This document shows positions 1 through 64,000 of a DNA stretch of 64,000 nt, in pieces. How positions within the stretch are numbered: the stretch's first letter is position 1; the number at the start of each line of letters is the position of its first letter. The notes beneath the pieces were generated by a model, which was not told the DNA's origin, did no database searches, and saw nothing but the letters and a program-made list of their open reading frames with translations. The stretch is taken from positions 3,680,001-3,744,000 of the forward strand of contig OZ245033.1 in NCBI GenBank assembly GCA_965224025.1. Direction: 5' to 3'. Origin of the DNA: Candidatus Multivorans sp. GTDB taxonomy: Bacteria; Acidobacteriota; Thermoanaerobaculia; Multivoradales; Multivoraceae. A program made the translations under genes and the position numbers.

Positions 1-185
1 ATCGCCCTCTTCCAGCGGACGTTCTTGTCTTCGGACCACTCGATCGGCGGGTTTCCAGCCGGCGCCGAACCGGTGCGGTTCGGGCCGCGCCAGGCTGGCC
101 AGCCGCCCTCGACATCCGAAGCGCGATCCGAAGCCGGAGGGGCCGCTGCCAGGACGGCGGCGAGCAGCAGAGCAAAGCCTTGCAT
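1..185 (-). CDS. PQQ-like beta-propeller repeat protein (BamB-like), 5' part only; runs off the window edge
   Basis: Manual translation from ATG at 185: MQGFALLLAAVLAAAPPASDRASDVEGGWPAWRGPNRTG...PIEWSEDKNVRWKRA. Signal peptide plus the WPxWRGP...W...NVxWK N-terminus typical of this family. Lies 10 bp after the upstream stop. Not in the ORF track. Confidence 0.75.
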   Translation of the reverse strand, partial: MQGFALLLAAVLAAAPPASDRASDVEGGWPAWRGPNRTGSAPAGNPPIEWSEDKNVRWKRA

Positions 186-195
186 GGCGCTCCCC

Positions 196-1098
196 TTAGA
201 GGCTCTCGAAAATGAAACCGATGAACACCGACTCGTTGATGAAGCCGGAACCCCAACCGTCCCACTCGTCCGAGAGCCCTGCGGCCTGAATCTCCTCTAC
301 CGACTTGCCGGCGTCCTTGGCCGCCTTCACCGTGGCGACGGACTCGTCGAGCATCCGGTGGTACGTCTTCAGATCATCGACCGTCGATAGCGGACCGTGG
401 CCCGGGATCACCTTCGCATCGGCCGGCAGGTGCTCCAGCACCTCCCCAATGCTGTCCCTGAGGCCCACGGCGTTGCCACCGTTCCCGACATCGACGAAGG
501 GAAAGCGGCCGGCGAAGAACTGGTCGCCGAGGTGGACGACGTTCGAGTCGGTGAAGTAGATGAAGCTGTCTCCATCCGTGTGCCCGCCGGTCAGGTGACC
601 GACCATGATCTCCTCGCCGTTGAAGTGGATAGACAGTCCGTCGTCGTAGGTCACCACCGGGAGAGCTTCCTTGGGCGCCGGCTCGGCCGGGTTGCCCCGA
701 ACCCCGGCGCCCTCGGCGAGACGCTTGCGGACGTTCGTGTGCGCCACGATCAGAGCCTCCTTGCCGAACACGACGTTGCCGCCGGTGTGGTCGAAGTGAA
801 AGTGGGTGTTCAGAACGAACTCCAGGTCGCCGGGCGAGATGCCCTTGAGCGCGGCGCGGATCTTGTCGGCCAAAGCCTCGAACTGATCGTCGACGATCAG
901 GATGCCGTCGTCGCCGGCCGACACGCCGATGTTGCCGCCGGCGCCGGTCAGCATGTGGACCGGACCGGCTACGTGCTGGGCCGTGACCTCGACGGCCGAG
1001 AAGTCCTGCTGTGCCGCGGCCGGCGCGGCGAGGAGCGCTGCCGCGGCCACGGTTGCGACAAGCGGCAGAGAACGGGAACGAATCGTCAGGCGGGTCAT
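196..1098 (-). CDS. Secreted MBL-fold metallo-hydrolase (cyclase-like)
   Basis: THFHFDHTGGN metal motif, GHTDGD, IPGHG. ATG at 1098 preceded by GAGGAG. Ala-rich signal peptide. Confidence 0.88.
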   Translation of the reverse strand: MTRLTIRSRSLPLVATVAAAALLAAPAAAQQDFSAVEVTAQHVAGPVHMLTGAGGNIGVSAGDDGILIVDDQFEALADKIRAALKGISPGDLEFVLNTHFHFDHTGGNVVFGKEALIVAHTNVRKRLAEGAGVRGNPAEPAPKEALPVVTYDDGLSIHFNGEEIMVGHLTGGHTDGDSFIYFTDSNVVHLGDQFFAGRFPFVDVGNGGNAVGLRDSIGEVLEHLPADAKVIPGHGPLSTVDDLKTYHRMLDESVATVKAAKDAGKSVEEIQAAGLSDEWDGWGSGFINESVFIGFIFESL

Positions 1099-1199
1099 AT
1101 GTCTCTCCTCGTTGTGGAGTGGCGAACTCGTGCCGGCAGACAGCCGGCGGAAGCGGACCCTAGCAGCCCGACGTTGTCCGTCCGGGAAGTCCTCGACCC

Positions 1200-2042
1200 T
1201 CAATGCGCCAGCGCGTACAGCACCAGGTTGACGCCGAACGGGTACGACTTGGTCAGTGAGAAGCGCTCGAAGAACTCGCGCGACTCACCCTCGCGCTCCC
1301 AACCGTCGGCGATGTCCGTGTTGTGGGTCATCGCAACCAGGAGCCGTCCCGTCTCGTCGAAGATGCCGCGGAAGTGCGGCTCGGCGGAGTTCATTCCACG
1401 CTCCGAAGTCTCCGAACCGCCGGTCATGTTCCAGTATTGGATCGACGGAATCTGTGGAACTTCATCGACGGTGAAGAAGGTCCTGAAAATCGGGTGTGTC
1501 GGCGGGATGTCGACGATCGGGAAGTCGCTCGGCGGCAACACGCGACCGATCTGACCGGACCAGTGGTCCCAGGCCCGCGGCCCCCAGAAGTCATCGACGT
1601 AGAGGAAGCCGCCCGCCAGAAGGTAACGCCTCAGGTTCTCCGCCTCGACTTCGTTGATGCCGATCGTGCCGACGTCCGACATGAAGAGAAACGGAAACTC
1701 GAACAGCCGCGGGTCGTCCAGCGTCAGAACCAGGTGCTCCGGATCCCCGTATGCCGTTCGCTGGATCTCGACCGTCGTCAACTGGGACAGCCGGGTCATG
1801 AAGTTGTATTCGGAATCCGGGTAGTCGGTGAACCAGCCCTGTCCCAACCACTCGTCGATGACCTGCCGGTACTGGCCGCGGCAGAACACGAAGCCCTCCA
1901 GGTACTGGCGCCCCTCCTCGGGGTAGCGCGCCGGCACCCGGCGCCACCACTGGGCGGGCAGCAGGGAGGCCAGAAGCAGCGTCGCAGCGGCCAGAATCGC
2001 CGGCAGCCGCCACCTCGACCCGTGTTCCACATTGGACTCCAC
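1200..2042 (-). CDS. DUF4159-family protein
   Basis: Signal peptide, W.TDYPDS, FPFLFMSDVG, LRRYLLAGGFLYVDDFWG, HNTDIADGWERE and GVNLVLYAL, all characteristic of DUF4159. Confidence 0.8.
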   Translation of the reverse strand: MESNVEHGSRWRLPAILAAATLLLASLLPAQWWRRVPARYPEEGRQYLEGFVFCRGQYRQVIDEWLGQGWFTDYPDSEYNFMTRLSQLTTVEIQRTAYGDPEHLVLTLDDPRLFEFPFLFMSDVGTIGINEVEAENLRRYLLAGGFLYVDDFWGPRAWDHWSGQIGRVLPPSDFPIVDIPPTHPIFRTFFTVDEVPQIPSIQYWNMTGGSETSERGMNSAEPHFRGIFDETGRLLVAMTHNTDIADGWEREGESREFFERFSLTKSYPFGVNLVLYALAH

Positions 2043-2128
2043 GGCCCGATCGTAGCGCGTGCCGGCCGGGCGCTAAGATGACCGCCTCCCTCTCGAGAGT
2101 CAGCCAACGCCCACCGGAGGACTTATCC

Positions 2129-2995
2129 GTGAACGCCGAACCTCTGTCCCGCCGCACCCTGATCGCCGGCGCCGCTTCCGTCGCCGCGGCCGCCGCCGCC
2201 CCCGCGGCCCTCACCGCTCAGCAGGAACGGGTGATCAAGAACGGACGAATCCGTCAGTCCGTGTGCAAGTGGTGCTACGGCCGCATGCCCCTCGACGAAC
2301 TCGCGGCGGCCTCTAAGGCCATGGGCCTCGAGTCCGTCGAGATCCTCGACGTATCGGACTTCCCCACCATCCAGAAACATGGCCTGAGTTGCGCAATGAC
2401 GAACAGCCACGGCATCCCCAAGGGCCTGAACGACCCGGCCAACCACGAGGCCTGCCTGGAAGCGATCAGCTCCAGCATCGACGCCGCCGCCGAAGCCGGC
2501 TTCCCCAACGTGATCACCTTCTCGGGCAACCGCGACGGCATGGCCGACGGCGAGGGTCTCGAGAACTGCGTCAATGCCCTCAAGCAGATCGTCGGCCACG
2601 CCGAGCAGAAGGGCGTCACCATCTGCATGGAGCTGCTCAACTCCAAGGTCAACCACGCCGACTACATGGCCGACAACATGCCCTGGCTGGTCGAGCTCGT
2701 GGACCGGGTCGGCTCCGACCGCTTCAGGATCCTCTACGACATCTACCACGCGCAGGTCATGGAGGGCGACGTCATCCGCACGATCCGCGACCACCACCAG
2801 CACATCGGCCACTACCACACCGCCGGCAACCCTGGCCGTAACGAACTCGACGACGACCAGGAGCTCTACTACCCGGCGATCATGCGCGCCATCCTCGAGA
2901 CCGGCTACACCGGGATCGTGGGCCAGGAGTTTATCCCCAAGGGCGAGGACAAGCTCGCCGCCCTCGCGCACGGTGTGCGCGTCTGTGACGTCTAA
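2129..2995 (+). CDS. Tat-exported hydroxypyruvate isomerase-like (xylose isomerase-like TIM barrel) protein
   Basis: GTG at 2129 after GGAGG. SRRTLI twin-arginine signal. ELLNSKVNH, LYDIYHAQVMEGD, HYHTAGNPGRNE motifs. Confidence 0.85.
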   Translation: MNAEPLSRRTLIAGAASVAAAAAAPAALTAQQERVIKNGRIRQSVCKWCYGRMPLDELAAASKAMGLESVEILDVSDFPTIQKHGLSCAMTNSHGIPKGLNDPANHEACLEAISSSIDAAAEAGFPNVITFSGNRDGMADGEGLENCVNALKQIVGHAEQKGVTICMELLNSKVNHADYMADNMPWLVELVDRVGSDRFRILYDIYHAQVMEGDVIRTIRDHHQHIGHYHTAGNPGRNELDDDQELYYPAIMRAILETGYTGIVGQEFIPKGEDKLAALAHGVRVCDV

Positions 2996-4341
2996 CTGGG
3001 TGCGCCGGCGTCCCCGCCGGCTGCCGCCGCAGGCGGCCTGAAAGACGCGCCGGCCAACGGCCGGTTCCAACTCCCCTCAGCCTGCGTCTCGTCCCGAAAC
3101 AGGGCCACGAATCCAACCATCGTCAGCACCGCTAGCGCCGACAGCGAGTACCACAACGCCGAGTAGTCGAGCACGCCCGCCTCGTTGGTGAAGAGCGTCG
3201 ACAGCACCTGTAGTACCGGCGCGGCCAGCACCGGGCCAAGGCCAAGGATCACGATGCCGAACACGGTCTGCGCCGAGTGGCGGACATCCGCCGCCGCGAT
3301 GCGGTCCACGTAGATGAAGGCGGCGGCGAAGAAACACGCATAGCACAGGCCATGCAGTGCCTGGCTGGCGACGATCACCGGTACCGGCAGGAACACGCTG
3401 CCGAAGATCGCGTAGCGGGCTGCGTAGGCGAGCACGCCGATCGTGATCACGCCGCGGAAACCCAACCGGGCCAGCAGCCAGCCCGTGGCCACCATGACCG
3501 CGATCTCGGCGAACTGGCCGATGCTCATCGCAGGACCGATGCGGCTGTCCGCAAGACCGAGCACCTCGCTCATGAACGGCGCCGTCTGCATGAAGTAGAT
3601 CTGGTGGATCACGGCGATCGGCAAACTCGCCGCCACCAGGATCACGAACGATCGCTGCCGGAAGAGCCCGAACGCCTTGGCGAAGGCGAGCTTCTCCTTC
3701 GCGTCCCGGCGGGGCGGCGTCGGCGGCAGGAAGAGGCAGAAGAGCGCGTAACCGAAGGCGAGAACACCGCTCCAGACCAGCGAGTCGACGAGCCTGGCCG
3801 TCGCGTCCGGGGCCTCGACACCGACGTAGAACGGCGGCAGCCACGACAGGCGCACGTCGGACAGAAGCCAGAACAGCGGGAAGGCCCAACTGGCCGCGAT
3901 CCAGCCGATCGTGCCCCACACCCGGACCTTCGGGAACTCCCGGTCCCCGTCGTCCATGTGGGCGAAGGCAAGCGAGTTGGAGAGCGCCAGGGTAGGCGTG
4001 TAGAGCACCGAATAGAGCACTGACAGCCACAGCCAGGCGCCGAAACTGGTCTGGTAGGCGGTGACGATCTTGACCACGCCGCCCGCCACCAGGAGCACCG
4101 CCAACACCCGCTGGGTCGAGAACGACCGGTCGGCGAGCTGACCGGCGACGAAGGGCGCCGTGACGGCCCCGATCGAACTCGCAAGCCCCAGGATCCAGCC
4201 GATCTGGCCCGGCGTGAAGCCGAGACCGCCCTCCGAAGGCTCCGCCTGGAGGTAGCGGGCGAGCACCGGCAGCCAGACGCCCCAAACGCCGTACTGCAGG
4301 AGCATCATGACGGAGAGCCGAAGGTAGGTCTGTCGCTTCAC
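2992..4341 (-). CDS. MFS nucleoside:H+ symporter family (NupG/YegT-like) permease
   Basis: RLSVMMLLQYGVWGVW, F..VRVWGTIGWI, SIGQFAEI motifs; about 12 hydrophobic segments. Confidence 0.85.
   Translation of the reverse strand: MKRQTYLRLSVMMLLQYGVWGVWLPVLARYLQAEPSEGGLGFTPGQIGWILGLASSIGAVTAPFVAGQLADRSFSTQRVLAVLLVAGGVVKIVTAYQTSFGAWLWLSVLYSVLYTPTLALSNSLAFAHMDDGDREFPKVRVWGTIGWIAASWAFPLFWLLSDVRLSWLPPFYVGVEAPDATARLVDSLVWSGVLAFGYALFCLFLPPTPPRRDAKEKLAFAKAFGLFRQRSFVILVAASLPIAVIHQIYFMQTAPFMSEVLGLADSRIGPAMSIGQFAEIAVMVATGWLLARLGFRGVITIGVLAYAARYAIFGSVFLPVPVIVASQALHGLCYACFFAAAFIYVDRIAAADVRHSAQTVFGIVILGLGPVLAAPVLQVLSTLFTNEAGVLDYSALWYSLSALAVLTMVGFVALFRDETQAEGSWNRPLAGASFRPPAAAAGGDAGAPS
2996..3068. repeat. REP-like palindromic repeat, family B, encoding the MFS C-terminal tail
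   Basis: CTGGGTGCGCCGGCGTCCCCGCCGGC recurs at 56697-56722 with one mismatch. The adjacent arm recurs inverted at 47751-47796. Confidence 0.65.
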
Positions 4342-4366
4342 GCGGGCATCCTACGTCCACATCGAT

Positions 4367-4466
4367 CCTGGGAACCCAGGTGGCGCGATTCGCGCCACCT
4401 GCGAACCGCTCCGCGCGCCCGTCATCGGGCGCGGGGACGGAACGCGGGCGTCTCGCCCGCATCCGG
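4367..4466 (-). repeat. Composite three-hairpin REP/REPIN-like element, family A, copy 1
   Basis: Reverse complement matches the copies at 52086, 53387 and 59141. Hairpins GCGGGC-N5-GCCCGC, GCGCCCG-ATGA-CGGGCGC and GGTGGCGCG-N3-CGCGCCACC; ends GGGTTCCCAGG. Confidence 0.85.
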
Positions 4467-4480
4467 CCGGCGCCGCTCCA

Positions 4481-6811
4481 CTACTCGATCGTCTCCAACT
4501 CCCCCACGCCCTCCACGACCCGATACAACCGGTCCATCCGGACCTCCGTGAAGATCTGCGCCAGATCGGTCGTCGGCCAGTAGACCTCGATCTTCTCGAC
4601 GGCCTCCGGCCGTCCAAGCCCGATCGTCTGCCGCAGCGGATTGCCGCCGAAGCTGCCGCCACCGTTGACCCGCCGGTGCACGCTCCGGCGCTCGCCGTCG
4701 GCATCCGCCAAGTCGACCCGGACCCGAACCCCGATCGCCGAGCGGTTGCTCTCGGTACCGACCAGCCGCAAGCCGAGCCAGCGATTGCCGAAGCCTGGAT
4801 TCTCAAACAGGGCGTCGCCGAAGCCGTCGCCAGGGAAGGCGCCGCCCATCTGTTCGAAGACATCCAGGTCGCCGTCCGAGTCCACGTCGGCGAACACCAC
4901 CGCGTGTCCCTTCTGCAGGTGGCCGAAGCCGGCGGCGAGACTCACGTCGACGAATCGCTCTCCGCCCAGGCTGCGGTAGAGGACGTTGGGCATCACCGCC
5001 TCGTAGTCCGGGTAGCCGGTGCCGAGGTAGAAGTCGAGGAAGCCGTCCGCGTCCAGATCGCCGAAGTTGGATCCCATGGGCAGATGGAGCCGGCTCAGAC
5101 CGACGCGGGCCGCGACATCCTCGAAGCGGCCGCCGTCGCCCGTGCCCCGGTAGAGACGCGCCAGCTCCCAGGGCCCGGGGAACCCCTGGTAGCTCGCGGC
5201 CACGAAGCCCAGCCCGCCCCGGTCACCGGTGTAACTGGACACGAACAGATCGAGGTTGCCGTCATTGTCGAAGTCCCAGAACCACGCCGGGAAGCTCTGG
5301 CGAGGTCCCGTGACGCCGAGCTCCGCGGCAACGTCCTCGAAGGTGCCATCCCCGCGGTTGCGGTACAGGCGGTTCGCGCCGCCCAGCACCGAGACGTACA
5401 GGTCCGGGAACCGATCGTTGTCGACGTCGCCCCAGACCGCCGCCTTGACGAAGGCCCGCACTTCGACGCCCGCCGCGGCAGCGACATCGCGGAACCGCAC
5501 CACGCCGTCCGGCCCCGCGCCCTCGTTGCGGAAGAGCTGCGACGGCGCCGCCTGCCCGGCGCTGTGCTCGTTGCCGACGAACAGGTCCAGGTCGCCGTCG
5601 TTGTCGTAGTCGGACCAGGCGGCGGTCTGGGTCGGGTAATGGGCCTCACCGAGGCCGCTCAGGAAGGTCACGTCGCGGAAGACCGGCGCGCCACCTTTCT
5701 CCGCGTTCTCCCCGCCGGTGGGTTCATTGCGCAGCAGCGAGTTCGGGTGCCGGCCGTGGGGCCCGAACCAGGCGCCACGGAGCACGTAGACGTCGAGGTC
5801 GCCATCGTTGTCGTAGTCCGCGTGGACCACGTTGAGACCGCCGTAGAGCCCCTCGAGACCAGCGACGGACGTCCGGTCCTCGAACCCGCCGGCTCCGTCA
5901 CCCACGAAGAACCGCGGTTCGCCCGCGGGGTCGAAGGTCGTGCTGAAGAGGTCGAGGTCGGTATCCCCGTCGAAGTCGTCGACCACGGCGCCGCCCGACA
6001 GGTTGAACGAGTCGACGCCCAGCACGGGCGCCACATTCCGGAAGCGCGGGAAGTCGGCGCCGCTGCCGAACGCCTCCAGCGGTAGCCGGTACTCGGGCTC
6101 GACCCCGCCGGGATGGTCGCCCAACGTCATGTGGACGAGGTTCAGCAGCCACTTCCCCTGAACCTGCTGGACCGAGTTCTCGGGCGCCGCCTCCAGGTAC
6201 TCCCGCAGATAGCGCGCGGCCTGCTCGGAGCCCTCCCGTTCGCGGTGAACCGCACTGCCCCGGATCGGCAGGATGCAGGCCTCGGCACTGTGAGTCGCGG
6301 CACAGTTCCGGCTCTCGCCGTAGCGGAGCCAGGCCACGGCGATACGGAACAGGGTCGCCGTCTTCTCCCCTTCCGTCAGGCCGTCGGTCGCCGGCAACAG
6401 TTCGTAGGCCTCGCCGAACCGGCGCAGCGCCTCGGTCTCATTCCCGAGCCGCAGTTCCTCCTCCGCAACGTCCATCAGGAGCCGGAAGCGGCGATCCGCA
6501 GGGGTACCGCCGGATGCCGCCAGTGCGGCCCGCGCCGCACGGGCCGAAGCCTCACCAAACCAGGGGTTGTCCTCGACGCTGGCGAGCCGGATCTCCTCCA
6601 GCAGTTCCAGCATCCGCCGATGGCCGTCGCCCAGCTTCCCGTCGCCGGCACGTTCCGGAACCGCCTGCGGCTGCCCCTGAGCGGCCCGCGGCGCGAAACC
6701 TGCCACTGCCGCGACCAGCCAGACGGCAGCGGCGAGTGCCCCGAATCGCGTGACACGGCAACGCCCGGAACGCCCGCCCGTGGACGACCTCGACGGCGGG
6801 CCGCCGGTCAC
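4481..6811 (-). CDS. CRTAC1-family protein (N-terminal TPR-like region, FG-GAP repeats, C-terminal ASPIC/UnbV)
   Basis: Many D(Y/F)DNDGDLD repeats, SNRSAIGVRV and VNGGGSFGGNPLRQTIGLG (ASPIC/UnbV). Start set at GTG 6811, which overlaps the upstream TGA (GTGA); the start is uncertain. Confidence 0.85.
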   Translation of the reverse strand: MTGGPPSRSSTGGRSGRCRVTRFGALAAAVWLVAAVAGFAPRAAQGQPQAVPERAGDGKLGDGHRRMLELLEEIRLASVEDNPWFGEASARAARAALAASGGTPADRRFRLLMDVAEEELRLGNETEALRRFGEAYELLPATDGLTEGEKTATLFRIAVAWLRYGESRNCAATHSAEACILPIRGSAVHREREGSEQAARYLREYLEAAPENSVQQVQGKWLLNLVHMTLGDHPGGVEPEYRLPLEAFGSGADFPRFRNVAPVLGVDSFNLSGGAVVDDFDGDTDLDLFSTTFDPAGEPRFFVGDGAGGFEDRTSVAGLEGLYGGLNVVHADYDNDGDLDVYVLRGAWFGPHGRHPNSLLRNEPTGGENAEKGGAPVFRDVTFLSGLGEAHYPTQTAAWSDYDNDGDLDLFVGNEHSAGQAAPSQLFRNEGAGPDGVVRFRDVAAAAGVEVRAFVKAAVWGDVDNDRFPDLYVSVLGGANRLYRNRGDGTFEDVAAELGVTGPRQSFPAWFWDFDNDGNLDLFVSSYTGDRGGLGFVAASYQGFPGPWELARLYRGTGDGGRFEDVAARVGLSRLHLPMGSNFGDLDADGFLDFYLGTGYPDYEAVMPNVLYRSLGGERFVDVSLAAGFGHLQKGHAVVFADVDSDGDLDVFEQMGGAFPGDGFGDALFENPGFGNRWLGLRLVGTESNRSAIGVRVRVDLADADGERRSVHRRVNGGGSFGGNPLRQTIGLGRPEAVEKIEVYWPTTDLAQIFTEVRMDRLYRVVEGVGELETIE

Positions 6812-7056
6812 GGGAACACGCGGAGTTCGAAGTCCGGTTCGTTGATGATGCTGGCGCTGCCGCCGGTGGCCCGAATGACGAAGAGCCCCCGCCGCTCTGC
6901 GTGCCTGGTCACCGAACTGTCGCTCCTCAGGTAGGCCACCGCGCCGTAGACCGGCCGTCCCCGGTATGGCGTGAACCACTCGGAAAACCACGACAGCTTG
7001 TCCAGAAACCAGGCGACGGCGCCGGGGCTCCCTTCGTGTGGATTGTTGCTCGTCAT
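6808..7056 (-). pseudogene. Internally deleted hypothetical gene retaining RBS/start and the C-terminus of a putative PD-(D/E)XK-like (DUF3782-like) family
   Basis: 82 aa with AAGAGG RBS. FLDKL..F...YRGRPVYGAVAYL...AERRGLFVIRATGGSASIIN..DF..RVF resembles the C-terminus of a widespread coiled-coil/nuclease-fold family whose N-terminal part is missing here. Family name from recall. Confidence 0.5.
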
Positions 7057-7233
7057 AGGTTCCTCTTATCTCCCGGCGCCGACCTCACCGCATCGGTTCT
7101 CGTGTTTGGCGCAGGCGAGATCGGCGGCGCCCTCCGCTCCGCAGCCAATCCGCTCACACGGAATCGTATCGCGGCCCGCGGCGTCGCCCGACCTCCACCG
7201 GCTGTGACGGACGCCTCGATTGACCCCGCCGGT

Positions 7234-9078
7234 CTACGGTCTTGCCGGTGCAATGAGCGGTTGGCGGGCTCGGTACAGATCCAGACGCTGGCGCCGCTCC
7301 CCCGAGTTGACGCCGGTCGATCGGCGTTCGAGCTCCAGAGCCTCTTCCTGCCGGGACACCGCCTCGTCGAACCGGCCAGCCGCCGCCAGGGCCATCGCCA
7401 GCGTCTCCAGGTGATCCAGTGCCGGCTGCTCGGAAACGACCGCCCGCGCCAACTCCACGGCCCGCGCGCCGTCCAACGCCGCGGGAACCGGACTCGTCGC
7501 GAGCAGCCGCGCCAGCAGATGCCGCACCGCGACGTCGGCCGGGAAACGCTCCAGGGCAACCTCGAGCGTTAGCAGGCAATCGACGTACAGGCCGGCCTGG
7601 AACTGCATCAGGCCGAGATTGAAGCGCGCGGCGAGGTCGTCGGGGGTGAGCGCGACCAGCGCCTCCAGGTGAACGGCCGCCGGCACCGGCGCCCCCGCAT
7701 CGACCAGCAGCGCCGCCAATTCTCGCCGCGCTTCGATCAGGCCTGGATCGAGGTCGACGATGTCTTCGAGTTCCGCGATCGCGCCGGCGGTGTTGCCGGC
7801 GTCGGCCCGCGCCCGCGCCCGCGCCAAGCGCCAGGGCAGGTTCTCCGGATCGATGTCGGCAGCCCGCTCCAGGTGCGCGGCGGCCCCGACGTCGCGGCCC
7901 GCGCGGCCCAGGAGAAGCGCCAGGTTGAAGTGTGCGGCGCCGTGGTCGGGCCGCACCTCCAAGGCTCGCCGCAGGTGGGTCGCCGCGCGGGTGTGTTCGG
8001 CGGTCTCGATCAGCGCCCGCGCCAGGTTGAAGTGAACGTCGGCGTCACGGTCGTTCGCGGCCAGCAGTTGTTCGTAGAGGGCGATCGCCTTGATGTGGTC
8101 GCCTGAGCGCGCGGCGCGCACGGCCCGGTCGAAGACCGCCTCTTCCTTGACCCCAAGAAGCTGGAGCCGCTCGCGCAGAGGGTCGGCCATGGCGACCGGC
8201 ACCCGCCGGTTCCGGCCCAGCTCAGCCCGCGCGCGCTCCGGATCGCCGGCCGCGCGCAGGGCCATGCCGAGGTGATGACGGACGATGCTGCCCTCGGGCT
8301 GAGTGGCCGCCACCGCCTCGAGGATCTGGACGGCCCGAGCGGCATCGCCGCGCTCGAGAGCCACCCGCCCGAGGCCGAGGCGTGCAGCCGCGCTCTCCGG
8401 CCGCCCTGAGGCTGCCCTGCCGTAGGCCGCTTCGGCCGCGTCGAACTCGCCTTCGGCCAGCAGCAGATCGCCGGCCCGAATCAGGGTCGGCACATCGCTC
8501 GGTCGCAGATCGAGTGCGGCGCCGGCACTCGCGCGCGCTGCCTCCAGGTCTCCGGTCGCGTCGTGCAGGAACAACTCGTAGTAGGCCCACTGGAAATCGC
8601 CCGGGGCGAGCGTTCGGAGCTGTTCCAGACACACCGAGGCAGCCCCGTAGAGTTCGTAGTGCAGGTAGCGCAAGCAGAGATCGGCAAAGGTGTTCGCCGC
8701 CCCTTGCGCCTGCGCCTCGTCGGCGGCGCCGGCAAGAGCCGCGCCGACCGCGGAACGGTCCTTCTCGAACTGCTGGCTGACATCCGGGGCCAAGTGGCCG
8801 AGGCCCGGTTCCGGTACGGCGTCGATCACGAGCGACGCGCGAACGCGGCTCAGGCCGCCTTCCGCGGCCGGCTCCTGGCCGAGAGCCGGGGCGGCGCCGA
8901 AGGCGGCGAGGGCGAGGGCGAGGGCGAGGGCGAGGAAGCGTGGCCCGCCAACTGCGTAGGGCGATCCGATGCTCCGACGCCCTGTCTCTATCTCTGGGTA
9001 CGCCGGTTCGGCGCGACGCTGTACTGCAAACACCGCATACTGCCGCCCGGCGGACCTCCAGCCCGTCGACCGGCTCAC
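7234..9078 (-). CDS. Secreted tetratricopeptide-repeat protein
   Basis: Multiple TPRs (AHFNLA, ARFNLG, AVRHLLARLLAT...LETLAMALAAAGRFDEA) and a hydrophobic (LA)5 signal h-region. GTG at 9078 overlaps the upstream TGA; the start is uncertain. Confidence 0.82.
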   Translation of the reverse strand: MSRSTGWRSAGRQYAVFAVQRRAEPAYPEIETGRRSIGSPYAVGGPRFLALALALALAAFGAAPALGQEPAAEGGLSRVRASLVIDAVPEPGLGHLAPDVSQQFEKDRSAVGAALAGAADEAQAQGAANTFADLCLRYLHYELYGAASVCLEQLRTLAPGDFQWAYYELFLHDATGDLEAARASAGAALDLRPSDVPTLIRAGDLLLAEGEFDAAEAAYGRAASGRPESAAARLGLGRVALERGDAARAVQILEAVAATQPEGSIVRHHLGMALRAAGDPERARAELGRNRRVPVAMADPLRERLQLLGVKEEAVFDRAVRAARSGDHIKAIALYEQLLAANDRDADVHFNLARALIETAEHTRAATHLRRALEVRPDHGAAHFNLALLLGRAGRDVGAAAHLERAADIDPENLPWRLARARARADAGNTAGAIAELEDIVDLDPGLIEARRELAALLVDAGAPVPAAVHLEALVALTPDDLAARFNLGLMQFQAGLYVDCLLTLEVALERFPADVAVRHLLARLLATSPVPAALDGARAVELARAVVSEQPALDHLETLAMALAAAGRFDEAVSRQEEALELERRSTGVNSGERRQRLDLYRARQPLIAPARP

Positions 9079-10829
9079 GGCTTCTCGACGGCTAAGCCGG
9101 CGCCTCGCCGCAACAGGTGATAGCGGCTCGGTTCGAGGCCGCCAAACGCCTCCGCCGACCCGTCCGGCCACACCACCTCGACCATTGCCGTAGCCGGCTC
9201 GCCGGATAGCGTTAGCGGAAACAGGAGCCGCGGATCGCTGGCGGCGGCGTAGCTGCCGTCCGTGTGCGCCCAATGCCAGCCGCTTCGGCCCGCGATCCGG
9301 GCGCGGGCGCCGTAGACGTCGACAATTCTCGACGCAGCCTTTCCATCGGCCGGGGTCGCCGAACCCGCGGCGGCGCCGACGGCTGAGACCAGCCGGACAC
9401 CAAGCCAGGCCCCGCCAGGCGGCTGACGGTTCAACAGAACTCGCGCGCGGCCGCCGTTGTTCGTGATCACGAGGTCCGGGTCGCCGTCGTTGTCCAGATC
9501 GCCGACCGCGAGCCCCCGGCTTACTTCGCTCAGGACCGGACGCTCCCGCTCCACAGCAGGCACTGCCTCGAACCGGCCGCCTCCGAGGCCCCGGAAGAGC
9601 TGGTTCTCCATCCGCAGGGGATGCGGCTCGCCGGCTTCGACCTGCTCCTCGATCCGACGTACCGCGCCGTTGACGACGACCAGGTCGAGCACGCCGTCGC
9701 CGTCGTAGTCGAGCGCCGCGGTGCCGAACCCCGTCATCGGCCAGCTCGGGTCGACCAGGCCGCCCTCACGCGAACGATCGGCGAACAGTCCCTCGCCGTC
9801 GTTCAGGTACAGCGTGTTGTGCTCCCGCACGAGGTGAGACAAGAAGATGTCCGGAGCCCCGTTGCCGTCGAAGTCCGCGACCGCGACGCCCATGCTCGCC
9901 TGGGCCCGCCCGTCGCGGTCAAAGGCGGCGCCGGCGAAGACCGCGTCCTCCACGAAGGTGCCGTCCCCCTGGTTGAGCCAGAGTTGGTTGGCCATCTGGT
10001 CGTTGGCGACGTAGAGGTCGATCCGACCGTCGCCGTTGAAGTCGACCGCCGCGGCGCCCAGGGCGGTGTGCGGGGCGCTGGCCAGCCCCGATCGCTCCGT
10101 CGCGTCGAGGAAAACGCCGTTGCCGAGATTGCGCAGCAGGCGGTCGCCCTCGGCCGGCTGGCTCAGCGGCCCGCAGTAGTCCGGCCGGCCGCTGGTCAGG
10201 AAACACTGCTTCCGGTTGGCGCGGTGGAAGCGGTGGTAGTTGCCGACGTAGAGGTCGAGCCAGCCGTCGGCATCGTAGTCGAAGAAGGTCGCCGGGACGC
10301 TGAAACGCCGGTCGTCCGCGCCGGCGCGCTCGGTGACGTCCTCGAAACCGGCGCCTCCGCTGTTGCGGAGCAGTTGGTTCGACCCCAGGTTGGTCACGTA
10401 CAGATCGATGTAGCCGTCCCGGTCGTAATCGCCGGTGGCGACGCCGATGTTGTAGCCGGAGGAATCGAGGCCCAACTCGGCGGTGACGTCGACGAACCGC
10501 AGTTTCGTCTCGCCGGCCTCCTTCAGGTCGTTGCGGAAGATGCGGTCGCCCGCCGGCCTATCGGCCCAACGAGAGAACACCGGCGCGCGGCCCTCGTCGC
10601 CCTCGAACTCTCGGCCCTGGCCCAGGTAGATGTCCAGGTCTCCGTCGTTGTCGTAGTCGATCAGGGCAACTCCAGGACCGACCACCTCCGCCGTGTAGAG
10701 CTGCCCCGTCATGCCGTTGAAGTGGAGGAAGTCGATCCCGAGTTCCTCAGCGACTTCCTCGAACGCGGGCGTCGCGCCGCCGGCCGCAACCGCCAGACAA
10801 CCGGACACGAAGACGAGCAGCGCGGCCAT
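9075..10829 (-). CDS. CRTAC1-family protein (FG-GAP repeats + ASPIC/UnbV)
   Basis: DYDNDGDLD, DYDRDGYID and DFNGDGRID repeats, SRGLAVGDLDNDGDPD, GSYAAASDPRLLF; signal peptide. Confidence 0.9.
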   Translation of the reverse strand: MAALLVFVSGCLAVAAGGATPAFEEVAEELGIDFLHFNGMTGQLYTAEVVGPGVALIDYDNDGDLDIYLGQGREFEGDEGRAPVFSRWADRPAGDRIFRNDLKEAGETKLRFVDVTAELGLDSSGYNIGVATGDYDRDGYIDLYVTNLGSNQLLRNSGGAGFEDVTERAGADDRRFSVPATFFDYDADGWLDLYVGNYHRFHRANRKQCFLTSGRPDYCGPLSQPAEGDRLLRNLGNGVFLDATERSGLASAPHTALGAAAVDFNGDGRIDLYVANDQMANQLWLNQGDGTFVEDAVFAGAAFDRDGRAQASMGVAVADFDGNGAPDIFLSHLVREHNTLYLNDGEGLFADRSREGGLVDPSWPMTGFGTAALDYDGDGVLDLVVVNGAVRRIEEQVEAGEPHPLRMENQLFRGLGGGRFEAVPAVERERPVLSEVSRGLAVGDLDNDGDPDLVITNNGGRARVLLNRQPPGGAWLGVRLVSAVGAAAGSATPADGKAASRIVDVYGARARIAGRSGWHWAHTDGSYAAASDPRLLFPLTLSGEPATAMVEVVWPDGSAEAFGGLEPSRYHLLRRGAGLAVEKP

Positions 10830-10926
10830 GGGCAGTGGAGACTATCGAGCCCAGCGTCCAGAGCACTGAATCGTGAACCAGTATGTTGGATCCCGGCGCC
10901 CATCCGGACCCCGCCCACGCCCGGAT

Positions 10927-10942
10927 TTGACATGAGCGTCAA
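10927..10942. promoter_or_regulatory. TTGAC-N6-GTCAA inverted repeat overlapping a -35 hexamer in the divergent CRTAC1/TBDR intergenic region
   Basis: TTGACATGAGCGTCAA at 10927-10942. TTGACA is a perfect -35, but the -10 match downstream is weak. Confidence 0.4.
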
Positions 10943-11010
10943 GAGTCGGTGAGGATTCGCTGCTTACTTTCAACCGTTGGCTCATCCAACCGACAAGGAG
11001 AAGGACTGAG

Positions 11011-14000
11011 ATGAAGCGACTGTTCCTGGCCGCGTTGCTGGTTCTGATGCCCGTCTGCGCATTCGCGGACGCGCCGGAAACCGCGACGATCAGCGGCCGA
11101 ATTGTGGATCCCGGCGGCTCCCCGCTGCCCGGCGTGAGCGTCACGCTGAGCGGCGAGCGCGGCGACAAGTTCGGCATCACCGACGAGAACGGCTCCTACC
11201 GGTTCGTCGGCGTGGTGCCGGGCGACTACACCATGACCGCCACGCTGGAGGGCCTGGGCGAAGGCCGGGCCGACGTGCGCGCCGTCGCCGGCGACCGCAA
11301 GTCCCTCGACGTCACGTTGCAGGCCACGATCGAGGGCGAGGTCACCGTCACCGGCGAGACGCCCATGGTCGACAAGTTCAACGTCTCCGCCGGCGCCACC
11401 GTCTCCGGCGAGATCGGCGAACAGATCGGCGGCACGACCCGCACCTACTACGGCATCATCAACGCCCTCCCCGGCGTCACCGCCGACGCGGAGAACGACG
11501 ACATCCAGGGGACGCGGCCGGCCGTCAACGGCGCCCACTTCGCGGACCAGGGCGTGTTCATCGACGGCGTCGACACGACCTTCGCCAAGTTCGGCGGCAG
11601 CCGCGTCCGCGTGCCGACCACGGCGCTGACCGAGGTCTCCATGGAGGCGGGCGGTTCCTCCGCCGAGTACGGCCGCTACGTCGGTTCGGCGACCAACGTG
11701 ATCGTCAAGTCCGGCACCAACCGCTGGCACGCAGACACGCTCTGGAACCACCAGCGGATCGACTGGGGCGCCGACTACAAGGACCAGCCCTCGCTCACCG
11801 AGCGGACCAACAAGCCCTACCCGGCGGACTGGTTCAAGCGCTGTCACGGCGACTCGCGCGACGAGGGTCGCGGACTTATCCCCGGCGGCACCGATGGTTC
11901 CCGCGAACTCGAGCCATGCCGGCCCGGCGGCTCCGAGTGGACCGGCGCCAGCGACGGTTTCGAGGTTTCTCTCGGCGGCCCGATCAAGCGCGACAAGTTC
12001 TGGTTCTACGCCGGCTACAGCGAGTTCGACGACGCCTACGCCGAGCGGCTGATCGGCGGCGACCCCTACGACATCAGCTTGGTCGACGACACGCGGATCC
12101 TGAAGGTGAACCTGCAGTCGAGCGCCGCCCATTCGTTCAACGGCTCGACGATCGACACGCCGACGTTCAGGAACTACTTCAACCAGCAGTCGTTCGACTA
12201 CTGGACCCCGACGCCGCACGAGAACGACAGCGTGCTGGCGACGGTGAACTGGAACTGGGCGGTTTCCTCCAACTGGTTCCTCGAGGCGAAGATCGCCCAG
12301 CAGGAAACGCAGGAGAACAAGTTCCTGGGCTGCCACAACACCTTGGCCCAGGAGAACCCCGATGTCCTCAACGTGGGTGGTACGCCGATCCTCGACTGGC
12401 TCGGGCTGCAGCACCTGCCGGAAGTTCCGGCCGAGATGGTCACCACCTGTCTGCAGGCCAAGGCGCTCGACCGCGGTCCGGAAGCCGGCCATAGCGAGCT
12501 GAACACCTCGGGCGGCGACACGAACTTCGACCTCCGCTTCCCGTTCGATCCGAGCCGGGGATACTTCTGGCCGGGCAACAACTACAACGTGTACGTCGAC
12601 GGTGAAAACCTCGGCGCCTGGCACAACGGCTGGATCCTGTCCGACGGCTTCGGCTTCAATGCCTTCCCGCGCGACCAGGCCAACGTCGGCCTGACCCAGT
12701 TCGTGGGCGCGAACCATGAGCTGAAGTACGGCATCGACTACCAGGACACGAAGTGGGAGGGCGAGAACGCCCGCACGTCATTCATGAACGGCTGGGGCTA
12801 CGACTCCTACAACCCGTTCGGGTATGGCGGCGCCGGCGGTCTGGGTGACGACAGTTGCGGGCTCCAGTGGGCGCGCCCCTTGGACACGTCCCCGGACAAC
12901 CCGTACACGCCAATTCCCGGTGTAGTTCCTCCGCAGACGACCCGCTCCCGCATCTGTACCTATGTTGACTACAACTCGCCGAGGCTGAGTTGCCAGGGTC
13001 CGATCGGCGAGGAACTGACGCCGATCGAAATCACGAGGGTGAACGGTGAGATTCACCGCACGGACTTCGACCAGGGCAGTTGCATCGGCCGCGGCACCGG
13101 CGACGCCGAAATGAAGGACACCGCCTTCTACCTGAGGGATCGCTTCACTATTGGCGACCACTGGACCTTCAACCTCGGCGTACGCGCCGAGATCCAGGAA
13201 GGCTGGAACGACGTGCGCCGCAAGGTGGTCGACTCCACCTACGCCGACCCGCGCGTCAACATCACGTACGATGTGAAGGGAGACGGGCGACTGCTGTTCA
13301 CCGCGAACTGGGGTCAGTACCACGCGATGCTGAACCAGGCCTGGATCTCCGGCGGCGGCGACACGGCCGGCGGCATGCACGACCAGTGGAACGGCTACGA
13401 AGGCTTCGAGGTGTGGCTGTTCTGCGACCCGATCGAGGCAGCCGTGTTCTGTGCCGTCCCGGACCGGACCGACACGCGGGCCAACGGCACCGTCGGCATG
13501 GGCATCCCCGGCTACAACTACGCTTGGAGCACTCTGGTTCCAGGCCTGATGTGGGACGCCGTCCGCCCCTGCCAGGATGGTGAGATGTCCGGCGTCGACT
13601 GCGAAATCTGGGACCACGGCATCGATCCCTACTACCGGGACGATCTGATCATCGGTCTCGAATGGCAGTTCGCTCCGAACTGGGCGCTCGACGTGAAGTA
13701 CATCGACTGGCAGATGCAGGACATGATGTTTTCCAACACCCAGCGCGACCACAAGGCCCGGAACATCTTCATCACCGGCAACTACCACGACCTGGCCGAG
13801 ATCGTCACCAACGCGGCGGATGCGCGTGAGGCGAAGGGCCTTGACAGAAACCTCAACGATGAGGCGCTGGCGCTTGCCGCCCCTGCCAAGAACGGCTATC
13901 GGGGTTTGCAGGTCCAGCTAAACCGGCGGTTCGCCAACGGATGGGCCCTCTACAACAACGTGTCGTGGTCGGAGACGGACACCACAGGCGCCGGCGCTTG

Positions 14001-14637
14001 GTGGAACAACACGAACAGCAGCTACCTCGAGAACCTGAGCGAAGTTGTGACGCAAGAGGTGATCGACAACTGCAACACCGGCCAGACGATCCCGGATCGG
14101 CGCACTGGCCGCACGGAGCTCTTTCCGGTGGACTGCAATCAGGCGCTGGCGGAGTGGATCGGCTACCCGGTGTCGATGATCAACCGCCGCGGCCTGAACC
14201 AGGCCTATGACCGGACCTGGATCTACAACTCCTTCGGCTTCAAGACGTGGCGCCTCGGGAACCAGGAGCTGACCTTGTCCGGCCACCTGAGCTTCCAGAC
14301 TGGAACGCCCTGGGTGCGGAGCGAGGGTGTGACGATCGTAGATATCGATCCGAACGATCAGAAGCCAGGTACGCCGAACGACGGTGTCAGCTTCAACCTG
14401 CATGCTCCGGGCACGCAGGGGCGCTTCACCTCGGACGAGTACACCCTGAACCTGAGCGGCGCTTGGGGCTTCCCGTTGGGCTACCGGGAGGTGCGTGGTG
14501 AACTCCGGGTCGAGGCGCTGAACGTCACCAACCAGCAGCGGCGACGCTCCTGGGGCGGCGACGGCCAGGTCTACCCGGTGCGGCGCTTCTTCCAGCGCCC
14601 GCGCCAGGTGCGCGCCTCGCTGAGGTTCCGCTTCTAG
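11011..14637 (+). CDS. TonB-dependent receptor (Oar-like, N-terminal carboxypeptidase-regulatory-like domain), paralog 1
   Basis: Signal peptide. ISGRIVDPGGSPLPGVSVT...ITDENGSYRF (CarboxypepD_reg), plug motif GGSSAEYGR...NVIVKSGTN, barrel motifs YLRDRFTIGDHWTFNLGVR and PRVNITYD, terminal FRF. RBS AAGGAG. Confidence 0.9.
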   Translation: MKRLFLAALLVLMPVCAFADAPETATISGRIVDPGGSPLPGVSVTLSGERGDKFGITDENGSYRFVGVVPGDYTMTATLEGLGEGRADVRAVAGDRKSLDVTLQATIEGEVTVTGETPMVDKFNVSAGATVSGEIGEQIGGTTRTYYGIINALPGVTADAENDDIQGTRPAVNGAHFADQGVFIDGVDTTFAKFGGSRVRVPTTALTEVSMEAGGSSAEYGRYVGSATNVIVKSGTNRWHADTLWNHQRIDWGADYKDQPSLTERTNKPYPADWFKRCHGDSRDEGRGLIPGGTDGSRELEPCRPGGSEWTGASDGFEVSLGGPIKRDKFWFYAGYSEFDDAYAERLIGGDPYDISLVDDTRILKVNLQSSAAHSFNGSTIDTPTFRNYFNQQSFDYWTPTPHENDSVLATVNWNWAVSSNWFLEAKIAQQETQENKFLGCHNTLAQENPDVLNVGGTPILDWLGLQHLPEVPAEMVTTCLQAKALDRGPEAGHSELNTSGGDTNFDLRFPFDPSRGYFWPGNNYNVYVDGENLGAWHNGWILSDGFGFNAFPRDQANVGLTQFVGANHELKYGIDYQDTKWEGENARTSFMNGWGYDSYNPFGYGGAGGLGDDSCGLQWARPLDTSPDNPYTPIPGVVPPQTTRSRICTYVDYNSPRLSCQGPIGEELTPIEITRVNGEIHRTDFDQGSCIGRGTGDAEMKDTAFYLRDRFTIGDHWTFNLGVRAEIQEGWNDVRRKVVDSTYADPRVNITYDVKGDGRLLFTANWGQYHAMLNQAWISGGGDTAGGMHDQWNGYEGFEVWLFCDPIEAAVFCAVPDRTDTRANGTVGMGIPGYNYAWSTLVPGLMWDAVRPCQDGEMSGVDCEIWDHGIDPYYRDDLIIGLEWQFAPNWALDVKYIDWQMQDMMFSNTQRDHKARNIFITGNYHDLAEIVTNAADAREAKGLDRNLNDEALALAAPAKNGYRGLQVQLNRRFANGWALYNNVSWSETDTTGAGAWWNNTNSSYLENLSEVVTQEVIDNCNTGQTIPDRRTGRTELFPVDCNQALAEWIGYPVSMINRRGLNQAYDRTWIYNSFGFKTWRLGNQELTLSGHLSFQTGTPWVRSEGVTIVDIDPNDQKPGTPNDGVSFNLHAPGTQGRFTSDEYTLNLSGAWGFPLGYREVRGELRVEALNVTNQQRRRSWGGDGQVYPVRRFFQRPRQVRASLRFRF

Positions 14638-14692
14638 GCACCGGACGGTACAGATCGCCGGGCTTCGGCTCAGGCGTTCACAGGATCACGTA

Positions 14693-14722
14693 GGGGAGAG
14701 GGCTTCGGCTCTCTCCCCTTTT
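14693..14722 (+). terminator. Rho-independent terminator of TBDR paralog 1
   Basis: GGGGAGAGGGC-TTCG-GCTCTCTCCCC followed by TTTT. Confidence 0.85.
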
Positions 14723-14740
14723 CCTTTGGGTGCACCGGAC

Positions 14741-14895
14741 TGCCATCCGTGCGCCCGACGACGGGCGCACGGATTGGTTCACGGGTGGCGCGGATCGCGC
14801 CACCCGGGTTCCGGCCGGCATCTGGCCCCTGGGAACGCGGGCGTCTCGCCCGCATCTGGCGCCGGGCAGCACGGGCGCCTCGCCCGCATCTGGCG
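14741..14895 (+). repeat. Family A composite REP-like element, copy 2, plus two inverted REP hairpins
   Basis: TGCCATCCGTGCGCCCGACGACGGGCGCACGGA...GGGTGGCGCGGATCGCGCCACCCGGGTTCC, followed by two CGGGCG(T/C)CTCGCCCGCATCTGGCG units. Confidence 0.85.
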
Positions 14896-15007
14896 CGATG
14901 CCGCAACGACGCGGCGTTACGTCCGCACGGCCAACAACGCCGACAAGCACCCGTTCGATCCAGAATCCCGGATCCCCATTGCCCCACAAGCCCAAATCAC
15001 ACCCTCC

Positions 15008-15035
15008 TTGACATCCGGTTAGACCGTCGTATAGT
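15008..15035 (+). promoter_or_regulatory. Near-consensus sigma70 promoter of TBDR paralog 2
   Basis: TTGACA (15008-15013), 16-bp spacer, TATAGT (15030-15035). RBS GAGGAGGAG before ATG 15076. Confidence 0.7.
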
Positions 15036-15075
15036 CCCTGTCACGTTTCTTACAACTTGATCCGAGGAGGAGCTC

Positions 15076-18000
15076 ATGAAGCGACTCGCAGTGGCTCTGC
15101 TGCTGTTCGTTCCGGTCGGCCTTGTTGCCGACGCGCCGGAGACGGCCACCGTCAGTGGCACAATCGTTGATCCCGGGGGCTCACCCCTGCCGGGCGTCAG
15201 CATCACCCTGTCCAGCGATCGCGGCGACAAGTTCTCGATCACGGACGAGAACGGCAACTACCGCTTTGTCGGCCTCGTCCCCGACGACTACAGCCTGAAG
15301 GCGGAATTGCAAGGCCTTGGCGAAGTCCAGGCCGAGTTCCACGCCGCGGCTGGAGACCGAAAGTCGGTCGACCTGACCCTGCAGGCAGCCATCGAAGGCG
15401 AAGAGCTGACGATCACGGCCGACACGCCCATGGTCGACAAGTTCAACGTCACCGCGGGCACCACCGTCACGTCCGAGATCGGCGAACAGACCGCCGGCAC
15501 GACGCGCACCTACTACGGCGTGATCAACGCGATGCCGGGAGTCACCTCCGACGCACGCAACGACGACATCCAGCAGACGCGGCCATCGGTCAACGGAACC
15601 CACTTCGCCGACCAGGGCGTGTACGTGGACGGCGTCGACACTACGTTCGCCAAGTTCGGCGGCAGCCGCGTCTTCCTGCCGACGACGGCGCTGACCGAGG
15701 TCTCGATGGAGGCTGGCGGCTCCTCCGCGGAGTATGGCCGCTACATCGGCTCGTCGACGAACGTGATCGTCAAGTCGGGCACCAACCGGTGGCACACCGA
15801 CGTCCTCTGGCAGCAACAGTCTGTCGACTGGGGCGCAGACTACAAGGATCAGCCGTCCCTGGAGGAACGGCAGAACAAGCCGTACCCCAGAGATTGGTTC
15901 AAACGCTGCCACGGCGACGAGCGGGACGCCGGTCGGGGCGAGATTCCAGGCGGCACCGATGTCTCGGAGGCTTTCAACACGAACAGACAGGCCTGCCTGC
16001 CCGGCTCCGATGAATGGGCTGGCTCCTCTAGCGGCTACGAGCTCTCGGCAGGCGGTCCCCTCAGGCGGGACAAGTTCTGGTTCTTCCTGGGCGTAAGCGA
16101 GTTCGACGATGCCTACTCGGAGCGGCTGCTCGGCGGTGACCCGTACGACGTCAGCCTCTTCAACGACGCGCGCATCTTCAAGCTGAACATGCAGCCGACG
16201 GCGTCGCATTCGTTTGCCGCTTCGGCAATCGACACGCCGGCGTTCCGGAACTACTTCAACGATCAGTCGTCCGACTACTGGACCCCGACTCCGCACGAGA
16301 ACGACAGCGTGCTGTCGACGATCAACTGGAACTACGCGGTTTCGGGCAACTGGTTCCTGGAAGCCAAGGTCGCCCAGCAGGAAACGCAGGAGAACAAGTA
16401 CCTCTCCTGCTACAACAAGCTGGAGCAGGAGAACCCCGAGGTTCTAAACCCGGACGGCGTTCCTCTTCTCGAGTGGCTGGCCCAGGACAACTTCCCCGAT
16501 GCGCCGGCGCGCATGGTGGAGACCTGCCTGCAGGCGAAGTCGCTCGACCGCGGTCCGATCGCCGGGCACAGCGCGACAAACACTTCGGGCGGCGACACTA
16601 GCTACCCGCTGCGCTTCCCATTCGACCCGAGCCAAGGCATCTTCTACCCGGGCAACAACTACAACATCTACCGGGACAACGAGAACCTCTCGGCTTGGCA
16701 CAACGGCTGGATTCTCTCCGACGGTTTCGGCTTCAACGCATTCCCGCGCGAACAGGCGAACCTCGGTTTGACCCAGTTCGTGGGCGCCAATCACGAGCTG
16801 AAGTACGGCATCGACTACCAGGACACGAAGTGGGAAGGAGAGAACGCCCGAGTTCCCCTGATGGACGGTTGGGCGTTCGATGCAACGAACCCGTTCGGTT
16901 TCCTGAACGCGGGGCAGGACGCCCTTGATTCGTGCTCGGTCTTCCGCAGCGCCGGCACGAATCCCGACAACCCGACTGAAGCTTGGGACGGCTTCCGGAC
17001 CAATCGTGGCCGGAGCTGCTACTTTGTCGACTACAACTCCACCCTTCTGACATGCGAAGGGGTGGCCGGCGACGGCATGCCGCATCGGCCGACTCAAATC
17101 ACTCGGGAAGGCGGGGAAATCGTTCGTACACCTGGCACCTGCGTCGGTCGTGGAACCGGCGACACGGAGGTCCGGGATATCGGCTTCTTCCTGCGCGACC
17201 GCTTCACCATCGGCGATCACTGGACCTTCAACGTGGGTCTCCGCACGGAGAATCAGGAAGCATGGAACGACGTTCGCCGCAGGGTGGTTGACGACAACTA
17301 TGTGGATCCCAGGATCAACATCACATACGACGTGAAGGGAGACGGCCAGTTTCTCCTCAACGCGACCTATGGCCACTATCACGCGATGCTGAACCAGGCC
17401 TGGATCTCAGGCGGCGACGTTGCTCGACCGAGCATGCACGACCTGTGGAACGGCTACGAAGGGCGGGAAGTATTCCTCTTCTGCGACCCGGGTGATGTCG
17501 CGTCGGCCAATCTGCTGGGATTCCTCGGCTTCATCAACTGGAGTTGCAATCTTCCGCAACGTCGCGACACCCTCCGCAACGGCACCGTCGGCCAACCCCT
17601 GCCGGGCTACAACGTGTCCTGGGAACTCGCACAGCCAGGCCTGATGTGGGACGCCGTTCAGGCAGATGTCTTCGACTTTGACGTGCAGACCTACTACAAG
17701 CAGGAGATGATCCTTGGCCTTGAGTGGCAGTTCCGACCCGACTGGGCTCTTGACATCAAGTACATCGACTGGAACATCCAGGATCCGATGTTCTCCAACT
17801 TCCAGTTGGACCATCTGGGTCGGAACATCGGAATCACCGAGAACTACCACGACCTCGCGAAGATCGTCACTGCGTTTGACGACGCTCGAGAGGCGGCGTG
17901 GGTCAGCGCCGGCAACGAACCTGGCACGCGTAACCCCGGCAGCGTTCTGAACCGGGAGGCTCTCGCTCAGGCGGACCCGGCGAAGAACGGTTACAGAGGG

Positions 18001-18750
18001 TTGCAGATCCAGTTGAACCGCCGCTTCGCCGACGGCTGGGCCCTCTACAACAACATCGCGTGGTCCGAGACCGACACGACCGGCGCCGGCGTCTGGTGGA
18101 ACAACACCGAGGGCGACTACCTGGAGGGCGTGCACCTGGTACTCGACGAAACGCACATTGAGCAGTGCCAGACCGGCATGGAGACACCGGACCGCCGGAC
18201 CGGGCGGCTGCCTCTCTATCCTGAGGATTGCGCGCAGAGGCTCAACGAGTGGCTCGGCTACCCGGTGTCCATGATCAACAAGCGCGGCGCCAATAACGTC
18301 GCCGATCGCACGTGGATCTACAACTCCTTCGGATTCAAGACCTGGCGCATCGGGAACCACGACCTGACCCTTGGCGGTCACCTCACCTTCCAGACGGGTA
18401 CACCGTGGGCCCGTTCCGGAGGCGCTTCCTACGTCAAGGACCCGACCGACCCCGCCAACGCGAACACCGATACCCGGCCCGGCACAGCGAACGCTGGCGT
18501 CGGCTTCATCTTCCATCCCTACGGTACGGAAGGGCGTCGAACCTCTGACGAGTACACGCTCAATCTCACTGGCGCCTGGGGATTCCCGATGGGCTACCGC
18601 GACGTGCGTGGCGAATTCAGGGTGGAAGTCAACAATCTGACGAACCAGCAACGCCGTCGTCGCTGGGACGGCGGAGGCTATGTGTACCCCGTGCGCCGGT
18701 ACTTCCAGCGCCCGCGGCAGATCCGAGCCAACATCAAGTTCCGGTTCTAG
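15076..18750 (+). CDS. TonB-dependent receptor (Oar-like), paralog 2
   Basis: Colinear with paralog 1, with long near-identical blocks (e.g. AWHNGWILSDGFGFNAFPR, HELKYGIDYQDTKWEGENAR); terminal FRF. Confidence 0.9.
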   Translation: MKRLAVALLLFVPVGLVADAPETATVSGTIVDPGGSPLPGVSITLSSDRGDKFSITDENGNYRFVGLVPDDYSLKAELQGLGEVQAEFHAAAGDRKSVDLTLQAAIEGEELTITADTPMVDKFNVTAGTTVTSEIGEQTAGTTRTYYGVINAMPGVTSDARNDDIQQTRPSVNGTHFADQGVYVDGVDTTFAKFGGSRVFLPTTALTEVSMEAGGSSAEYGRYIGSSTNVIVKSGTNRWHTDVLWQQQSVDWGADYKDQPSLEERQNKPYPRDWFKRCHGDERDAGRGEIPGGTDVSEAFNTNRQACLPGSDEWAGSSSGYELSAGGPLRRDKFWFFLGVSEFDDAYSERLLGGDPYDVSLFNDARIFKLNMQPTASHSFAASAIDTPAFRNYFNDQSSDYWTPTPHENDSVLSTINWNYAVSGNWFLEAKVAQQETQENKYLSCYNKLEQENPEVLNPDGVPLLEWLAQDNFPDAPARMVETCLQAKSLDRGPIAGHSATNTSGGDTSYPLRFPFDPSQGIFYPGNNYNIYRDNENLSAWHNGWILSDGFGFNAFPREQANLGLTQFVGANHELKYGIDYQDTKWEGENARVPLMDGWAFDATNPFGFLNAGQDALDSCSVFRSAGTNPDNPTEAWDGFRTNRGRSCYFVDYNSTLLTCEGVAGDGMPHRPTQITREGGEIVRTPGTCVGRGTGDTEVRDIGFFLRDRFTIGDHWTFNVGLRTENQEAWNDVRRRVVDDNYVDPRINITYDVKGDGQFLLNATYGHYHAMLNQAWISGGDVARPSMHDLWNGYEGREVFLFCDPGDVASANLLGFLGFINWSCNLPQRRDTLRNGTVGQPLPGYNVSWELAQPGLMWDAVQADVFDFDVQTYYKQEMILGLEWQFRPDWALDIKYIDWNIQDPMFSNFQLDHLGRNIGITENYHDLAKIVTAFDDAREAAWVSAGNEPGTRNPGSVLNREALAQADPAKNGYRGLQIQLNRRFADGWALYNNIAWSETDTTGAGVWWNNTEGDYLEGVHLVLDETHIEQCQTGMETPDRRTGRLPLYPEDCAQRLNEWLGYPVSMINKRGANNVADRTWIYNSFGFKTWRIGNHDLTLGGHLTFQTGTPWARSGGASYVKDPTDPANANTDTRPGTANAGVGFIFHPYGTEGRRTSDEYTLNLTGAWGFPMGYRDVRGEFRVEVNNLTNQQRRRRWDGGGYVYPVRRYFQRPRQIRANIKFRF

Positions 18751-18849
18751 GCCGGATCAAACGGGGGGCAGCAGGACGTTTCTTACTGGATTCCCCTAAC
18801 AATCCGCACCCCACTTTCCAACGTAACCAAGAGAAGGGATCAGCAACGA

Positions 18850-19275
18850 ATGCCGAAAAAACCACCCACTTCAGTCTGCGTACTTCTGAGCGCACTCTTC
18901 CTCGCGCTTCTCCTCGTGTCGGCCTCCTCGGTTTCCGCCCAAGGGAACGACGCAACAGAATGTGGAAACGAAGCAGACTGTGAGACCGACGCGGCGGGCG
19001 ATTCTTATGGAGACCAGCCTGGTGCCTACGACCCCTACGCCGACCCTTACGACGGGCACACGCTTCCTGGGTCCAGCTTCCCCTCGCCACTAGATGTTGG
19101 TTCTATCGGTCCACAGATACCAAACATTGTTGTCAACGTCGATTCACTGGCTCTCGCCTGCAACTTGCTTGATCTCGGCCTCGCGAACAGCGATGAGGAG
19201 ATTATCGACGTGGCGCTGAACGCCTTGGGAGCCAGTTCTGTTGAGGAGACAATCGAGATCTGCAACGACGTCTAG
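18850..19275 (+). CDS. Small, very acidic secreted hypothetical protein with 4 Cys in the mature part
   Basis: Clear Sec signal (KK, hydrophobic core, VSA/Q) and a purine-rich RBS-like stretch upstream. No family recognised. Confidence 0.65.
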   Translation: MPKKPPTSVCVLLSALFLALLLVSASSVSAQGNDATECGNEADCETDAAGDSYGDQPGAYDPYADPYDGHTLPGSSFPSPLDVGSIGPQIPNIVVNVDSLALACNLLDLGLANSDEEIIDVALNALGASSVEETIEICNDV

Positions 19276-19676
19276 TTGGAGCCGGGACACCAACAGACTC
19301 TCCGGCTCTCGGTCAGGGAGTTCTACAGTTGGTTGTGCGAGCGACTGCCTACCAGTACTGAGGCTCGGAACAGCGTTCGGCGACCCGCTCCCGTGCCGGT
19401 GGAAGTCCCGTGGTCCTAACGGAAGCAGCTTCCTTCTCCCTCTCGGCTCCGGCGCATAGTCCTGTGCGGGAGCCATTCCATCGAAAGACGTAGCGTCGAA
19501 AGCTAAACGTTGAAGGCGGGCGCAAGGAAACAACGGCCCTCGTTCACCGTCAACCACGGCCAGGTGGCACCTAAACTTGTCGGTGAGGGGTAGTCACTTC
19601 TGCGGCTGGTAATTGAGTTGCGGCCGGCCGCGTCTGAGTCTCCGAACGCGTAACCAGCGCTTCATATTGCCCCCAA

Positions 19677-22600
19677 ATGCCTCGCTTCGAGCATAGGTTA
19701 GCCCCCGCCTGCCCCGACGGCTGCTATTCCTCGGCTTGGCCGCGCTCACTGCCGGCCCGCTCTTGACCCAACCTGTACCCGATCGGCCACTCATCGTCAC
19801 GGGCACGCTCGTCGACGAGCGCGGCGTTCCCGTCGCCGGCCTGGATGCCGTGCTCCGGCCCTATCCCAGCAACTACGCGCTCGACCTTGACCTTCTCGGC
19901 CGACCGGACGCGCTGCCGGAGGCCGCAGACGGCGTCCGGACCGGCCCGGACGGCACCTTCTCCCTGTCGGCGCCCGCGATCGGGCCCTACCGCCTCGAAG
20001 TCCGGCCAGGGCCGCTAGCGACCGAACGGGCGCTCAGGATCCCCCTCGTCCACCGCGACATTCTGCCGCTCAGGGTTCCCCTGCACCTCGAACCGATTGA
20101 ACTGCCGGACCACCATCCACTGACGATCAAGGCGCTCGATCCGGACGGACGGGCAATCGAGGGCGCCTTCGTGTTCGTCTATCCCACGGCGCAGCAACCG
20201 GAAGGCCCACCCTACCGGCAGACCCACGAGCAGCCCGAACGGCTCCTTGTGGAGCTTGACGGCGCCTCCACGCGCACGGACGCAGATGGTCTGGCGCGGT
20301 TTCTGATGCCCACGAAAGAAGGACGCGTCACCGTCTCCGCGTCTGGATTTGCGCTCCGCACCGCCACCGCGACAGGCGGCCGGGCCGCCTTCCGGCTCCG
20401 TCCCGCACCGGACTTGGCACTTCGCGTCCGCAACCTGGACGGGCGACCCGCACACCGAGCCGCTATCCGCACAGTTGGCCCACGCCCGGTTCCCCTCGGG
20501 TTGACGAACGAGCAGGGCGAGGCGGTGATCGTCATCGCCGCCGATGGTCGGGCCATGTTCGAGGTGGAAACGGCCAGCGGCGCGTTCGCACGCGCTGGGG
20601 CCCGGAATCACACTTCCCGCGGAGACACGTCCCGGTCGTCGATCGTAGAAATCCAACTCCAACGACCGGCGGCGATTCCCGGGCGGATCGCGGATGCCGA
20701 GACGGGATTCGCCGTCCCCGAGGCCGTGGTCTGGGTTCGCTCCGACCCCGGACGAAGCACGGTCGCCGATGGGGCCGGCGTTTTCGAGCTGGCCGCACCC
20801 ATACGGTCTGGCGGCCTTGATATCGGCGTCGTCGCGGGCGGCTACACATCCGCGACGGCGAAAGTCACGGCAGAGCTGCTCCAGGCCTCACAGGGTGTGT
20901 CGATCGGGCTCGCAGCCGCAGCGCCCCTCGCCGGCTGGGTCGTGGACAGCTTCGAACACCCGGTTGCAGGAGCGAACATCCACATCGAGCCAAGCGGCAA
21001 GGGGCGGTTCTTCGGCACACGCTGGGGGCGGTCCGCACGCGCAACGTCGGGGCCGGATGGTTCGTTCTACATCGACAACGCTCTATACGCTAGCGCGTAC
21101 CGCCTCACCGTTGACGCTCCAGCCTTCGCCTCCGTGCAGCACGAACTGCCGCCCCTCCAGCGGAACTCTCCGGCCGCCCCGATCCGCATCGTCCTGACGA
21201 AAGGCCGACAGCCCTGGGGCACGGTCGTTGACGTGGAGCGAGCACCCGTGGCCGGCGCCCAGGTCCGGCTGCTCTGGCCGCCGGACAACCCCGAAGTTGG
21301 AAACAGCTACGGCAGCCAGGAGGCTGCACAACCGGCCAACTCGAACAACCGAGGCGAGTTCGAGTTTCCACTCGTCGCCCCAGGCCCGTACGATCTCCAC
21401 ATTCTGCACCCGGAGTACCTTGATCTGCAGGCCGAAACGGTTGGCGTGCCGCATGGCGGCGGCTACTTCGACCTCGGCGTCTTCACGCTCACGCCGGGCT
21501 CCGAGATTCGCGGCGTAGTGGTCGGCCCAAACGACAATCCCGTCAGCGGAGCCGAAGTCAGCATGAGGCAACGGACGCAGGGCCTGTCGTGGCAGGAGCG
21601 AGCCGCGACCACCGATGAAGAGGGACGGTTTCGGCTGGGCGGACTAGCGCCGGCCCCGACCGACATCATCGCGATCGCGGACGGCTACGCCCCCACGGTC
21701 GTCGAATCGGTCCGGCCCGCAACCGGCGAGCCGATCATGATCGAGATGGCCAAAGGTGCATCGGTGGCTGGATGGGTTCTGGAACCCGATGGAACAGGCG
21801 CCGCCGGAATCGAGGTTACGCTGACCCTGCCGGCGCGCGAAGTGCCCAGGGTGGCCCGGAGACTGCTTGGACAGGATCTGTTCCGCCACGGCCGGACCGA
21901 CGGCGATGGCCGCTTTCGCTTCGACAACGTGGTTCCCGCGAAGTGGACCGCCGAGGCCCGCAACGAGACCTCCGTGGCAACGCAGGAAGGAATCCAACTC
22001 ACGCACGGAGATCTGCGCGAGATCGAACTTCGGCTGAACGCTCCGGACCGGCTGACGGTCTTTGTCACGAACCACCTCGCCGAACCGGTGACAAACGCCG
22101 ATATACGAGCGAGTCCGAAAGACCGCTCTCGCAAACCGGTCTTCGGCGATACCGACGCCGGTGGCCGCGCCATCCTGTGGGTATCCCCGGGCCCCTTAAC
22201 GGTCGTGGTCGAGCATCCCGAACTACTCAGCCGTTCTCGCGAAGTCGTGATCGAACCGGGCGCCAACGAACTCAACCTACAGCTCGACACCGGCTGGGAG
22301 ATCAGCGGTACCGTCCGTTCCGGCGACGGCGCACCCATCCCCGGGGTCGCCGTCGAAGCAAGCAAACAACTAGCCGGCGAAGACGGAGACAACGAAGTGC
22401 CCGTCGTGCTGCGCAGGTTCCGCCGCATACTCGAGCCGCCGGCACGGGCCCTCTCCGACATCGCCGGCGGCTTTCGGTTGGCCGGTCTCGAACGCGGCCG
22501 CTACCGCCTCGTCGCCCGATTGGCCGGATTCACGGAAGGTGAGTTGCCGAACACGATCGAGATCAACGGCCAATCCATCGCCGACGTCACACTCGTACTT

Positions 22601-23122
22601 AAGCCCGGCGCCTCGGTTCAAGGCTTCGTGACCGGGCTCGACAGCGTCGCCTTGGCATCCGCGGAAGTCCAAGCGTGGCAGGGTGTACTGTTTCGGAGGG
22701 CCAAGCCGGGTAGCGATGGCAGCTTCGAACTCAGAGCCCTCGGTGTCGGAACTTGGCAGATGGCGGCCACGACCGGCGAACGGCAATCCCCAACGCAAGA
22801 AGTGCCCCTGGAACCCGGCGAGCAGCGCGCCTTAGTCGAACTTCGGTTCGAGATGGGGTTCCGGCTGTCCGGTCAGGTGTCGGTCACTGGGCAACCAGCC
22901 AGGGGCGGTTTCGTCAGCGCTCTTCTAAGTGGCGGACAACACCCTCGTCGAACTAGAACTGACCACCAGGGCCGGTTCGAGATGGAAGGGCTAGAGGCAG
23001 GCCCCTACGACCTGGAGTTCCGGCACGTCCTCGGCTTCAAACAGGTGCGGCAGATCGACCTTCAAGGCGACTACCACAACGTGCTGGTCAACCTGCAGCC
23101 ACGCCAGGAACCGCCGAACTAG
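19677..23122 (+). CDS. Large carboxypeptidase-regulatory-like (Cna-B-like beta-sandwich) repeat protein; probable 1-bp frameshift in the signal-peptide region
   Basis: ORF 19736-23122 has about ten GxVVDxxGxPVxGA...TDxxGxF repeats. ATG 19677 gives a clean signal peptide only if one C is added to the C5 run at 19702-19706. Confidence 0.8.
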
Positions 23123-23334
23123 CATCGGCCGGTTCAGCAGTTCGCGGGCGCTACTGCCAGAAGCTTCGGAACCGGCAACGCGAAGGCGCCGCCTCTGCTC
23201 AAGATACTGGAGACAAGTGCTCGTGCCTTCCTGGACTGACCGCCATTGCCCGCCTGTTGAGCGTTCGTAGCTCACCCAATCCACGCGGGACCACCTCCTA
23301 AACTGGCCGCACCAGTCCTTTGCGCCCGGCACCA

Positions 23335-23861
23335 CGATCAACCAGCGGGGCGCGAACCACGTCTACGACCGCATGTGGATCTACAACTCCTTCGGGTTCA
23401 AGACCTGGCGGATCGGCAACCAGGATCTGACGGTTGGAGGTCACATCACGTTCCAGACCGGCACCCCCTGGGCTCGGTCCGAGGGTGCGGGCATCAGTGC
23501 TCAAAAGACCTGCGCTCCCGGTGCCAGGCCCGCGGGACTCCGTACCTGCCCGCCGATCACGCCCTCCGACCCGACCACCGACGCACGGCCGGGCACGGCG
23601 AACGGCGGCGTTGGCGTGCGCCTGCACCCCTTCGGGGCGGAAGGACGCCGGACCTCGGACGAGTACACGATCAACCTGAGCGGCGCCTGGGGCTTCCCAT
23701 GGGCTATCGGGAAGTGCGTGGCGAACTCCGGGTCGAGGTGCTCAACGCGACCAACCAGCAGCGCCGCCGGCGCTGGGACGGTCAGGGCGAGGTCTTACCC
23801 CGTGCGCAGGTACTACCAGCGCCCGAGGCAGATGCGAGCCTCGATCAAGTTCCGGTTCTAG
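23335..23861 (+). pseudogene. Orphan 3' cassette of a third TBDR paralog (last ~175 codons) with two compensating frameshifts
   Basis: INQRGANHVYDRMWIYNSFGFKTWRIGNQDLT...QRPRQMRASIKFRF aligns with both TBDR C-termini. A base is missing near 23699 and an extra T lies near 23795. There is no 5' part. Confidence 0.9.
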
Positions 23862-23911
23862 GACCGGATCGACAGAACCTGAGGCTTAGGCCTCCGGTTC
23901 AGAGGAACCAA

Positions 23912-23941
23912 GGGGGAGAGGGCTTCGGCTCTCTCCCTCTT
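23912..23941 (+). terminator. Terminator-like hairpin after the orphan TBDR cassette
   Basis: The core GGGAGAGGGCTTCGGCTCTCTCCC is identical to the terminator at 14693; the T-tail is weaker. Confidence 0.7.
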
Positions 23942-24106
23942 CGTCGTTCATCGTCGCCGCATCCTGCCTGTCTGCGGGCCTGCAAACCCAGGTCCGCGCC
24001 CCGGAATCCGTCCAGGTCTCTGACGGCCTTCTCGCGCGCCGCTCGAAATCGGCGGGGCGCACAGAGACGGTTCACGACGGCAGACCAACGACAGGAGGAT
24101 CGGGCA

Positions 24107-24588
24107 ATGCAAGGCTATGCGGTAGAGTCGGGCGTCCAGGAAACGAGGCGCCGGCTCAAGAAGGCTGGCTTCAAGGAAGACGACCTGGAGGCAATGACCG
24201 AGGTGATCGCCGGCATGGAAGAGAGACTCGCGACGAAGGAGGATCTGGCTAGGGCGGAAGGCGTCCTGAAGCAGGACATCGCCGACGTCCGGGAAGACCT
24301 GAACCAGCTCGCGACCACCGTGGCAACGCATACGACCCGGATCGAGGGCCTGGAAAGGCAATGGAGGCTCTACGTCAGGAGGTCAGGGATCGCTTCGAGA
24401 GCTTCCGACAGGAGATTGCCGCTCAGATGGACGGCCTCCGAGGCCAGATGCACGGCCTGCGGGGAGAGATCAACGGCCTGCGGGGCGAAATGCGGACGAT
24501 CAAGTGGATCGGCGGCGCACTCTTCGCCCTGATGGTCCCGATGGTCGGAGGCATCATCGGTATCGGCCTGCGCCTGGGCCAAGGCTAG
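24107..24588 (+). pseudogene. DUF1640/CCDC90-like coiled-coil membrane-anchored protein, copy 1 (frameshifted)
   Basis: AGGAGG RBS. RRLKKAGF...LATKEDL neck, heptads and C-terminal TM (KWIGGALFALMVPMVGGIIG). One G is missing near 24357 relative to copy 2. Confidence 0.75.
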
Positions 24589-24589
24589 G

Positions 24590-25027
24590 CTTCCCGTCCA
24601 GGTCTGTCGACCGAGCGCGGCTTGCGGAGCTCGGAGAGATACGAGAGGCCGACCTGATTCGTGGCGCGCTCAACTGCCGGAGCGAGGCGGAGTTCCTGGA
24701 GTTCTGCGCGGCGCTTTGCCCGGGTACGGGTGGCTTGCCACTGTAGTTCTGCAGACTCTCTCCCCTCTTTGGCATGGCGGCGGCGACAACGAGCTACAGG
24801 CTCTTGTGACGAGCGAGCCGGTTCTGGTCTTCGGCGCCATGTCCAAGCTGCTCGCAGGAATCCTGCAAAGGAACAAAGACGATGTTCTGCTCACCCACTA
24901 CCACTCGGGCTCGAGGGACGACGACTACGGCCTTGACCCCGACCATCGCGAGGACGGTATGTGCGACTTTGAAGTGAAGAGCGACCGAGTCGCGCTGACG
25001 CTACGATTGCGCGTCGCAGAACCGTAG
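24590..25027 (+). pseudogene. 5'-truncated, probably frameshifted hypothetical gene remnant
   Basis: Two overlapping coding-like frames (...RARLAELGEIREADLIRGALNC.../...GWLATVVLQTL...LRLRVAEP*) with no start or RBS, ending 15 bp before the endolysin gene. Confidence 0.35.
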
Positions 25028-25042
25028 AACGACCCGGCGACC

Positions 25043-25486
25043 ATGCCTGAGTTCAGCGAGACCAGCGAGCAACGGCTCGCTAGTTGCCACCCCGACTTGC
25101 AGCGAGTGCTCCGGGCCGCCATCAGGGGCGGGCCCGACTTCACCGTGCTCTGCGGCCACCGATGCCAGGAAGACCAGGACAGAGCCGTCCGTGAAGGCCG
25201 CAGCCAGGTGCGGTGGCCACAGTCGAAGCACAACCAGGACCCGGCCCTCGCGGTCGACATTGCGCCGTGGCCAATCGACTGGGACGACGCCAACCGGTTC
25301 CGCGTACTGGCCGGCTACGTTCTCGGCGTGGCGGACACACTGGGCGTAGAGCTGAGATGGGGCGGCGACTGGGACCGGGACTACTCCGAGGCCGACGAAC
25401 GGTTCCGCGACCTGCCTCACTTCGAGTTGGTCGGGGATCAGCGAGCCGAACACCGTCCTTCACTGGAGGTATCGCCCGGAAACTGA
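25043..25486 (+). CDS. Phage-type M15 peptidoglycan peptidase (L-Ala-D-Glu peptidase, T5-endolysin-like)
   Basis: S..RL..CHPDL, DFTVLCGHR..E.Q, SKHN..PALAVD, RWGGDW and DLPHFEL. The Zn ligands H/D/H are present; no signal peptide. Confidence 0.85.
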   Translation: MPEFSETSEQRLASCHPDLQRVLRAAIRGGPDFTVLCGHRCQEDQDRAVREGRSQVRWPQSKHNQDPALAVDIAPWPIDWDDANRFRVLAGYVLGVADTLGVELRWGGDWDRDYSEADERFRDLPHFELVGDQRAEHRPSLEVSPGN

Positions 25487-25798
25487 GCCGCCCAAAGCGC
25501 AGAAGGTGAGCCACCCTCGGCTCGCGAGGTCGCCGAGCTCACTGCCGGCGCACGGCTGAATCCGTGCGGCGGTTCCGTCGCCGTTCGCCACCCAGGCGAT
25601 CACGCCGGCGCGGGCGGAAGCGCTGATGACGGCGACACGGAATCCGTCTTTGTCAGTGGCGGCCTTCTACGCGGATCAGGCGGTCGGCGAGCGGAAGGTG
25701 CGCCGGTCGCGATCCGTCGATCGTCGCCGTTCGAGTTGGCGACGGAAGGCATGCACCAGATGTTCACGACGGCTGCACAGTGGCAGGAGGATCAGGAA

Positions 25799-26260
25799 AT
25801 GGGAAGCTATCCAGTACACTCAGGAGTGCGGGAGACAAGGCGTCGGCTTGAGGACGCTGGTTTCAAGGGACTCCAGATGGAGGCACTGGTCGAGATGATG
25901 GCCGGCATGGAAGAAAGGCTCGCGACGAAGGAGGATGTCGCCCATGCCCAAGGCGTTCTGAAGCAGGACATCGCAGAGGTCCGGGAAGACCTGAACCAGC
26001 TCGCGACCACCGTGGCGAAAAACACGACGCGGATCGAGGGCCTGGAACGGGCAATGGAAGCTCTACGTCAGGAGGTCAGGGATCGCTTTGAGGGCTTCCG
26101 GCAGGAGATTGCCGCCAAGATGGACGGCCTGCGGGGAGAGATCAACGGCCTGCGGGGCGAAATGCGGACGATCAAGTGGATCGGCGGCGCAATCTTCGCC
26201 CTGATGGTCCCGATGGTCGGAGGCATCATCGGTATCGCCCTGCGCCTGGGCCAAGGCTAG
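25799..26260 (+). CDS. DUF1640/CCDC90-like coiled-coil membrane-anchored protein, copy 2 (intact)
   Basis: AGGAGG RBS, LATKEDV neck motif, heptad stalk, C-terminal TM; near-identical to 24107-24588. Confidence 0.75.
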   Translation: MGSYPVHSGVRETRRRLEDAGFKGLQMEALVEMMAGMEERLATKEDVAHAQGVLKQDIAEVREDLNQLATTVAKNTTRIEGLERAMEALRQEVRDRFEGFRQEIAAKMDGLRGEINGLRGEMRTIKWIGGAIFALMVPMVGGIIGIALRLGQG

Positions 26261-26353
26261 GCAGAACGCGGTTCAGGCCGGCGTTTTCGACTTCGACCTG
26301 CACGGGCCCTCGGCGCCTCTAGCGAGCCTGGTGTCTGAGCGGCGTCGCTACGT

Positions 26354-26806
26354 TCAGCGACCGCGGGCGGCGGCGGGCCGCAACGGATGTAGCCAGCGCA
26401 GGTCTGGGAACCGATCGAAATCGGCATCTGTCGAGACGAGCGTGCAGCCATGCTCGATGGCTACCGCCGCATGCTGGGCATCCGCCACCAGCTTCCCAGT
26501 GGCGGCGGACTCTCGGCAGACCCGCTCGAGAACGGCAAGGTGATCGGGACCGGGACCGACAACCCGCGCGTTCGGACGCTCCGTCAGCTCCGCCAGAAAG
26601 GCGAAGGCCTGATCGAGCGTGGACGGCGGTCCGAAGATGCGGGCATTGGTCACGATCCGGACGAAGCCCACCAGAACAAGAACCGAGAGCGCAAAGGGCT
26701 CGGGACCTGTCGCCAGCCGGGTCAACCACTCGGCGTACCGCGGATGGTCCAGACTCGAGTCCTCCCGGTGCGCGTAGATCAACACGTTGACGTCAGGGAG
26801 GAGCAC
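26354..26806 (-). CDS. vapC: VapC-family PIN-domain toxin
   Basis: LPDVNVLIYAHR, FVRIVTN, DAQHAAVAIEHG, STDADFDRF acidic PIN residues. Confidence 0.9.
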   Translation of the reverse strand: MLLPDVNVLIYAHREDSSLDHPRYAEWLTRLATGPEPFALSVLVLVGFVRIVTNARIFGPPSTLDQAFAFLAELTERPNARVVGPGPDHLAVLERVCRESAATGKLVADAQHAAVAIEHGCTLVSTDADFDRFPDLRWLHPLRPAAARGR

Positions 26807-26821
26807 GTCAGAGGCTCGCGA

Positions 26822-27079
26822 TCAACCTTTCGGTCTCCCGAGGCGGACCTCGTCCTCGGCCACTTCAAGCGCGCGGGGCCGGTCGAGGTCAACCCCCGAG
26901 CGCGGACCACCGCCGCCGACCGTCAGCAGCCGGAACGGACGCGACGCCGCGGGTTCAGGCCGTTTGATCGCATCGTCCAGGGTCTTGGCAATGAAGCGGC
27001 TCACGCTGAGTCCCCGAGCCGCAGCTTCGTGCCGTACCTGCATGGCTAGCCTGTCTTCAAGCGAGATCGTCGTCCTCAT
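26822..27079 (-). CDS. vapB: VapB-type ribbon-helix-helix antitoxin
   Basis: MRTTISLEDRL...AAARGLSVSRFI; directly upstream of vapC. Confidence 0.8.
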   Translation of the reverse strand: MRTTISLEDRLAMQVRHEAAARGLSVSRFIAKTLDDAIKRPEPAASRPFRLLTVGGGGPRSGVDLDRPRALEVAEDEVRLGRPKG

Positions 27080-27147
27080 GGTGTGAAGAGCATAACGCTG
27101 CCGCACCAATGCAGCAACACTCTGTGTGGCTCAGTAGTGGCTCAGTA

Positions 27148-27280
27148 CGATGCCTGCCTGAATCTCGCCGATCGTGACGGCGGACACGTGGAGCCGTTCA
27201 GCCGGTACACCCCGAAACCAGCGCGGGACCGCTTGGTGCGGTCGCGGGCGGCGCAATTCGGAAACGACGTTCGTGTCGAG
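27148..27280 (-). pseudogene. N-terminal fragment of a second PIN/VapC toxin
   Basis: Manual translation LDTNVVSELRRPRPHQAVPRWFRGVPAERLHVSAVTIGEIQAGI. An in-frame TGA lies immediately upstream, and the fragment ends at a tandem GTGGCTCAGTA repeat. Confidence 0.75.
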
Positions 27281-27315
27281 TCACTGTCTTCAATCATCAT
27301 GATAGTTTGAACTAC

Positions 27316-28476
27316 ATGTTCAAGCGGCGCCTGACCCTGCCAGAGTCCGGCACGGAGACTTTCTTCCTGTGGGGCCCGCGCCAAACGGGCAAGAGCACCC
27401 TTCTACGCCAAACCTACCCCCGGGGCCACTGGGTCGACCTTCTGAAGGCCGATGAGTTTCGCCGCTATCTGAGTCGGCCCGAGTTCCTGCGGCAGGAGTT
27501 GGAGGCCACAGGCGCCGACCCCGGCCGCCAGATCGTGATCGACGAGATCCAGAGAGTGCCGGCCCTGCTCGACGAGGTCCACTGGCTGATCGAGAACCGC
27601 GGGCTGCGGTTCGCGCTCTGTGGATCGAGCGCGCGCAAGGTGCGTCGCGGCGCGGCCAACCTGCTCGGCGGCCGCGCGATCCGGTACCGGCTGCACGGCC
27701 TGACGGCCCGGGAACTCGGCCGCGAGTTCGACCTCGATCGCATGGTCAACCACGGCTACTTGCCGCCTATCTACCAGGCCGAACGTCCACGACGTCTGCT
27801 TGACGCCTACGTGGGGGACTACCTGAGGGAGGAGATCGCCGCTGAAGGCGCCGTGCGGAATCTGCCGACCTTCTCCGATTTCCTCGACGCCGCCGCACTC
27901 AGCGATGGCGGGATCGTGAACTTCTCGAACATCGCACGCGACTGCGCCATCTCAAGTCCGACCGTTCGCGCCTACTTCGGCATCCTGGAAGACACACTCC
28001 TCGGGCGATGGCTGCCTGCGTATCGAAAGCAACCGAAGCGCCGCACCATTCAGGCGCCGAAGTTCTACTTCGCGGATGTCGGCGTGGTGAATCGGCTGGC
28101 GCGCCGCGGCCGGCTCGAACGCGGCGCCGAACTCTACGGCAAGGCATTCGAGAACTGGGTCCATCACGAGCTGTCGGCGTTCCTCAGCTACCGGGAGTTC
28201 GACGGCCACCTCTCCTACTGGCGGCTCACCGGCGGTTCCGAAGTCGACTTCATCGTCGGCGACATGCAACTCGCTGTAGAGGCCAAGGCCAGCCCCCGCA
28301 TCAGCCGCCAGCATCTCAAGGGGATCCGGAACCTTGCGCGGGACCACCCGGACGTCGGTCGTCGGCTCGTGGTCTGCCTCGAACCGAGGGCCCGGCTCAC
28401 CGACGACGGGATCGAGGTGATCCCCGCGGAGCAGTTCATTCACCGCTTGTGGCAAGGGGAACTCTTCCAGCCATGA
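27316..28476 (+). CDS. AAA_14-family ATPase with DUF4143 domain
   Basis: Walker A GPRQTGKST, IDEIQ, GSSARK, PKFYFADVG, YWR..G.EVDF..EAKAS. Confidence 0.9.
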   Translation: MFKRRLTLPESGTETFFLWGPRQTGKSTLLRQTYPRGHWVDLLKADEFRRYLSRPEFLRQELEATGADPGRQIVIDEIQRVPALLDEVHWLIENRGLRFALCGSSARKVRRGAANLLGGRAIRYRLHGLTARELGREFDLDRMVNHGYLPPIYQAERPRRLLDAYVGDYLREEIAAEGAVRNLPTFSDFLDAAALSDGGIVNFSNIARDCAISSPTVRAYFGILEDTLLGRWLPAYRKQPKRRTIQAPKFYFADVGVVNRLARRGRLERGAELYGKAFENWVHHELSAFLSYREFDGHLSYWRLTGGSEVDFIVGDMQLAVEAKASPRISRQHLKGIRNLARDHPDVGRRLVVCLEPRARLTDDGIEVIPAEQFIHRLWQGELFQP

Positions 28477-30230
28477 TCGTCGCCCGCATTGCACTGCTTG
28501 CGCTCGTTGTCGCGAACTGCGCGGAACGCCCCGGGGTGGCGCCGAGCCGTGAACCGTCGACGGCAGAACGGCCGGCCACGCCTGCTGCCTTCGAAGAGCG
28601 CGCCGCGGAGGTGGGTCTCCTTTTTGACCACGTGAATGGCGGCGCCGGCCGATACCTGCTGCCCGAGATCATGGGCTCGGGCGCCGCCCTCTTCGACTTC
28701 GATGGCGACAGCGACCTGGACGCGTTCCTGGTGCAGGGGTCCAGCCTGGAGCCGGGCGCGGGCAACGGCGCCTCGGACTCCCCCGCGCGCGATCGACTGT
28801 TCCGGAACGAACTCGCGGAGAGCGGCGATCTCCGCTTCGTCGACGTGACCGCTGACTCGGGCATCGACTCCGCCGGCTACGGCATGGGCGTCGCCGCGGC
28901 GGACTACGACGGCGACGGCCAGACTGACCTCTACGTGACGAACTTTGGGCCGAACCGGCTCTGGCGCAACCTCGGCGGCGGCCACTTCGAGGACGCGACG
29001 CAGGCCGCCGGCGCCGACGATCCCAGGTGGAGCGTACCGGCTGCCTTCTTCGACTACGACGGCGACGGCGCCCTGGACCTGTTCGTCGGCAACTACGTGG
29101 ACTTCAATCTCGGCAGCCACACGCTGTGCACCTTCGGCAGCGGCGAGCCAGACTACTGCAGCCCGAAGACGTATCGAGCGGAGCCGGACCGTCTGCTCAG
29201 GAATCTCGACAACGGGAGCTTCCAAGACATCACGGACCGGGCTGGCATCGCACCCGAGTTCGGCAACGGGCTCGGCGCCGTGCCGGCCGACTTCGATCTC
29301 GACGGCCGGCTCGACCTCTACGTCGCCAACGACGGCACGCCGAACCAGATGTGGATGAACCGTGGCGGCGGCCGCTTCGAGAACCGGGCCCTGTTCGCCG
29401 GTTCGGCGGTCAACGGCCGCGGCCAAGCCGAAGCCGGGATGGGCGTCGATGCCGGCGACCTGGACGGCGACGGCGACGAGGACCTCTACGTGACCCACAT
29501 CACCGGCGAGACGAGCACCCTCTACCTGAACGACGGCGGCGGTCTGTTCTCGGACGCCGGCATGGTCGCCGGACTCGACACGCCCAGCCTGACGATGACC
29601 GGCTTCGGCGCCGGCTGGTTCGACTTCGACAACGACGGCGACCTGGACCTGCTGGCCGTCAACGGCGCCGTGCGCCGCCTCGACCGCGCCCGCACCGGCG
29701 CTGAGGCCGCCGCGCGGGCGGCCGCGGCAACCGACCACGAACGCCGCTTCGGACAGCCGGACCAGCTCTTCCGCAACCTCGGGGACGGCCGCTTCGAGGA
29801 CGCATCAGCGCTTGGAGGCGTTTCCTTCACCGCCTACGAAGTGTCCCGCGGCGCCGCCTTCGGCGACGTGGACAACGATGGCGATACGGACGTCCTGATC
29901 TCGAACAACAACGGACCGGTCCGGCTGCTGGTGAACGTCGCCGGCCAGGACAGTGCATGGATCGGCCTGCGGCTCGTGACCGCGGACGGCAAGCGGGACG
30001 CTCTGGGCAGCCTGGTCCGCGTCGCATTGGATGGCGGCCGGACGATCACCCGCCGCGTCCGCGCACAGGGGAGCTACGCCTCCTCAAGCGATCCGAGAGT
30101 CCTGGTCGGACTCGGCGATGCCGGCATCGAGGATGTTCGGGTGACTTGGCTCGGCGGCGGCGAGGAGGCGTTCGGCCCACTCTCGCCCAGGACCTACCAC
30201 GAACTGCGCGAGGGACAGGGCGGGCAGTGA
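28473..30230 (+). CDS. CRTAC1-family protein (FG-GAP + ASPIC/UnbV), probable lipoprotein
   Basis: ATG overlaps the upstream stop (ATGA). LVVANC lipobox-like, EIMGSGAALFDFDGD, SRGAAFGDVDNDGD, GSYASSSDPRVLVGLG. Confidence 0.9.
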   Translation: MIVARIALLALVVANCAERPGVAPSREPSTAERPATPAAFEERAAEVGLLFDHVNGGAGRYLLPEIMGSGAALFDFDGDSDLDAFLVQGSSLEPGAGNGASDSPARDRLFRNELAESGDLRFVDVTADSGIDSAGYGMGVAAADYDGDGQTDLYVTNFGPNRLWRNLGGGHFEDATQAAGADDPRWSVPAAFFDYDGDGALDLFVGNYVDFNLGSHTLCTFGSGEPDYCSPKTYRAEPDRLLRNLDNGSFQDITDRAGIAPEFGNGLGAVPADFDLDGRLDLYVANDGTPNQMWMNRGGGRFENRALFAGSAVNGRGQAEAGMGVDAGDLDGDGDEDLYVTHITGETSTLYLNDGGGLFSDAGMVAGLDTPSLTMTGFGAGWFDFDNDGDLDLLAVNGAVRRLDRARTGAEAAARAAAATDHERRFGQPDQLFRNLGDGRFEDASALGGVSFTAYEVSRGAAFGDVDNDGDTDVLISNNNGPVRLLVNVAGQDSAWIGLRLVTADGKRDALGSLVRVALDGGRTITRRVRAQGSYASSSDPRVLVGLGDAGIEDVRVTWLGGGEEAFGPLSPRTYHELREGQGGQ

Positions 30231-31990
30231 CTGCCGCACGGACCCGGTATCGGGCGCCACGAGGCTCACTCGCCACGCTCGCCGCGGCCCTGCTGGCCTG
30301 CACAGGCGGCGAGCGGCTTCCGCTACCCTCCAGCTACGAACCGCACGACCCGACGGTCCGTTCACAGATCGCAAGCCTCGAGCAGCGCGTCCGCACCCTC
30401 GAAGCGGACGAAGCAACCGGCGCCGAACTGGCAATCGCGGTCGGCGAACTCGGCAAGCTCTACCACGGCCTGCAACTACTGGACACCCATGCATTCATCG
30501 CGCTCCAGGCCGCCGAAGACTGCTACCGGGAAGCGAGCCGGCTGGACCCGACCGATCATCGCTGGCCGTACCTGACCGCCTTCGCCAGCCAGACAGCCGG
30601 CGATCTCGAAGCGGCAGCCACCGCCTATCGTGCGGCGATCGCGATCGAGCCCGACCTGCTCCCGGCCCTGCATCGCCTTGCCGAAGCCGAGGCCGCGCGC
30701 GGCCGAGCCGAAGCAGCCACCGAGCTCTGGAACCGCGCCCTCGAGGTCCAGCCCGGGTTCGCTCCCGCGCTCTACGGCCTCGGCGCCCTGGCGCTCGACC
30801 GCGGCGACGCCGAGAGCGCAATCGGCTACTTCGCGCGAGCGCTCGCCGCCGAACCCGGCGCGGGCCGCGGTCACTACTCGCTCGGCATGGCGTACCGCCG
30901 CCTGGGCGACGAGGAGCGAGCGGCCACCCACCTGGCCCAGGCGAGCCACATGGACTTCACTCTGGACGATCCCCTTGTCCGCGAACTCGCCTACCTGCCC
31001 ACCGGCAGCACCGCCCTGGTCCAGCAGGGCCTGATCGCGGTCAACGCGGGCGAGTTCGCCGCCGCGGCAACGCTCTTCGGCCGCGCCGTCGAAGCCGATC
31101 CCACGAACCTGGAGGCGCGCCAACACCTGGCTCTGGCCCATGTCGACGCCGGCCAGTTCGACCAGGCCCAGACAGCCTACGAAGAGCTCCTGGCGCTCGA
31201 TCCCGACTCCGCTTCGGCCCACTTCGAACTGGCCCAACTCCACGCCGGCCTCGGTCGTCCGCTGGAAGCGATCCGCCACCTGACCGCGGCAACCGATCTG
31301 GCACCCGACTACAAGCAGGCCCACTACCAGCTCGCGCTGCTCCTCGAACGCACCGGCCGACCCCGCGAAGCGCTGGAGCGGTATGAGCGGGTGCTGTTGC
31401 TCGACTCGAGCTACGCCGGGGCGCCGACACGGCGAGCCGGCGCCCTCGCCGCCGCCGGCCGCCCCGCCGATGCTCTGGAGATCCTGGAGGCACGGATCGC
31501 CGAGGCGTCCTCGGACGGCGCCGCCCTGCACGCCCTGAGCGTCGTCCTGCGGCAGCAGAACCGGCTGCAGGAGGCCCGGGCTGCGCTGGAGCGCGGTCTC
31601 GCGTCCGGCCGGTTCGCCGCCCCCGACGAGGCGCGGCTGCGGACCGAACTCGGCGGCATCTTCGCCATCCAAGGCCAACTCCGACCAGCCCTGACCCACC
31701 TCCAGGCCGCGGGGCGCCTCGACCCGGCCCAGGCCGAGACCAGCTTCCTCCTCGGCATGGTCCAGGCCGACCTGGGCCGCACCGAGGAAGCCGCCCGGGC
31801 CTTGGCAACCGCACTCGCGATCCGTCCAGATCTCACTGCGGCCCGGGTTCGCCTCTCGTTCGTCATGGCCCAGAGCGACCGCTGTGAAGAGGCCTTGGCA
31901 CTCCTCGAAGACGGCCGGCGCTTTGCCGCAGGCGACCCCTCGTTTGCCCAGGCGCTGCAACAACTTCGGACAGTCTGCGCGCGACGGTAG
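30227..31990 (+). CDS. Tetratricopeptide-repeat protein, probable lipoprotein
   Basis: GTGA overlap with the upstream gene, ALLAC lipobox, many TPRs. Similar in layout to 7234-9078 (shared DPL linker). Confidence 0.85.
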   Translation: MTAARTRYRAPRGSLATLAAALLACTGGERLPLPSSYEPHDPTVRSQIASLEQRVRTLEADEATGAELAIAVGELGKLYHGLQLLDTHAFIALQAAEDCYREASRLDPTDHRWPYLTAFASQTAGDLEAAATAYRAAIAIEPDLLPALHRLAEAEAARGRAEAATELWNRALEVQPGFAPALYGLGALALDRGDAESAIGYFARALAAEPGAGRGHYSLGMAYRRLGDEERAATHLAQASHMDFTLDDPLVRELAYLPTGSTALVQQGLIAVNAGEFAAAATLFGRAVEADPTNLEARQHLALAHVDAGQFDQAQTAYEELLALDPDSASAHFELAQLHAGLGRPLEAIRHLTAATDLAPDYKQAHYQLALLLERTGRPREALERYERVLLLDSSYAGAPTRRAGALAAAGRPADALEILEARIAEASSDGAALHALSVVLRQQNRLQEARAALERGLASGRFAAPDEARLRTELGGIFAIQGQLRPALTHLQAAGRLDPAQAETSFLLGMVQADLGRTEEAARALATALAIRPDLTAARVRLSFVMAQSDRCEEALALLEDGRRFAAGDPSFAQALQQLRTVCARR

Positions 31991-32002
31991 TTCCGAGGCT
32001 TT

Positions 32003-32040
32003 GGCTCGGGCTCGCCGCTTCGCGGCATCGCGCTTGATGC
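32003..32040. repeat. 38-bp dispersed repeat, family C
   Basis: Reverse complement of 47811-47848 with one mismatch. Confidence 0.7.
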
Positions 32041-32081
32041 CAGTCAGCCGGGACGTCGGCCGGCCGACGCCGCAGACCCAG

Positions 32082-32975
32082 TCAGCCGAAGACGATCGCG
32101 CGATTGTCGACGACCAGAACGCGGTGTTCGAGGTGGGCCTGGACGGCGCGGGCCAGGACGACCCGTTCGAGGTCCCTGCCCCGGCGCACGAGGGTGGTCA
32201 CCGAGTCGCGGTGGCTGACCCGGGTGACGTCCTGCTCAATGATCGGTCCCTGGTCGAGCTCGGCGGTTGCGTAGTGGGCGGTGGCCCCAACGACCTTGAC
32301 CCCGCGCAGGTAGGCCTGACGGTACGGGCCGCCGCCGGGAAACGCCGGCAGGAACGAGTGGTGGATGTTGATCACCCGGTTCGGGTAGCACTCCAGGAAG
32401 CGCGGGGTGAGGATCTGCATGTACCGTGCGAGCACGACCAGGTCGACCCGCGCTTCGTCCAGGATCCCGATCATCTGTTCTTCCTGCTCGCTGCGCGTCT
32501 CGCGCGTTACGGGCAGGTGGTGGTACGCGAGACCGTTGTACTCGGCCTCCGCCGCATGGTCCGGGTGGTTGCTGATGATGCAGACGGGTCGCCCCGGCAA
32601 CTCGCCGAGCCGCCAGCGCGACAGCAGATCGTGCAGGCAGTGCGCCTGTTTCGAGGCCAGCACGCCCACCCGCTGCTCCTCGTCCGAGAAGGCCATCCGA
32701 CTCCTGACCGAGAAGTGATCGCCAATCTCCCACTCGAGCAGCGGCTGGATCGTCTCCCGGTCAAGGTCGAAGTGGTCGATGGCGAACTCCAAACGCTGGA
32801 AGAACTTGCCCTGCTCCTCGTCCCGGTGCGTCTCGGACGAGCAGATGATGCCCCCGTGATCGTTCACGAATCCGGTCACGGTCGCGATGATCCCGATCGC
32901 GTCGTCGCAGCTCAGCAGCAGGGTCGCGGCTACGTCGTGCGACGACTGCTGGGCGCCGTGTCTGTGCTGGGCCAA
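32082..32975 (-). CDS. purU: Formyltetrahydrofolate deformylase
   Basis: N-terminal ACT (SCDDAIGIIA), SKQAHCL.DLL, VLARYMQIL, INIHHSFLPAF.G..PY.QA, LDQGPIIEQD. Confidence 0.95.
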   Translation of the reverse strand: MAQHRHGAQQSSHDVAATLLLSCDDAIGIIATVTGFVNDHGGIICSSETHRDEEQGKFFQRLEFAIDHFDLDRETIQPLLEWEIGDHFSVRSRMAFSDEEQRVGVLASKQAHCLHDLLSRWRLGELPGRPVCIISNHPDHAAEAEYNGLAYHHLPVTRETRSEQEEQMIGILDEARVDLVVLARYMQILTPRFLECYPNRVINIHHSFLPAFPGGGPYRQAYLRGVKVVGATAHYATAELDQGPIIEQDVTRVSHRDSVTTLVRRGRDLERVVLARAVQAHLEHRVLVVDNRAIVFG

Positions 32976-33064
32976 ATCGTGACGGAGTCTACATGCGGCG
33001 CGAGGCGCGGCACTCCGTCCACGGGCAGGCTCACGCGCCGCCGGGCGCCGATGCCCAACGCGGT

Positions 33065-35410
33065 ATGATCACCCGCAGCATGCCTGCATCGGCGCACCGG
33101 ACGCGGCCCGTCGCCAGTACGTGTGCGTCACTGGCGCTGGCCCTCTTGACGTCAGCATCTGCGGGCGCCCAGACAGCACAAACACCGGCCGACGGCATCA
33201 AGCTGTTTGAAGAAAACGTCCTGCCGGTGCTGGAGCAGAACTGCTTCATGTGCCACTCGGACCCGGACCGCGCCGAGAACGGCTTCCTGCTCACCACCAG
33301 GGCAGGTCTGTTGCGCGGCGGCGAAAGGGGCCCGGCGATCTCCACCTCCGAGCCCGCCCTGAGCCTGTTGCTCGATGCGGTCGAGTACCACAACGACCAG
33401 TTGCAGATGCCGCCCTCGGGTCGGCTCGCCGACACCGACATCGAGGCGATCCGGCAATGGGTTCAGCTCGGTGCGCCGTTCGGCGGCGACGAGGACGACC
33501 TCACGGAACTTGCGCCCGCCGGGGACGAGTTCCAAATCACCGATGCCGACCGCGCATGGTGGTCCGTGCGACCGCTCGTGCGCCCTGATGTCCCCGCGGT
33601 GGCGGACTCGGACTGGCCTCTCAACCCGATCGACAACTTCCTGCTCGCCCGGATCGAGGCGGCCGACCTCGAGCCGCCGCCAGCCGCCGCACGTCGCGCC
33701 CTGATCCGGCGCGCGAGCTACGACCTCACCGGGCTGCCGCCGACTCTCGAGGAGGTCGAGGCCTTCGAGCAGGACCAGCGCCCCGACGCCTGGGAACGCC
33801 TCATCGACCGTCTGCTGGAATCGCCCCACTACGGCGAGCGCTGGGGCCGGCACTGGCTCGACCTCGTCCGCTACGCCGAGACCGACGGCTACGAGCGGGA
33901 CCGAAAGAAGCCCTCGGCCTGGCGCTACCGCGACTGGGTGATCGATGCGCTCAACGCGGACATGCCGTACAACGAGTTCCTGACCTATCAGCTCGCCGGC
34001 GACGAGATCGACCACCCCACCGCCGCGTCGATCATCGCCACCGGCTATCTGCGGCTCGGTATCTGGGACGACGAGCCCACGGACACCGCGCTCGCCCAGT
34101 ACGACGATCTCGACTCGGTCCTCGATACGACCTCCCGGGTGATGCTCGGCATGTCGATCGGCTGCGCCCGCTGCCACAACCACCGCGGCGACCCGATTCC
34201 GCAGACCGACTACTACCGGATGCTGTCGTTCTTCCGAGGCATCGCGCCCTACAAGGTCGGCGGCGGCAACCAGCCGACTCCCGAGAACTACACGGACTGG
34301 ATCCCGGCGAACCTTGGGACGACGGACGACTCGAGCCTGCCAGTGGATTGGGGGCCGGCGAACCTCATCGAGGTCCTGCGGGTCAAGGAGGTTGGACCCG
34401 AGGCGCCGCCCACCCATGTGCTCATCCGCGGCAACCCGCACGCGCCGGCGGAACGGGTCGAGCCCGGGTTCCCGCTCATCCTGGGCAACGCGGATCCGGG
34501 CCTTGCCGAGCGCGCCGCCGACTCGGCCACCACGGGCCGCCGCCGCGCCCTGGCCCGTTGGATCGCCGACGACGGCAACCTGCGCACCTCCCGCGTGATG
34601 GCCAACCGCCTGTGGCAGTACCACTTCGGCCGCGGGCTGTCGCCGACGCCGAACGACTTTGGACGCTTCGGGCAGGAGGCGACCCAACCCGAGTTGCTCG
34701 ACTGGCTGGCGACCGAGTTCGTGGCCAGGAACTGGAGCCTCAAGGCGATGCACCGGCTCATGATGACCAGCCGTGCCTACCAGATGTCCTCGCGCCCGCC
34801 CGCCGGAGCACTCGAAGCCGATCCCGGCAACGACCTGTTCAGCCGCTTCAACATGAGACGGCTGACCGCCGAGGAGATTCGGGACTCCGTCCTTGCGGCG
34901 ACCGGGCGGCTCAACCTCGAGTTCGGCGGCCCCAGCGTCTACCCGCCGATGCCGGCAGAGGTTCTCGCCACCGCTTCGCAGCCCGACCAGGCCTGGGGCG
35001 ACGCGACTCCCGAACAGGCCTCGCGGCGCAGCATCTACATCCATGTCAAGCGTTCCCTGCTGCATCCATTGCTCGAGAGCCTGGACTTCGCCGACACCGA
35101 CTCCACCTGCCCCGTACGCTTCACGACCACCCAGCCGACCCAGGCGCTGATGATGCTCAACGGGGCCTTCATGGGCGAACAGGCGGCGGCTCTGGCGGAG
35201 CGGGTGGCTGGTGACGCGGGGACGATCGAGGAGCGCGTCGCCGGCGCGCTGGAACGCGTGCTTGCGCGCCGGCCGCGGACCGCGGAGATCGCCCGCGGCG
35301 TCGGCCTGATCGAGGAACTCAAGCGTGAAGAGGGCTTCACTCCCGACGCCGCGTTTGCCAGTCTCTCCCTTCTGTTGTTGAATCTGAACGAGTTCGTCTA
35401 CCTCGACTAA
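33065..35410 (+). CDS. Planctomycete-type cytochrome c (PSCyt1) + DUF1549 + DUF1553 protein
   Basis: CFMCH, MPP, NPIDNF, LIRRASYDLTGLPP, YGERWGRHWLD, CARCHNH, ANRLWQYHFGRG, RRSIY, QALMMLN. Start is 33065 or 33080. Confidence 0.9.
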   Translation: MITRSMPASAHRTRPVASTCASLALALLTSASAGAQTAQTPADGIKLFEENVLPVLEQNCFMCHSDPDRAENGFLLTTRAGLLRGGERGPAISTSEPALSLLLDAVEYHNDQLQMPPSGRLADTDIEAIRQWVQLGAPFGGDEDDLTELAPAGDEFQITDADRAWWSVRPLVRPDVPAVADSDWPLNPIDNFLLARIEAADLEPPPAAARRALIRRASYDLTGLPPTLEEVEAFEQDQRPDAWERLIDRLLESPHYGERWGRHWLDLVRYAETDGYERDRKKPSAWRYRDWVIDALNADMPYNEFLTYQLAGDEIDHPTAASIIATGYLRLGIWDDEPTDTALAQYDDLDSVLDTTSRVMLGMSIGCARCHNHRGDPIPQTDYYRMLSFFRGIAPYKVGGGNQPTPENYTDWIPANLGTTDDSSLPVDWGPANLIEVLRVKEVGPEAPPTHVLIRGNPHAPAERVEPGFPLILGNADPGLAERAADSATTGRRRALARWIADDGNLRTSRVMANRLWQYHFGRGLSPTPNDFGRFGQEATQPELLDWLATEFVARNWSLKAMHRLMMTSRAYQMSSRPPAGALEADPGNDLFSRFNMRRLTAEEIRDSVLAATGRLNLEFGGPSVYPPMPAEVLATASQPDQAWGDATPEQASRRSIYIHVKRSLLHPLLESLDFADTDSTCPVRFTTTQPTQALMMLNGAFMGEQAAALAERVAGDAGTIEERVAGALERVLARRPRTAEIARGVGLIEELKREEGFTPDAAFASLSLLLLNLNEFVYLD

Positions 35411-35426
35411 GCTGAGGAGCAGAACG

Positions 35427-36905
35427 ATGACCCACGACGCTGATCGACCTCGCAACACCTTCTGCGGTCAAACCCGGCGCGAGTTCCTCTGGGAGGCCGG
35501 TGGCGCCTTCACCTCCGTGGCTCTGGCGACCATGCTGTCCAACGACAATTTCCTCGCCGCCCAGACCGTCGCCGCCGACGGCGCCACCGAGTGGAAGAAC
35601 CCCCTGGCCGCCAGACCGCCCCACTTCGACGGCCCGGCCAAGGCGGTCATCTTCCTGTTCATGTACGGCGGGCCCAGCCAGGTCGACACCTTCGACTACA
35701 AGCCGGACCTCTATCCCTTGGACGGCAAGACGATCGAGATCAGGACCAAGGGCCGCGGCGGCTCGCGGAACCAGGGCCGCGTCGTCGGACCGAAGTGGAA
35801 GTTCAAGCAGTACGGCGAGTGCGGCAAGTGGGTTTCCGACCTGTTCCCTCACATCGGCGGCTGCGTCGACGACATCGCCTTCATCCATTCGATGACCGCG
35901 GACGCGCCGCTTCACGGCTCGGCGATGCTGCAGATGAACAGCGGCCGCATCCTCTCCGGCAGTCCGGCCCTCGGTTCGTGGGTGAACTACGGTCTCGGCA
36001 CCGAGAACGAGAACCTGCCCGGCTTCGTCGTCATGCTCGACCCGACCGGCGGCCCGATCAGCGGCGCCAAGAACTGGTCCAGCGGCTACATGCCGGCCAG
36101 CTACCAGGGCACGGTGATCCGTTCAAGCGGCACGCCGATCCTGTCTCTCGATCCGCCGGCGGGAATGTCGCGCCAGGCGCAGCGCCGGCTGCTCGACCGC
36201 CTGCGCGAGTACAACGAGGAGCACGCCGCGCCCCGTGCCGAGAACAGCGAACTGGCCGCCCGCATCGCCAGCTACGAACTCGCCTACCGGATGCAGCAGC
36301 ACGCGCCCGAAGCGGTCGATCTGTCCGGCGAGTCGGAGGAGATCCGGAACCTCTACGGTCTCGACCAGGACCGCACGAAGGACTTCGGCCGCCGCTGCCT
36401 GCTGGCCCGCCGCCTGGTCGAGCGCGGCGTGCGGTTCGTTCAGGTCTACTCGGGCGGCAACCACAACGACAACAACTGGGACGCCCACGGCGATCTGGTC
36501 AAGAACCACGAGTACCACGCCGGCGCCACGGACTTACCCGTCGCCGGTCTGCTGCGCGACCTGAAGCAGCGCGGCCTGCTCGACAGCACACTGGTCATCT
36601 GGGGTGGCGAGTTCGGCCGTCAGCCCACCGCAGAGTACGCCGAAGGCACCGGACGCGATCACAACGCCTATGGCTTCACCATGTGGATGGCCGGCGGCGG
36701 TATTGCGGGCGGCGCCAGCGTCGGCGAGACGGACGAACTCGGCAACCGGGCCGAGGTGGACCGCTTACACGTCAAGAACCTGCACGCGACCGTCCTGCAG
36801 CAACTCGGTCTCGACCCCAACGCTTTGTCGTACTTCCACGCCGGCCTCGACCAGAAGCTCGTCGGCGTCGAAGGCGCGAAGCCGATCCACCAGATCGTCG
36901 CTTAG
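35427..36905 (+). CDS. DUF1501-family protein (Tat signal)
   Basis: TRREFL, VIFLFMYGGPSQVDTFDYKP, LARRLVERGVRFVQ, WGGEFGRQP, GRDHN. Canonical partner of the upstream gene. Confidence 0.9.
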   Translation: MTHDADRPRNTFCGQTRREFLWEAGGAFTSVALATMLSNDNFLAAQTVAADGATEWKNPLAARPPHFDGPAKAVIFLFMYGGPSQVDTFDYKPDLYPLDGKTIEIRTKGRGGSRNQGRVVGPKWKFKQYGECGKWVSDLFPHIGGCVDDIAFIHSMTADAPLHGSAMLQMNSGRILSGSPALGSWVNYGLGTENENLPGFVVMLDPTGGPISGAKNWSSGYMPASYQGTVIRSSGTPILSLDPPAGMSRQAQRRLLDRLREYNEEHAAPRAENSELAARIASYELAYRMQQHAPEAVDLSGESEEIRNLYGLDQDRTKDFGRRCLLARRLVERGVRFVQVYSGGNHNDNNWDAHGDLVKNHEYHAGATDLPVAGLLRDLKQRGLLDSTLVIWGGEFGRQPTAEYAEGTGRDHNAYGFTMWMAGGGIAGGASVGETDELGNRAEVDRLHVKNLHATVLQQLGLDPNALSYFHAGLDQKLVGVEGAKPIHQIVA

Positions 36906-37078
36906 GCTGTGGCGTTCCCGGGACGTCGCTGGCGTCACCCGCCTGCGCGGAGGACGGGCGGACACAGGTTGGCGACCGCGAGATCAGGGGTCTCTCATAG
37001 GGGATCCGGATTGGGGTGCATTGTCGGCGTAGAGTCAGCCGCGATGGCGTCCGTCTTGCATTGCCAAGGCCCCGACTC

Positions 37079-40000
37079 ATGTTGAGGTGCAGTAGATGGC
37101 CGGCTACGACTCTGTTGTGGGTGTGCGCAGCTAGCGCGGCGTTGGCACAGCAGACCATGACCTTCGAGGCGGAGGGCGCCTCTGAGGCCGACCTGAACGG
37201 GCAACTGGAACTTCGGGTAGACGGAACGCCGGTCGAGATCGAGAGCGTCAGGGCGGCCGAAGATGGCTGGCAGACGCTGGTCTACATTGACTTCGCGCTG
37301 ACCACGCCAAGCTCGATTCATCAACTGGCGAACTCTCTGCTCGACCAGATCGAGGCGCTGCTGGCCCTCGGCAGCCTGGAGATCGTGGTGGCGGACCCGG
37401 CGGCTCGCACGATCCTGCCGCCGACCCGGGACCTCGAGTTGGCCGAAGCGGCGCTGAGCCGGCTGGCCACGAGCGAGGAGGCCGCGAGCGCGCTGGTCGA
37501 GAGACGCCGCCTGTTCGCCAGCGAACGGCAGATCGAAATCTCGCGAGCCCGGCAGCCGCAGACCGCAGCCGGCAGCGACAGGACCGTCGAGCTCGAGACC
37601 GTGCTCGAGCAGATGGCCACGAACGCACTCCGTGACGAGGCGGCGATGCGGAGCAACCAGATCGACGAACTCGTCGGGTTTCTCGCCGACCGCGAGGATC
37701 TGAGGCGGGACGAACCATGGGCCGGTGAGCAGGACGATGAAGATGTACCTGGCAACGCCGGCGAAGAGGAGAGCGGAACCCTGAACGCGCGGCGGCATCT
37801 GGTTCTGCTCAGCGATGGCCTGGTCACCGATCCGCTGAGCTACTACCTGGAACTTGTGCCGACCGCCGGCTCGCTCGCGGTGGAGGCGGCCGGCATGCCG
37901 GGACTCCGGCCCGTTGGGCGTACCGCGGCGGCCTTCGGCTGGATCGCCGCGCCGGTTGCCTTCGCCCCCGAGGACGAGGGCGACGGCGTCGACGTCCGTT
38001 CGAACGAGGTCACGGTCGGTTTCACGCTCCGCTTCGGCCAGCCCCGGTCCGGTGCGCGGCAGACTGTCGAGGAGGAGCTCGGGCTCTTCCTCCAGCCGTC
38101 GGAATGGGACGTGGCGGCCACGGCCACGGGCGGCGAGGTGCTCTCGAACGGTATGGAGATCGCCGACTGGATCGAGCGGCTTCCCCGCCGCTTCGAGGCG
38201 AGGTTCCGGCTTCCGGACGGCGTGGCAGCCGCCGGTCCGCTCGATCTGCGGTCGCGAGACGAAGAGCGCGAACTCCGTGCGCCGACCGTGGTTCCCGGCG
38301 CGGGCTCGCCGGACGAAGTGGCCGAGGTGCGGCTGCGGCGCGCCTTCGAGGGTGATCTGGACAGCGAGTTCGAGGGCGGAGGCAATAGCGGTATCGAAGT
38401 CGTCGCTTCGATTCAGATCGAGTCCACGTCGCCCGAGCGCACGGTCGGACGCGTGACCAGCATCATCGTGCCGGCCGCCGGCGCACCGCCGGGCGATGCC
38501 GCATCGTGGCGGGTCAGCACCGGACTCCACCGCGAGGACGGCAGCGTGATCACGAGTCATGGCCGGCCCTTCGCGCCGCCGGACGAGGAACACCTTTCAT
38601 TCGAGCGGCCGCTCCAGCTCCCGCCCGGCACCGACTCCGCGATCGTGCTGGCCGAGAACCTCGCCTCCGGGCGCTGGGGCTATGCCCTGGTCGACTTCGT
38701 CGACCTGGCGGACCTGAGAGAGGAGGCCGAGGCCCGTACCCTCTCGCGCGCGATCGATCTGAGGCCCGAGGATCCGAATGACCGGCGCGGTCGGGTCGCC
38801 TTCCTGGCCGAAGTGCAGGAAGGGTTCACCGACCGCGTGCAGCGGGTCGTCTTCTACTACAACGGCCGGCGCGTCGCCGCCCGCAACCGGGCGCCGTACC
38901 GGGCCCGCATCGATCTCGGACGGGGTGACCGGCTCGGCCGGGTCGAGGCCGTGGCCTTCGACGCCGAGGACCGGGAGCTCGACCGCCACGAGCTGCTCGT
39001 CAACCAGCCCCCGCACGCGTTCTGGGTGCGCATTACCGAACCCGAGGGCGGTCCCCATGCCGGCCCCGTCGACGTTGCCGCCGAGGTCAAGGCGCCGCGC
39101 GGCAGCCGGCTCGCCGAGATGCGCTTCTTCGTCAAGGACCGGCTGGCGGCGACTGCCCGGGAAGAACCGTTCCGCCGCGAAGTGCTGGTGCCGGTGGGCG
39201 ACCCGGAGACTTTCCTCCGGGTCGAGGCCCAGTTGCTGGACGGCCGCATCGCGGAGGACGTCGTCTTCCTCAACCGACCCGGCCTCTCGGCCCGTATCGG
39301 CGTCGAACTGGTGCAGCTCTACGTCGTCGCCACGGACCGTTCCGGACAACCGGTGCGGGATCTGTCCGCCGCCGACTTCTCCGTCTTCGAGGACGACCGC
39401 GCCCAGGAACTGGAATCGTTCCGGGTCGCCTTCGACCTTCCCCTGACCCTGGGCCTGGCCATCGACACCTCGAGCAGCCTGTTCCTGCGCATGCCCGACG
39501 TGAAACGCGCCGCAACCGCGTTCCTCGACTCGCTGCAGGCCAGCCGGGACCGGGCCTTCCTGGTCGGCTTCGGTACCGAACCTCGCCTGGTTCGCGCCGC
39601 CACGTACAACCTGAACGCGGTGCGCGGCGGTATCGGTTCGCTTCGGCCGCGAGGCCGCACCGCGGTGTGGGGCGCGCTTTCCCTGGCCCTGGACCAGCTC
39701 GCGGGCCTGCGGGGGCGCAAGGCCCTGGTCGTCTTCTACGACGGAGACGACGAGGACTCCGACGCCGCCTTCAGGCAGAGCCTGGAGCAGGCCCGGCGCG
39801 CCCGTGTTCCCGTTTACCTCGTGCTGATGAACGACGAGGCGGCGCGCACGGACGGGCGCAGCTTCAGTACCCGCACCTTCGTCAGCAAGCTCGAACGGAT
39901 GGCGAAGGCCGGGGGCGGCCGCGTCTACTACGTGCGTCACGACCAGGACCTGGCGCCGATCTTCGACTCGATCCGTCGCGAGCTCCGGAGCCACTACCTG

Positions 40001-40114
40001 CTCACCTACTATCCGAAGGAGGAGCCGGGAGGACCGAACTGGCGGCAGGTCAACGTGGAGCTCGGCCGCAATGGAGTGACGGCCAGGACGATCGAGGGCC
40101 GCGAGGTAAGGTAG
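37079..40114 (+). CDS. Secreted VWA-domain protein with Ig-like domains (Acidobacterial VWFA-related), paralog 1
   Basis: VELVQLYVVATD..G.PV.DL...DF, LAIDTSSS MIDAS, GRTAVW, KALVVFYDGDD, ELRSHYLLTY. Confidence 0.85.
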   Translation: MLRCSRWPATTLLWVCAASAALAQQTMTFEAEGASEADLNGQLELRVDGTPVEIESVRAAEDGWQTLVYIDFALTTPSSIHQLANSLLDQIEALLALGSLEIVVADPAARTILPPTRDLELAEAALSRLATSEEAASALVERRRLFASERQIEISRARQPQTAAGSDRTVELETVLEQMATNALRDEAAMRSNQIDELVGFLADREDLRRDEPWAGEQDDEDVPGNAGEEESGTLNARRHLVLLSDGLVTDPLSYYLELVPTAGSLAVEAAGMPGLRPVGRTAAAFGWIAAPVAFAPEDEGDGVDVRSNEVTVGFTLRFGQPRSGARQTVEEELGLFLQPSEWDVAATATGGEVLSNGMEIADWIERLPRRFEARFRLPDGVAAAGPLDLRSRDEERELRAPTVVPGAGSPDEVAEVRLRRAFEGDLDSEFEGGGNSGIEVVASIQIESTSPERTVGRVTSIIVPAAGAPPGDAASWRVSTGLHREDGSVITSHGRPFAPPDEEHLSFERPLQLPPGTDSAIVLAENLASGRWGYALVDFVDLADLREEAEARTLSRAIDLRPEDPNDRRGRVAFLAEVQEGFTDRVQRVVFYYNGRRVAARNRAPYRARIDLGRGDRLGRVEAVAFDAEDRELDRHELLVNQPPHAFWVRITEPEGGPHAGPVDVAAEVKAPRGSRLAEMRFFVKDRLAATAREEPFRREVLVPVGDPETFLRVEAQLLDGRIAEDVVFLNRPGLSARIGVELVQLYVVATDRSGQPVRDLSAADFSVFEDDRAQELESFRVAFDLPLTLGLAIDTSSSLFLRMPDVKRAATAFLDSLQASRDRAFLVGFGTEPRLVRAATYNLNAVRGGIGSLRPRGRTAVWGALSLALDQLAGLRGRKALVVFYDGDDEDSDAAFRQSLEQARRARVPVYLVLMNDEAARTDGRSFSTRTFVSKLERMAKAGGGRVYYVRHDQDLAPIFDSIRRELRSHYLLTYYPKEEPGGPNWRQVNVELGRNGVTARTIEGREVR

Positions 40115-40121
40115 CGGAGAG

Positions 40122-43100
40122 ATGATCTGCACATCTTCGCGGCGCTGGCTGTTGCCGGCCGTGACTGCAACGCTCGTCGTTCTTTCCGCAGATGTGAGTG
40201 CGGCTCAACTGCTGAACCGCGACTCCGAGATCATCTTCCAGATCCCAGCCGCGCCCGCATGGCAGCTCGACGGGACATCCATCGAGGTACTCGAGAACGG
40301 CGAATCCAGGGAAGTGCTGGCGGTCGACCGGGTCGCCGAACGCTGGCGGATCATCGTCTACTTCGACCTGCCGGGCTCGACGCCCGCGGGCATCGAGGCC
40401 GCGGCAGCAGCGGTCGACGCCTCCGCCGACGCCCTGGTGGCCCTTGGCGACATCGAAATCATCACCGCCGACCGGATCGCCGAGGGGGTTCTAGAACCTA
40501 CCGCGAACGCCCAGGAGGTGCGTGCGGCGGCCGCCGTCTTGGCCGCCCGAGCCGGCGCGGCGGGCGCGCTGCTGGAACTACGCCGGGACCTCCAGGCAAC
40601 CGCTGAAGCCCGCTCAGGCGACCCGGACGCGGACGGCCTGCGCACCGCGGACCTGCTCGATGGATTCCTGCTGGAAGTCGACACCTTGCGCTGGCAACGG
40701 GCCAACCTGCTCGAATCGCTCGAGGGCGGTGCCTGGGCAACGGGTCCGGCGCGGGCGCTGTTCCTGGTACGCGACGCCATGGACCTGAGCGGCGACGCGT
40801 TCGCGCAGCGGCTCCTGGACAAACCGACACCCGCGTTCGAGCGCGCCGCCCTCAGCGAACAGCGTCAGCAGCGCAGCCTGGCCCGCGCCGTCGCCGCTCT
40901 CGGATGGCGCGTCTACCCGCTTCACGTTGCGCCGGCGGTCGAAGGAACGGATGACCTCCTGCCCGGGCGACTGCAGGCCTCACACGATTTCGCCAATGCC
41001 AGCGGCGGCCGCGTGCTGAACGGCGAAGACGAACTGGCTGCGGCGCTCAAGGAACTCGCCGCCTCCTGGCGCCTGCGCTACCGCTCGACGGGCACGCGCG
41101 ACGGCGCCACGCACCCCGTCGACGTGCGCGTCGCGTCCTCCGGCGGACGGCCCCCCGGCGCGCCGCCGCCGGAGGTTGCCGCGCGCCGTTGGGCCACGGT
41201 CGGCGCGCCCACGGACCTGGTCGCCCTGCGCGCGAGCCGGGCGTTGGAGGCAATGAACCGGGACGGGGACGACTCCAGCATCGGCGCCAGCAGCGAACTG
41301 GCGATTCGCGGCGTCCTGCTGCCACAGGGCGTCCAGTCGACCACGGACGGCGCCGGTGCCGAACTGGTCACGCTCGACGGCGTCGCTTCGATCGGCGGCA
41401 GCCCCCCACCCTCGAGCGACTCCCTGCGAATCACTGTCCACGGCCGCGGCCTGGATGCGCCGCCCTTCCTGCTCCATCGCGCGGGAACGGGAGCCGATCT
41501 CGACGGCGGGGCCTGGCGCTTCCGCACCCTCTTCGACCTGCCGGCCGCGATCGACGAACTCGTTCTGATGGTGGAGGACCTGCGGAACGACAGGTGGCGG
41601 GTCACCTTCCTGGATCCCGGTTCGAATCCCATCGACGACCGCGGCGACGTCGAGCTGCTGGTGCCGGATACCGCCCGCGGCCAGCTTGTGGCCAAGCCGA
41701 CCGAAGCCGAGATCGTCGCTGCGGCGAGAGCTGCCTCCAGGCGCGCCGGCTGGGCCGGCGGCAGCCCTCTCCGCCAACGCACCTCCTCCGGTGACAACGC
41801 GCAAGCAGCCAGCCTGGTGCGACTGATCCCGCCCCGCGGCGAGCGGTCCGGGCTCAGCGGCAGGAGATCCTTCGGCACGGTGACGACGAGCGATGTCGTC
41901 CGCCGCGTGGAGTTCTACCTGGACGGCGAACTGGTCTTCGACGACCGGAGGAAGCCGTTCGAGAACAGGCTCGACCTGGGACCGGAGGCGGTGCCCCACA
42001 CCATCCGCATCGTCGCCTACGACCGCTCCGATCGGTGGTTGAGCGAGGACGAGTTGACGATCAACGAGCACCGCAGACGGGCGGATGTCGGCATCGCATC
42101 GGTCGAAGCGCAGCCCGGAGGCCGCTACGCCATCGAAGCCCAGGTCGAACTGGCCGCCGGCCGGCTACTGGATCGGGTCGAGTTCTACCGCAACGACCGC
42201 CTGGCGGCCACGATGACCCGGCCGCCGTTTCGCACGGTCCTGCCCGGGCCCGCGATGCCGGGCGCCGACTTCGCCCGCGTCGCCGTCTACCTCGACGACG
42301 GCACGACGATCGAGGATGTCGAGTTCCTGTCCTCCGACACACCCGTCGCCGAGACGGTCGTCAACCTGGTCGAGGTGTACGTCGTCGTCAACGACGACGA
42401 GGGCAAGCCGATCACCACGCTGACCCAGGAGGACTTCGTCCTGCTCGGCGGCCGCAACGAGATCCCGATCGAACGCTTCGCCGTCGCCGAGGACGTGCCC
42501 CTGGTGCTGGGACTCGCCGTCGACAGCTCCCGGAGCATGTACGCCTTGATGCCTGATACGCGGATTGCGGCGGCCCGCTTCCTCGGCAACACGTTGACCA
42601 CGATCGACCAGGCGTTCCTGGTCGACTTCGACAACCGCCCGCGTCTGATTGCGGACACCACCGCCGATGTCGGGGACCTGATCGGAAGCCTGAAGGACCT
42701 CCGAGCCGACGGCCAGACCGCTCTCTACGACGCGATGCAGTACAGCCTCGTTCATCTCGCACGAGACCAGGGCCGCCGCGCCCTGGTCGTCCTGACGGAC
42801 GGCGACGACCTCGGCAGCCAGAGTAGCTACCGCAGGACGTTCAGGACCGCCGGGAACACCGGTGTGCCGATCTACGTGATCTCGATGAGCCAGGAGGAGA
42901 ATCCACGGGGACGCGGTCCCCGCAAGCTCGACATGGAGGCCATCTCGAAGGCAAGCGGCGGCCGCGTCTACTACGTAGGCAGCATGGACTCGGTGCTCCG
43001 GGCCTACGCGCACATCGGCAATGAACTCAGAAGCCAGTACATGCTCGGCTACTCGACCAGCGCACCCCTGACTTCGAAGGAAGTCCAATCGATCAAGGTC

Positions 43101-43163
43101 GAGTTGAAGTCCAGGCGGCCGGACCGCGAAGTGCGGATTGCGGTCGGCCGCGGACGCGGCTAG
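40122..43163 (+). CDS. Secreted VWA-domain protein with Ig-like domains, paralog 2
   Basis: VNLVEVYVVV, LAVDSSRSM MIDAS, TALYDAM, LVVLTDGDD, ELRSQYMLGY, and two RVEFY Ig-like modules. Confidence 0.85.
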   Translation: MICTSSRRWLLPAVTATLVVLSADVSAAQLLNRDSEIIFQIPAAPAWQLDGTSIEVLENGESREVLAVDRVAERWRIIVYFDLPGSTPAGIEAAAAAVDASADALVALGDIEIITADRIAEGVLEPTANAQEVRAAAAVLAARAGAAGALLELRRDLQATAEARSGDPDADGLRTADLLDGFLLEVDTLRWQRANLLESLEGGAWATGPARALFLVRDAMDLSGDAFAQRLLDKPTPAFERAALSEQRQQRSLARAVAALGWRVYPLHVAPAVEGTDDLLPGRLQASHDFANASGGRVLNGEDELAAALKELAASWRLRYRSTGTRDGATHPVDVRVASSGGRPPGAPPPEVAARRWATVGAPTDLVALRASRALEAMNRDGDDSSIGASSELAIRGVLLPQGVQSTTDGAGAELVTLDGVASIGGSPPPSSDSLRITVHGRGLDAPPFLLHRAGTGADLDGGAWRFRTLFDLPAAIDELVLMVEDLRNDRWRVTFLDPGSNPIDDRGDVELLVPDTARGQLVAKPTEAEIVAAARAASRRAGWAGGSPLRQRTSSGDNAQAASLVRLIPPRGERSGLSGRRSFGTVTTSDVVRRVEFYLDGELVFDDRRKPFENRLDLGPEAVPHTIRIVAYDRSDRWLSEDELTINEHRRRADVGIASVEAQPGGRYAIEAQVELAAGRLLDRVEFYRNDRLAATMTRPPFRTVLPGPAMPGADFARVAVYLDDGTTIEDVEFLSSDTPVAETVVNLVEVYVVVNDDEGKPITTLTQEDFVLLGGRNEIPIERFAVAEDVPLVLGLAVDSSRSMYALMPDTRIAAARFLGNTLTTIDQAFLVDFDNRPRLIADTTADVGDLIGSLKDLRADGQTALYDAMQYSLVHLARDQGRRALVVLTDGDDLGSQSSYRRTFRTAGNTGVPIYVISMSQEENPRGRGPRKLDMEAISKASGGRVYYVGSMDSVLRAYAHIGNELRSQYMLGYSTSAPLTSKEVQSIKVELKSRRPDREVRIAVGRGRG

Positions 43164-43168
43164 CAGAG

Positions 43169-43264
43169 TTCGCCGTAGAACGCAGCGAAGCGAGTTCTCA
43201 GGCGGACGCTGCCGGCGAGGTGGGGGCTGGGGCCAAACATGGAGCCCGCGACAGGTTTGGCGGC
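43169..43264 (+). repeat. Multi-hairpin palindromic element, family D (intergenic copy)
   Basis: Aligns along its length with 55363-55457, with compensatory stem changes. Confidence 0.7.
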
Positions 43265-43265
43265 T

Positions 43266-44126
43266 CTAGGGCTCGGCGACCACCGGGTTCTCCAGCACAC
43301 CGAGGCCGTCGATCTCGATCCGCACCACATCGCCGGGAACCAGGAACTTCGGCGGCTTGTAGCCCAGGCCCACACCCGCCGGCGTGCCGGTGGTCACCAC
43401 GTCGCCAGGCTCGAGCGTACACATCGTCGAGATCGTCTCGACCAGCGTCGGACAGTCGAAGACCAGCTCGCTGGTGTTCGAGTCTTGCCGCAACTCGCCG
43501 CGCACCCAGGTGCGGATGCCGAGCGAGTTCGGAGCCCCGACCTCGTCTGAGGTGACCAGGTACGGACCCATCGGACCGTGCGTATCCCAGCCCTTGCCGA
43601 GGACCATCGTCGGCGAACGACGCTGCCAGTCGCGGACGGACACGTCGTTGACGATCGTGTAACCCGCGATCACGGCCTCCGCATCGGCTGCCGCGACGCC
43701 GCGGCAACGGCGCCCGATCACAAAGGCGAACTCGCCCTCGTAGTCGACCGCGGAGGATGCCCGCGGGATGTGAATGTCGCCGCCCGGCCGGTTGATGCAG
43801 GTGACCTGCTTGTTGAAGACCGTCGGGAACGACGGCGGCTTCTGCCCGGTCTCGGCGGCGTGGTCCGCGTAGTTCAGGCCGATAGCCAGGAACTTCCGGG
43901 GCCGCGGCACCGGGGCCAGCAGCGTCTGCTCGGCCAGCGGCGCCCGGCCGGCACCGGAGCCGACGGCGCCCCGGGCAGCGTCCATCGCTTCCTCGCCGGC
44001 CGCCAGAAACCGGCACATGCCGCGTGGCAGGTCCGGCGCTGCGACGCTCAGGTCGACCACGGTGTCCTCGTCCACCAGCACGCCGATCGCGGAACGGCCG
44101 TTCCGCAGCAGGGAAAGGAGTTTCAT
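43266..44126 (-). CDS. Fumarylacetoacetate hydrolase-family protein
   Basis: IGLNYADHAAE, VDYEGE, NDVSVRDWQ, GKGWDT, TGTPAGVG. Confidence 0.92.
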   Translation of the reverse strand: MKLLSLLRNGRSAIGVLVDEDTVVDLSVAAPDLPRGMCRFLAAGEEAMDAARGAVGSGAGRAPLAEQTLLAPVPRPRKFLAIGLNYADHAAETGQKPPSFPTVFNKQVTCINRPGGDIHIPRASSAVDYEGEFAFVIGRRCRGVAAADAEAVIAGYTIVNDVSVRDWQRRSPTMVLGKGWDTHGPMGPYLVTSDEVGAPNSLGIRTWVRGELRQDSNTSELVFDCPTLVETISTMCTLEPGDVVTTGTPAGVGLGYKPPKFLVPGDVVRIEIDGLGVLENPVVAEP

Positions 44127-44140
44127 CAGCCGGCTCCCCT

Positions 44141-46102
44141 CTACTTCGCCTTCGGCAACGCCAGGGCAATGATCTCCGCCTGGCCCTCACCGCCGACCGC
44201 CATGGCGATGTACTGGCGGCCACCGATTTCGTAGGACATCGGCGTTCCGCCAGGCGCCAGTTCCAACTCCAACTCGTGGACCACGTCGCCGGTCTTCTTG
44301 TCGTGCGCCCGGAGGACGGCGGTTTCGGCGCCGCCACCGCCGCCCATGCCCGGCGCGCCGCCCTGGGCCTGGAACAGCAGGGTGGGGGTCAGCAGCGGCC
44401 CGGCGGCGGGCGGTCCGCCAAGCGGACCTGGATCCTCACCGGTAATCCGCTCGATCGGCCCCCGCGGGCCGTCACCGAGAGGCTTCATCCAGGCATGCTC
44501 GCCGGTGTTCAGATCGATCGCCGTGATCCGGCCGTAGGGCGGCCTGGTCAGGGGCAGTCCCATCGGGCCCGGCAGGAAGAAGCTCTCGATGCCGCTCATG
44601 CCGCGGATGTAGCGGAAGTTCGAGCGGGCGCCGTCCGGCTCGGTCAGCTTGACGACCATCGGCATGGTGTAGGACGGGATGTAGATCATCGAGGTCTCGG
44701 GATCGACCGCGGCGCCGAACCAGTTCGCTCCACCCCCCCAGCCCGGCAAGAGCACGGTGCCCTGGAGCGAAGGCGGCGTAAACAGCGGTCCGTAGATCCA
44801 CCTGTCGCGGATCTTCTTGGCCGCCTCGTGCAGTTCCGGCGTGAACGAGATCAGCATGTCGTCGCTCTCGAAGCCCTGGTGCTCGTAGGGCGCCGGCCTG
44901 GTCGGGAACGGCTGGGTGGGCGAGGTGCGCTCGCCCGGCACGTCGGTCTGCGGCACCTCCCGCTCCTCGATCGGCCAGACCTCTTCGCCGGTCACGCGAT
45001 CGAAGACGTAGATGAAGCCCTGTTTCGTGATCTGGGCGACCGCCTTGATCTCCTTGCCGTCGACCGTGATGTCGACCAGGTTCGGCGCCGCCGGCACGTC
45101 GTAGTCCCACAGGCCGTGGCGGACGAATTGGAAGTGCCACACCTTCTCTCCGGTGTCGGCGTCGAGGCAGACCAGGCTCTCGGCGTAGAGGTTGTCGCCC
45201 AGGCGGTGGCCGCCGTACCAGTCGTTCGTCGGCGTGCCGGTGGGCAGGTAGACGTAGCCCAGTTCCGGGTCGCCGCTCATCAGCGACCAGACGTTCGTGT
45301 TGCCGCTGTAGGTCCAGGACTCGTTCTCCCAGGTCTCCACTCCCGGCTCGTCGCCCTGAGGGATCGTGTGGAAGATCCACTTCTGCTCACCTGTGCGCGC
45401 GTCGAAGCCGCGCACGTGGCCGGGCGGCATCTCCTTGCGCAGCGGGTCGTCCTTGATCGAGGCGCCGACGACCACCGTGTCGCCGATGATCATCGGCGCC
45501 GAGATGACGGAGTAGATGCGGCGTTGCACCGGCCGCCCGAGACCCTTCGTGAGATCGACCTTGCCCTCGGTACCGAAGCCGCCGACAGGCTCGCCGGTGT
45601 GGGCGTCGATCGCCCACAGCCAGGCTTGGTTCGTCGGCATCAGGATCCGCGCCTGCTCGCCGTCCGTCCAGTAGCCGACGCCGCGGTGGTTGTAGCCGAG
45701 GTTCGTGGGTCGGCTGGTGCGCCAGTCCTCGGTGTCGAACAACCACTTCGACTCTCCGGTCTCCCCATCGATCGCGGCCACCTGGCCATAGGAGGTCGTC
45801 ACGTAGAGCACGCCGCCGACCATCAGCGGCGTCACCTTGTAGGGGCCCGGCTGGAGCATCCGGTTCCGAGACTCCGCCTCGGCGTTGTCGGGAGACTCCC
45901 AACGCCAGGCGACCTCGAGGTCGGCCACGTTGTCGCGGTCGATCTGATCGAGCGCCGTGTACTTCGTGCTGCCGTAGTCGCCGCCGTAGGACGGCCAGTC
46001 ACCGGCGCCGACGCCCTGCTGGGCCCCGACCGCGCCAGAGCAGAAGGCCAGCAGCGCCGGAACCAGGGTCGACGATCTGAACGCTCCGTGTAATCGGGTC
46101 AA
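44141..46102 (-). CDS. Secreted PQQ-dependent dehydrogenase (glucose/quinate dehydrogenase-like)
   Basis: DWPSYGGD...KYTALDQI, TPLMVGG, GHVRGFDARTG, HGLWDYD, GGANW, PPYGRITAIDL. TTG at 46102 after GAAGGAGA. Confidence 0.88.
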   Translation of the reverse strand: MTRLHGAFRSSTLVPALLAFCSGAVGAQQGVGAGDWPSYGGDYGSTKYTALDQIDRDNVADLEVAWRWESPDNAEAESRNRMLQPGPYKVTPLMVGGVLYVTTSYGQVAAIDGETGESKWLFDTEDWRTSRPTNLGYNHRGVGYWTDGEQARILMPTNQAWLWAIDAHTGEPVGGFGTEGKVDLTKGLGRPVQRRIYSVISAPMIIGDTVVVGASIKDDPLRKEMPPGHVRGFDARTGEQKWIFHTIPQGDEPGVETWENESWTYSGNTNVWSLMSGDPELGYVYLPTGTPTNDWYGGHRLGDNLYAESLVCLDADTGEKVWHFQFVRHGLWDYDVPAAPNLVDITVDGKEIKAVAQITKQGFIYVFDRVTGEEVWPIEEREVPQTDVPGERTSPTQPFPTRPAPYEHQGFESDDMLISFTPELHEAAKKIRDRWIYGPLFTPPSLQGTVLLPGWGGGANWFGAAVDPETSMIYIPSYTMPMVVKLTEPDGARSNFRYIRGMSGIESFFLPGPMGLPLTRPPYGRITAIDLNTGEHAWMKPLGDGPRGPIERITGEDPGPLGGPPAAGPLLTPTLLFQAQGGAPGMGGGGGAETAVLRAHDKKTGDVVHELELELAPGGTPMSYEIGGRQYIAMAVGGEGQAEIIALALPKAK

Positions 46103-46294
46103 TTCGGCTTCTCCTTCAGGTGGGGTGCGCGGCCGCGCGATCATACCGGCGGTAGAGCAGGATACGGCGGTCCGGCACCCGAGTTTCCTTCTCCGCCACG
46201 TGAAGCCGCCGCGAAGCGGTCCGACTTGCCATATGCTTGCCCTCCTCTTCACAAACACGATCCTGCATCCCCCCTCGGACTCCGACAACCAAGC

Positions 46295-47740
46295 ATGCTC
46301 ACGCCGGCCACGATCGCGCTGGCCATGGCAATCCTCGCGGCCATGGGGGCCGCCGGCGCGCCCCTTGAGGACCAGACCGACGATCCGGCCCTGCCGCGAG
46401 CGTCCGAGCGGCTGCAGCGGTACCTGCGGATCGACACCACGAACCCGCCCGGCAACGAGAGCCGCGCCGTCGCCTTCTTCGCCGACATCTTCGAGCGCGA
46501 GGGCATCCCCTACGAGACCGTCGAGCCGGTAGCTGGCCGCGGCAGCATCTGGGCGCGTCTTACGGGCGGTTCGGCGCCGGGCATCGTCCTGCTCCACCAC
46601 ACGGACGTGGTGCCGGCGGACGGCCGCTTCTGGAAGCACGTCCCGCTTTCCGGCGCCTACGACGAGGGTTACCTCTACGGTCGCGGCGCCCTGGATACCA
46701 AGGGTCTGGGCATCATGCACCTGGAGGCGTTCCTCGCCCTCGCCCGATCCGGCAAGCCCCTCGACCGCGACGTCATCTTCCTCGCCACGGCCGACGAGGA
46801 GGCCGGCGGTCTCCTGGGCGCCGGCTGGCTCGTCCGCAACCGTCCGGACCTGCTCGAAGGCGTCGGTCTGCTCCTGAACGAGGGCGGCAGTGGACGCATT
46901 CTGGGCAACCGCGTGGCCTTCAGCGTCGAGGTAACGCAGAAGGTACCGCTCTGGCTGAGATTGAACGCGGTGGGTCCCGCCGGCCACGGTTCCAGTCCGT
47001 CTCCCAGAAGCGCGGTCACCGACCTTGTCGAAGCGCTGGAACGTCTGGGTCGGAACCCCTTCGCGCCTCGTATCGTGCCCGCCGTGGGTGACTTCTTCCG
47101 AAGTCTGGCTGACCTGGAGGCCGCGGCAGCCGATCTGGCCGATCCCGAGCGGCTGATCGCGGCGCCGGAACGGCTCGCCGCCCTGCACCGGACGAATCCG
47201 ATGCTGCACGCCCTGACCAGGAACACCTGCGCGGTGACCCGGCTCGAAGCGTCGAGCAAGATCAACGTCGTGGCCCCCGCCGCGACCGCCGAACTCGACT
47301 GCCGCCTGTTGCCCGATCAGAGCCCGCGCCTCTTCATCCGCGACCTGAGAGCCAGCCTCGACCAGCCGTCGGTCCAGGTCGAGGTCCTCATGTCCTTCAC
47401 GCCGGCCGTCTCCTCGACCGACACCGAGCTCTACCGCGCCATCGAGAACGTCACCGCCCGCCGCTACCCCGGGTCGTCGGTCTTGCCCGCCGTCACCGCC
47501 GGCTTCACCGACAGCCACTTCTTCCGCGACCTCGGGATCGTCGCCTATGGCTTCTCGCCGGTCGTCGTCCCGAACTCCGATCAGGGCGGCGTGCACGGCA
47601 ACAACGAGCGGATCTCGGTCCAGAACGTCGAGCGCGGTTGGCAGACGATGCTCGACCTGCTGCAGACGATCGCACTCGAGCCAGGCCGACGGCAGCCCAC
47701 GGCTGCCGGGGTCACTCCGACCGCCGGCGGCCAGGACTGA
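46295..47740 (+). CDS. Secreted M20/M25/M40-family metallopeptidase
   Basis: NPPGNE, HHTDVVPA, GRGALDTK, DEEAGG, GHGS, FTDSH, HGNNER. Confidence 0.9.
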   Translation: MLTPATIALAMAILAAMGAAGAPLEDQTDDPALPRASERLQRYLRIDTTNPPGNESRAVAFFADIFEREGIPYETVEPVAGRGSIWARLTGGSAPGIVLLHHTDVVPADGRFWKHVPLSGAYDEGYLYGRGALDTKGLGIMHLEAFLALARSGKPLDRDVIFLATADEEAGGLLGAGWLVRNRPDLLEGVGLLLNEGGSGRILGNRVAFSVEVTQKVPLWLRLNAVGPAGHGSSPSPRSAVTDLVEALERLGRNPFAPRIVPAVGDFFRSLADLEAAAADLADPERLIAAPERLAALHRTNPMLHALTRNTCAVTRLEASSKINVVAPAATAELDCRLLPDQSPRLFIRDLRASLDQPSVQVEVLMSFTPAVSSTDTELYRAIENVTARRYPGSSVLPAVTAGFTDSHFFRDLGIVAYGFSPVVVPNSDQGGVHGNNERISVQNVERGWQTMLDLLQTIALEPGRRQPTAAGVTPTAGGQD

Positions 47741-47750
47741 CGCGGCGGTC

Positions 47751-47848
47751 ACCGGCCTTTGGCCGGCGGCATTATCTGGCCGCCTCCGGCGGCAGCGGGT
47801 CAGAAGACCCGCATCAAGCGCGATGCCGCGAAGCGGCGAGCGCGAGCC
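47751..47848. repeat. Intergenic cluster of family B (47751-47796) and family C (47811-47848) palindromic repeats
   Basis: Matches the reverse complements of ~3019-3065 and 32003-32040. Confidence 0.65.
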
Positions 47849-47867
47849 GACGGCTAGGATCGCCCAC

Positions 47868-49445
47868 ATGAAGCACGCACCCTCCATCGCCTTCGCCCTC
47901 ATCCTTCCGGCCTTTCTCGCCTGCGCCGCCGAGCCGCCCGACCCCTTCCTCGTCCAGACCGCCGCAGGTCTGGTTCAAGGCTTCGCTCCGGAAGGCAGCG
48001 ACGACATCGCCGCCTTCCTCGGCATCCCCTTCGCCGAAGCCCCTCAGGGCAATCTGCGCTGGCGCTCACCCCAACCCGCCGGCTCCTGGGACGAACCCCT
48101 CCAGGCCAGCGAGTACGGCCCCATCTGCCCGCAGGGGCGCGCGCAGCTCCCCCAGAGCGAGGATTGCCTGTACCTGAACGTGTGGACGCCGACGGACCCC
48201 GGCGACGACGAACCGCTGCCGGTCATGGTCTGGATTCACGGCGGCGGCTTCCGAGCCGGCAACGGCCGTCTCGGCGAAGCCCCCGAGACCGGCCGCGGCG
48301 CCGGCCTGGCACGACGCGGTGTGGTCGTGGTCAGCATCCAGTACCGGCTGGGAGCGCTCGGCTTCTTCGCCCACCCCGCCCTGGCCGCCGAGGCCGCGGC
48401 CTCCGGCGAACCCGAGGGGAGCCACGGCGTGCTCGACATGATCGCCGCCCTCGAATGGGTGCAGCGAAACGCCGCGGCCTTCGGCGGCGATCCGGACCGG
48501 GTGACGATCTTCGGGGTCTCCGCCGGCGGGATGGCGGTGAACACCCTGATGAGCACGCCCGAGGCCGCCGGCCTGTTCCACCGCGCGATCGCGGAGAGCG
48601 GCTACGGCACCTGGCGGCTGCCCCACATCAGCGAAGCCCGCTGGGGACTGCCCTCGGCCCGCGAGCAGGGCGCGGCCGTGATCGCCGAAGCCGGCTTCGA
48701 CCTTGGCGAGGCACCCTCCGCCGACCATCTCCGGACACTGCCGTTCGAGGAACTGGGCGCGCTTGGCACCGGCTTCTGGGTGCCGATTACAGGGACCGTG
48801 CTCCCCGACGAGCCCGGGATCGTGTTCGCCCGCGGCGAGCAGCACGACGTGCCGTACATCACCGGCGGCAACAGCTTCGAAGGGACCATCTTCCGCGCCT
48901 TCCAGGTGGCCCCCGGCGACCACTTCGCCGCCTTCGGCGTGCGCGAGCAGCAGGCCCGAAGCCTCTACGGCGCAAACGGCGACACGGACGTCGACGCCGA
49001 GCGCGTCGCCGCGGCCACTCTGTTCGGCGACCAGCGCTACGTCATCTCCGCCCGCTACCTCGCGGATCAGATGAAGACCGTCTCCTCGCCGGCACGCACC
49101 TACTACTTCCAGTTCGTCCCCGAGGCGCAGCGCGAGACGTTCCCCGGCGCCCCCCACGGTTCCGAGGTCGCCTACGCCTTCGGCGCCACGAACGACCCGG
49201 AGTCCGAGCGCAACTCCGGCGCGGACGGCGCCGCCCTCGGCGACGCGATGGCCGGCTACTGGACCCGCTTCGCCGCCACCGGCGACCCGAACGGCGACGG
49301 CGCCCCGGACTGGCCCGAGTACGATGGCGAGAGCGACACGTGGATGGTGCTCGACGCGCCACAGCCGAGGGCGATGCAGGGTGTGATCAAGGACAAGCTG
49401 GACCTGCTGGAGGCCGTGTACCTGGCGCGGATCGGCGGGGAGTAG
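47868..49445 (+). CDS. Type-B carboxylesterase, probable lipoprotein
   Basis: FLAC lipobox, FLGIPFA, SEDCLYLNVW, WIHGGGF, GVSAGG nucleophile elbow, GAPHGSE. Confidence 0.92.
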   Translation: MKHAPSIAFALILPAFLACAAEPPDPFLVQTAAGLVQGFAPEGSDDIAAFLGIPFAEAPQGNLRWRSPQPAGSWDEPLQASEYGPICPQGRAQLPQSEDCLYLNVWTPTDPGDDEPLPVMVWIHGGGFRAGNGRLGEAPETGRGAGLARRGVVVVSIQYRLGALGFFAHPALAAEAAASGEPEGSHGVLDMIAALEWVQRNAAAFGGDPDRVTIFGVSAGGMAVNTLMSTPEAAGLFHRAIAESGYGTWRLPHISEARWGLPSAREQGAAVIAEAGFDLGEAPSADHLRTLPFEELGALGTGFWVPITGTVLPDEPGIVFARGEQHDVPYITGGNSFEGTIFRAFQVAPGDHFAAFGVREQQARSLYGANGDTDVDAERVAAATLFGDQRYVISARYLADQMKTVSSPARTYYFQFVPEAQRETFPGAPHGSEVAYAFGATNDPESERNSGADGAALGDAMAGYWTRFAATGDPNGDGAPDWPEYDGESDTWMVLDAPQPRAMQGVIKDKLDLLEAVYLARIGGE

Positions 49446-49469
49446 GTGACGAGATGGCTTCGTCGCGCC

Positions 49470-50019
49470 TTCGATAGCCTCTGGCGGCTCCCGAGATGAC
49501 AGCCCGGCCTGACCTCGCGGCCAGTACACCGACCTCCTGCGCGTATGCCATCAGGTTCGTTCCGACGTCCCGCGGGCCGACGACTGCCAGACCGCCCCTA
49601 TCCACCAAGGACCGGTCGCCGCAACCATAGAGAACGGGAGGCGTCTTCTCACGAAGCCGTGCCTTCAGCCGCCTGGGGTAGCTGTCATCGGCTCGACTTA
49701 CGACCCAGATCGCTCGGGTCTGCCACCGTTCCACCGCGAGACTCGACTGGACTCCCCGTCCCAGCAGGGACTCGATCCGCCGGCGATCGATTCGAGGCCC
49801 GGCGGCCGCCAGACACTCGTCGAGCACGGCGCTGCCCTCTACGCCGACCAGGTCCGCTGGCTCGCGCCTGATCTCACGCAGGCGATTCGCCAGCTCCGAG
49901 TATTCGCGTCTAGGCGAGAGCGGCCTCAGCGCCGGATCCCTGGGCCGCCCACGGCCAACAATAAGCGGAGCGGTCAGCAGCAAGATGGCCTTCGTGTTTT
50001 GCGAAAGCGGCTCGCTCAT
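49470..50019 (-). pseudogene. dprA: Truncated DprA/Smf-family gene (island type)
   Basis: LSQNTKAILLLTAPL, WVVSRADDSYPRRLK.RL...PPVLYGCGD, LAVVGPR, ISGAARG; homology stops right after this motif. Confidence 0.8.
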
Positions 50020-50027
50020 CGTTCCGC

Positions 50028-50496
50028 TCAAGCCGCAGCCAGCGCCAAGGGCCAAACCTCGCCACTGCCCTCGTTTCTCAACAGCCATGCAGCGGCCGTG
50101 AACGTCCAGCGGGAATCGACGACGTCATCCACCAGTAGCACCGGTGCCGCCGAGGGTCGGCCGTCCAGCTCGAGCGCGCTCCCAGACCTCCCTGTTGTCG
50201 GAGTTGATCGTCTCCGCTCGGATGCCCATCCGCTCTGCGGCGGCAATCTGGTTCCTCATCAAGGCAAGGAGCGGCGACACCAGAAGGGCCGGTCCCATAC
50301 CTGCCTCCCGCAGGAGCTTGGCGGCGATGAAGTAGACGAAGCTCTTTCCCCATCCCGTGCGCTGTAAGACCAACAGCCGGCCTCGCCCCTCGACGACATG
50401 CCGAACAGCCTCGTCCTGGCCGCGCCGGAACGCTGCGTCCGGCTGGCTGGTTCCGAGTCGGAGGAGTTGTACGGCGCGATTCTCGTTGTAGTTCAT
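50028..50496 (-). pseudogene. Internally deleted RecQ-family helicase with C-terminal phosphoribosyltransferase motif
   Basis: The N-terminus FRRGQDEAV...QRTGWGKSFVYF...SPLLALMRNQ...INSDN is joined out of frame to the C-terminus PVLLVDDVVDSRWTFT...VWPLALA. The DEAH core and HelicaseC domain are absent. Confidence 0.85.
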
Positions 50497-50570
50497 CGAC
50501 CGGCCGTTGTATCGCATTCGGCCTACCTTGTCAGCGTCTTGAGAAGACGGCTGGCAGGCTCAGCCGACCT

Positions 50571-50733
50571 TCACTGCTCGAATGCCGAAGTCGTTCGTGT
50601 CTCCTCGTACAACGCCGGCACGAACTTCTCCGTCTCGCCGCTCTCTTCGATGTTGTGGACGATCCAGTCCCGGAGCAGTTCCTCCGTGAATTGCCGGCGG
50701 ATGAACCAGTTCAGGAGACTGTACGAAGATCAC
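50571..50733 (-). pseudogene. Deletion junction: probable toxin start (GTG ATC TTC GTA) fused to the 3' end of an unrelated gene
   Basis: GTG overlaps the antitoxin stop and reads VIFV, like a PIN N-terminus. Another frame reads YSLLNWFIRRQFTEELLRDWIVHNIEESGETEKFVPALYEETRTTSAFEQ*. Confidence 0.4.
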
Positions 50734-50978
50734 TAGAAGCGGCGCCCCTCATCACGGGCGGCGAGGATCACCTCGGTCGTGACGGAAGGACGCCTGCTCC
50801 GCGCCGCCTTGATCCGTTCGATGACCGCCGTTGTGGGCTCGTCGGCGGCGCTCTCCATGCCGACGATTCGAGCGACAGGCTCGCCGCGTCGCGTGATCGT
50901 CACGACCTCGCCCCGTTCCACGGCACGCAGGAGTTCGGGCAACCGGGTCTTTGCCTCGTAGGATCCGATAGTCGTCAT
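50733..50978 (-). CDS. Phd/YefM-family antitoxin (orphan)
   Basis: MTTIGSYEAKTRLPELLRAVERGEVVTITRRGEPVARIV; AAGGGGG RBS. Confidence 0.88.
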   Translation of the reverse strand: MTTIGSYEAKTRLPELLRAVERGEVVTITRRGEPVARIVGMESAADEPTTAVIERIKAARSRRPSVTTEVILAARDEGRRF

Positions 50979-50990
50979 AAGGTCCCCCTT

Positions 50991-51024
50991 GTAGACCAGA
51001 CCTGTAGACCAAGTCGGTAGACCA
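50991..51024. promoter_or_regulatory. Triple GTAGACCA repeat with 13-bp period, probable autoregulatory operator
   Basis: Exact copies at 50991, 51004 and 51017, immediately upstream of the antitoxin RBS. Confidence 0.6.
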
Positions 51025-51068
51025 GCCTATTCCAGATTCTCCGACCTTTCCCCGAGAGGCGCGCAGCG

Positions 51069-52061
51069 TTGTTCATCTGCACATTCATCCTCGCAACCAG
51101 CGCGATGGCCCCCAGCCCTCAGGACTCGACTCTGGGCCACCCGCCCGCTCGGGGCGACGACCTCGGACGCCAGGCCTTCCTCCGCTACTGCCGGGAGTGC
51201 CACGGGGAGGAGGGGGACGGGCTCGGCAAGTTCAGCTACACGACCGGCGAACGGCCCCGCAGCTTCCAGTCCGGGCGCTTCAAGCTGGCCACGACCGAGA
51301 ACGCGATTCCCTCGGACCGGGACCTCGAAGAGACGATCCGGCGCGGCATGCCGGGTACGGGGATGTCCGCTTGGGGACAGGTCCCGGACGCCGAGATCGA
51401 GGCAATGGCGCGCTACGTGCGCAGTTTCAGCCTGAACGCGCTGCGCAAGGAACTCGACGCTGAGGTCGCGGCCGGCGAGTTGAGCGCGGCGGAAGCCGAT
51501 GCCGAGTTCGCGCGCCGAACCGCGCCCGGACCGCCGATCCGGATACCGCCCAAGCCGCCGTTCGACGACGAACGGCGTGCCCGCGGCGAGCGCCTCTACC
51601 TGGAAGCCTGCGCCTCCTGCCACGGCCCCAACGGCCGGCGGCTCCGCAATGACCCGATGGCCGACTTCGAGGGCAACCACACCCTGCCGACCAACATCAC
51701 GGGCGGCATCTTCAAGGGCGGAAACGGCAGCGCCGACATCTACAGCCGCCTCTATCTCGGCATGGACGGTACCGCGATGCCCGGTTACCGCGATGCGTAC
51801 GGCACGGACGAGATCTGGGATCTTGTCCATACGGTGGAGCGGATCATCGCCGAAGGTGGTTTGGGGCTGCCTGAGGACGAGGCGGCAATCGCCGCGGCGG
51901 CGGCAGCCGCGCAGGATTTCTCTTCGCTCTTCGACGAGCCGGAGTACGAGGAGCTTCCGGAGAACGTCCGGGAGGAGACCTCGCCGATTCTGTTGGGAGT
52001 GGGGGGCGTGCTATTGCTGGCGGTGCTGGTCGGGGCGGCGCTGTTGACGAGTCGGCGGTAG
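51069..52061 (+). CDS. Di-heme c-type cytochrome with C-terminal membrane anchor
   Basis: CRECH and CASCH, distal Met motifs GMPGTGM and GMDGTAMP, N-terminal signal-like segment, C-terminal TM followed by RR. Confidence 0.85.
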   Translation: MFICTFILATSAMAPSPQDSTLGHPPARGDDLGRQAFLRYCRECHGEEGDGLGKFSYTTGERPRSFQSGRFKLATTENAIPSDRDLEETIRRGMPGTGMSAWGQVPDAEIEAMARYVRSFSLNALRKELDAEVAAGELSAAEADAEFARRTAPGPPIRIPPKPPFDDERRARGERLYLEACASCHGPNGRRLRNDPMADFEGNHTLPTNITGGIFKGGNGSADIYSRLYLGMDGTAMPGYRDAYGTDEIWDLVHTVERIIAEGGLGLPEDEAAIAAAAAAAQDFSSLFDEPEYEELPENVREETSPILLGVGGVLLLAVLVGAALLTSRR

Positions 52062-52085
52062 CCCCAACGAAGCCGGCGCTACACG

Positions 52086-52185
52086 CCGGATGCGGGCAGG
52101 ATGCCCGCGTTTCATCCGTGCGCCCGATGACGGGCGTACGGAGTGGGTCGCGGGTGGCGCGGATCGCGCCACCCGGGTTCCCAGG
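52086..52185 (+). repeat. Family A composite REP-like element, copy 3
   Basis: Full three-hairpin unit ending GGGTTCCCAGG, between convergent genes. Confidence 0.85.
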
Positions 52186-52194
52186 ACTGCGGCC

Positions 52195-53331
52195 TTAGTT
52201 CGCGGCGCGGAACGCCAGCATGAAGTCGCGCAGGCGCTCGACGCCTTCGATGGGCATCGCGTTGTAGGCGGAGATGCGCAAGCCGCCGACTGAGCGGTGG
52301 CCCTTGATCGACATCAGATCCCGCTCGGCCGCGCCGGCGACGAACGCCTCTTCCAGCTCGGGTCGGCGAAGCCGGAAGGTCACGTTCATATGCGAGCGGC
52401 TTTCCCGCTCGGCGTGGGCAACGAAGAAGTCGCCGCCGTCCCGGTCCAGCACGTCGTAGATCGTCGCGCTCTTCGCGGCCGCCCGGACGGCCGCGGCCTC
52501 CAGACCGCCGACCTCGTCACGCAGCCAGCGCGTCATGAGGAGGAACACGTAGACACCGAACACGTTCGGGGTGTTGAGCCGCGACCCCTTCGCCGCCTGG
52601 CGGCGGTAGCTGAGCATCGAGTGGAGGTCGTCGCCGCAGCGTTCAAGCAGGCGATCCGAAACGACGACGACGGTCAGCCCCGAGGGCCCGGCGTTCTTCT
52701 GGGCGCAGGCGTAAAGCAGGCCGAACTCGCGCACACAGGCGGGGCGCGACAGGAAGTCGGACGACACATCGCACACCAGCGGCGATTCCCCAACCGCGGG
52801 CGGGCGGCGGAACTGGACGCCCTGGATCGTCTCGTTCGAGGTGTAGTGCACGTAGGCCGAGGCCGGCGGCAGATCGAGTTCCGCGTCATCAGGCACACGC
52901 ACGAAGTTGTCGCCCTTGCCGTCCCAGGCCACGTGGACCTCGCCCTCGCGCGCCGCTTCGACCGCCGCCTTGCTGCCCCAGGCGCCGGTCAGGATGTAGC
53001 TCGCCGGCAGGTCCTGACCGCGCAGCAGGTTGATCGGGATCATGGAGAACTGCAGCGAGGCGCCGCCCTGCAGAAACAGCACCTTGTAGTCGTCCGGGAC
53101 GGCGAGCAGCTCGCGCAGGTTGGCCTCCGCTTCGGCCAGGATCGCGTCGAACGCCGGCGAACGGTGACTGATCTCCAGGACGGAACTGCCGGCGCCTGGA
53201 AGCGCGAGCAGGTCGCGCTGGATTTCCTCAAGGACCGGCATTGGAAGCACCGCCGGTCCCGGCGAGAAGTTGAAGACACGCTGCTCCCGTCTCTGCTGCG
53301 CGGAAGGCTGTCGATCGAGAGTCAAGGTCAT
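52195..53331 (-). CDS. serC: Phosphoserine aminotransferase
   Basis: FNFSPGPAVLP, EISHRS, LQGGASLQF, SNETIQG, AQKNAGP (PLP Lys), GHRSVGGLRISAYNA. Confidence 0.95.
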   Translation of the reverse strand: MTLTLDRQPSAQQRREQRVFNFSPGPAVLPMPVLEEIQRDLLALPGAGSSVLEISHRSPAFDAILAEAEANLRELLAVPDDYKVLFLQGGASLQFSMIPINLLRGQDLPASYILTGAWGSKAAVEAAREGEVHVAWDGKGDNFVRVPDDAELDLPPASAYVHYTSNETIQGVQFRRPPAVGESPLVCDVSSDFLSRPACVREFGLLYACAQKNAGPSGLTVVVVSDRLLERCGDDLHSMLSYRRQAAKGSRLNTPNVFGVYVFLLMTRWLRDEVGGLEAAAVRAAAKSATIYDVLDRDGGDFFVAHAERESRSHMNVTFRLRRPELEEAFVAGAAERDLMSIKGHRSVGGLRISAYNAMPIEGVERLRDFMLAFRAAN

Positions 53332-53386
53332 GGCTGGTGTCCGTATGGTTGCCCAACCCGGGGCGGTCAGGGAGGCGAATCGTAAC

Positions 53387-53527
53387 CCGGATGCGGGCGA
53401 GACGCCCGCGTGCCATCCGTGCACCCGCTAACGGGCGCACGAAGTGGTTCGCGTGTGGGCGCGATCCCCGTACCATCCGTGCTCGGCGCACGAGTGGTGT
53501 GCGGATCGGCCCACCCGGGTTCCCAGG
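53387..53527 (+). repeat. Family A composite REP-like element, copy 4 (degenerate, partial internal duplication)
   Basis: CCGGATGCGGGCGAGACGCCCGCG...CCATCCGTGC (twice)...CCCGGGTTCCCAGG, in a divergent intergenic region. Confidence 0.8.
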
Positions 53528-53547
53528 GCCGTTGTACGCTTCCGCGC

Positions 53548-55698
53548 ATGACGGTCGCCGATCCGACTCCACCCCAGGCGCCGGTGACCACCCTCCACCA
53601 CACCGCCTGCACGCTGGACTGCCCCGACTCCTGCTCGCTCGAGGTCGAGGTCCAGGACGGCCGGGTCGCCAAGGTTCGGGCGGCGCCGCCGGATGTCGCG
53701 CACCCGCTGACGAGCGGTTTCATCTGCTCCAAGGTCGGGCGCATCTCGCGCCACCTCTACGGCGAGGACCGCCTGCTTCACCCGGCGCGTCGCGTGGGAG
53801 CGAAGGGCGACGCCGCCTTCGAGCGCATCTCCTGGGAGGAGGCCCTGGACCTGATCGTCTCGCGCATGAAGGAGGCCAAGGCGGCCTTCGGCGGCGAGTC
53901 CGTCCTGCCGGTCAGCTACGGCGGATCGAACGGCCTGATGACCCAGGACACGGCCGACGCCATCCTGTTCCGCCGCTTCGGCGCCTCGGGGCTGGCGCGC
54001 AACGTGTGCGCGGCGCCCAGCACCGCCGCCGCGCTCGGCCTCTACGGCAAGATGGCGGGCGTCGCCCTCGAGGACTACGAACACGCCTCGCTCGCCATCG
54101 TCTGGGGCGCCAACCCGTCCTCCACCGGCATCCACCTGGTGCCGATCCTGCGCACGATGCAGGCGCGCGGCGGCAAGCTCGTCGTCGTCGATCCCCGCCG
54201 CACGCCGCTGGCAAAGAAGGCCGATCTGCACCTGCAACCGAACCCCGGCACCGACCTGTGCCTGGCCCTCGCGCTTCACCGTGAGCTGTTCCGGCGCGGC
54301 GACGCCGACCTCGACTTCCTGGCCGAGAATGCAACCGGCGCCGAAGAGTTGCGGCAACGCGCCGAACCCTGGACCTTCGCCCGCGCGGCCGAGACCACGG
54401 GCATTCCGGAAGCGGACATCGCCCGCTGCTACGAGTGGTACAGCACGTCGTCGCCGGCGGTCATCCGTTGCGGCTGGGGTGTCGAGCGCAACCGCAACGG
54501 CGGCTCGGCCGTGGCGGCGATCCTCGCCCTGCCGGCGGTGGCCGGGAAGTTCCAGGTCCGCGCCGGCGGCTACACGATGAGCAACAGCGGCGCCTTCCGC
54601 AACGTGGGCTGGCGCGAGCCCTCGCCCGGCGCCCGGATCGTGAACATGAACCACGTCGGCCGGGTGCTGACCGACCCGGATGCGATAGAGGGACCACCGG
54701 TCAAGGTGCTGTTCGTCTACAACGCGAACCCGCTCGCCACCCTGCCGAACCAGGAACTGGTACGGCGCGGTCTGGAGCGGCACGACCTGTTCACGGTCGT
54801 CTTCGATCAGGTCCTGACCGACACCGCCCGCTACGCCGACCTGGTGCTGCCCGCGACCACCTTCCTCGAGCACCACGACCTCGCGATGGGCTACGGCGCG
54901 ATGGTGCTTCACGCAACGAAGCCGGTCGCGCTACCGGTCGGCGAAGCGCGATCCAACAACCGGGTGTTCGGCGACCTGGCGGACCGCCTCGGCCTGCTGC
55001 GTCACGTCGATCCTCGCTCCGAAACGGAGTGGACGCAGGCGATCCTGGGCCGGGAACTGGCGCAGCGGCTCGTCGATGAGGGGTTGGTGGCGCCGCGAAC
55101 CGGCCGCCGTCCCATCCAGTTCGTCGATGCCTTCCCCCACACCGGGGACCGCAAGGTCCACCTCTGCCCGCGGTCCCTCGACGCCGAGGCGAGCAACGGG
55201 CTCTACGCCTTCCATGCCGCGCCGGACGCGGAGCGCTACCCGCTGACCCTCATCTCGCCCTCCGTACCGCAGACGGTCAGTTCGACCTTCGGGCAGCTAC
55301 GGCCCGGCGACGTGCCGCTCGAGATGCACCCAAGCGACGCCGCCGCTCGCAATCTGGGCGCTTTCGCTGCGGAACGCAGCGGAGCAAGTTCCAAGGCGGA
55401 AGGTCCCAGTGAGGACGGGATGGGCCGAAACTCCGAGCCTGCGAGGCGTTTCGGGGCGCTCGATGAGGGACACAGGCCGCGGGTGCGCGTGTTCAACGAC
55501 TACGGCGAGGTGCGCTGCCGTCTGCGCCTCAACCCGGACCTCAAACCCGGCGTGACGCTGCTGCCCAAGGGCGTGTGGTTCCGGAGCACCGAGTCCGGCA
55601 CCAACGCCTGCGCCCTGGCCCCGGATACGCTGACCGATATCGGCGCCGGCGCCTGCTTCAACGACGCCCGGGTCGAGGTCGAGGCGCTGGCCGACTGA
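53548..55698 (+). CDS. Molybdopterin-dependent oxidoreductase (DMSO reductase superfamily)
   Basis: ACTLDCPDSC...CSK Fe-S motif, RISWEEALD, WGANP, TDTARYADLVLPA, HPSDAAAR...FND.G, FNDARVEV. Contains an in-frame ~32-aa insertion. Confidence 0.9.
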   Translation: MTVADPTPPQAPVTTLHHTACTLDCPDSCSLEVEVQDGRVAKVRAAPPDVAHPLTSGFICSKVGRISRHLYGEDRLLHPARRVGAKGDAAFERISWEEALDLIVSRMKEAKAAFGGESVLPVSYGGSNGLMTQDTADAILFRRFGASGLARNVCAAPSTAAALGLYGKMAGVALEDYEHASLAIVWGANPSSTGIHLVPILRTMQARGGKLVVVDPRRTPLAKKADLHLQPNPGTDLCLALALHRELFRRGDADLDFLAENATGAEELRQRAEPWTFARAAETTGIPEADIARCYEWYSTSSPAVIRCGWGVERNRNGGSAVAAILALPAVAGKFQVRAGGYTMSNSGAFRNVGWREPSPGARIVNMNHVGRVLTDPDAIEGPPVKVLFVYNANPLATLPNQELVRRGLERHDLFTVVFDQVLTDTARYADLVLPATTFLEHHDLAMGYGAMVLHATKPVALPVGEARSNNRVFGDLADRLGLLRHVDPRSETEWTQAILGRELAQRLVDEGLVAPRTGRRPIQFVDAFPHTGDRKVHLCPRSLDAEASNGLYAFHAAPDAERYPLTLISPSVPQTVSSTFGQLRPGDVPLEMHPSDAAARNLGAFAAERSGASSKAEGPSEDGMGRNSEPARRFGALDEGHRPRVRVFNDYGEVRCRLRLNPDLKPGVTLLPKGVWFRSTESGTNACALAPDTLTDIGAGACFNDARVEVEALAD
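55363..55457 (+). repeat. Family D palindromic element inserted in-frame in the oxidoreductase CDS
   Basis: Homologous to intergenic 43169-43264; translates as FAAERSGASSKAEGPSEDGMGRNSEPARRFG. Confidence 0.7.
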
Positions 55699-55706
55699 GC
55701 CAAGAC

Positions 55707-56678
55707 GTGGATTCGAGAGTCCTGCTCGCAGTGAGCGCCCTGATCTGCGTCCCGGCAGTACGCACGGTCGAGGCCGCCGATGAAGGAGCGGAAGACGACG
55801 CCGTGACGCCTCCTTCCAAGATCGTCATCGCCCACCGCGGCGCCAGCGGATACCTGCCCGAGCACACCCTGCCGGCCTACGCCCTCGCCCACGGCATGGG
55901 CGCCGACTTCATCGAGCCGGACCTGGTGCTCACGCGCGACGGCCATCTCATCTGCCTCCACGACATCTACCTGCAGGCGACCACGAACGTCGAGCAGCTC
56001 TTCCCCGACCGCGCCCGCCACGACGGCCGCTGGTACGCGGCCGACTTCACGCTCGAGGAGATCCGCCGGCTTGAGGCCGAGGAACGCCTCGACGGCCGGT
56101 TCCCGAAGGGCGCCAGCCGGTTCGCCGTACCCGCCTTCACCGAGATGATCGAACTGGTCCAGGGCCTCAACGAACGCACCGGCCGCAACGTCGGGATCTA
56201 CCCCGAGCTCAAGGCCGCGGCCTGGCACCGCGCCGAGGAACTGCCGATGGAGGAACCGCTGCTCGAAGTCCTCGGCCGCTACGGCTACCTCGAAGACGGC
56301 GCGCCGGTGTTCGTCCAGAGCTTCGAGGAGGACAACCTGAGACGTCTGCGCGCCCTCGGATCCGAACTACGCCAAGTGTTCCTGATGGCCGAGGTCGAGC
56401 AGTACCGGCATTTCCTGAGCGCCGAGGGCATCGCCGGCATCACCGGGTTCGCCACCGGAATCGGACCGGCGAAGACCATGCTAGAGCGGCAGCCGGAACT
56501 GATCGGCTGGGCCCACGACGCGGGCCTCACCGTCCATCCCTACACCTTCCGTGCGGACCAGGTGCCCGACCGCGACGAAAGCCACGAGGCGGAACTCCGC
56601 CGCTACCTGTTCGACCTCGGCGTCGACGGCGTGTTCACCGACTTCCCGGATCGGGCGCGGGCGGTTCTGGACCGCTAG
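55707..56678 (+). CDS. glpQ: Glycerophosphodiester phosphodiesterase (GlpQ-like), secreted
   Basis: IAHRGASGYLPEHT, IEPDLVLTRDG...HD, YPELK, QSFE, HPYTFR, GVDGVFTDFPD. Confidence 0.9.
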   Translation: MDSRVLLAVSALICVPAVRTVEAADEGAEDDAVTPPSKIVIAHRGASGYLPEHTLPAYALAHGMGADFIEPDLVLTRDGHLICLHDIYLQATTNVEQLFPDRARHDGRWYAADFTLEEIRRLEAEERLDGRFPKGASRFAVPAFTEMIELVQGLNERTGRNVGIYPELKAAAWHRAEELPMEEPLLEVLGRYGYLEDGAPVFVQSFEEDNLRRLRALGSELRQVFLMAEVEQYRHFLSAEGIAGITGFATGIGPAKTMLERQPELIGWAHDAGLTVHPYTFRADQVPDRDESHEAELRRYLFDLGVDGVFTDFPDRARAVLDR

Positions 56679-57885
56679 GGGCTTGCGCGGCAGAAACTGG
56701 GGGCGCCGGCGTCCCCGCCGGCGTCCGGCGCGAAGCACCGGCCTCCGGTGGTACTGCCGCGCTGGTGCCACTCAACTCCAGTTCCGCCCGGCGCGCTGCC
56801 GGCGCCAGCCCCGCCAGCCGCTCCACCTCGGCGTAGAAGGACGGGAAGTTCCCGCCGGAAGCCTCCAGCAGGGCAAAGAACGCGGGTACGAGATCGTTGT
56901 AGGTGGCCACCGAGACCAGGTCCGCGTTGTTGAGCCGCGACAGCCATCCCCCCAGATCCGACTCGCCGACGCCGCCGTTCCCCGCAGCGCGCCAGGCGGG
57001 GACCAGCTCACGCCGGTAGCGCGCGGCAAGCGACCGGAACACTTGGGCCTTCAGCGCGAGTTTCCGTTGGTCGCTGTCCTCGCTCCGGTAGATCGTCGCC
57101 AGCTCCTCCCGAACCTCCACCAGGAACCGGTTCAGCTCGCGCCGGCGCTCACGACCCCGCTCGAAAGCCTCGAGTTCGTCGCTCCGGCCCAGCGAGCGCA
57201 GCCACCGGCGCACGCCGGCGACTTCGACCGCGGTGGCAAACGACTCGTTGAAGGCGCTGTCGTCCTTGACGTAGGCGACCTGGTGCGCGAGTTCGTGGAA
57301 GATCAGAGCCGCCAAGTCGGCGTCGGCGTAGTCGAGAAACGTGTTGAGCACCGGATCGGCGAACCAGCCCAGAGTCGAGTATGCGGCCACGCCGCCGATG
57401 CGCACGTCGTAACCCTCCGCGGTCAGCCGGTCTCCGTGGCGCCGGGCCGCCCGCTCGTCGAAGTAGCCGCGGTAGGTCGCGCAACCGGCAAACGGATAGC
57501 ACCAAGTCTTCGGTTCCAGGCTCAACTCCGGTGCGGCCACAACGTTCCACACCGCAAACGGGCGGCCGAGGTCGGCGAAACTCCGATAGCTCCTGTTCTC
57601 CGGCAGCGCGAGTTCCCGGCTGGCGAAGTCACGAATCTCGACAGCCAGACGCAGTCGCTCCCGGGTGGCGGCGGAAAGTACCTCCGCGCGCCCCGGCTCC
57701 AGCAGACGGTCGATCGACCGCCGTTTGACCAGCACTCCGGCGCCGCCCCAAACCGCCTGAGAGTAGTAGCGAACACTGCCGCAACTTGCCACCAGGACCG
57801 CCAGAACGAGGGCGATGGCGACCGCCAAGAACCGCTTGCGGACGGGAGTTCGCCGAGATCTCCGCGTGCTACCCTGCCTAGTCAT
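56635..57885 (-). CDS. Predicted zinc aminopeptidase (DUF2265-like), lipoprotein
   Basis: LVASC lipobox, WCYPFAGC..YRGYF, AYSTLGWF.DP, LIFHELAHQ, FNESFAT, LNNA. Confidence 0.85.
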   Translation of the reverse strand: MTRQGSTRRSRRTPVRKRFLAVAIALVLAVLVASCGSVRYYSQAVWGGAGVLVKRRSIDRLLEPGRAEVLSAATRERLRLAVEIRDFASRELALPENRSYRSFADLGRPFAVWNVVAAPELSLEPKTWCYPFAGCATYRGYFDERAARRHGDRLTAEGYDVRIGGVAAYSTLGWFADPVLNTFLDYADADLAALIFHELAHQVAYVKDDSAFNESFATAVEVAGVRRWLRSLGRSDELEAFERGRERRRELNRFLVEVREELATIYRSEDSDQRKLALKAQVFRSLAARYRRELVPAWRAAGNGGVGESDLGGWLSRLNNADLVSVATYNDLVPAFFALLEASGGNFPSFYAEVERLAGLAPAARRAELELSGTSAAVPPEAGASRRTPAGTPAPPVSAAQAPSGPEPPAPDPGSR

Positions 57886-59101
57886 GAAACTCGCGCTTCA
57901 CTGGCAGGTACTGATCGGAATGGCGGCGGGGCTGTGCTTCGCCCTGGTCTTCGGCGATGTGACCTGGATCACCTGGGTGGCGGATCTCTTCATGCGTCTG
58001 CTCCGGATGGTCATCGTGCCCCTGATCTTCACCTCGATCGTCCATGGCGTGTCCGGCATCGGCGACGGCAGGTCGATCGGCCGCCTGGGCGGCAAGACCC
58101 TCCTCTGGTACGCGCTAAGCAGTTTCATGGCGATCCTGGTCGGCCTGATGCTGGCCAACAGCATACGTCCCGGCAGGGGTCTCGTCATGCCCGAAGGCGT
58201 GGACCGCCTGACACCGGACGACCTGCAGACCCCGGGCTCGATGGCGGACATCATCCAGCGCCTGGTCCCGGACAACCCGGTCGGCGCCGCGGCCGCCGGC
58301 GACATCCTCGGGCTCATCTTCTTCTCGATCGTGCTCGGCGCCGCAATCGGCGTGATGCGCGGCGCAACGGGCGACCTGCTCCGGCAGGGCTTCAGCGCCG
58401 GCTTCGAGGCGATGATGAAGGTGACCACCTGGGTCATCCGTCTGCTGCCGATCGGCGTCTTCGCCCTTCTCGCCCGCGCCGTCAGCCAGATGGGCCTCGA
58501 CGTGTTCCAGCAGGTCGGCAAGTACATGTTCACGATTGCGGCCGGGCTCACGCTTCACCTGTTCGTCGTCCTGCCGCTGCTGTTCAGCCTGCTGACGCGC
58601 AAGAACCCGGTCCACCACTACCGGGCGATGGCTTCCGCCATGGCGATGGCGTTCTCGACCAGTTCTTCGGCGGCCACCCTGCCGATGACGATGAAGTGCC
58701 TGCGGGAAAAAGTCGGCGCCTCGAACCGGGTGACCAGCTTCGTCACGCCCATGGGCGCCACGGTCAACATGGACGGCACGGCGCTGTTCGAGTGCGTCGG
58801 CGCTCTGTTCATCGCCCAGGCGCTGGGGGTCGAACTCTCGTTCTACACCCAGTTGGTCGTCGTGCTGACCGCGCTCCTCGCCTCGGTCGGCGCCGCCGCG
58901 ATTCCTTCGGCAGGCCTGGTGATGATCTTCATCGTGCTCGAAGCGATCGACCTGAACACGCCCGAGGCCTACGCCCTGGCCGGCCTGATGCTCTCGGTCG
59001 ACCGTCCGCTCGACATGTTCCGGACGATGGTCAACATCACCTCCGACTCGGTCGGCGCCGCAGTGATCGCGAAGTCCGAAGGCGAGGAGCTGAAATACTG
59101 A
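57884..59101 (+). CDS. Dicarboxylate/amino acid:cation symporter (DAACS, GltP-like)
   Basis: LHWQVLIG, FMRLLRMVIVPL, FSTSSSAATLP, GATVNMDGT, DRPLDMFRTMVN. Confidence 0.93.
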   Translation: MKLALHWQVLIGMAAGLCFALVFGDVTWITWVADLFMRLLRMVIVPLIFTSIVHGVSGIGDGRSIGRLGGKTLLWYALSSFMAILVGLMLANSIRPGRGLVMPEGVDRLTPDDLQTPGSMADIIQRLVPDNPVGAAAAGDILGLIFFSIVLGAAIGVMRGATGDLLRQGFSAGFEAMMKVTTWVIRLLPIGVFALLARAVSQMGLDVFQQVGKYMFTIAAGLTLHLFVVLPLLFSLLTRKNPVHHYRAMASAMAMAFSTSSSAATLPMTMKCLREKVGASNRVTSFVTPMGATVNMDGTALFECVGALFIAQALGVELSFYTQLVVVLTALLASVGAAAIPSAGLVMIFIVLEAIDLNTPEAYALAGLMLSVDRPLDMFRTMVNITSDSVGAAVIAKSEGEELKY

Positions 59102-59140
59102 GGTGACGGAGACCGCCGCCGACCCCGGCGAGGCGTAGCG

Positions 59141-59238
59141 CGGATGCGGGCAGGATGCCCGCCTGCCATCCGTGCGCCCGATGACGGGCGCACGGAGTGG
59201 TTCGCGCGTGGCGCGGGCGCGCCACACGGGTTCCCAGG
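59141..59238 (+). repeat. Family A composite REP-like element, copy 5
   Basis: Full unit between convergent genes; ends GGGTTCCCAGG. Confidence 0.85.
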
Positions 59239-59260
59239 TCAGGTCGTAGTGCGGCGTAGC

Positions 59261-60097
59261 TCAGGCACGCAACGTGGCGTAGCGGTCGAGCCGCGGCAAG
59301 GCCGTATCCCGGCCCTCCGGCGGCAGCGGCAGGATGACGCGGTCGACGCCGAGTTCGGCATAGGCGTCGAGCACGTCCTGCTGCGGCGGCGCGCCGAAGA
59401 CGCTGACCTGGATCGACTCGACGGCGCGGACGGCCCGCTCGGCGCGCCGCTTCAGGTCCTTGATGCCCGCCAGCACGGCCTCCGTCGAACGGCCGATCGG
59501 CAGCCATCCGTCGCAGAGATCGACCACCCGCTGGCGCGTGTGGCCGGTGCCTCCGCCGAGCACGATCGGCGGATGGGGCTTCTGCTCCGGCTTCGGCCAC
59601 GACCAGATCGGCTCGAAGTCGACGTGGCGGCCGTGGAACTCCGCCTCGTCCTCGGTCCAGATCGTCTTGAACGCGGCCACCTGCTCCTCCAGCCTGGCGA
59701 AGCGGGTCGTGTAGTCCGTGCCGTGGTGCTCCATCTCCTCCCGGTTCCAGCCGCCGCCGATGCCGAATACGAAGCGGCCGCCCGACAGCACGTCGAGACT
59801 CGCCACCGCCTTCGCCGTGGTGATGGTGTCGCGCTCGATGATCAGGCAGATGCCGGTGCCGAGCCTGATCGTGTTCGTGCTCATCGCGGCCGCGGTGAGC
59901 GCGACGAACGGATCGTGCGATCGGGAGTACTCCGGCGGCAGCTCGCCGCCGCCCGGGAAGGGCGTGCGCCGCGAGGTGGGAATGTGGGTGTGCTCGGGAA
60001 ACCAAAGAGACTCGAAACCGCGTGCCTCGACTTCCGTGCCGAGTTCGTCCGGTCGAATCGCGTCGCCGGTGGGAAACATGAAGATGCCGATGTCCAT
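59261..60097 (-). CDS. LLM-class oxidoreductase (predicted F420-dependent, Rv2161c-like)
   Basis: GFESLWFPEHTHIP, DPFVAL, LGTGICL..ERD, LSGGRF.FGIGGGWNREEM.HHG, PKP.QKPHPP. Confidence 0.9.
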   Translation of the reverse strand: MDIGIFMFPTGDAIRPDELGTEVEARGFESLWFPEHTHIPTSRRTPFPGGGELPPEYSRSHDPFVALTAAAMSTNTIRLGTGICLIIERDTITTAKAVASLDVLSGGRFVFGIGGGWNREEMEHHGTDYTTRFARLEEQVAAFKTIWTEDEAEFHGRHVDFEPIWSWPKPEQKPHPPIVLGGGTGHTRQRVVDLCDGWLPIGRSTEAVLAGIKDLKRRAERAVRAVESIQVSVFGAPPQQDVLDAYAELGVDRVILPLPPEGRDTALPRLDRYATLRA

Positions 60098-60149
60098 GGC
60101 GGCGGATTGTAGCGGCAGGTCGCCGGCCGCGCGCGGCCCGGCCCCGGGC

Positions 60150-60431
60150 GGCGTCATCCACCGCCCCCACGCCTCGACCTGGATCCGTTCACGGCCGGCC
60201 AGCGCGCGCAGATCGGCCTGCGTACCCTGCGCGATCAGGGTGCCTTCGTGGAGGACGAGGATCGAATCGCAGGTCTCGTGGAACCTCCCGAAGATGGTGC
60301 GATGACGTGAACACCGTCCGCTCGCCGGCGAGCGACCGCACGAGCTCCCGCATGCCAACGATCTCGGCCAGGTCGAGCGACGACGCCGGCTCGTCCAGCA
60401 GTACGACCTCAGGCTCGTGCAGGACGCTCAT
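60150..60431 (-). pseudogene. C-terminal fragment of an ABC transporter ATP-binding protein (frameshifted)
   Basis: Walker B VVLLDEP, H-loop SSHHL, then CDSILVLHEG in another frame. Walker A is absent and the fragment is cut by the IS remnant. Confidence 0.75.
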
Positions 60432-61128
60432 GGCCCCGGCCGGTCTTTGAGGGCGGCGATGGTCACGCCGGTCTGAGGTACTGCTCGACTTCGGGCAGGG
60501 ACCTGAGCTTCTCGAACGGAGTCATCACATCTCGGTGGCGGTAGCGTTTCCCGTGCCCCTTTTGTCGGTGACTTCGGTCGAGAACAGGCAGGGGCGGTGG
60601 AAGTTGAGGAAGGGCGAGAGCGTGTCGCGGGCGAAGACGTTGACTTCGCGGGCGAAGGGCTTGGGGATACGAGGCAACGCTGCGAGATGCCGCGCACCGT
60701 CGCCACATGCTCCCACTGCGTCACCTCGTCCACAAGGTTGACGTGGTACACGCCCTTACAGCCGTCCCGGTCCCCCTGGTGCACCGTGTCGACGGGCAGG
60801 AAGCCCGGCCGACCCTTCGGCTTGGGCTTGTGGCGCTCGCCGAGCGAAACCGCAGTGGCCGAGTCTCCTTGAACGTGGTGCGGCAGCGCCGGTAGGTCAT
60901 GGACTTGCGCAGGTTGTAGAACTGGCCGTTGGAGACCCCGGCCAGACGCTCGAAGCGCTCGTCGCCGTAGTCCTCGTGCATCCGCCGCATCACGGCGCAC
61001 GTGGCGTGCCCGCACAGTTGGCCCAGCGCCTCGTTGCCCGACAGGAAACTGCGAATCTCGCCAAGGTCTGAAGTCGGCGTGTCTGGAGCGTCACGATCAT
61101 CCTCCGATGATCCCTGAACCTCAACCAC
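60428..61128 (-). mobile_element. Degraded IS-type DDE integrase/transposase remnant
   Basis: Fragments in several frames: ERFERLAGVSNGQFYNLRKS, GRPGFLPVDTVHQGD..G.KGVYHVNLVDEVTQWE, LNFHRPCLF, VMTPFEKLRSLP. IS family not assigned. Confidence 0.8.
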
Positions 61129-61233
61129 TCACGCTCACCTCTCGTTGGATTGACGCCACACGCTCACGCTCACTTCTCGTTGGACAGCGCTTCCAGTAGG
61201 CCGCCCCAATCGCCACGGGTAGACTCGCGCACC

Positions 61234-62427
61234 GTGACGACCGCCCTCACCTTCGGCCCCATCCGGACCCCCGCCGAGTTGGAAGCACAGGCCCACCACG
61301 AGGCCCTGGCCTTCAACACGCCCCATGACTCCTGTGTCGTCTGGCTGCGCTCCACCCGTGACCACGTGCGTGTCGTGCGCGCCGGCGACGAGGTCATCGG
61401 GGGGCTGGTCCAGTACGACATGGGGCAGTTCTTCGGCGGCAGGTCCGTTCGCAACATCGGCATCGCCGGCGTGGCCATCAGTCCCACGGCCCGAGGCCGC
61501 GGCGCCGCGAAGTCGCTCATGGCGGCAACTCTGAACGAACTGCACGACGCCGGCGTGGCGGTCTCGACCCTCTACCCCACGACCTTCACGCTCTACCGAC
61601 GCGCCGGCTACGCCGTCGCCGGCCATCGCTACCAGTACAGGTTGCCGCTCGCCAAGCTGGGCCGGATTGCGGCGGCCAGGGAGATCCGTCGTCTCGACCC
61701 CAAGCGCGACGCGGAGGCGCTCAAGCGTCTCTACCGCCGCCTGGCCTCGAACCGCCCCGGCTGGCTGGACCGCAATGAACACATCTGGGAACGGGTCCAC
61801 AACCACCCCGCCGGCCGCGATGTCCATGGCTACGCAGTCCCGGGCGATGACGGAATCGACGGCTACGTCGTCTACACCCAGGGTGAGGTGGCGCGCTATC
61901 CCTACGGCCTCCAGATCCGGGATGTCCAGGCCGCGAACCGCGAGGCGGCGCGCCGCATTCTGGCCTTTTTCTCCGACTGCCGCACGCTGGCGCGGCACGC
62001 GACCTGGTACGGCGCCCTGGACGATTCCCTGCTGCTCGAGGTGCCCGAAGTGGGCACGGAGATCTCGGTCGCCGAAACCTGGATGCTGCGCATCGTGGAC
62101 ATCGCCGCCGCGTTCACCGAGCGCGGGTATCCGCGGGACACGAGTGCCCGCCTCGAACTCGACGTGACCGACAACGTGGTCGCCCGCAACGAGGGACGCT
62201 GGATCATCGAGATCGAGGGCGGCAACGCCGACGTCAACCGTGCCGCCGGCGGGACCGGGCCCGACGTGCTGCAATTGGACATCCGCGCCCTCGCCTCTCT
62301 CTACACCGGACACCTCAGCGCCCGGCGCCTCGCCGACCTCGGTTCCGTGCAAGGATCAGCGGTCGCGCTGGACCGGGCCGAGCGGGTCTTTGCCGGTCCA
62401 CCGCCGGCCATGCCGGACTACTTCTAG
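61234..62427 (+). CDS. Eis-like GNAT acetyltransferase with C-terminal SCP2-like domain
   Basis: QFFGGRSV...IAGVAISPTARGRG, STLYP....LYRRAGY, WMLRIVD, LASLYTG, PAMPDYF C-terminus. Confidence 0.9.
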   Translation: MTTALTFGPIRTPAELEAQAHHEALAFNTPHDSCVVWLRSTRDHVRVVRAGDEVIGGLVQYDMGQFFGGRSVRNIGIAGVAISPTARGRGAAKSLMAATLNELHDAGVAVSTLYPTTFTLYRRAGYAVAGHRYQYRLPLAKLGRIAAAREIRRLDPKRDAEALKRLYRRLASNRPGWLDRNEHIWERVHNHPAGRDVHGYAVPGDDGIDGYVVYTQGEVARYPYGLQIRDVQAANREAARRILAFFSDCRTLARHATWYGALDDSLLLEVPEVGTEISVAETWMLRIVDIAAAFTERGYPRDTSARLELDVTDNVVARNEGRWIIEIEGGNADVNRAAGGTGPDVLQLDIRALASLYTGHLSARRLADLGSVQGSAVALDRAERVFAGPPPAMPDYF

Positions 62428-62444
62428 GACGGAGACTCTCCAAC

Positions 62445-63389
62445 ATGGAACGAAGACGGAACTTCACGCGCATTGCACTCGTCCTCACCGCCGTGATGAC
62501 CCTCGCGGGCAACGCCCTGGCCCAGGACGCCCCGCCCGCGGAGACGCGCCTCGACACCGCCGAGATCGAGCCCTTTCTCGGCGAGTGGGTGCTGGAAGCA
62601 TTCACGGCTCAGGGCTCCCTGAACAGCCTGATCACCTTCACCGACGACAACGGCAAGGCCACCGCCGACTTCTACCTGGACCGGCTCGCCGACTTGACGA
62701 TCGAGAACATCAGCCTCACCGAAACCGGTGTCCTGCTGCTCTTCAACCTGGAGATCGGGGCTCAGGTGATCCCGGTCGAACTCGGGCTCGCCCGTGAAGG
62801 CGACGGGCTCGTGGGCGACCTGAGCGCCGCGTTCTTCGAGGCGGTCATCAAGGGCAGGACGAAGGAAGCGGCGGAGGCCGCCGGAATCATCGTTCGCAGG
62901 CACCCGGTCGGCGAGCGCGAGGACCTGTCCTCCTCGAGGATCGAGATCGCCGGCCAAGCGATCCGGCTGCGCTTCGACCGGCTGCCCGCGCCCGGGCCCG
63001 ACTACGACCGGATCGAGACCCTGACCGACGGCGCGGTGCTGGACCCGATCCACGGCAAGCCGTTCAAGTTCTGGACCGACGCCGACCTCGCCTTCGAGAA
63101 CGCGAAGATCGAGGCCCACAACCACGGCCCGACCTATCCCGGCGTCTACAGCCTGTGGCTCAAGCGCGAGAGCGACGGTTGGAAGCTGGTCTTCAACCAC
63201 CTCGCCGACGTCTGGGGCACGATGCACATGGCCGACCACGACGCGGGCGAGACCCCGCTCACCTTCCGTACCCTCGCCGAACCGGTGGAGCAGGCCGAGG
63301 GCGTGCTGGAAGTGGACGAGAACGGCGGGACGCTGGTGATCCGCTGGGGCTCGATGGAGTGGTCGACGCCCTTCCAGCTCGCCGAGTAG
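62445..63389 (+). CDS. Secreted protein with C-terminal DUF2911-like domain
   Basis: Signal peptide (ALA/Q). PGVYSLW....GWKLVFN....WGT.H and LVIRWG motifs. Confidence 0.65.
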   Translation: MERRRNFTRIALVLTAVMTLAGNALAQDAPPAETRLDTAEIEPFLGEWVLEAFTAQGSLNSLITFTDDNGKATADFYLDRLADLTIENISLTETGVLLLFNLEIGAQVIPVELGLAREGDGLVGDLSAAFFEAVIKGRTKEAAEAAGIIVRRHPVGEREDLSSSRIEIAGQAIRLRFDRLPAPGPDYDRIETLTDGAVLDPIHGKPFKFWTDADLAFENAKIEAHNHGPTYPGVYSLWLKRESDGWKLVFNHLADVWGTMHMADHDAGETPLTFRTLAEPVEQAEGVLEVDENGGTLVIRWGSMEWSTPFQLAE

Positions 63390-63391
63390 GA

Positions 63392-63463
63392 CCTGGGAAC
63401 CCGGGCGGCGCGATCCGCGCCACCGGTGAACCACTGCGCCCGTCATCGGGCGCACGGATGGCA
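63392..63463 (-). repeat. Family A composite REP-like element, copy 6 (partial)
   Basis: CCTGGGAACCCGGGCGGCGCGATCCGCGCC...GCGCCCGTCATCGGGCGCACGGATGGCA, between convergent genes. Confidence 0.8.
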
Positions 63464-63475
63464 CGGAGCCGCCGG

Positions 63476-64000
63476 TCAGAGTTCGGCCGCGATCGGCGAG
63501 CCATCGTTCAGACTGTCGCTCGGATAGACGACGACCTGTTGGCCCGGGGCCAGGCCGGACAGCACCTGAGCCTCCTGCGGGTTGCGCTCGCCAACCTCAA
63601 TCGGCGTGAGCGCCGCCTTGCCGTTCTCGACCACGAACACCGCCCAGTCGTTGCCGCGCCGGAACAGGGAGCCGGTCGGAGTCTTCAGCTCGTCCTCGCT
63701 CTCCCAGACGACGACCCGGGTCTCGACGCGGAACCCATCGCCGAGACCGGTCCAGATTCTCGGCGGATCGGTGATGTCCATCACCACGTTGACGCGTTGC
63801 TCCTCGACCCCAAGCGCTGAGATCTTGGTGAAGCCCGAGGGCTCCACGCGTCTCACACGTCCCTGCAGCGGACGGTCGCCGCCCCAGCGATCGATGAGGA
63901 CCTGCTGGCCCGGCCGGATCCGCACCGCGTCCTTCGACAGGTAGTCGGTGACCACCTCGATCTGTTCCGGGTTGCCGACATCGAGCAGCGCTTCGCCGGC
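63476..64000 (-). CDS. Efflux transporter periplasmic adaptor (HlyD/MFP family), 3' part only
   Basis: LSKDAVRI.PG, WGG..PL.GRVRRVEPSGFTKISALGVEEQRVNV, LGDGFRV, SGL..G..VVVYP. Runs off the window edge. Confidence 0.88.
   Translation of the reverse strand, partial: AGEALLDVGNPEQIEVVTDYLSKDAVRIRPGQQVLIDRWGGDRPLQGRVRRVEPSGFTKISALGVEEQRVNVVMDITDPPRIWTGLGDGFRVETRVVVWESEDELKTPTGSLFRRGNDWAVFVVENGKAALTPIEVGERNPQEAQVLSGLAPGQQVVVYPSDSLNDGSPIAAEL

Follow-up and report, generated by a model that had tools for sequence, protein, structure and literature searches.

Tandem TonB-dependent transporter paralogs with paired, putatively disulfide-forming loop cysteines in a sponge-associated acidobacterium

In a sponge-associated acidobacterium, the adjacent genes A and B1 probably encode substrate-specialised paralogs of a TonB-dependent transporter (TBDT) with disulfide-stapled loops, descended from ancient tandem duplications. 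They lie in a window of 64,000 nt, the whole stretch of DNA analysed here. The comparison set comprises 79 genes from 46 related loci in Candidatus Multivorans and other Thermoanaerobaculia MAGs, and its tree resolves into four clades, which we treat as orthogroups A (36 genes), B1 (5), B2 (24) and B3 (14). The first-pass annotation had seen in the pair a diversifying system with interchangeable loops for evasion; purifying dN/dS values, a fixed Cys pattern and the age of the orthogroups speak against this. The copies are old, stable orthogroups under purifying selection, not a fast-changing surface system.

The gene pair, its neighbours and its predicted fold

The genes and intergenic elements of the region are as follows.

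4481-6991, minus strand: FG-GAP/UnbV_ASPIC neighbour (Pfam)
7234-9273, minus strand: TPR neighbour (Pfam)
9075-10829, minus strand: FG-GAP/UnbV_ASPIC neighbour (Pfam)
11011-14637, plus strand: TBDT paralog A (P0001, 1208 aa, from translation)
14692-14719, plus strand: terminator-like hairpin behind gene A, a 12-pair stem followed by a T-run
14745-14865, no strand assigned: repeated palindromic intergenic element, REP-like (blastn-short)
15008-15035, plus strand: sigma-70-like promoter ahead of B1 (TTGACA, 16-nt spacer, TATAGT)
15076-18750, plus strand: TBDT paralog B1 (P0002, 1224 aa, from translation), with six Cys pairs
19736-23122, plus strand: P0003, ten CarboxypepD_reg repeats without Cys, between B1 and the remnant
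23325-23861, plus strand: pseudogene remnant of a B2-type TBDT, 5'-truncated, about the last 156 residues

Paralog A comprises a signal peptide (residues 1-19), a CarboxypepD_reg N-terminal extension (20-105), a disordered linker (106-129), a plug (130-241) and a 22-strand barrel (242-1208); the linker carries EVTVTG, which is TonB-box-like. PF13620 scores 59 bits in A and 56.5 bits in B1, and PF25183 scores 38.4 bits in A, while the Pfam Plug profile has no match in P0001 and reaches 22.9 bits in P0002, slightly below the cut-off of 23.9. A profile search finds nine TonB_C matches across the genome, in which TBDR-like ORFs other than A and B1 number more than 20. These contain 0-11 Cys in total (10 in the next-richest close paralog, at most 4 in the majority), so A and B1 are the Cys-richest TBDR-like genes of the genome.

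The AlphaFold models of A (pLDDT 84.9, pTM 0.81) and of B1 residues 105-1224 (pLDDT 83.8, pTM 0.86) have identical strand order, with Cys in matching loops. Foldseek places FusA (4zgv, E 1.2e-31) and then YddB (6ofr, 1.1e-27) nearest to the A model, and the F3-3 and F5-1 variant structures of Neisseria meningitidis FrpB/FetA are also among its matches. For model residues 97-1189, VIA likewise has FusA as top match (Z 35.9, 673 residues aligned), with BtuB at Z 34.8 (525 of 549 residues aligned) and, in VIA-align, YddB at Z 30.5 (672 residues); since FusA, FecA, Cir and BtuB all score 34-36, the substrate cannot be read from the structural match. Sequence identity of A to FusA and YddB is 9-14%. 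Fold match and domains uphold the earlier identification of beta-barrel TonB-dependent receptors, and the models indicate that A and B1 are Oar-type TonB-dependent outer-membrane transporters. The signal peptide, PF13620 extension, TonB box, plug and predicted 22-strand barrel are common to both and to Oar as described in PMC6434023, whereas A and B1 differ from Oar in their much longer loops and their arrangement in tandem arrays of two to four paralogs, and may differ in their six or seven conserved loop Cys pairs. FusA and YddB, which like A and B1 are large-loop transporters, lack the CarboxypepD_reg extension, residues 1-96 of the A model remaining unaligned.

The hairpin and the promoter-like site, which has 11 of 12 matches and is the only such site in 10700-19800 (mean in shuffled sequence 1.1), suggest that A and B1 are transcribed as separate units; contigs from the RNA library of run X3, in themselves weak evidence, span 15147-18759 of the B1 region. 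The REP-like element has about 120-140 genomic copies by blastn-short, and its contig depth in run X1 is 8277. The block at 4481-10829 is conserved and divergently transcribed from the TBDT genes, homologs of its three members (>50% query coverage) being present at 38, 39 and 40 of the 46 related loci. P0003 scores 290.7 bits against PF13620 over 10 stretches and has no homolog among the other 46 loci. As to substrate hints, there is no riboswitch nearby, and no SusD-like or siderophore gene among the neighbours scanned.

The third copy, called an orphan in the first-pass annotation, proved to be a frameshifted, 5'-truncated B2 remnant. Its homology to P0001 residues 1053-1208 (tblastn-type comparison) starts at about 23325, three-frame translation reveals an internal frame change, and it is 70-78% identical to B2 C-termini. 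Two of its four Cys, 115 and 123, are out-of-frame artefacts, and the KTC...RTC pair thought to be private to it is found in 24/24 B2 and 14/14 B3 genes.

Paired cysteines in the long loops

P0001 contains 15 Cys, one of which (C16) lies within the signal peptide, leaving 14 in the mature protein, and P0002 contains 12; the translations reproduce the mature counts given in the first-pass annotation. All fall into sequential pairs within long loops.

11842-11919, plus strand: Cys278-Cys303 segment of A, loop L1, between barrel strands 1 and 2
12331-12450, plus strand: Cys441-Cys480 segment of A, loop L4, with helices inside and a block pLDDT of ~90
12856-13083, plus strand: central part of loop L5 in A, holding the Cys-bounded sub-loops 616-649 and 661-691
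13423-13452, plus strand: Cys805-Cys814 segment of A, loop L7
13570-13602, plus strand: Cys854-Cys864 segment of A, loop L7, the clade-A-specific seventh pair
14071-14136, plus strand: Cys1021-Cys1042 segment of A, loop L9, joining two helices (DSSP, model residues 996-1007 and 1023-1030)
15907-15996, 16408-16527 and 16933-17019, plus strand: first three pairs of B1 (278/307, 445/484, 620/648)
17053-17142, 17482-17547 and 18166-18231, plus strand: last three pairs of B1 (660/689, 803/824, 1031/1052)

In both models the pairs map exclusively to long connections of one parity, alternating with turns of 2-12 residues and anchored at the plug on one end and the C-terminal strand on the other, so that barrel topology would place the Cys-bearing loops on the extracellular side. 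The Cys-paired loops L1, L4, L5, L7 and L9 are unusually long (63-112 residues), and loop pLDDT is mostly 85-94.

Six pairs are invariant in 79/79 locus genes, and the pair 854/864 is present in 36/36 A genes and 0/43 B genes; the L7 pair 805/814 encloses 8 residues in A and 20 in B1, B2 and B3. Co-occurrence was also counted in a wider family of 78 members. Both Cys are present in 21 members for pair 278/303 (57 having neither), in 45 for 441/480, in all 78 for 616/649, in 19 for 661/691 and in 7 for 854/864, and none of these five pairs is ever represented by a single Cys; pair 1021/1042 is complete in 70 members and single in 8. The mature Cys count is even in 78/78 members, which bears out the earlier suggestion that Cys are gained and lost pairwise. 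Length correlates with Cys number in this family (Spearman 0.78), loop growth being accompanied by extra pairs.

FhuA and FepA of E. coli have native loop disulfides, which bridge two Cys within one extracellular loop, as proposed for A and B1. These receptors, like ZnuD, have one or two pairs, while A and B1 have six or seven, distributed among five or six loops and acquired step by step as the loops lengthened. Loop disulfides in TonB-dependent receptors are already known, a further example being loop L3 of Neisseria meningitidis ZnuD, where the Cys pair described in PMC2895646 likewise encloses a stretch of a surface loop.

Divergence, selection and recombination

The proteins A and B1 are 66% identical (825/1244 columns), and their divergence is concentrated in the Cys-bounded segments, as the first-pass annotation had stated: identity is 39% there (71/181 columns), 64% in the remaining loop columns (305/478), 74% in strands and turns (247/333) and 84% in the plug (94/112). 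Fisher's test of Cys-bounded against other loop columns gives p = 2e-8, or p = 9e-4 without gap columns. Loop L5 is the most divergent part, its sub-loops being identical at 9/35 and 12/31 columns. The blocks between had been called near-identical, which holds for protein (84-100%) but not for DNA (only ~82-89%). Length differences are confined to loops L1, L5, L7, L8 and L10 and to the signal peptide, N-terminal extension and linker (one residue each); odd C-terminal lengths in the alignment come from two rows ending at locus ends.

Across related genomes the tandem order is constant, A-(A)-B1/B2-B3, in arrays of two to four paralogs with copy number varying by genome and with pseudogene remnants. 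Each orthogroup keeps one Cys pattern and one set of loop types, and the orthogroups span many species. Pooled across non-independent pairs in a recombining gene, dN/dS of the Cys-bounded segments is 0.235 in A, 0.225 in B2, 0.119 in B3 and 0.086 in B1, with a maximum of 0.61 in 15-codon windows inside Cys loops. Values above 1 occur in 2/253 windows of clade A, both gap-rich and outside Cys-bounded segments (the start extension and the L10 insertion), and in 0/254 windows of B2 and 0/252 of B3. Cys-bounded segments are the fastest-evolving class within A (76% identity) and B2 (82%), other loop parts being 88-89% identical.

When A genes are compared with B genes at third codon positions, identity is 0.630 within genomes (n=42) and 0.629 between genomes (n=1506), so tandem copies neither exchange cassettes nor convert one another; the sole Pfam RVT_1 match of the genome is ~740 kb distant from the array, and repeats in the region are limited to the paralog homology itself and a 34-nt intergenic tandem. 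Loops interchangeable between paralogs are not supported. Among clade-A orthologs the idea retains some substance, since L5 exists in a long form (7/36 genes) and a short form spread by recombination. The tree without L5 requires four changes of form, the AU test rejects grouping of the long-form genes (delta lnL 513) and the tree from L5 alone unites them (SH-aLRT 99), a distribution that needs recombination among orthologs. No other region of comparable size reaches the L5 delta lnL of 275, and controls of scattered codons gave 18-62, but incongruence appears in 16/16 regions tested, plug and N-terminal domain included, and is therefore not loop-specific. DNA identity of L5 between long-form carriers (77-85%) does not exceed the gene-wide 86%, so both forms are old. 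Two forms moved by recombination may reflect some diversifying or balancing pressure on L5.

Competing readings and the proposed role of the loops

What could these loops be for? A receptor array that swaps or varies disulfide-closed loops, for ligand range or for phage or host evasion, would match the concentration of divergence and indels in loops and above all in Cys-bounded segments, the differing copy number with its pseudogene remnants, and the patchy recombinant distribution of two discrete L5 forms. It is nevertheless quite unlikely, because purifying selection acts on all clades and loops, Cys patterns are fixed, tandem copies do not convert one another and the L5 signal is neither recent nor confined to the loop. 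FrpB/FetA of Neisseria meningitidis is known for antigenic variability, and clade-A L5 resembles it in that variation spread by recombination is focused in one surface loop; here, however, dN/dS is at most 0.24, there are two L5 forms only, both old, and recombination is gene-wide.

The Cys pairs behave like disulfides, and their parity and co-occurrence suggest that the bonds do form. If the pairs were instead redox-sensing or metal-binding sites gating the loops, it would be easier to understand why a genome rated 100% complete has no detectable DsbB or VKOR, and ZnuD of Neisseria binds zinc via a Cys-bounded, His/Asp-rich loop, as described in PMC2895646. We regard such a role as very unlikely: strict pairing, even counts and spacings of 8-38 residues are a disulfide signature, the Cys-bounded segments contain no CxxC or His-rich motifs, and seven pairs over five loops fit metal sites poorly. 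The genome does encode a DsbA-like protein that is anchored in the membrane and carries a CPYC motif, and according to PMC10288552, engineered Cys pairs in the loops of BtuB and FecA are oxidised by DsbA in E. coli. The direction of transport is a separate matter, since Myxococcus xanthus Oar is described as required for secretion of the PopC protease (PMC6434023). TonB-dependent protein export through the outer membrane, instead of nutrient uptake, would agree with the shared architecture, in which the PF13620 extension precedes plug and barrel, and with the secreted-looking repeat proteins around the array (FG-GAP/ASPIC, TPR and the CarboxypepD_reg repeat protein). We think it unlikely, as the architecture is the sole link, no PopC-like protease occurs among the neighbours scanned, the genome holds many other TBDR-like ORFs, and four diverged paralogs, each with a loop crown of its own, better suit capture of outside ligands.

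We therefore favour substrate-specialised importers with stapled loops. Six conserved disulfides and one clade-specific disulfide would pin each long loop once or twice; a periplasmic DsbA-type oxidase would form them, and they would make the loops rigid folded sub-domains, a ligand-binding crown above the plug. Ancient tandem duplications gave rise to A, B1, B2 and B3 in Candidatus Multivorans and its sponge-associated relatives among the Thermoanaerobaculia, the paralogs diverging chiefly inside the stapled segments before purifying selection held each orthogroup. As substrate class we would guess at an organic oligomer or macromolecule, a siderophore or vitamin seeming less likely. Loop divergence followed by purifying selection points to ligand specialisation, in which each paralog most probably imports a stable substrate of its own.

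Fold and class of the two receptors

The array contains two intact receptor genes, paralog A (P0001) and B1 (P0002), with a repeated element between them:

11011-14637, + strand: intact gene of TonB-dependent transporter paralog A (P0001), 1208 aa
14745-14865: palindromic REP- or MITE-like intergenic element, present in the genome in about 120-140 copies and with a contig depth of 8277 in the sequencing run X1
15076-18750, + strand: intact gene of TonB-dependent transporter paralog B1 (P0002), 1224 aa

Structural tests predict that both products are TonB-dependent transporters with Oar-type architecture. AlphaFold models of mature P0001 (pLDDT 84.9, pTM 0.81) and of residues 105-1224 of P0002 (pLDDT 83.8, pTM 0.86) have an identical order of elements: a beta-sandwich extension, a disordered linker, a plug and 22 barrel strands, the strand count being a reading of the DSSP output in which a short strand after strand 15 is assigned to L8. 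Pfam places a CarboxypepD_reg domain (PF13620) at the N-terminus of each protein (P0001 residues 26-104, 59 bits; P0002 residues 25-103, 56.5 bits), and the beta-sandwich of the extension corresponds to residues 6-79 of the mature P0001 model. Both receptors thus resemble the Oar subclass, for which the excerpted text of PMC6434023 names an N-terminal extension as the defining feature, in carrying PF13620 ahead of the plug. The outer-membrane family PF25183 matches the barrel of P0001 with 38.4 bits (cut-off 30). The Pfam Plug model reaches 22.9 bits in P0002, just below its cut-off of 23.9, and has no match in P0001; the plug is recovered by predicted structure, as the solved transporters FusA, FecA, Cir and BtuB align, plug included, across residues 97-1189 of the model with Z of 34-36 (VIA-align), and 525 of the 549 residues of BtuB are aligned at 2.9 Å. 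The top Foldseek match is FusA (E 1.2e-31), with YddB second, followed by many siderophore, heme and cobalamin receptors. Both proteins end in RFRF, with an aromatic last residue, and the linker, which has low pLDDT and spans model residues 87-109, contains a candidate TonB box, EVTVTGE in A and ELTITAD in B1, as judged by eye against the general consensus. The genome has nine matches to TonB_C (PF03544), and NCBIfam assigns no family to either receptor. The array differs from a SusC/SusD-type system in that no SusD-family gene was found among selected ORFs scanned on either side (FG-GAP/ASPIC, TPR, AAA_14/DUF4143, PIN and others). Oar-type TonB-dependent transporters are numerous in Acidobacteriota, and a substrate is known for almost none of them.

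Genes A and B1 look like separate transcription units, because a 12-pair hairpin with a T-run follows A and a sigma-70-like site (11/12 match) lies ahead of B1. In one sponge metatranscriptome library, X3, contigs with 97-100% identity extend over 15147-18759 and leave gene A almost untouched; they give a weak hint that B1 is transcribed, since RNA libraries can carry DNA. Searches against Rfam gave no match anywhere in the window at the gathering threshold, nor any in 10800-15100 when E was relaxed to 1. The palindromic element incorporates a 34-nt tandem at 14814-14881.

Cysteine pairs and loop length

P0001 has 15 cysteines, one of them within the signal peptide, and P0002 has 12, which bears out the counts of the first-pass annotation (14 and 12 in the mature proteins). 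Numbered as in P0001, they fall into sequential pairs, whose positions in the barrel were read by DSSP from both models: 278/303 in L1, 441/480 in L4, 616/649 and 661/691 in L5, 805/814 and 854/864 in L7, and 1021/1042 in L9, the set of P0002 being that of P0001 minus 854/864. The Cys-bearing loops are long (63-112 residues), and short turns of 2-12 residues intervene between such loops along the barrel. Whether counting starts at the plug or at the C-terminal strand, all Cys-bearing loops have the same parity. In the established topology of TonB-dependent barrels, that parity lies outside. Loop parity and this topology together predict that the Cys-paired loops are extracellular. We consider P0001 and P0002 unusually Cys-rich, because the remaining TBDR-like ORFs of the genome have 0-11 cysteines, the next-richest close paralog having 10 and most having at most four.

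The first-pass annotation had also proposed that cysteines are gained and lost in pairs. We examined this in a family alignment of 78 proteins, comprising P0001, P0002 and 76 matches of at least 1000 aa (P0005-P0089; nine shorter ones were dropped) from among the best 120 of 430 matches, taken in order as far as P0089. The number of mature cysteines is even in 78/78 of these members (4, 6, 8, 10, 12 or 14), and for five pairs no member has one partner without the other: 278/303 (both present in 21), 441/480 (45), 616/649 (78), 661/691 (19) and 854/864 (7). Of 805/814 and 1021/1042, one partner occurs alone in seven and eight members, respectively. Seven singles of each pair belong to the same seven most distant sequences, the first partners of the two pairs being jointly absent. 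Constant co-presence of partners and the even count mark the pairs as putative disulfides. Protein length correlates with Cys number in this same selection (Spearman 0.78), and loop lengthening is accompanied by added Cys pairs.

What could oxidize such pairs? The genome encodes one candidate:

L060:922-2040 (G000:C1, ~1.18 Mb): DsbA-like oxidoreductase, 372 aa, the sole Thioredoxin_4 (PF13462) match in the genome

The protein carries a CPYC motif, a hydrophobic segment at its N-terminus and a long linker. The genome, with a completeness rating of 100%, gave no hit to DsbB or VKOR. In the parts of PMC10288552 that concern E. coli, Cys pairs engineered into the loops of BtuB and FecA are reported to remain unlabelled unless dsbA is knocked out, which its authors read as oxidation of these pairs by DsbA; the same excerpts give wild-type FecA as having no Cys.

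Loop disulfides have precedents among TonB-dependent receptors, FhuA and FepA being two of them. In ZnuD, the excerpted description places a Cys pair in L3 (PMC2895646). The window receptors share loop Cys pairs with these three proteins; what is unusual in them is the presence of six or seven, accreted stepwise with loop length. We found no description of multi-disulfide loops in TonB-dependent receptors, or of these receptors in sponge Acidobacteriota, in the open literature searched.

Orthogroups and the receptor locus in related genomes

A scan of species genomes yielded 47 loci (L013-L059), of which 46 have receptor ORFs; all lie in MAGs whose labels read Candidatus Multivorans, Multivoraceae, Thermoanaerobaculia or another group of Acidobacteriota. 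From these loci and the window we took plus-strand ORFs of at least 1150 aa with a recognizable start, which retained 84 and excluded 15. No fewer than three of the excluded ORFs are genuine receptor genes with starts that the pattern missed, and the rest mostly resemble spurious high-GC frames. Removal of identical sequences left 79, two of them cut off at locus ends. Their tree has four clades: A (36 genes, with P0001), B1 (5, with P0002), B2 (24) and B3 (14). The gene order never departs from A (doubled in some loci), B1 or B2, and B3. Six Cys pairs are present in 79/79 genes, and the seventh is clade-specific and fixed: 854/864 occurs in 36/36 A genes and is absent from all B genes. In B2 and B3 the seventh pair is instead one in L10, found in 24/24 and 14/14 genes, respectively, and B1 has no seventh pair. 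Upstream and divergently transcribed, FG-GAP/ASPIC, TPR and FG-GAP/ASPIC genes accompany the array in 38-40/46 related loci, and a further FG-GAP/ASPIC gene follows it downstream in 40/46.

Two tandem A-type genes are seen in some relatives (loci L014/L056, L015/L058 and L043). Several arrays (e.g. L029, L031, L051, L034, L039) contain split or truncated receptor ORFs, which are either true pseudogenes or assembly frameshifts.

Downstream of B1, the window contains:

19736-23122, + strand: P0003, 1128 aa, with ten CarboxypepD_reg repeats and zero Cys, between B1 and the remnant
~23325-23861, + strand: B2-type receptor remnant
25043-25486: Peptidase_M15_4 ORF, a weak match
25736-26260: small coiled-coil membrane protein, with a partial second copy at ~24100-24400
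26354-27109, - strand: PIN-domain protein (E 4e-14) with a weak ribbon-helix-helix neighbor, a VapBC-like toxin-antitoxin pair

The third receptor copy is a pseudogene remnant, because it matches only the last ~156 residues of the receptor and its frame shifts and then reverts between AWGFP and YPVRR. Two of its four cysteines are out-of-frame artefacts, and its KTC...RTC pair, which had been regarded as unique to this orphan copy, is the L10 pair common to the B2 and B3 genes. P0003 has a TTG start and no clear signal peptide, and none of the 46 related loci carries it. P0003 may have arrived in the event that truncated the B2 gene, since it is placed where relatives have their B2 receptor and adjoins the B2 remnant. 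The region 3' of the array is a variable accessory patch, with the PIN pair, the M15_4 ORF and the coiled-coil protein copies.

Further along the window, a PSCyt1/PSCyt2/PSD1 (DUF1549/DUF1553) protein is followed by a DUF1501 protein (32993-36905), a planctomycete-type gene pair inside an acidobacterium, and two VWA-domain proteins of about 1000 aa each lie at 37016-43163.

Loop divergence and recombination

The two window copies do not diverge evenly. Identity between A and B1 is lowest in the Cys-bounded segments (71/181 columns, 39%) and rises through the remaining loop (305/478, 64%) and the strands and turns (247/333, 74%) to the plug (94/112, 84%), with Fisher's test of Cys-bounded against other loop columns giving p = 2e-8, or 9e-4 when gap columns are excluded. 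The first-pass annotation was thus right to place the divergence in the segments bounded by cysteines. Within orthogroups, identity of these segments is 76% in A, 82% in B2 and 89% in B3, and that of other loop parts 88-93%; the Cys-bounded segments are the fastest-evolving parts in A and B2, yet far from hypervariable.

Could such loops form a diversifying system of interchangeable modules, as was proposed from the sequence of the two copies? The ratio dN/dS, calculated by the Nei-Gojobori method and pooled over all pairs per clade, the pairs being non-independent, is 0.235 in A, 0.225 in B2, 0.119 in B3 and 0.086 in B1 for the Cys-bounded segments, and in B3 and B1 it is below that of the strands. 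Windows of 15 codons with a ratio above 1 number 2/253 in A, 0/254 in B2 and 0/252 in B3; both windows of A lie in gap-rich columns (a start extension and a rare L10 insertion), and the top windows inside Cys loops, in B2, reach 0.5-0.6. Gene conversion between the paralogs, suggested by third-position identity of 0.80-0.85 in plug and strand blocks, was rejected because values between genomes are equal: A and B genes agree at 0.630 of third positions when they come from one genome (n=42) and at 0.629 when they come from different ones (n=1506), with no difference in any of eight sub-regions. The conserved blocks are therefore kept by constraint and codon usage, and the same comparison shows no cassette-type exchange between the array copies of one genome. 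A diversity-generating retroelement target was rejected for want of a nearby reverse transcriptase and of a template/variable repeat pair; the single RVT_1 (Pfam) match of the genome is at C1:4442667, ~740 kb from the window, and the direct repeats between 10500 and 24600 amount to the homology of the paralogs and one 34-nt intergenic tandem. Low dN/dS, the lack of inter-paralog exchange, a Cys pattern fixed per clade and the distant RVT_1 gene all speak against the proposed system, and the case for a diversifying receptor is lowered rather than raised. Logan contigs of runs X1, X3, X4 and X8, from 24 runs found, are fragmented and mixed-strain over the receptor genes and yield no usable frequencies of within-population variants; gene A is partly uncovered in X3, X4 and X8, where gaps are uninformative.

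Exchange among orthologs is a separate matter. Seven of the 36 clade A genes, that of the window among them, carry a long form of the first L5 sub-loop; the other 29 are without it, and the majority of these share one short form. A DNA tree built without L5 requires four changes of form, and the L5-free data reject a tree uniting the seven long-form genes (delta lnL 513, p-AU 7.5e-95, for a group defined post hoc on inspection of a tree), which the L5-only tree unites with SH-aLRT of 99. In L5, the DNA of the window gene is 77-85% identical to the long forms of L026 and L023, with a gene-wide value of 86%, and 73-77% identical to a third long-form carrier, L018. The long and short forms are thus old. 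We observe, however, that all 16 contiguous regions used as controls, the plug and N-terminal domain included, also reject the rest-of-gene tree (delta lnL 57-275), and that delta lnL falls to 18-62 when 111 codons are drawn from scattered positions, a test done on six such sets, five of which still reject at 0.05. Recombination among lineages is therefore gene-wide, and the suggestion of an L5-specific cassette exchange was toned down on account of the 16/16 regions. Among regions of similar size L5 gives the strongest signal, but it does not stand apart as a cassette.

A more ambitious reading would join three elements: a modular recognition crown of stapled loops, a receptor repertoire ordered A-B1/B2-B3, and an old two-allele polymorphism under balancing selection at L5. 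The array would then let sponge-associated Thermoanaerobaculia capture host-derived or seawater macromolecules, and alleles of the double Cys loop in L5 would be held by phage or host recognition and recombined between species. We regard this combination as improbable.

The reading that we prefer is more modest: the window receptors belong to a subfamily with many cysteines and long loops, whose tandem arrays consist of probably substrate-specialized paralogs, and not to a new type of system. The subfamily follows a simple rule, by which each new long loop segment brings its own Cys pair, so that the number of cysteines ranges from 4 to 14 and is always even. For structural biology, this offers a defined set of presumably rigid loop modules for the study of ligand binding. 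For research on sponge symbionts, it provides a conserved locus, made up of four orthogroups next to FG-GAP/ASPIC and TPR genes, that may indicate the nutrients acquired by the symbionts.
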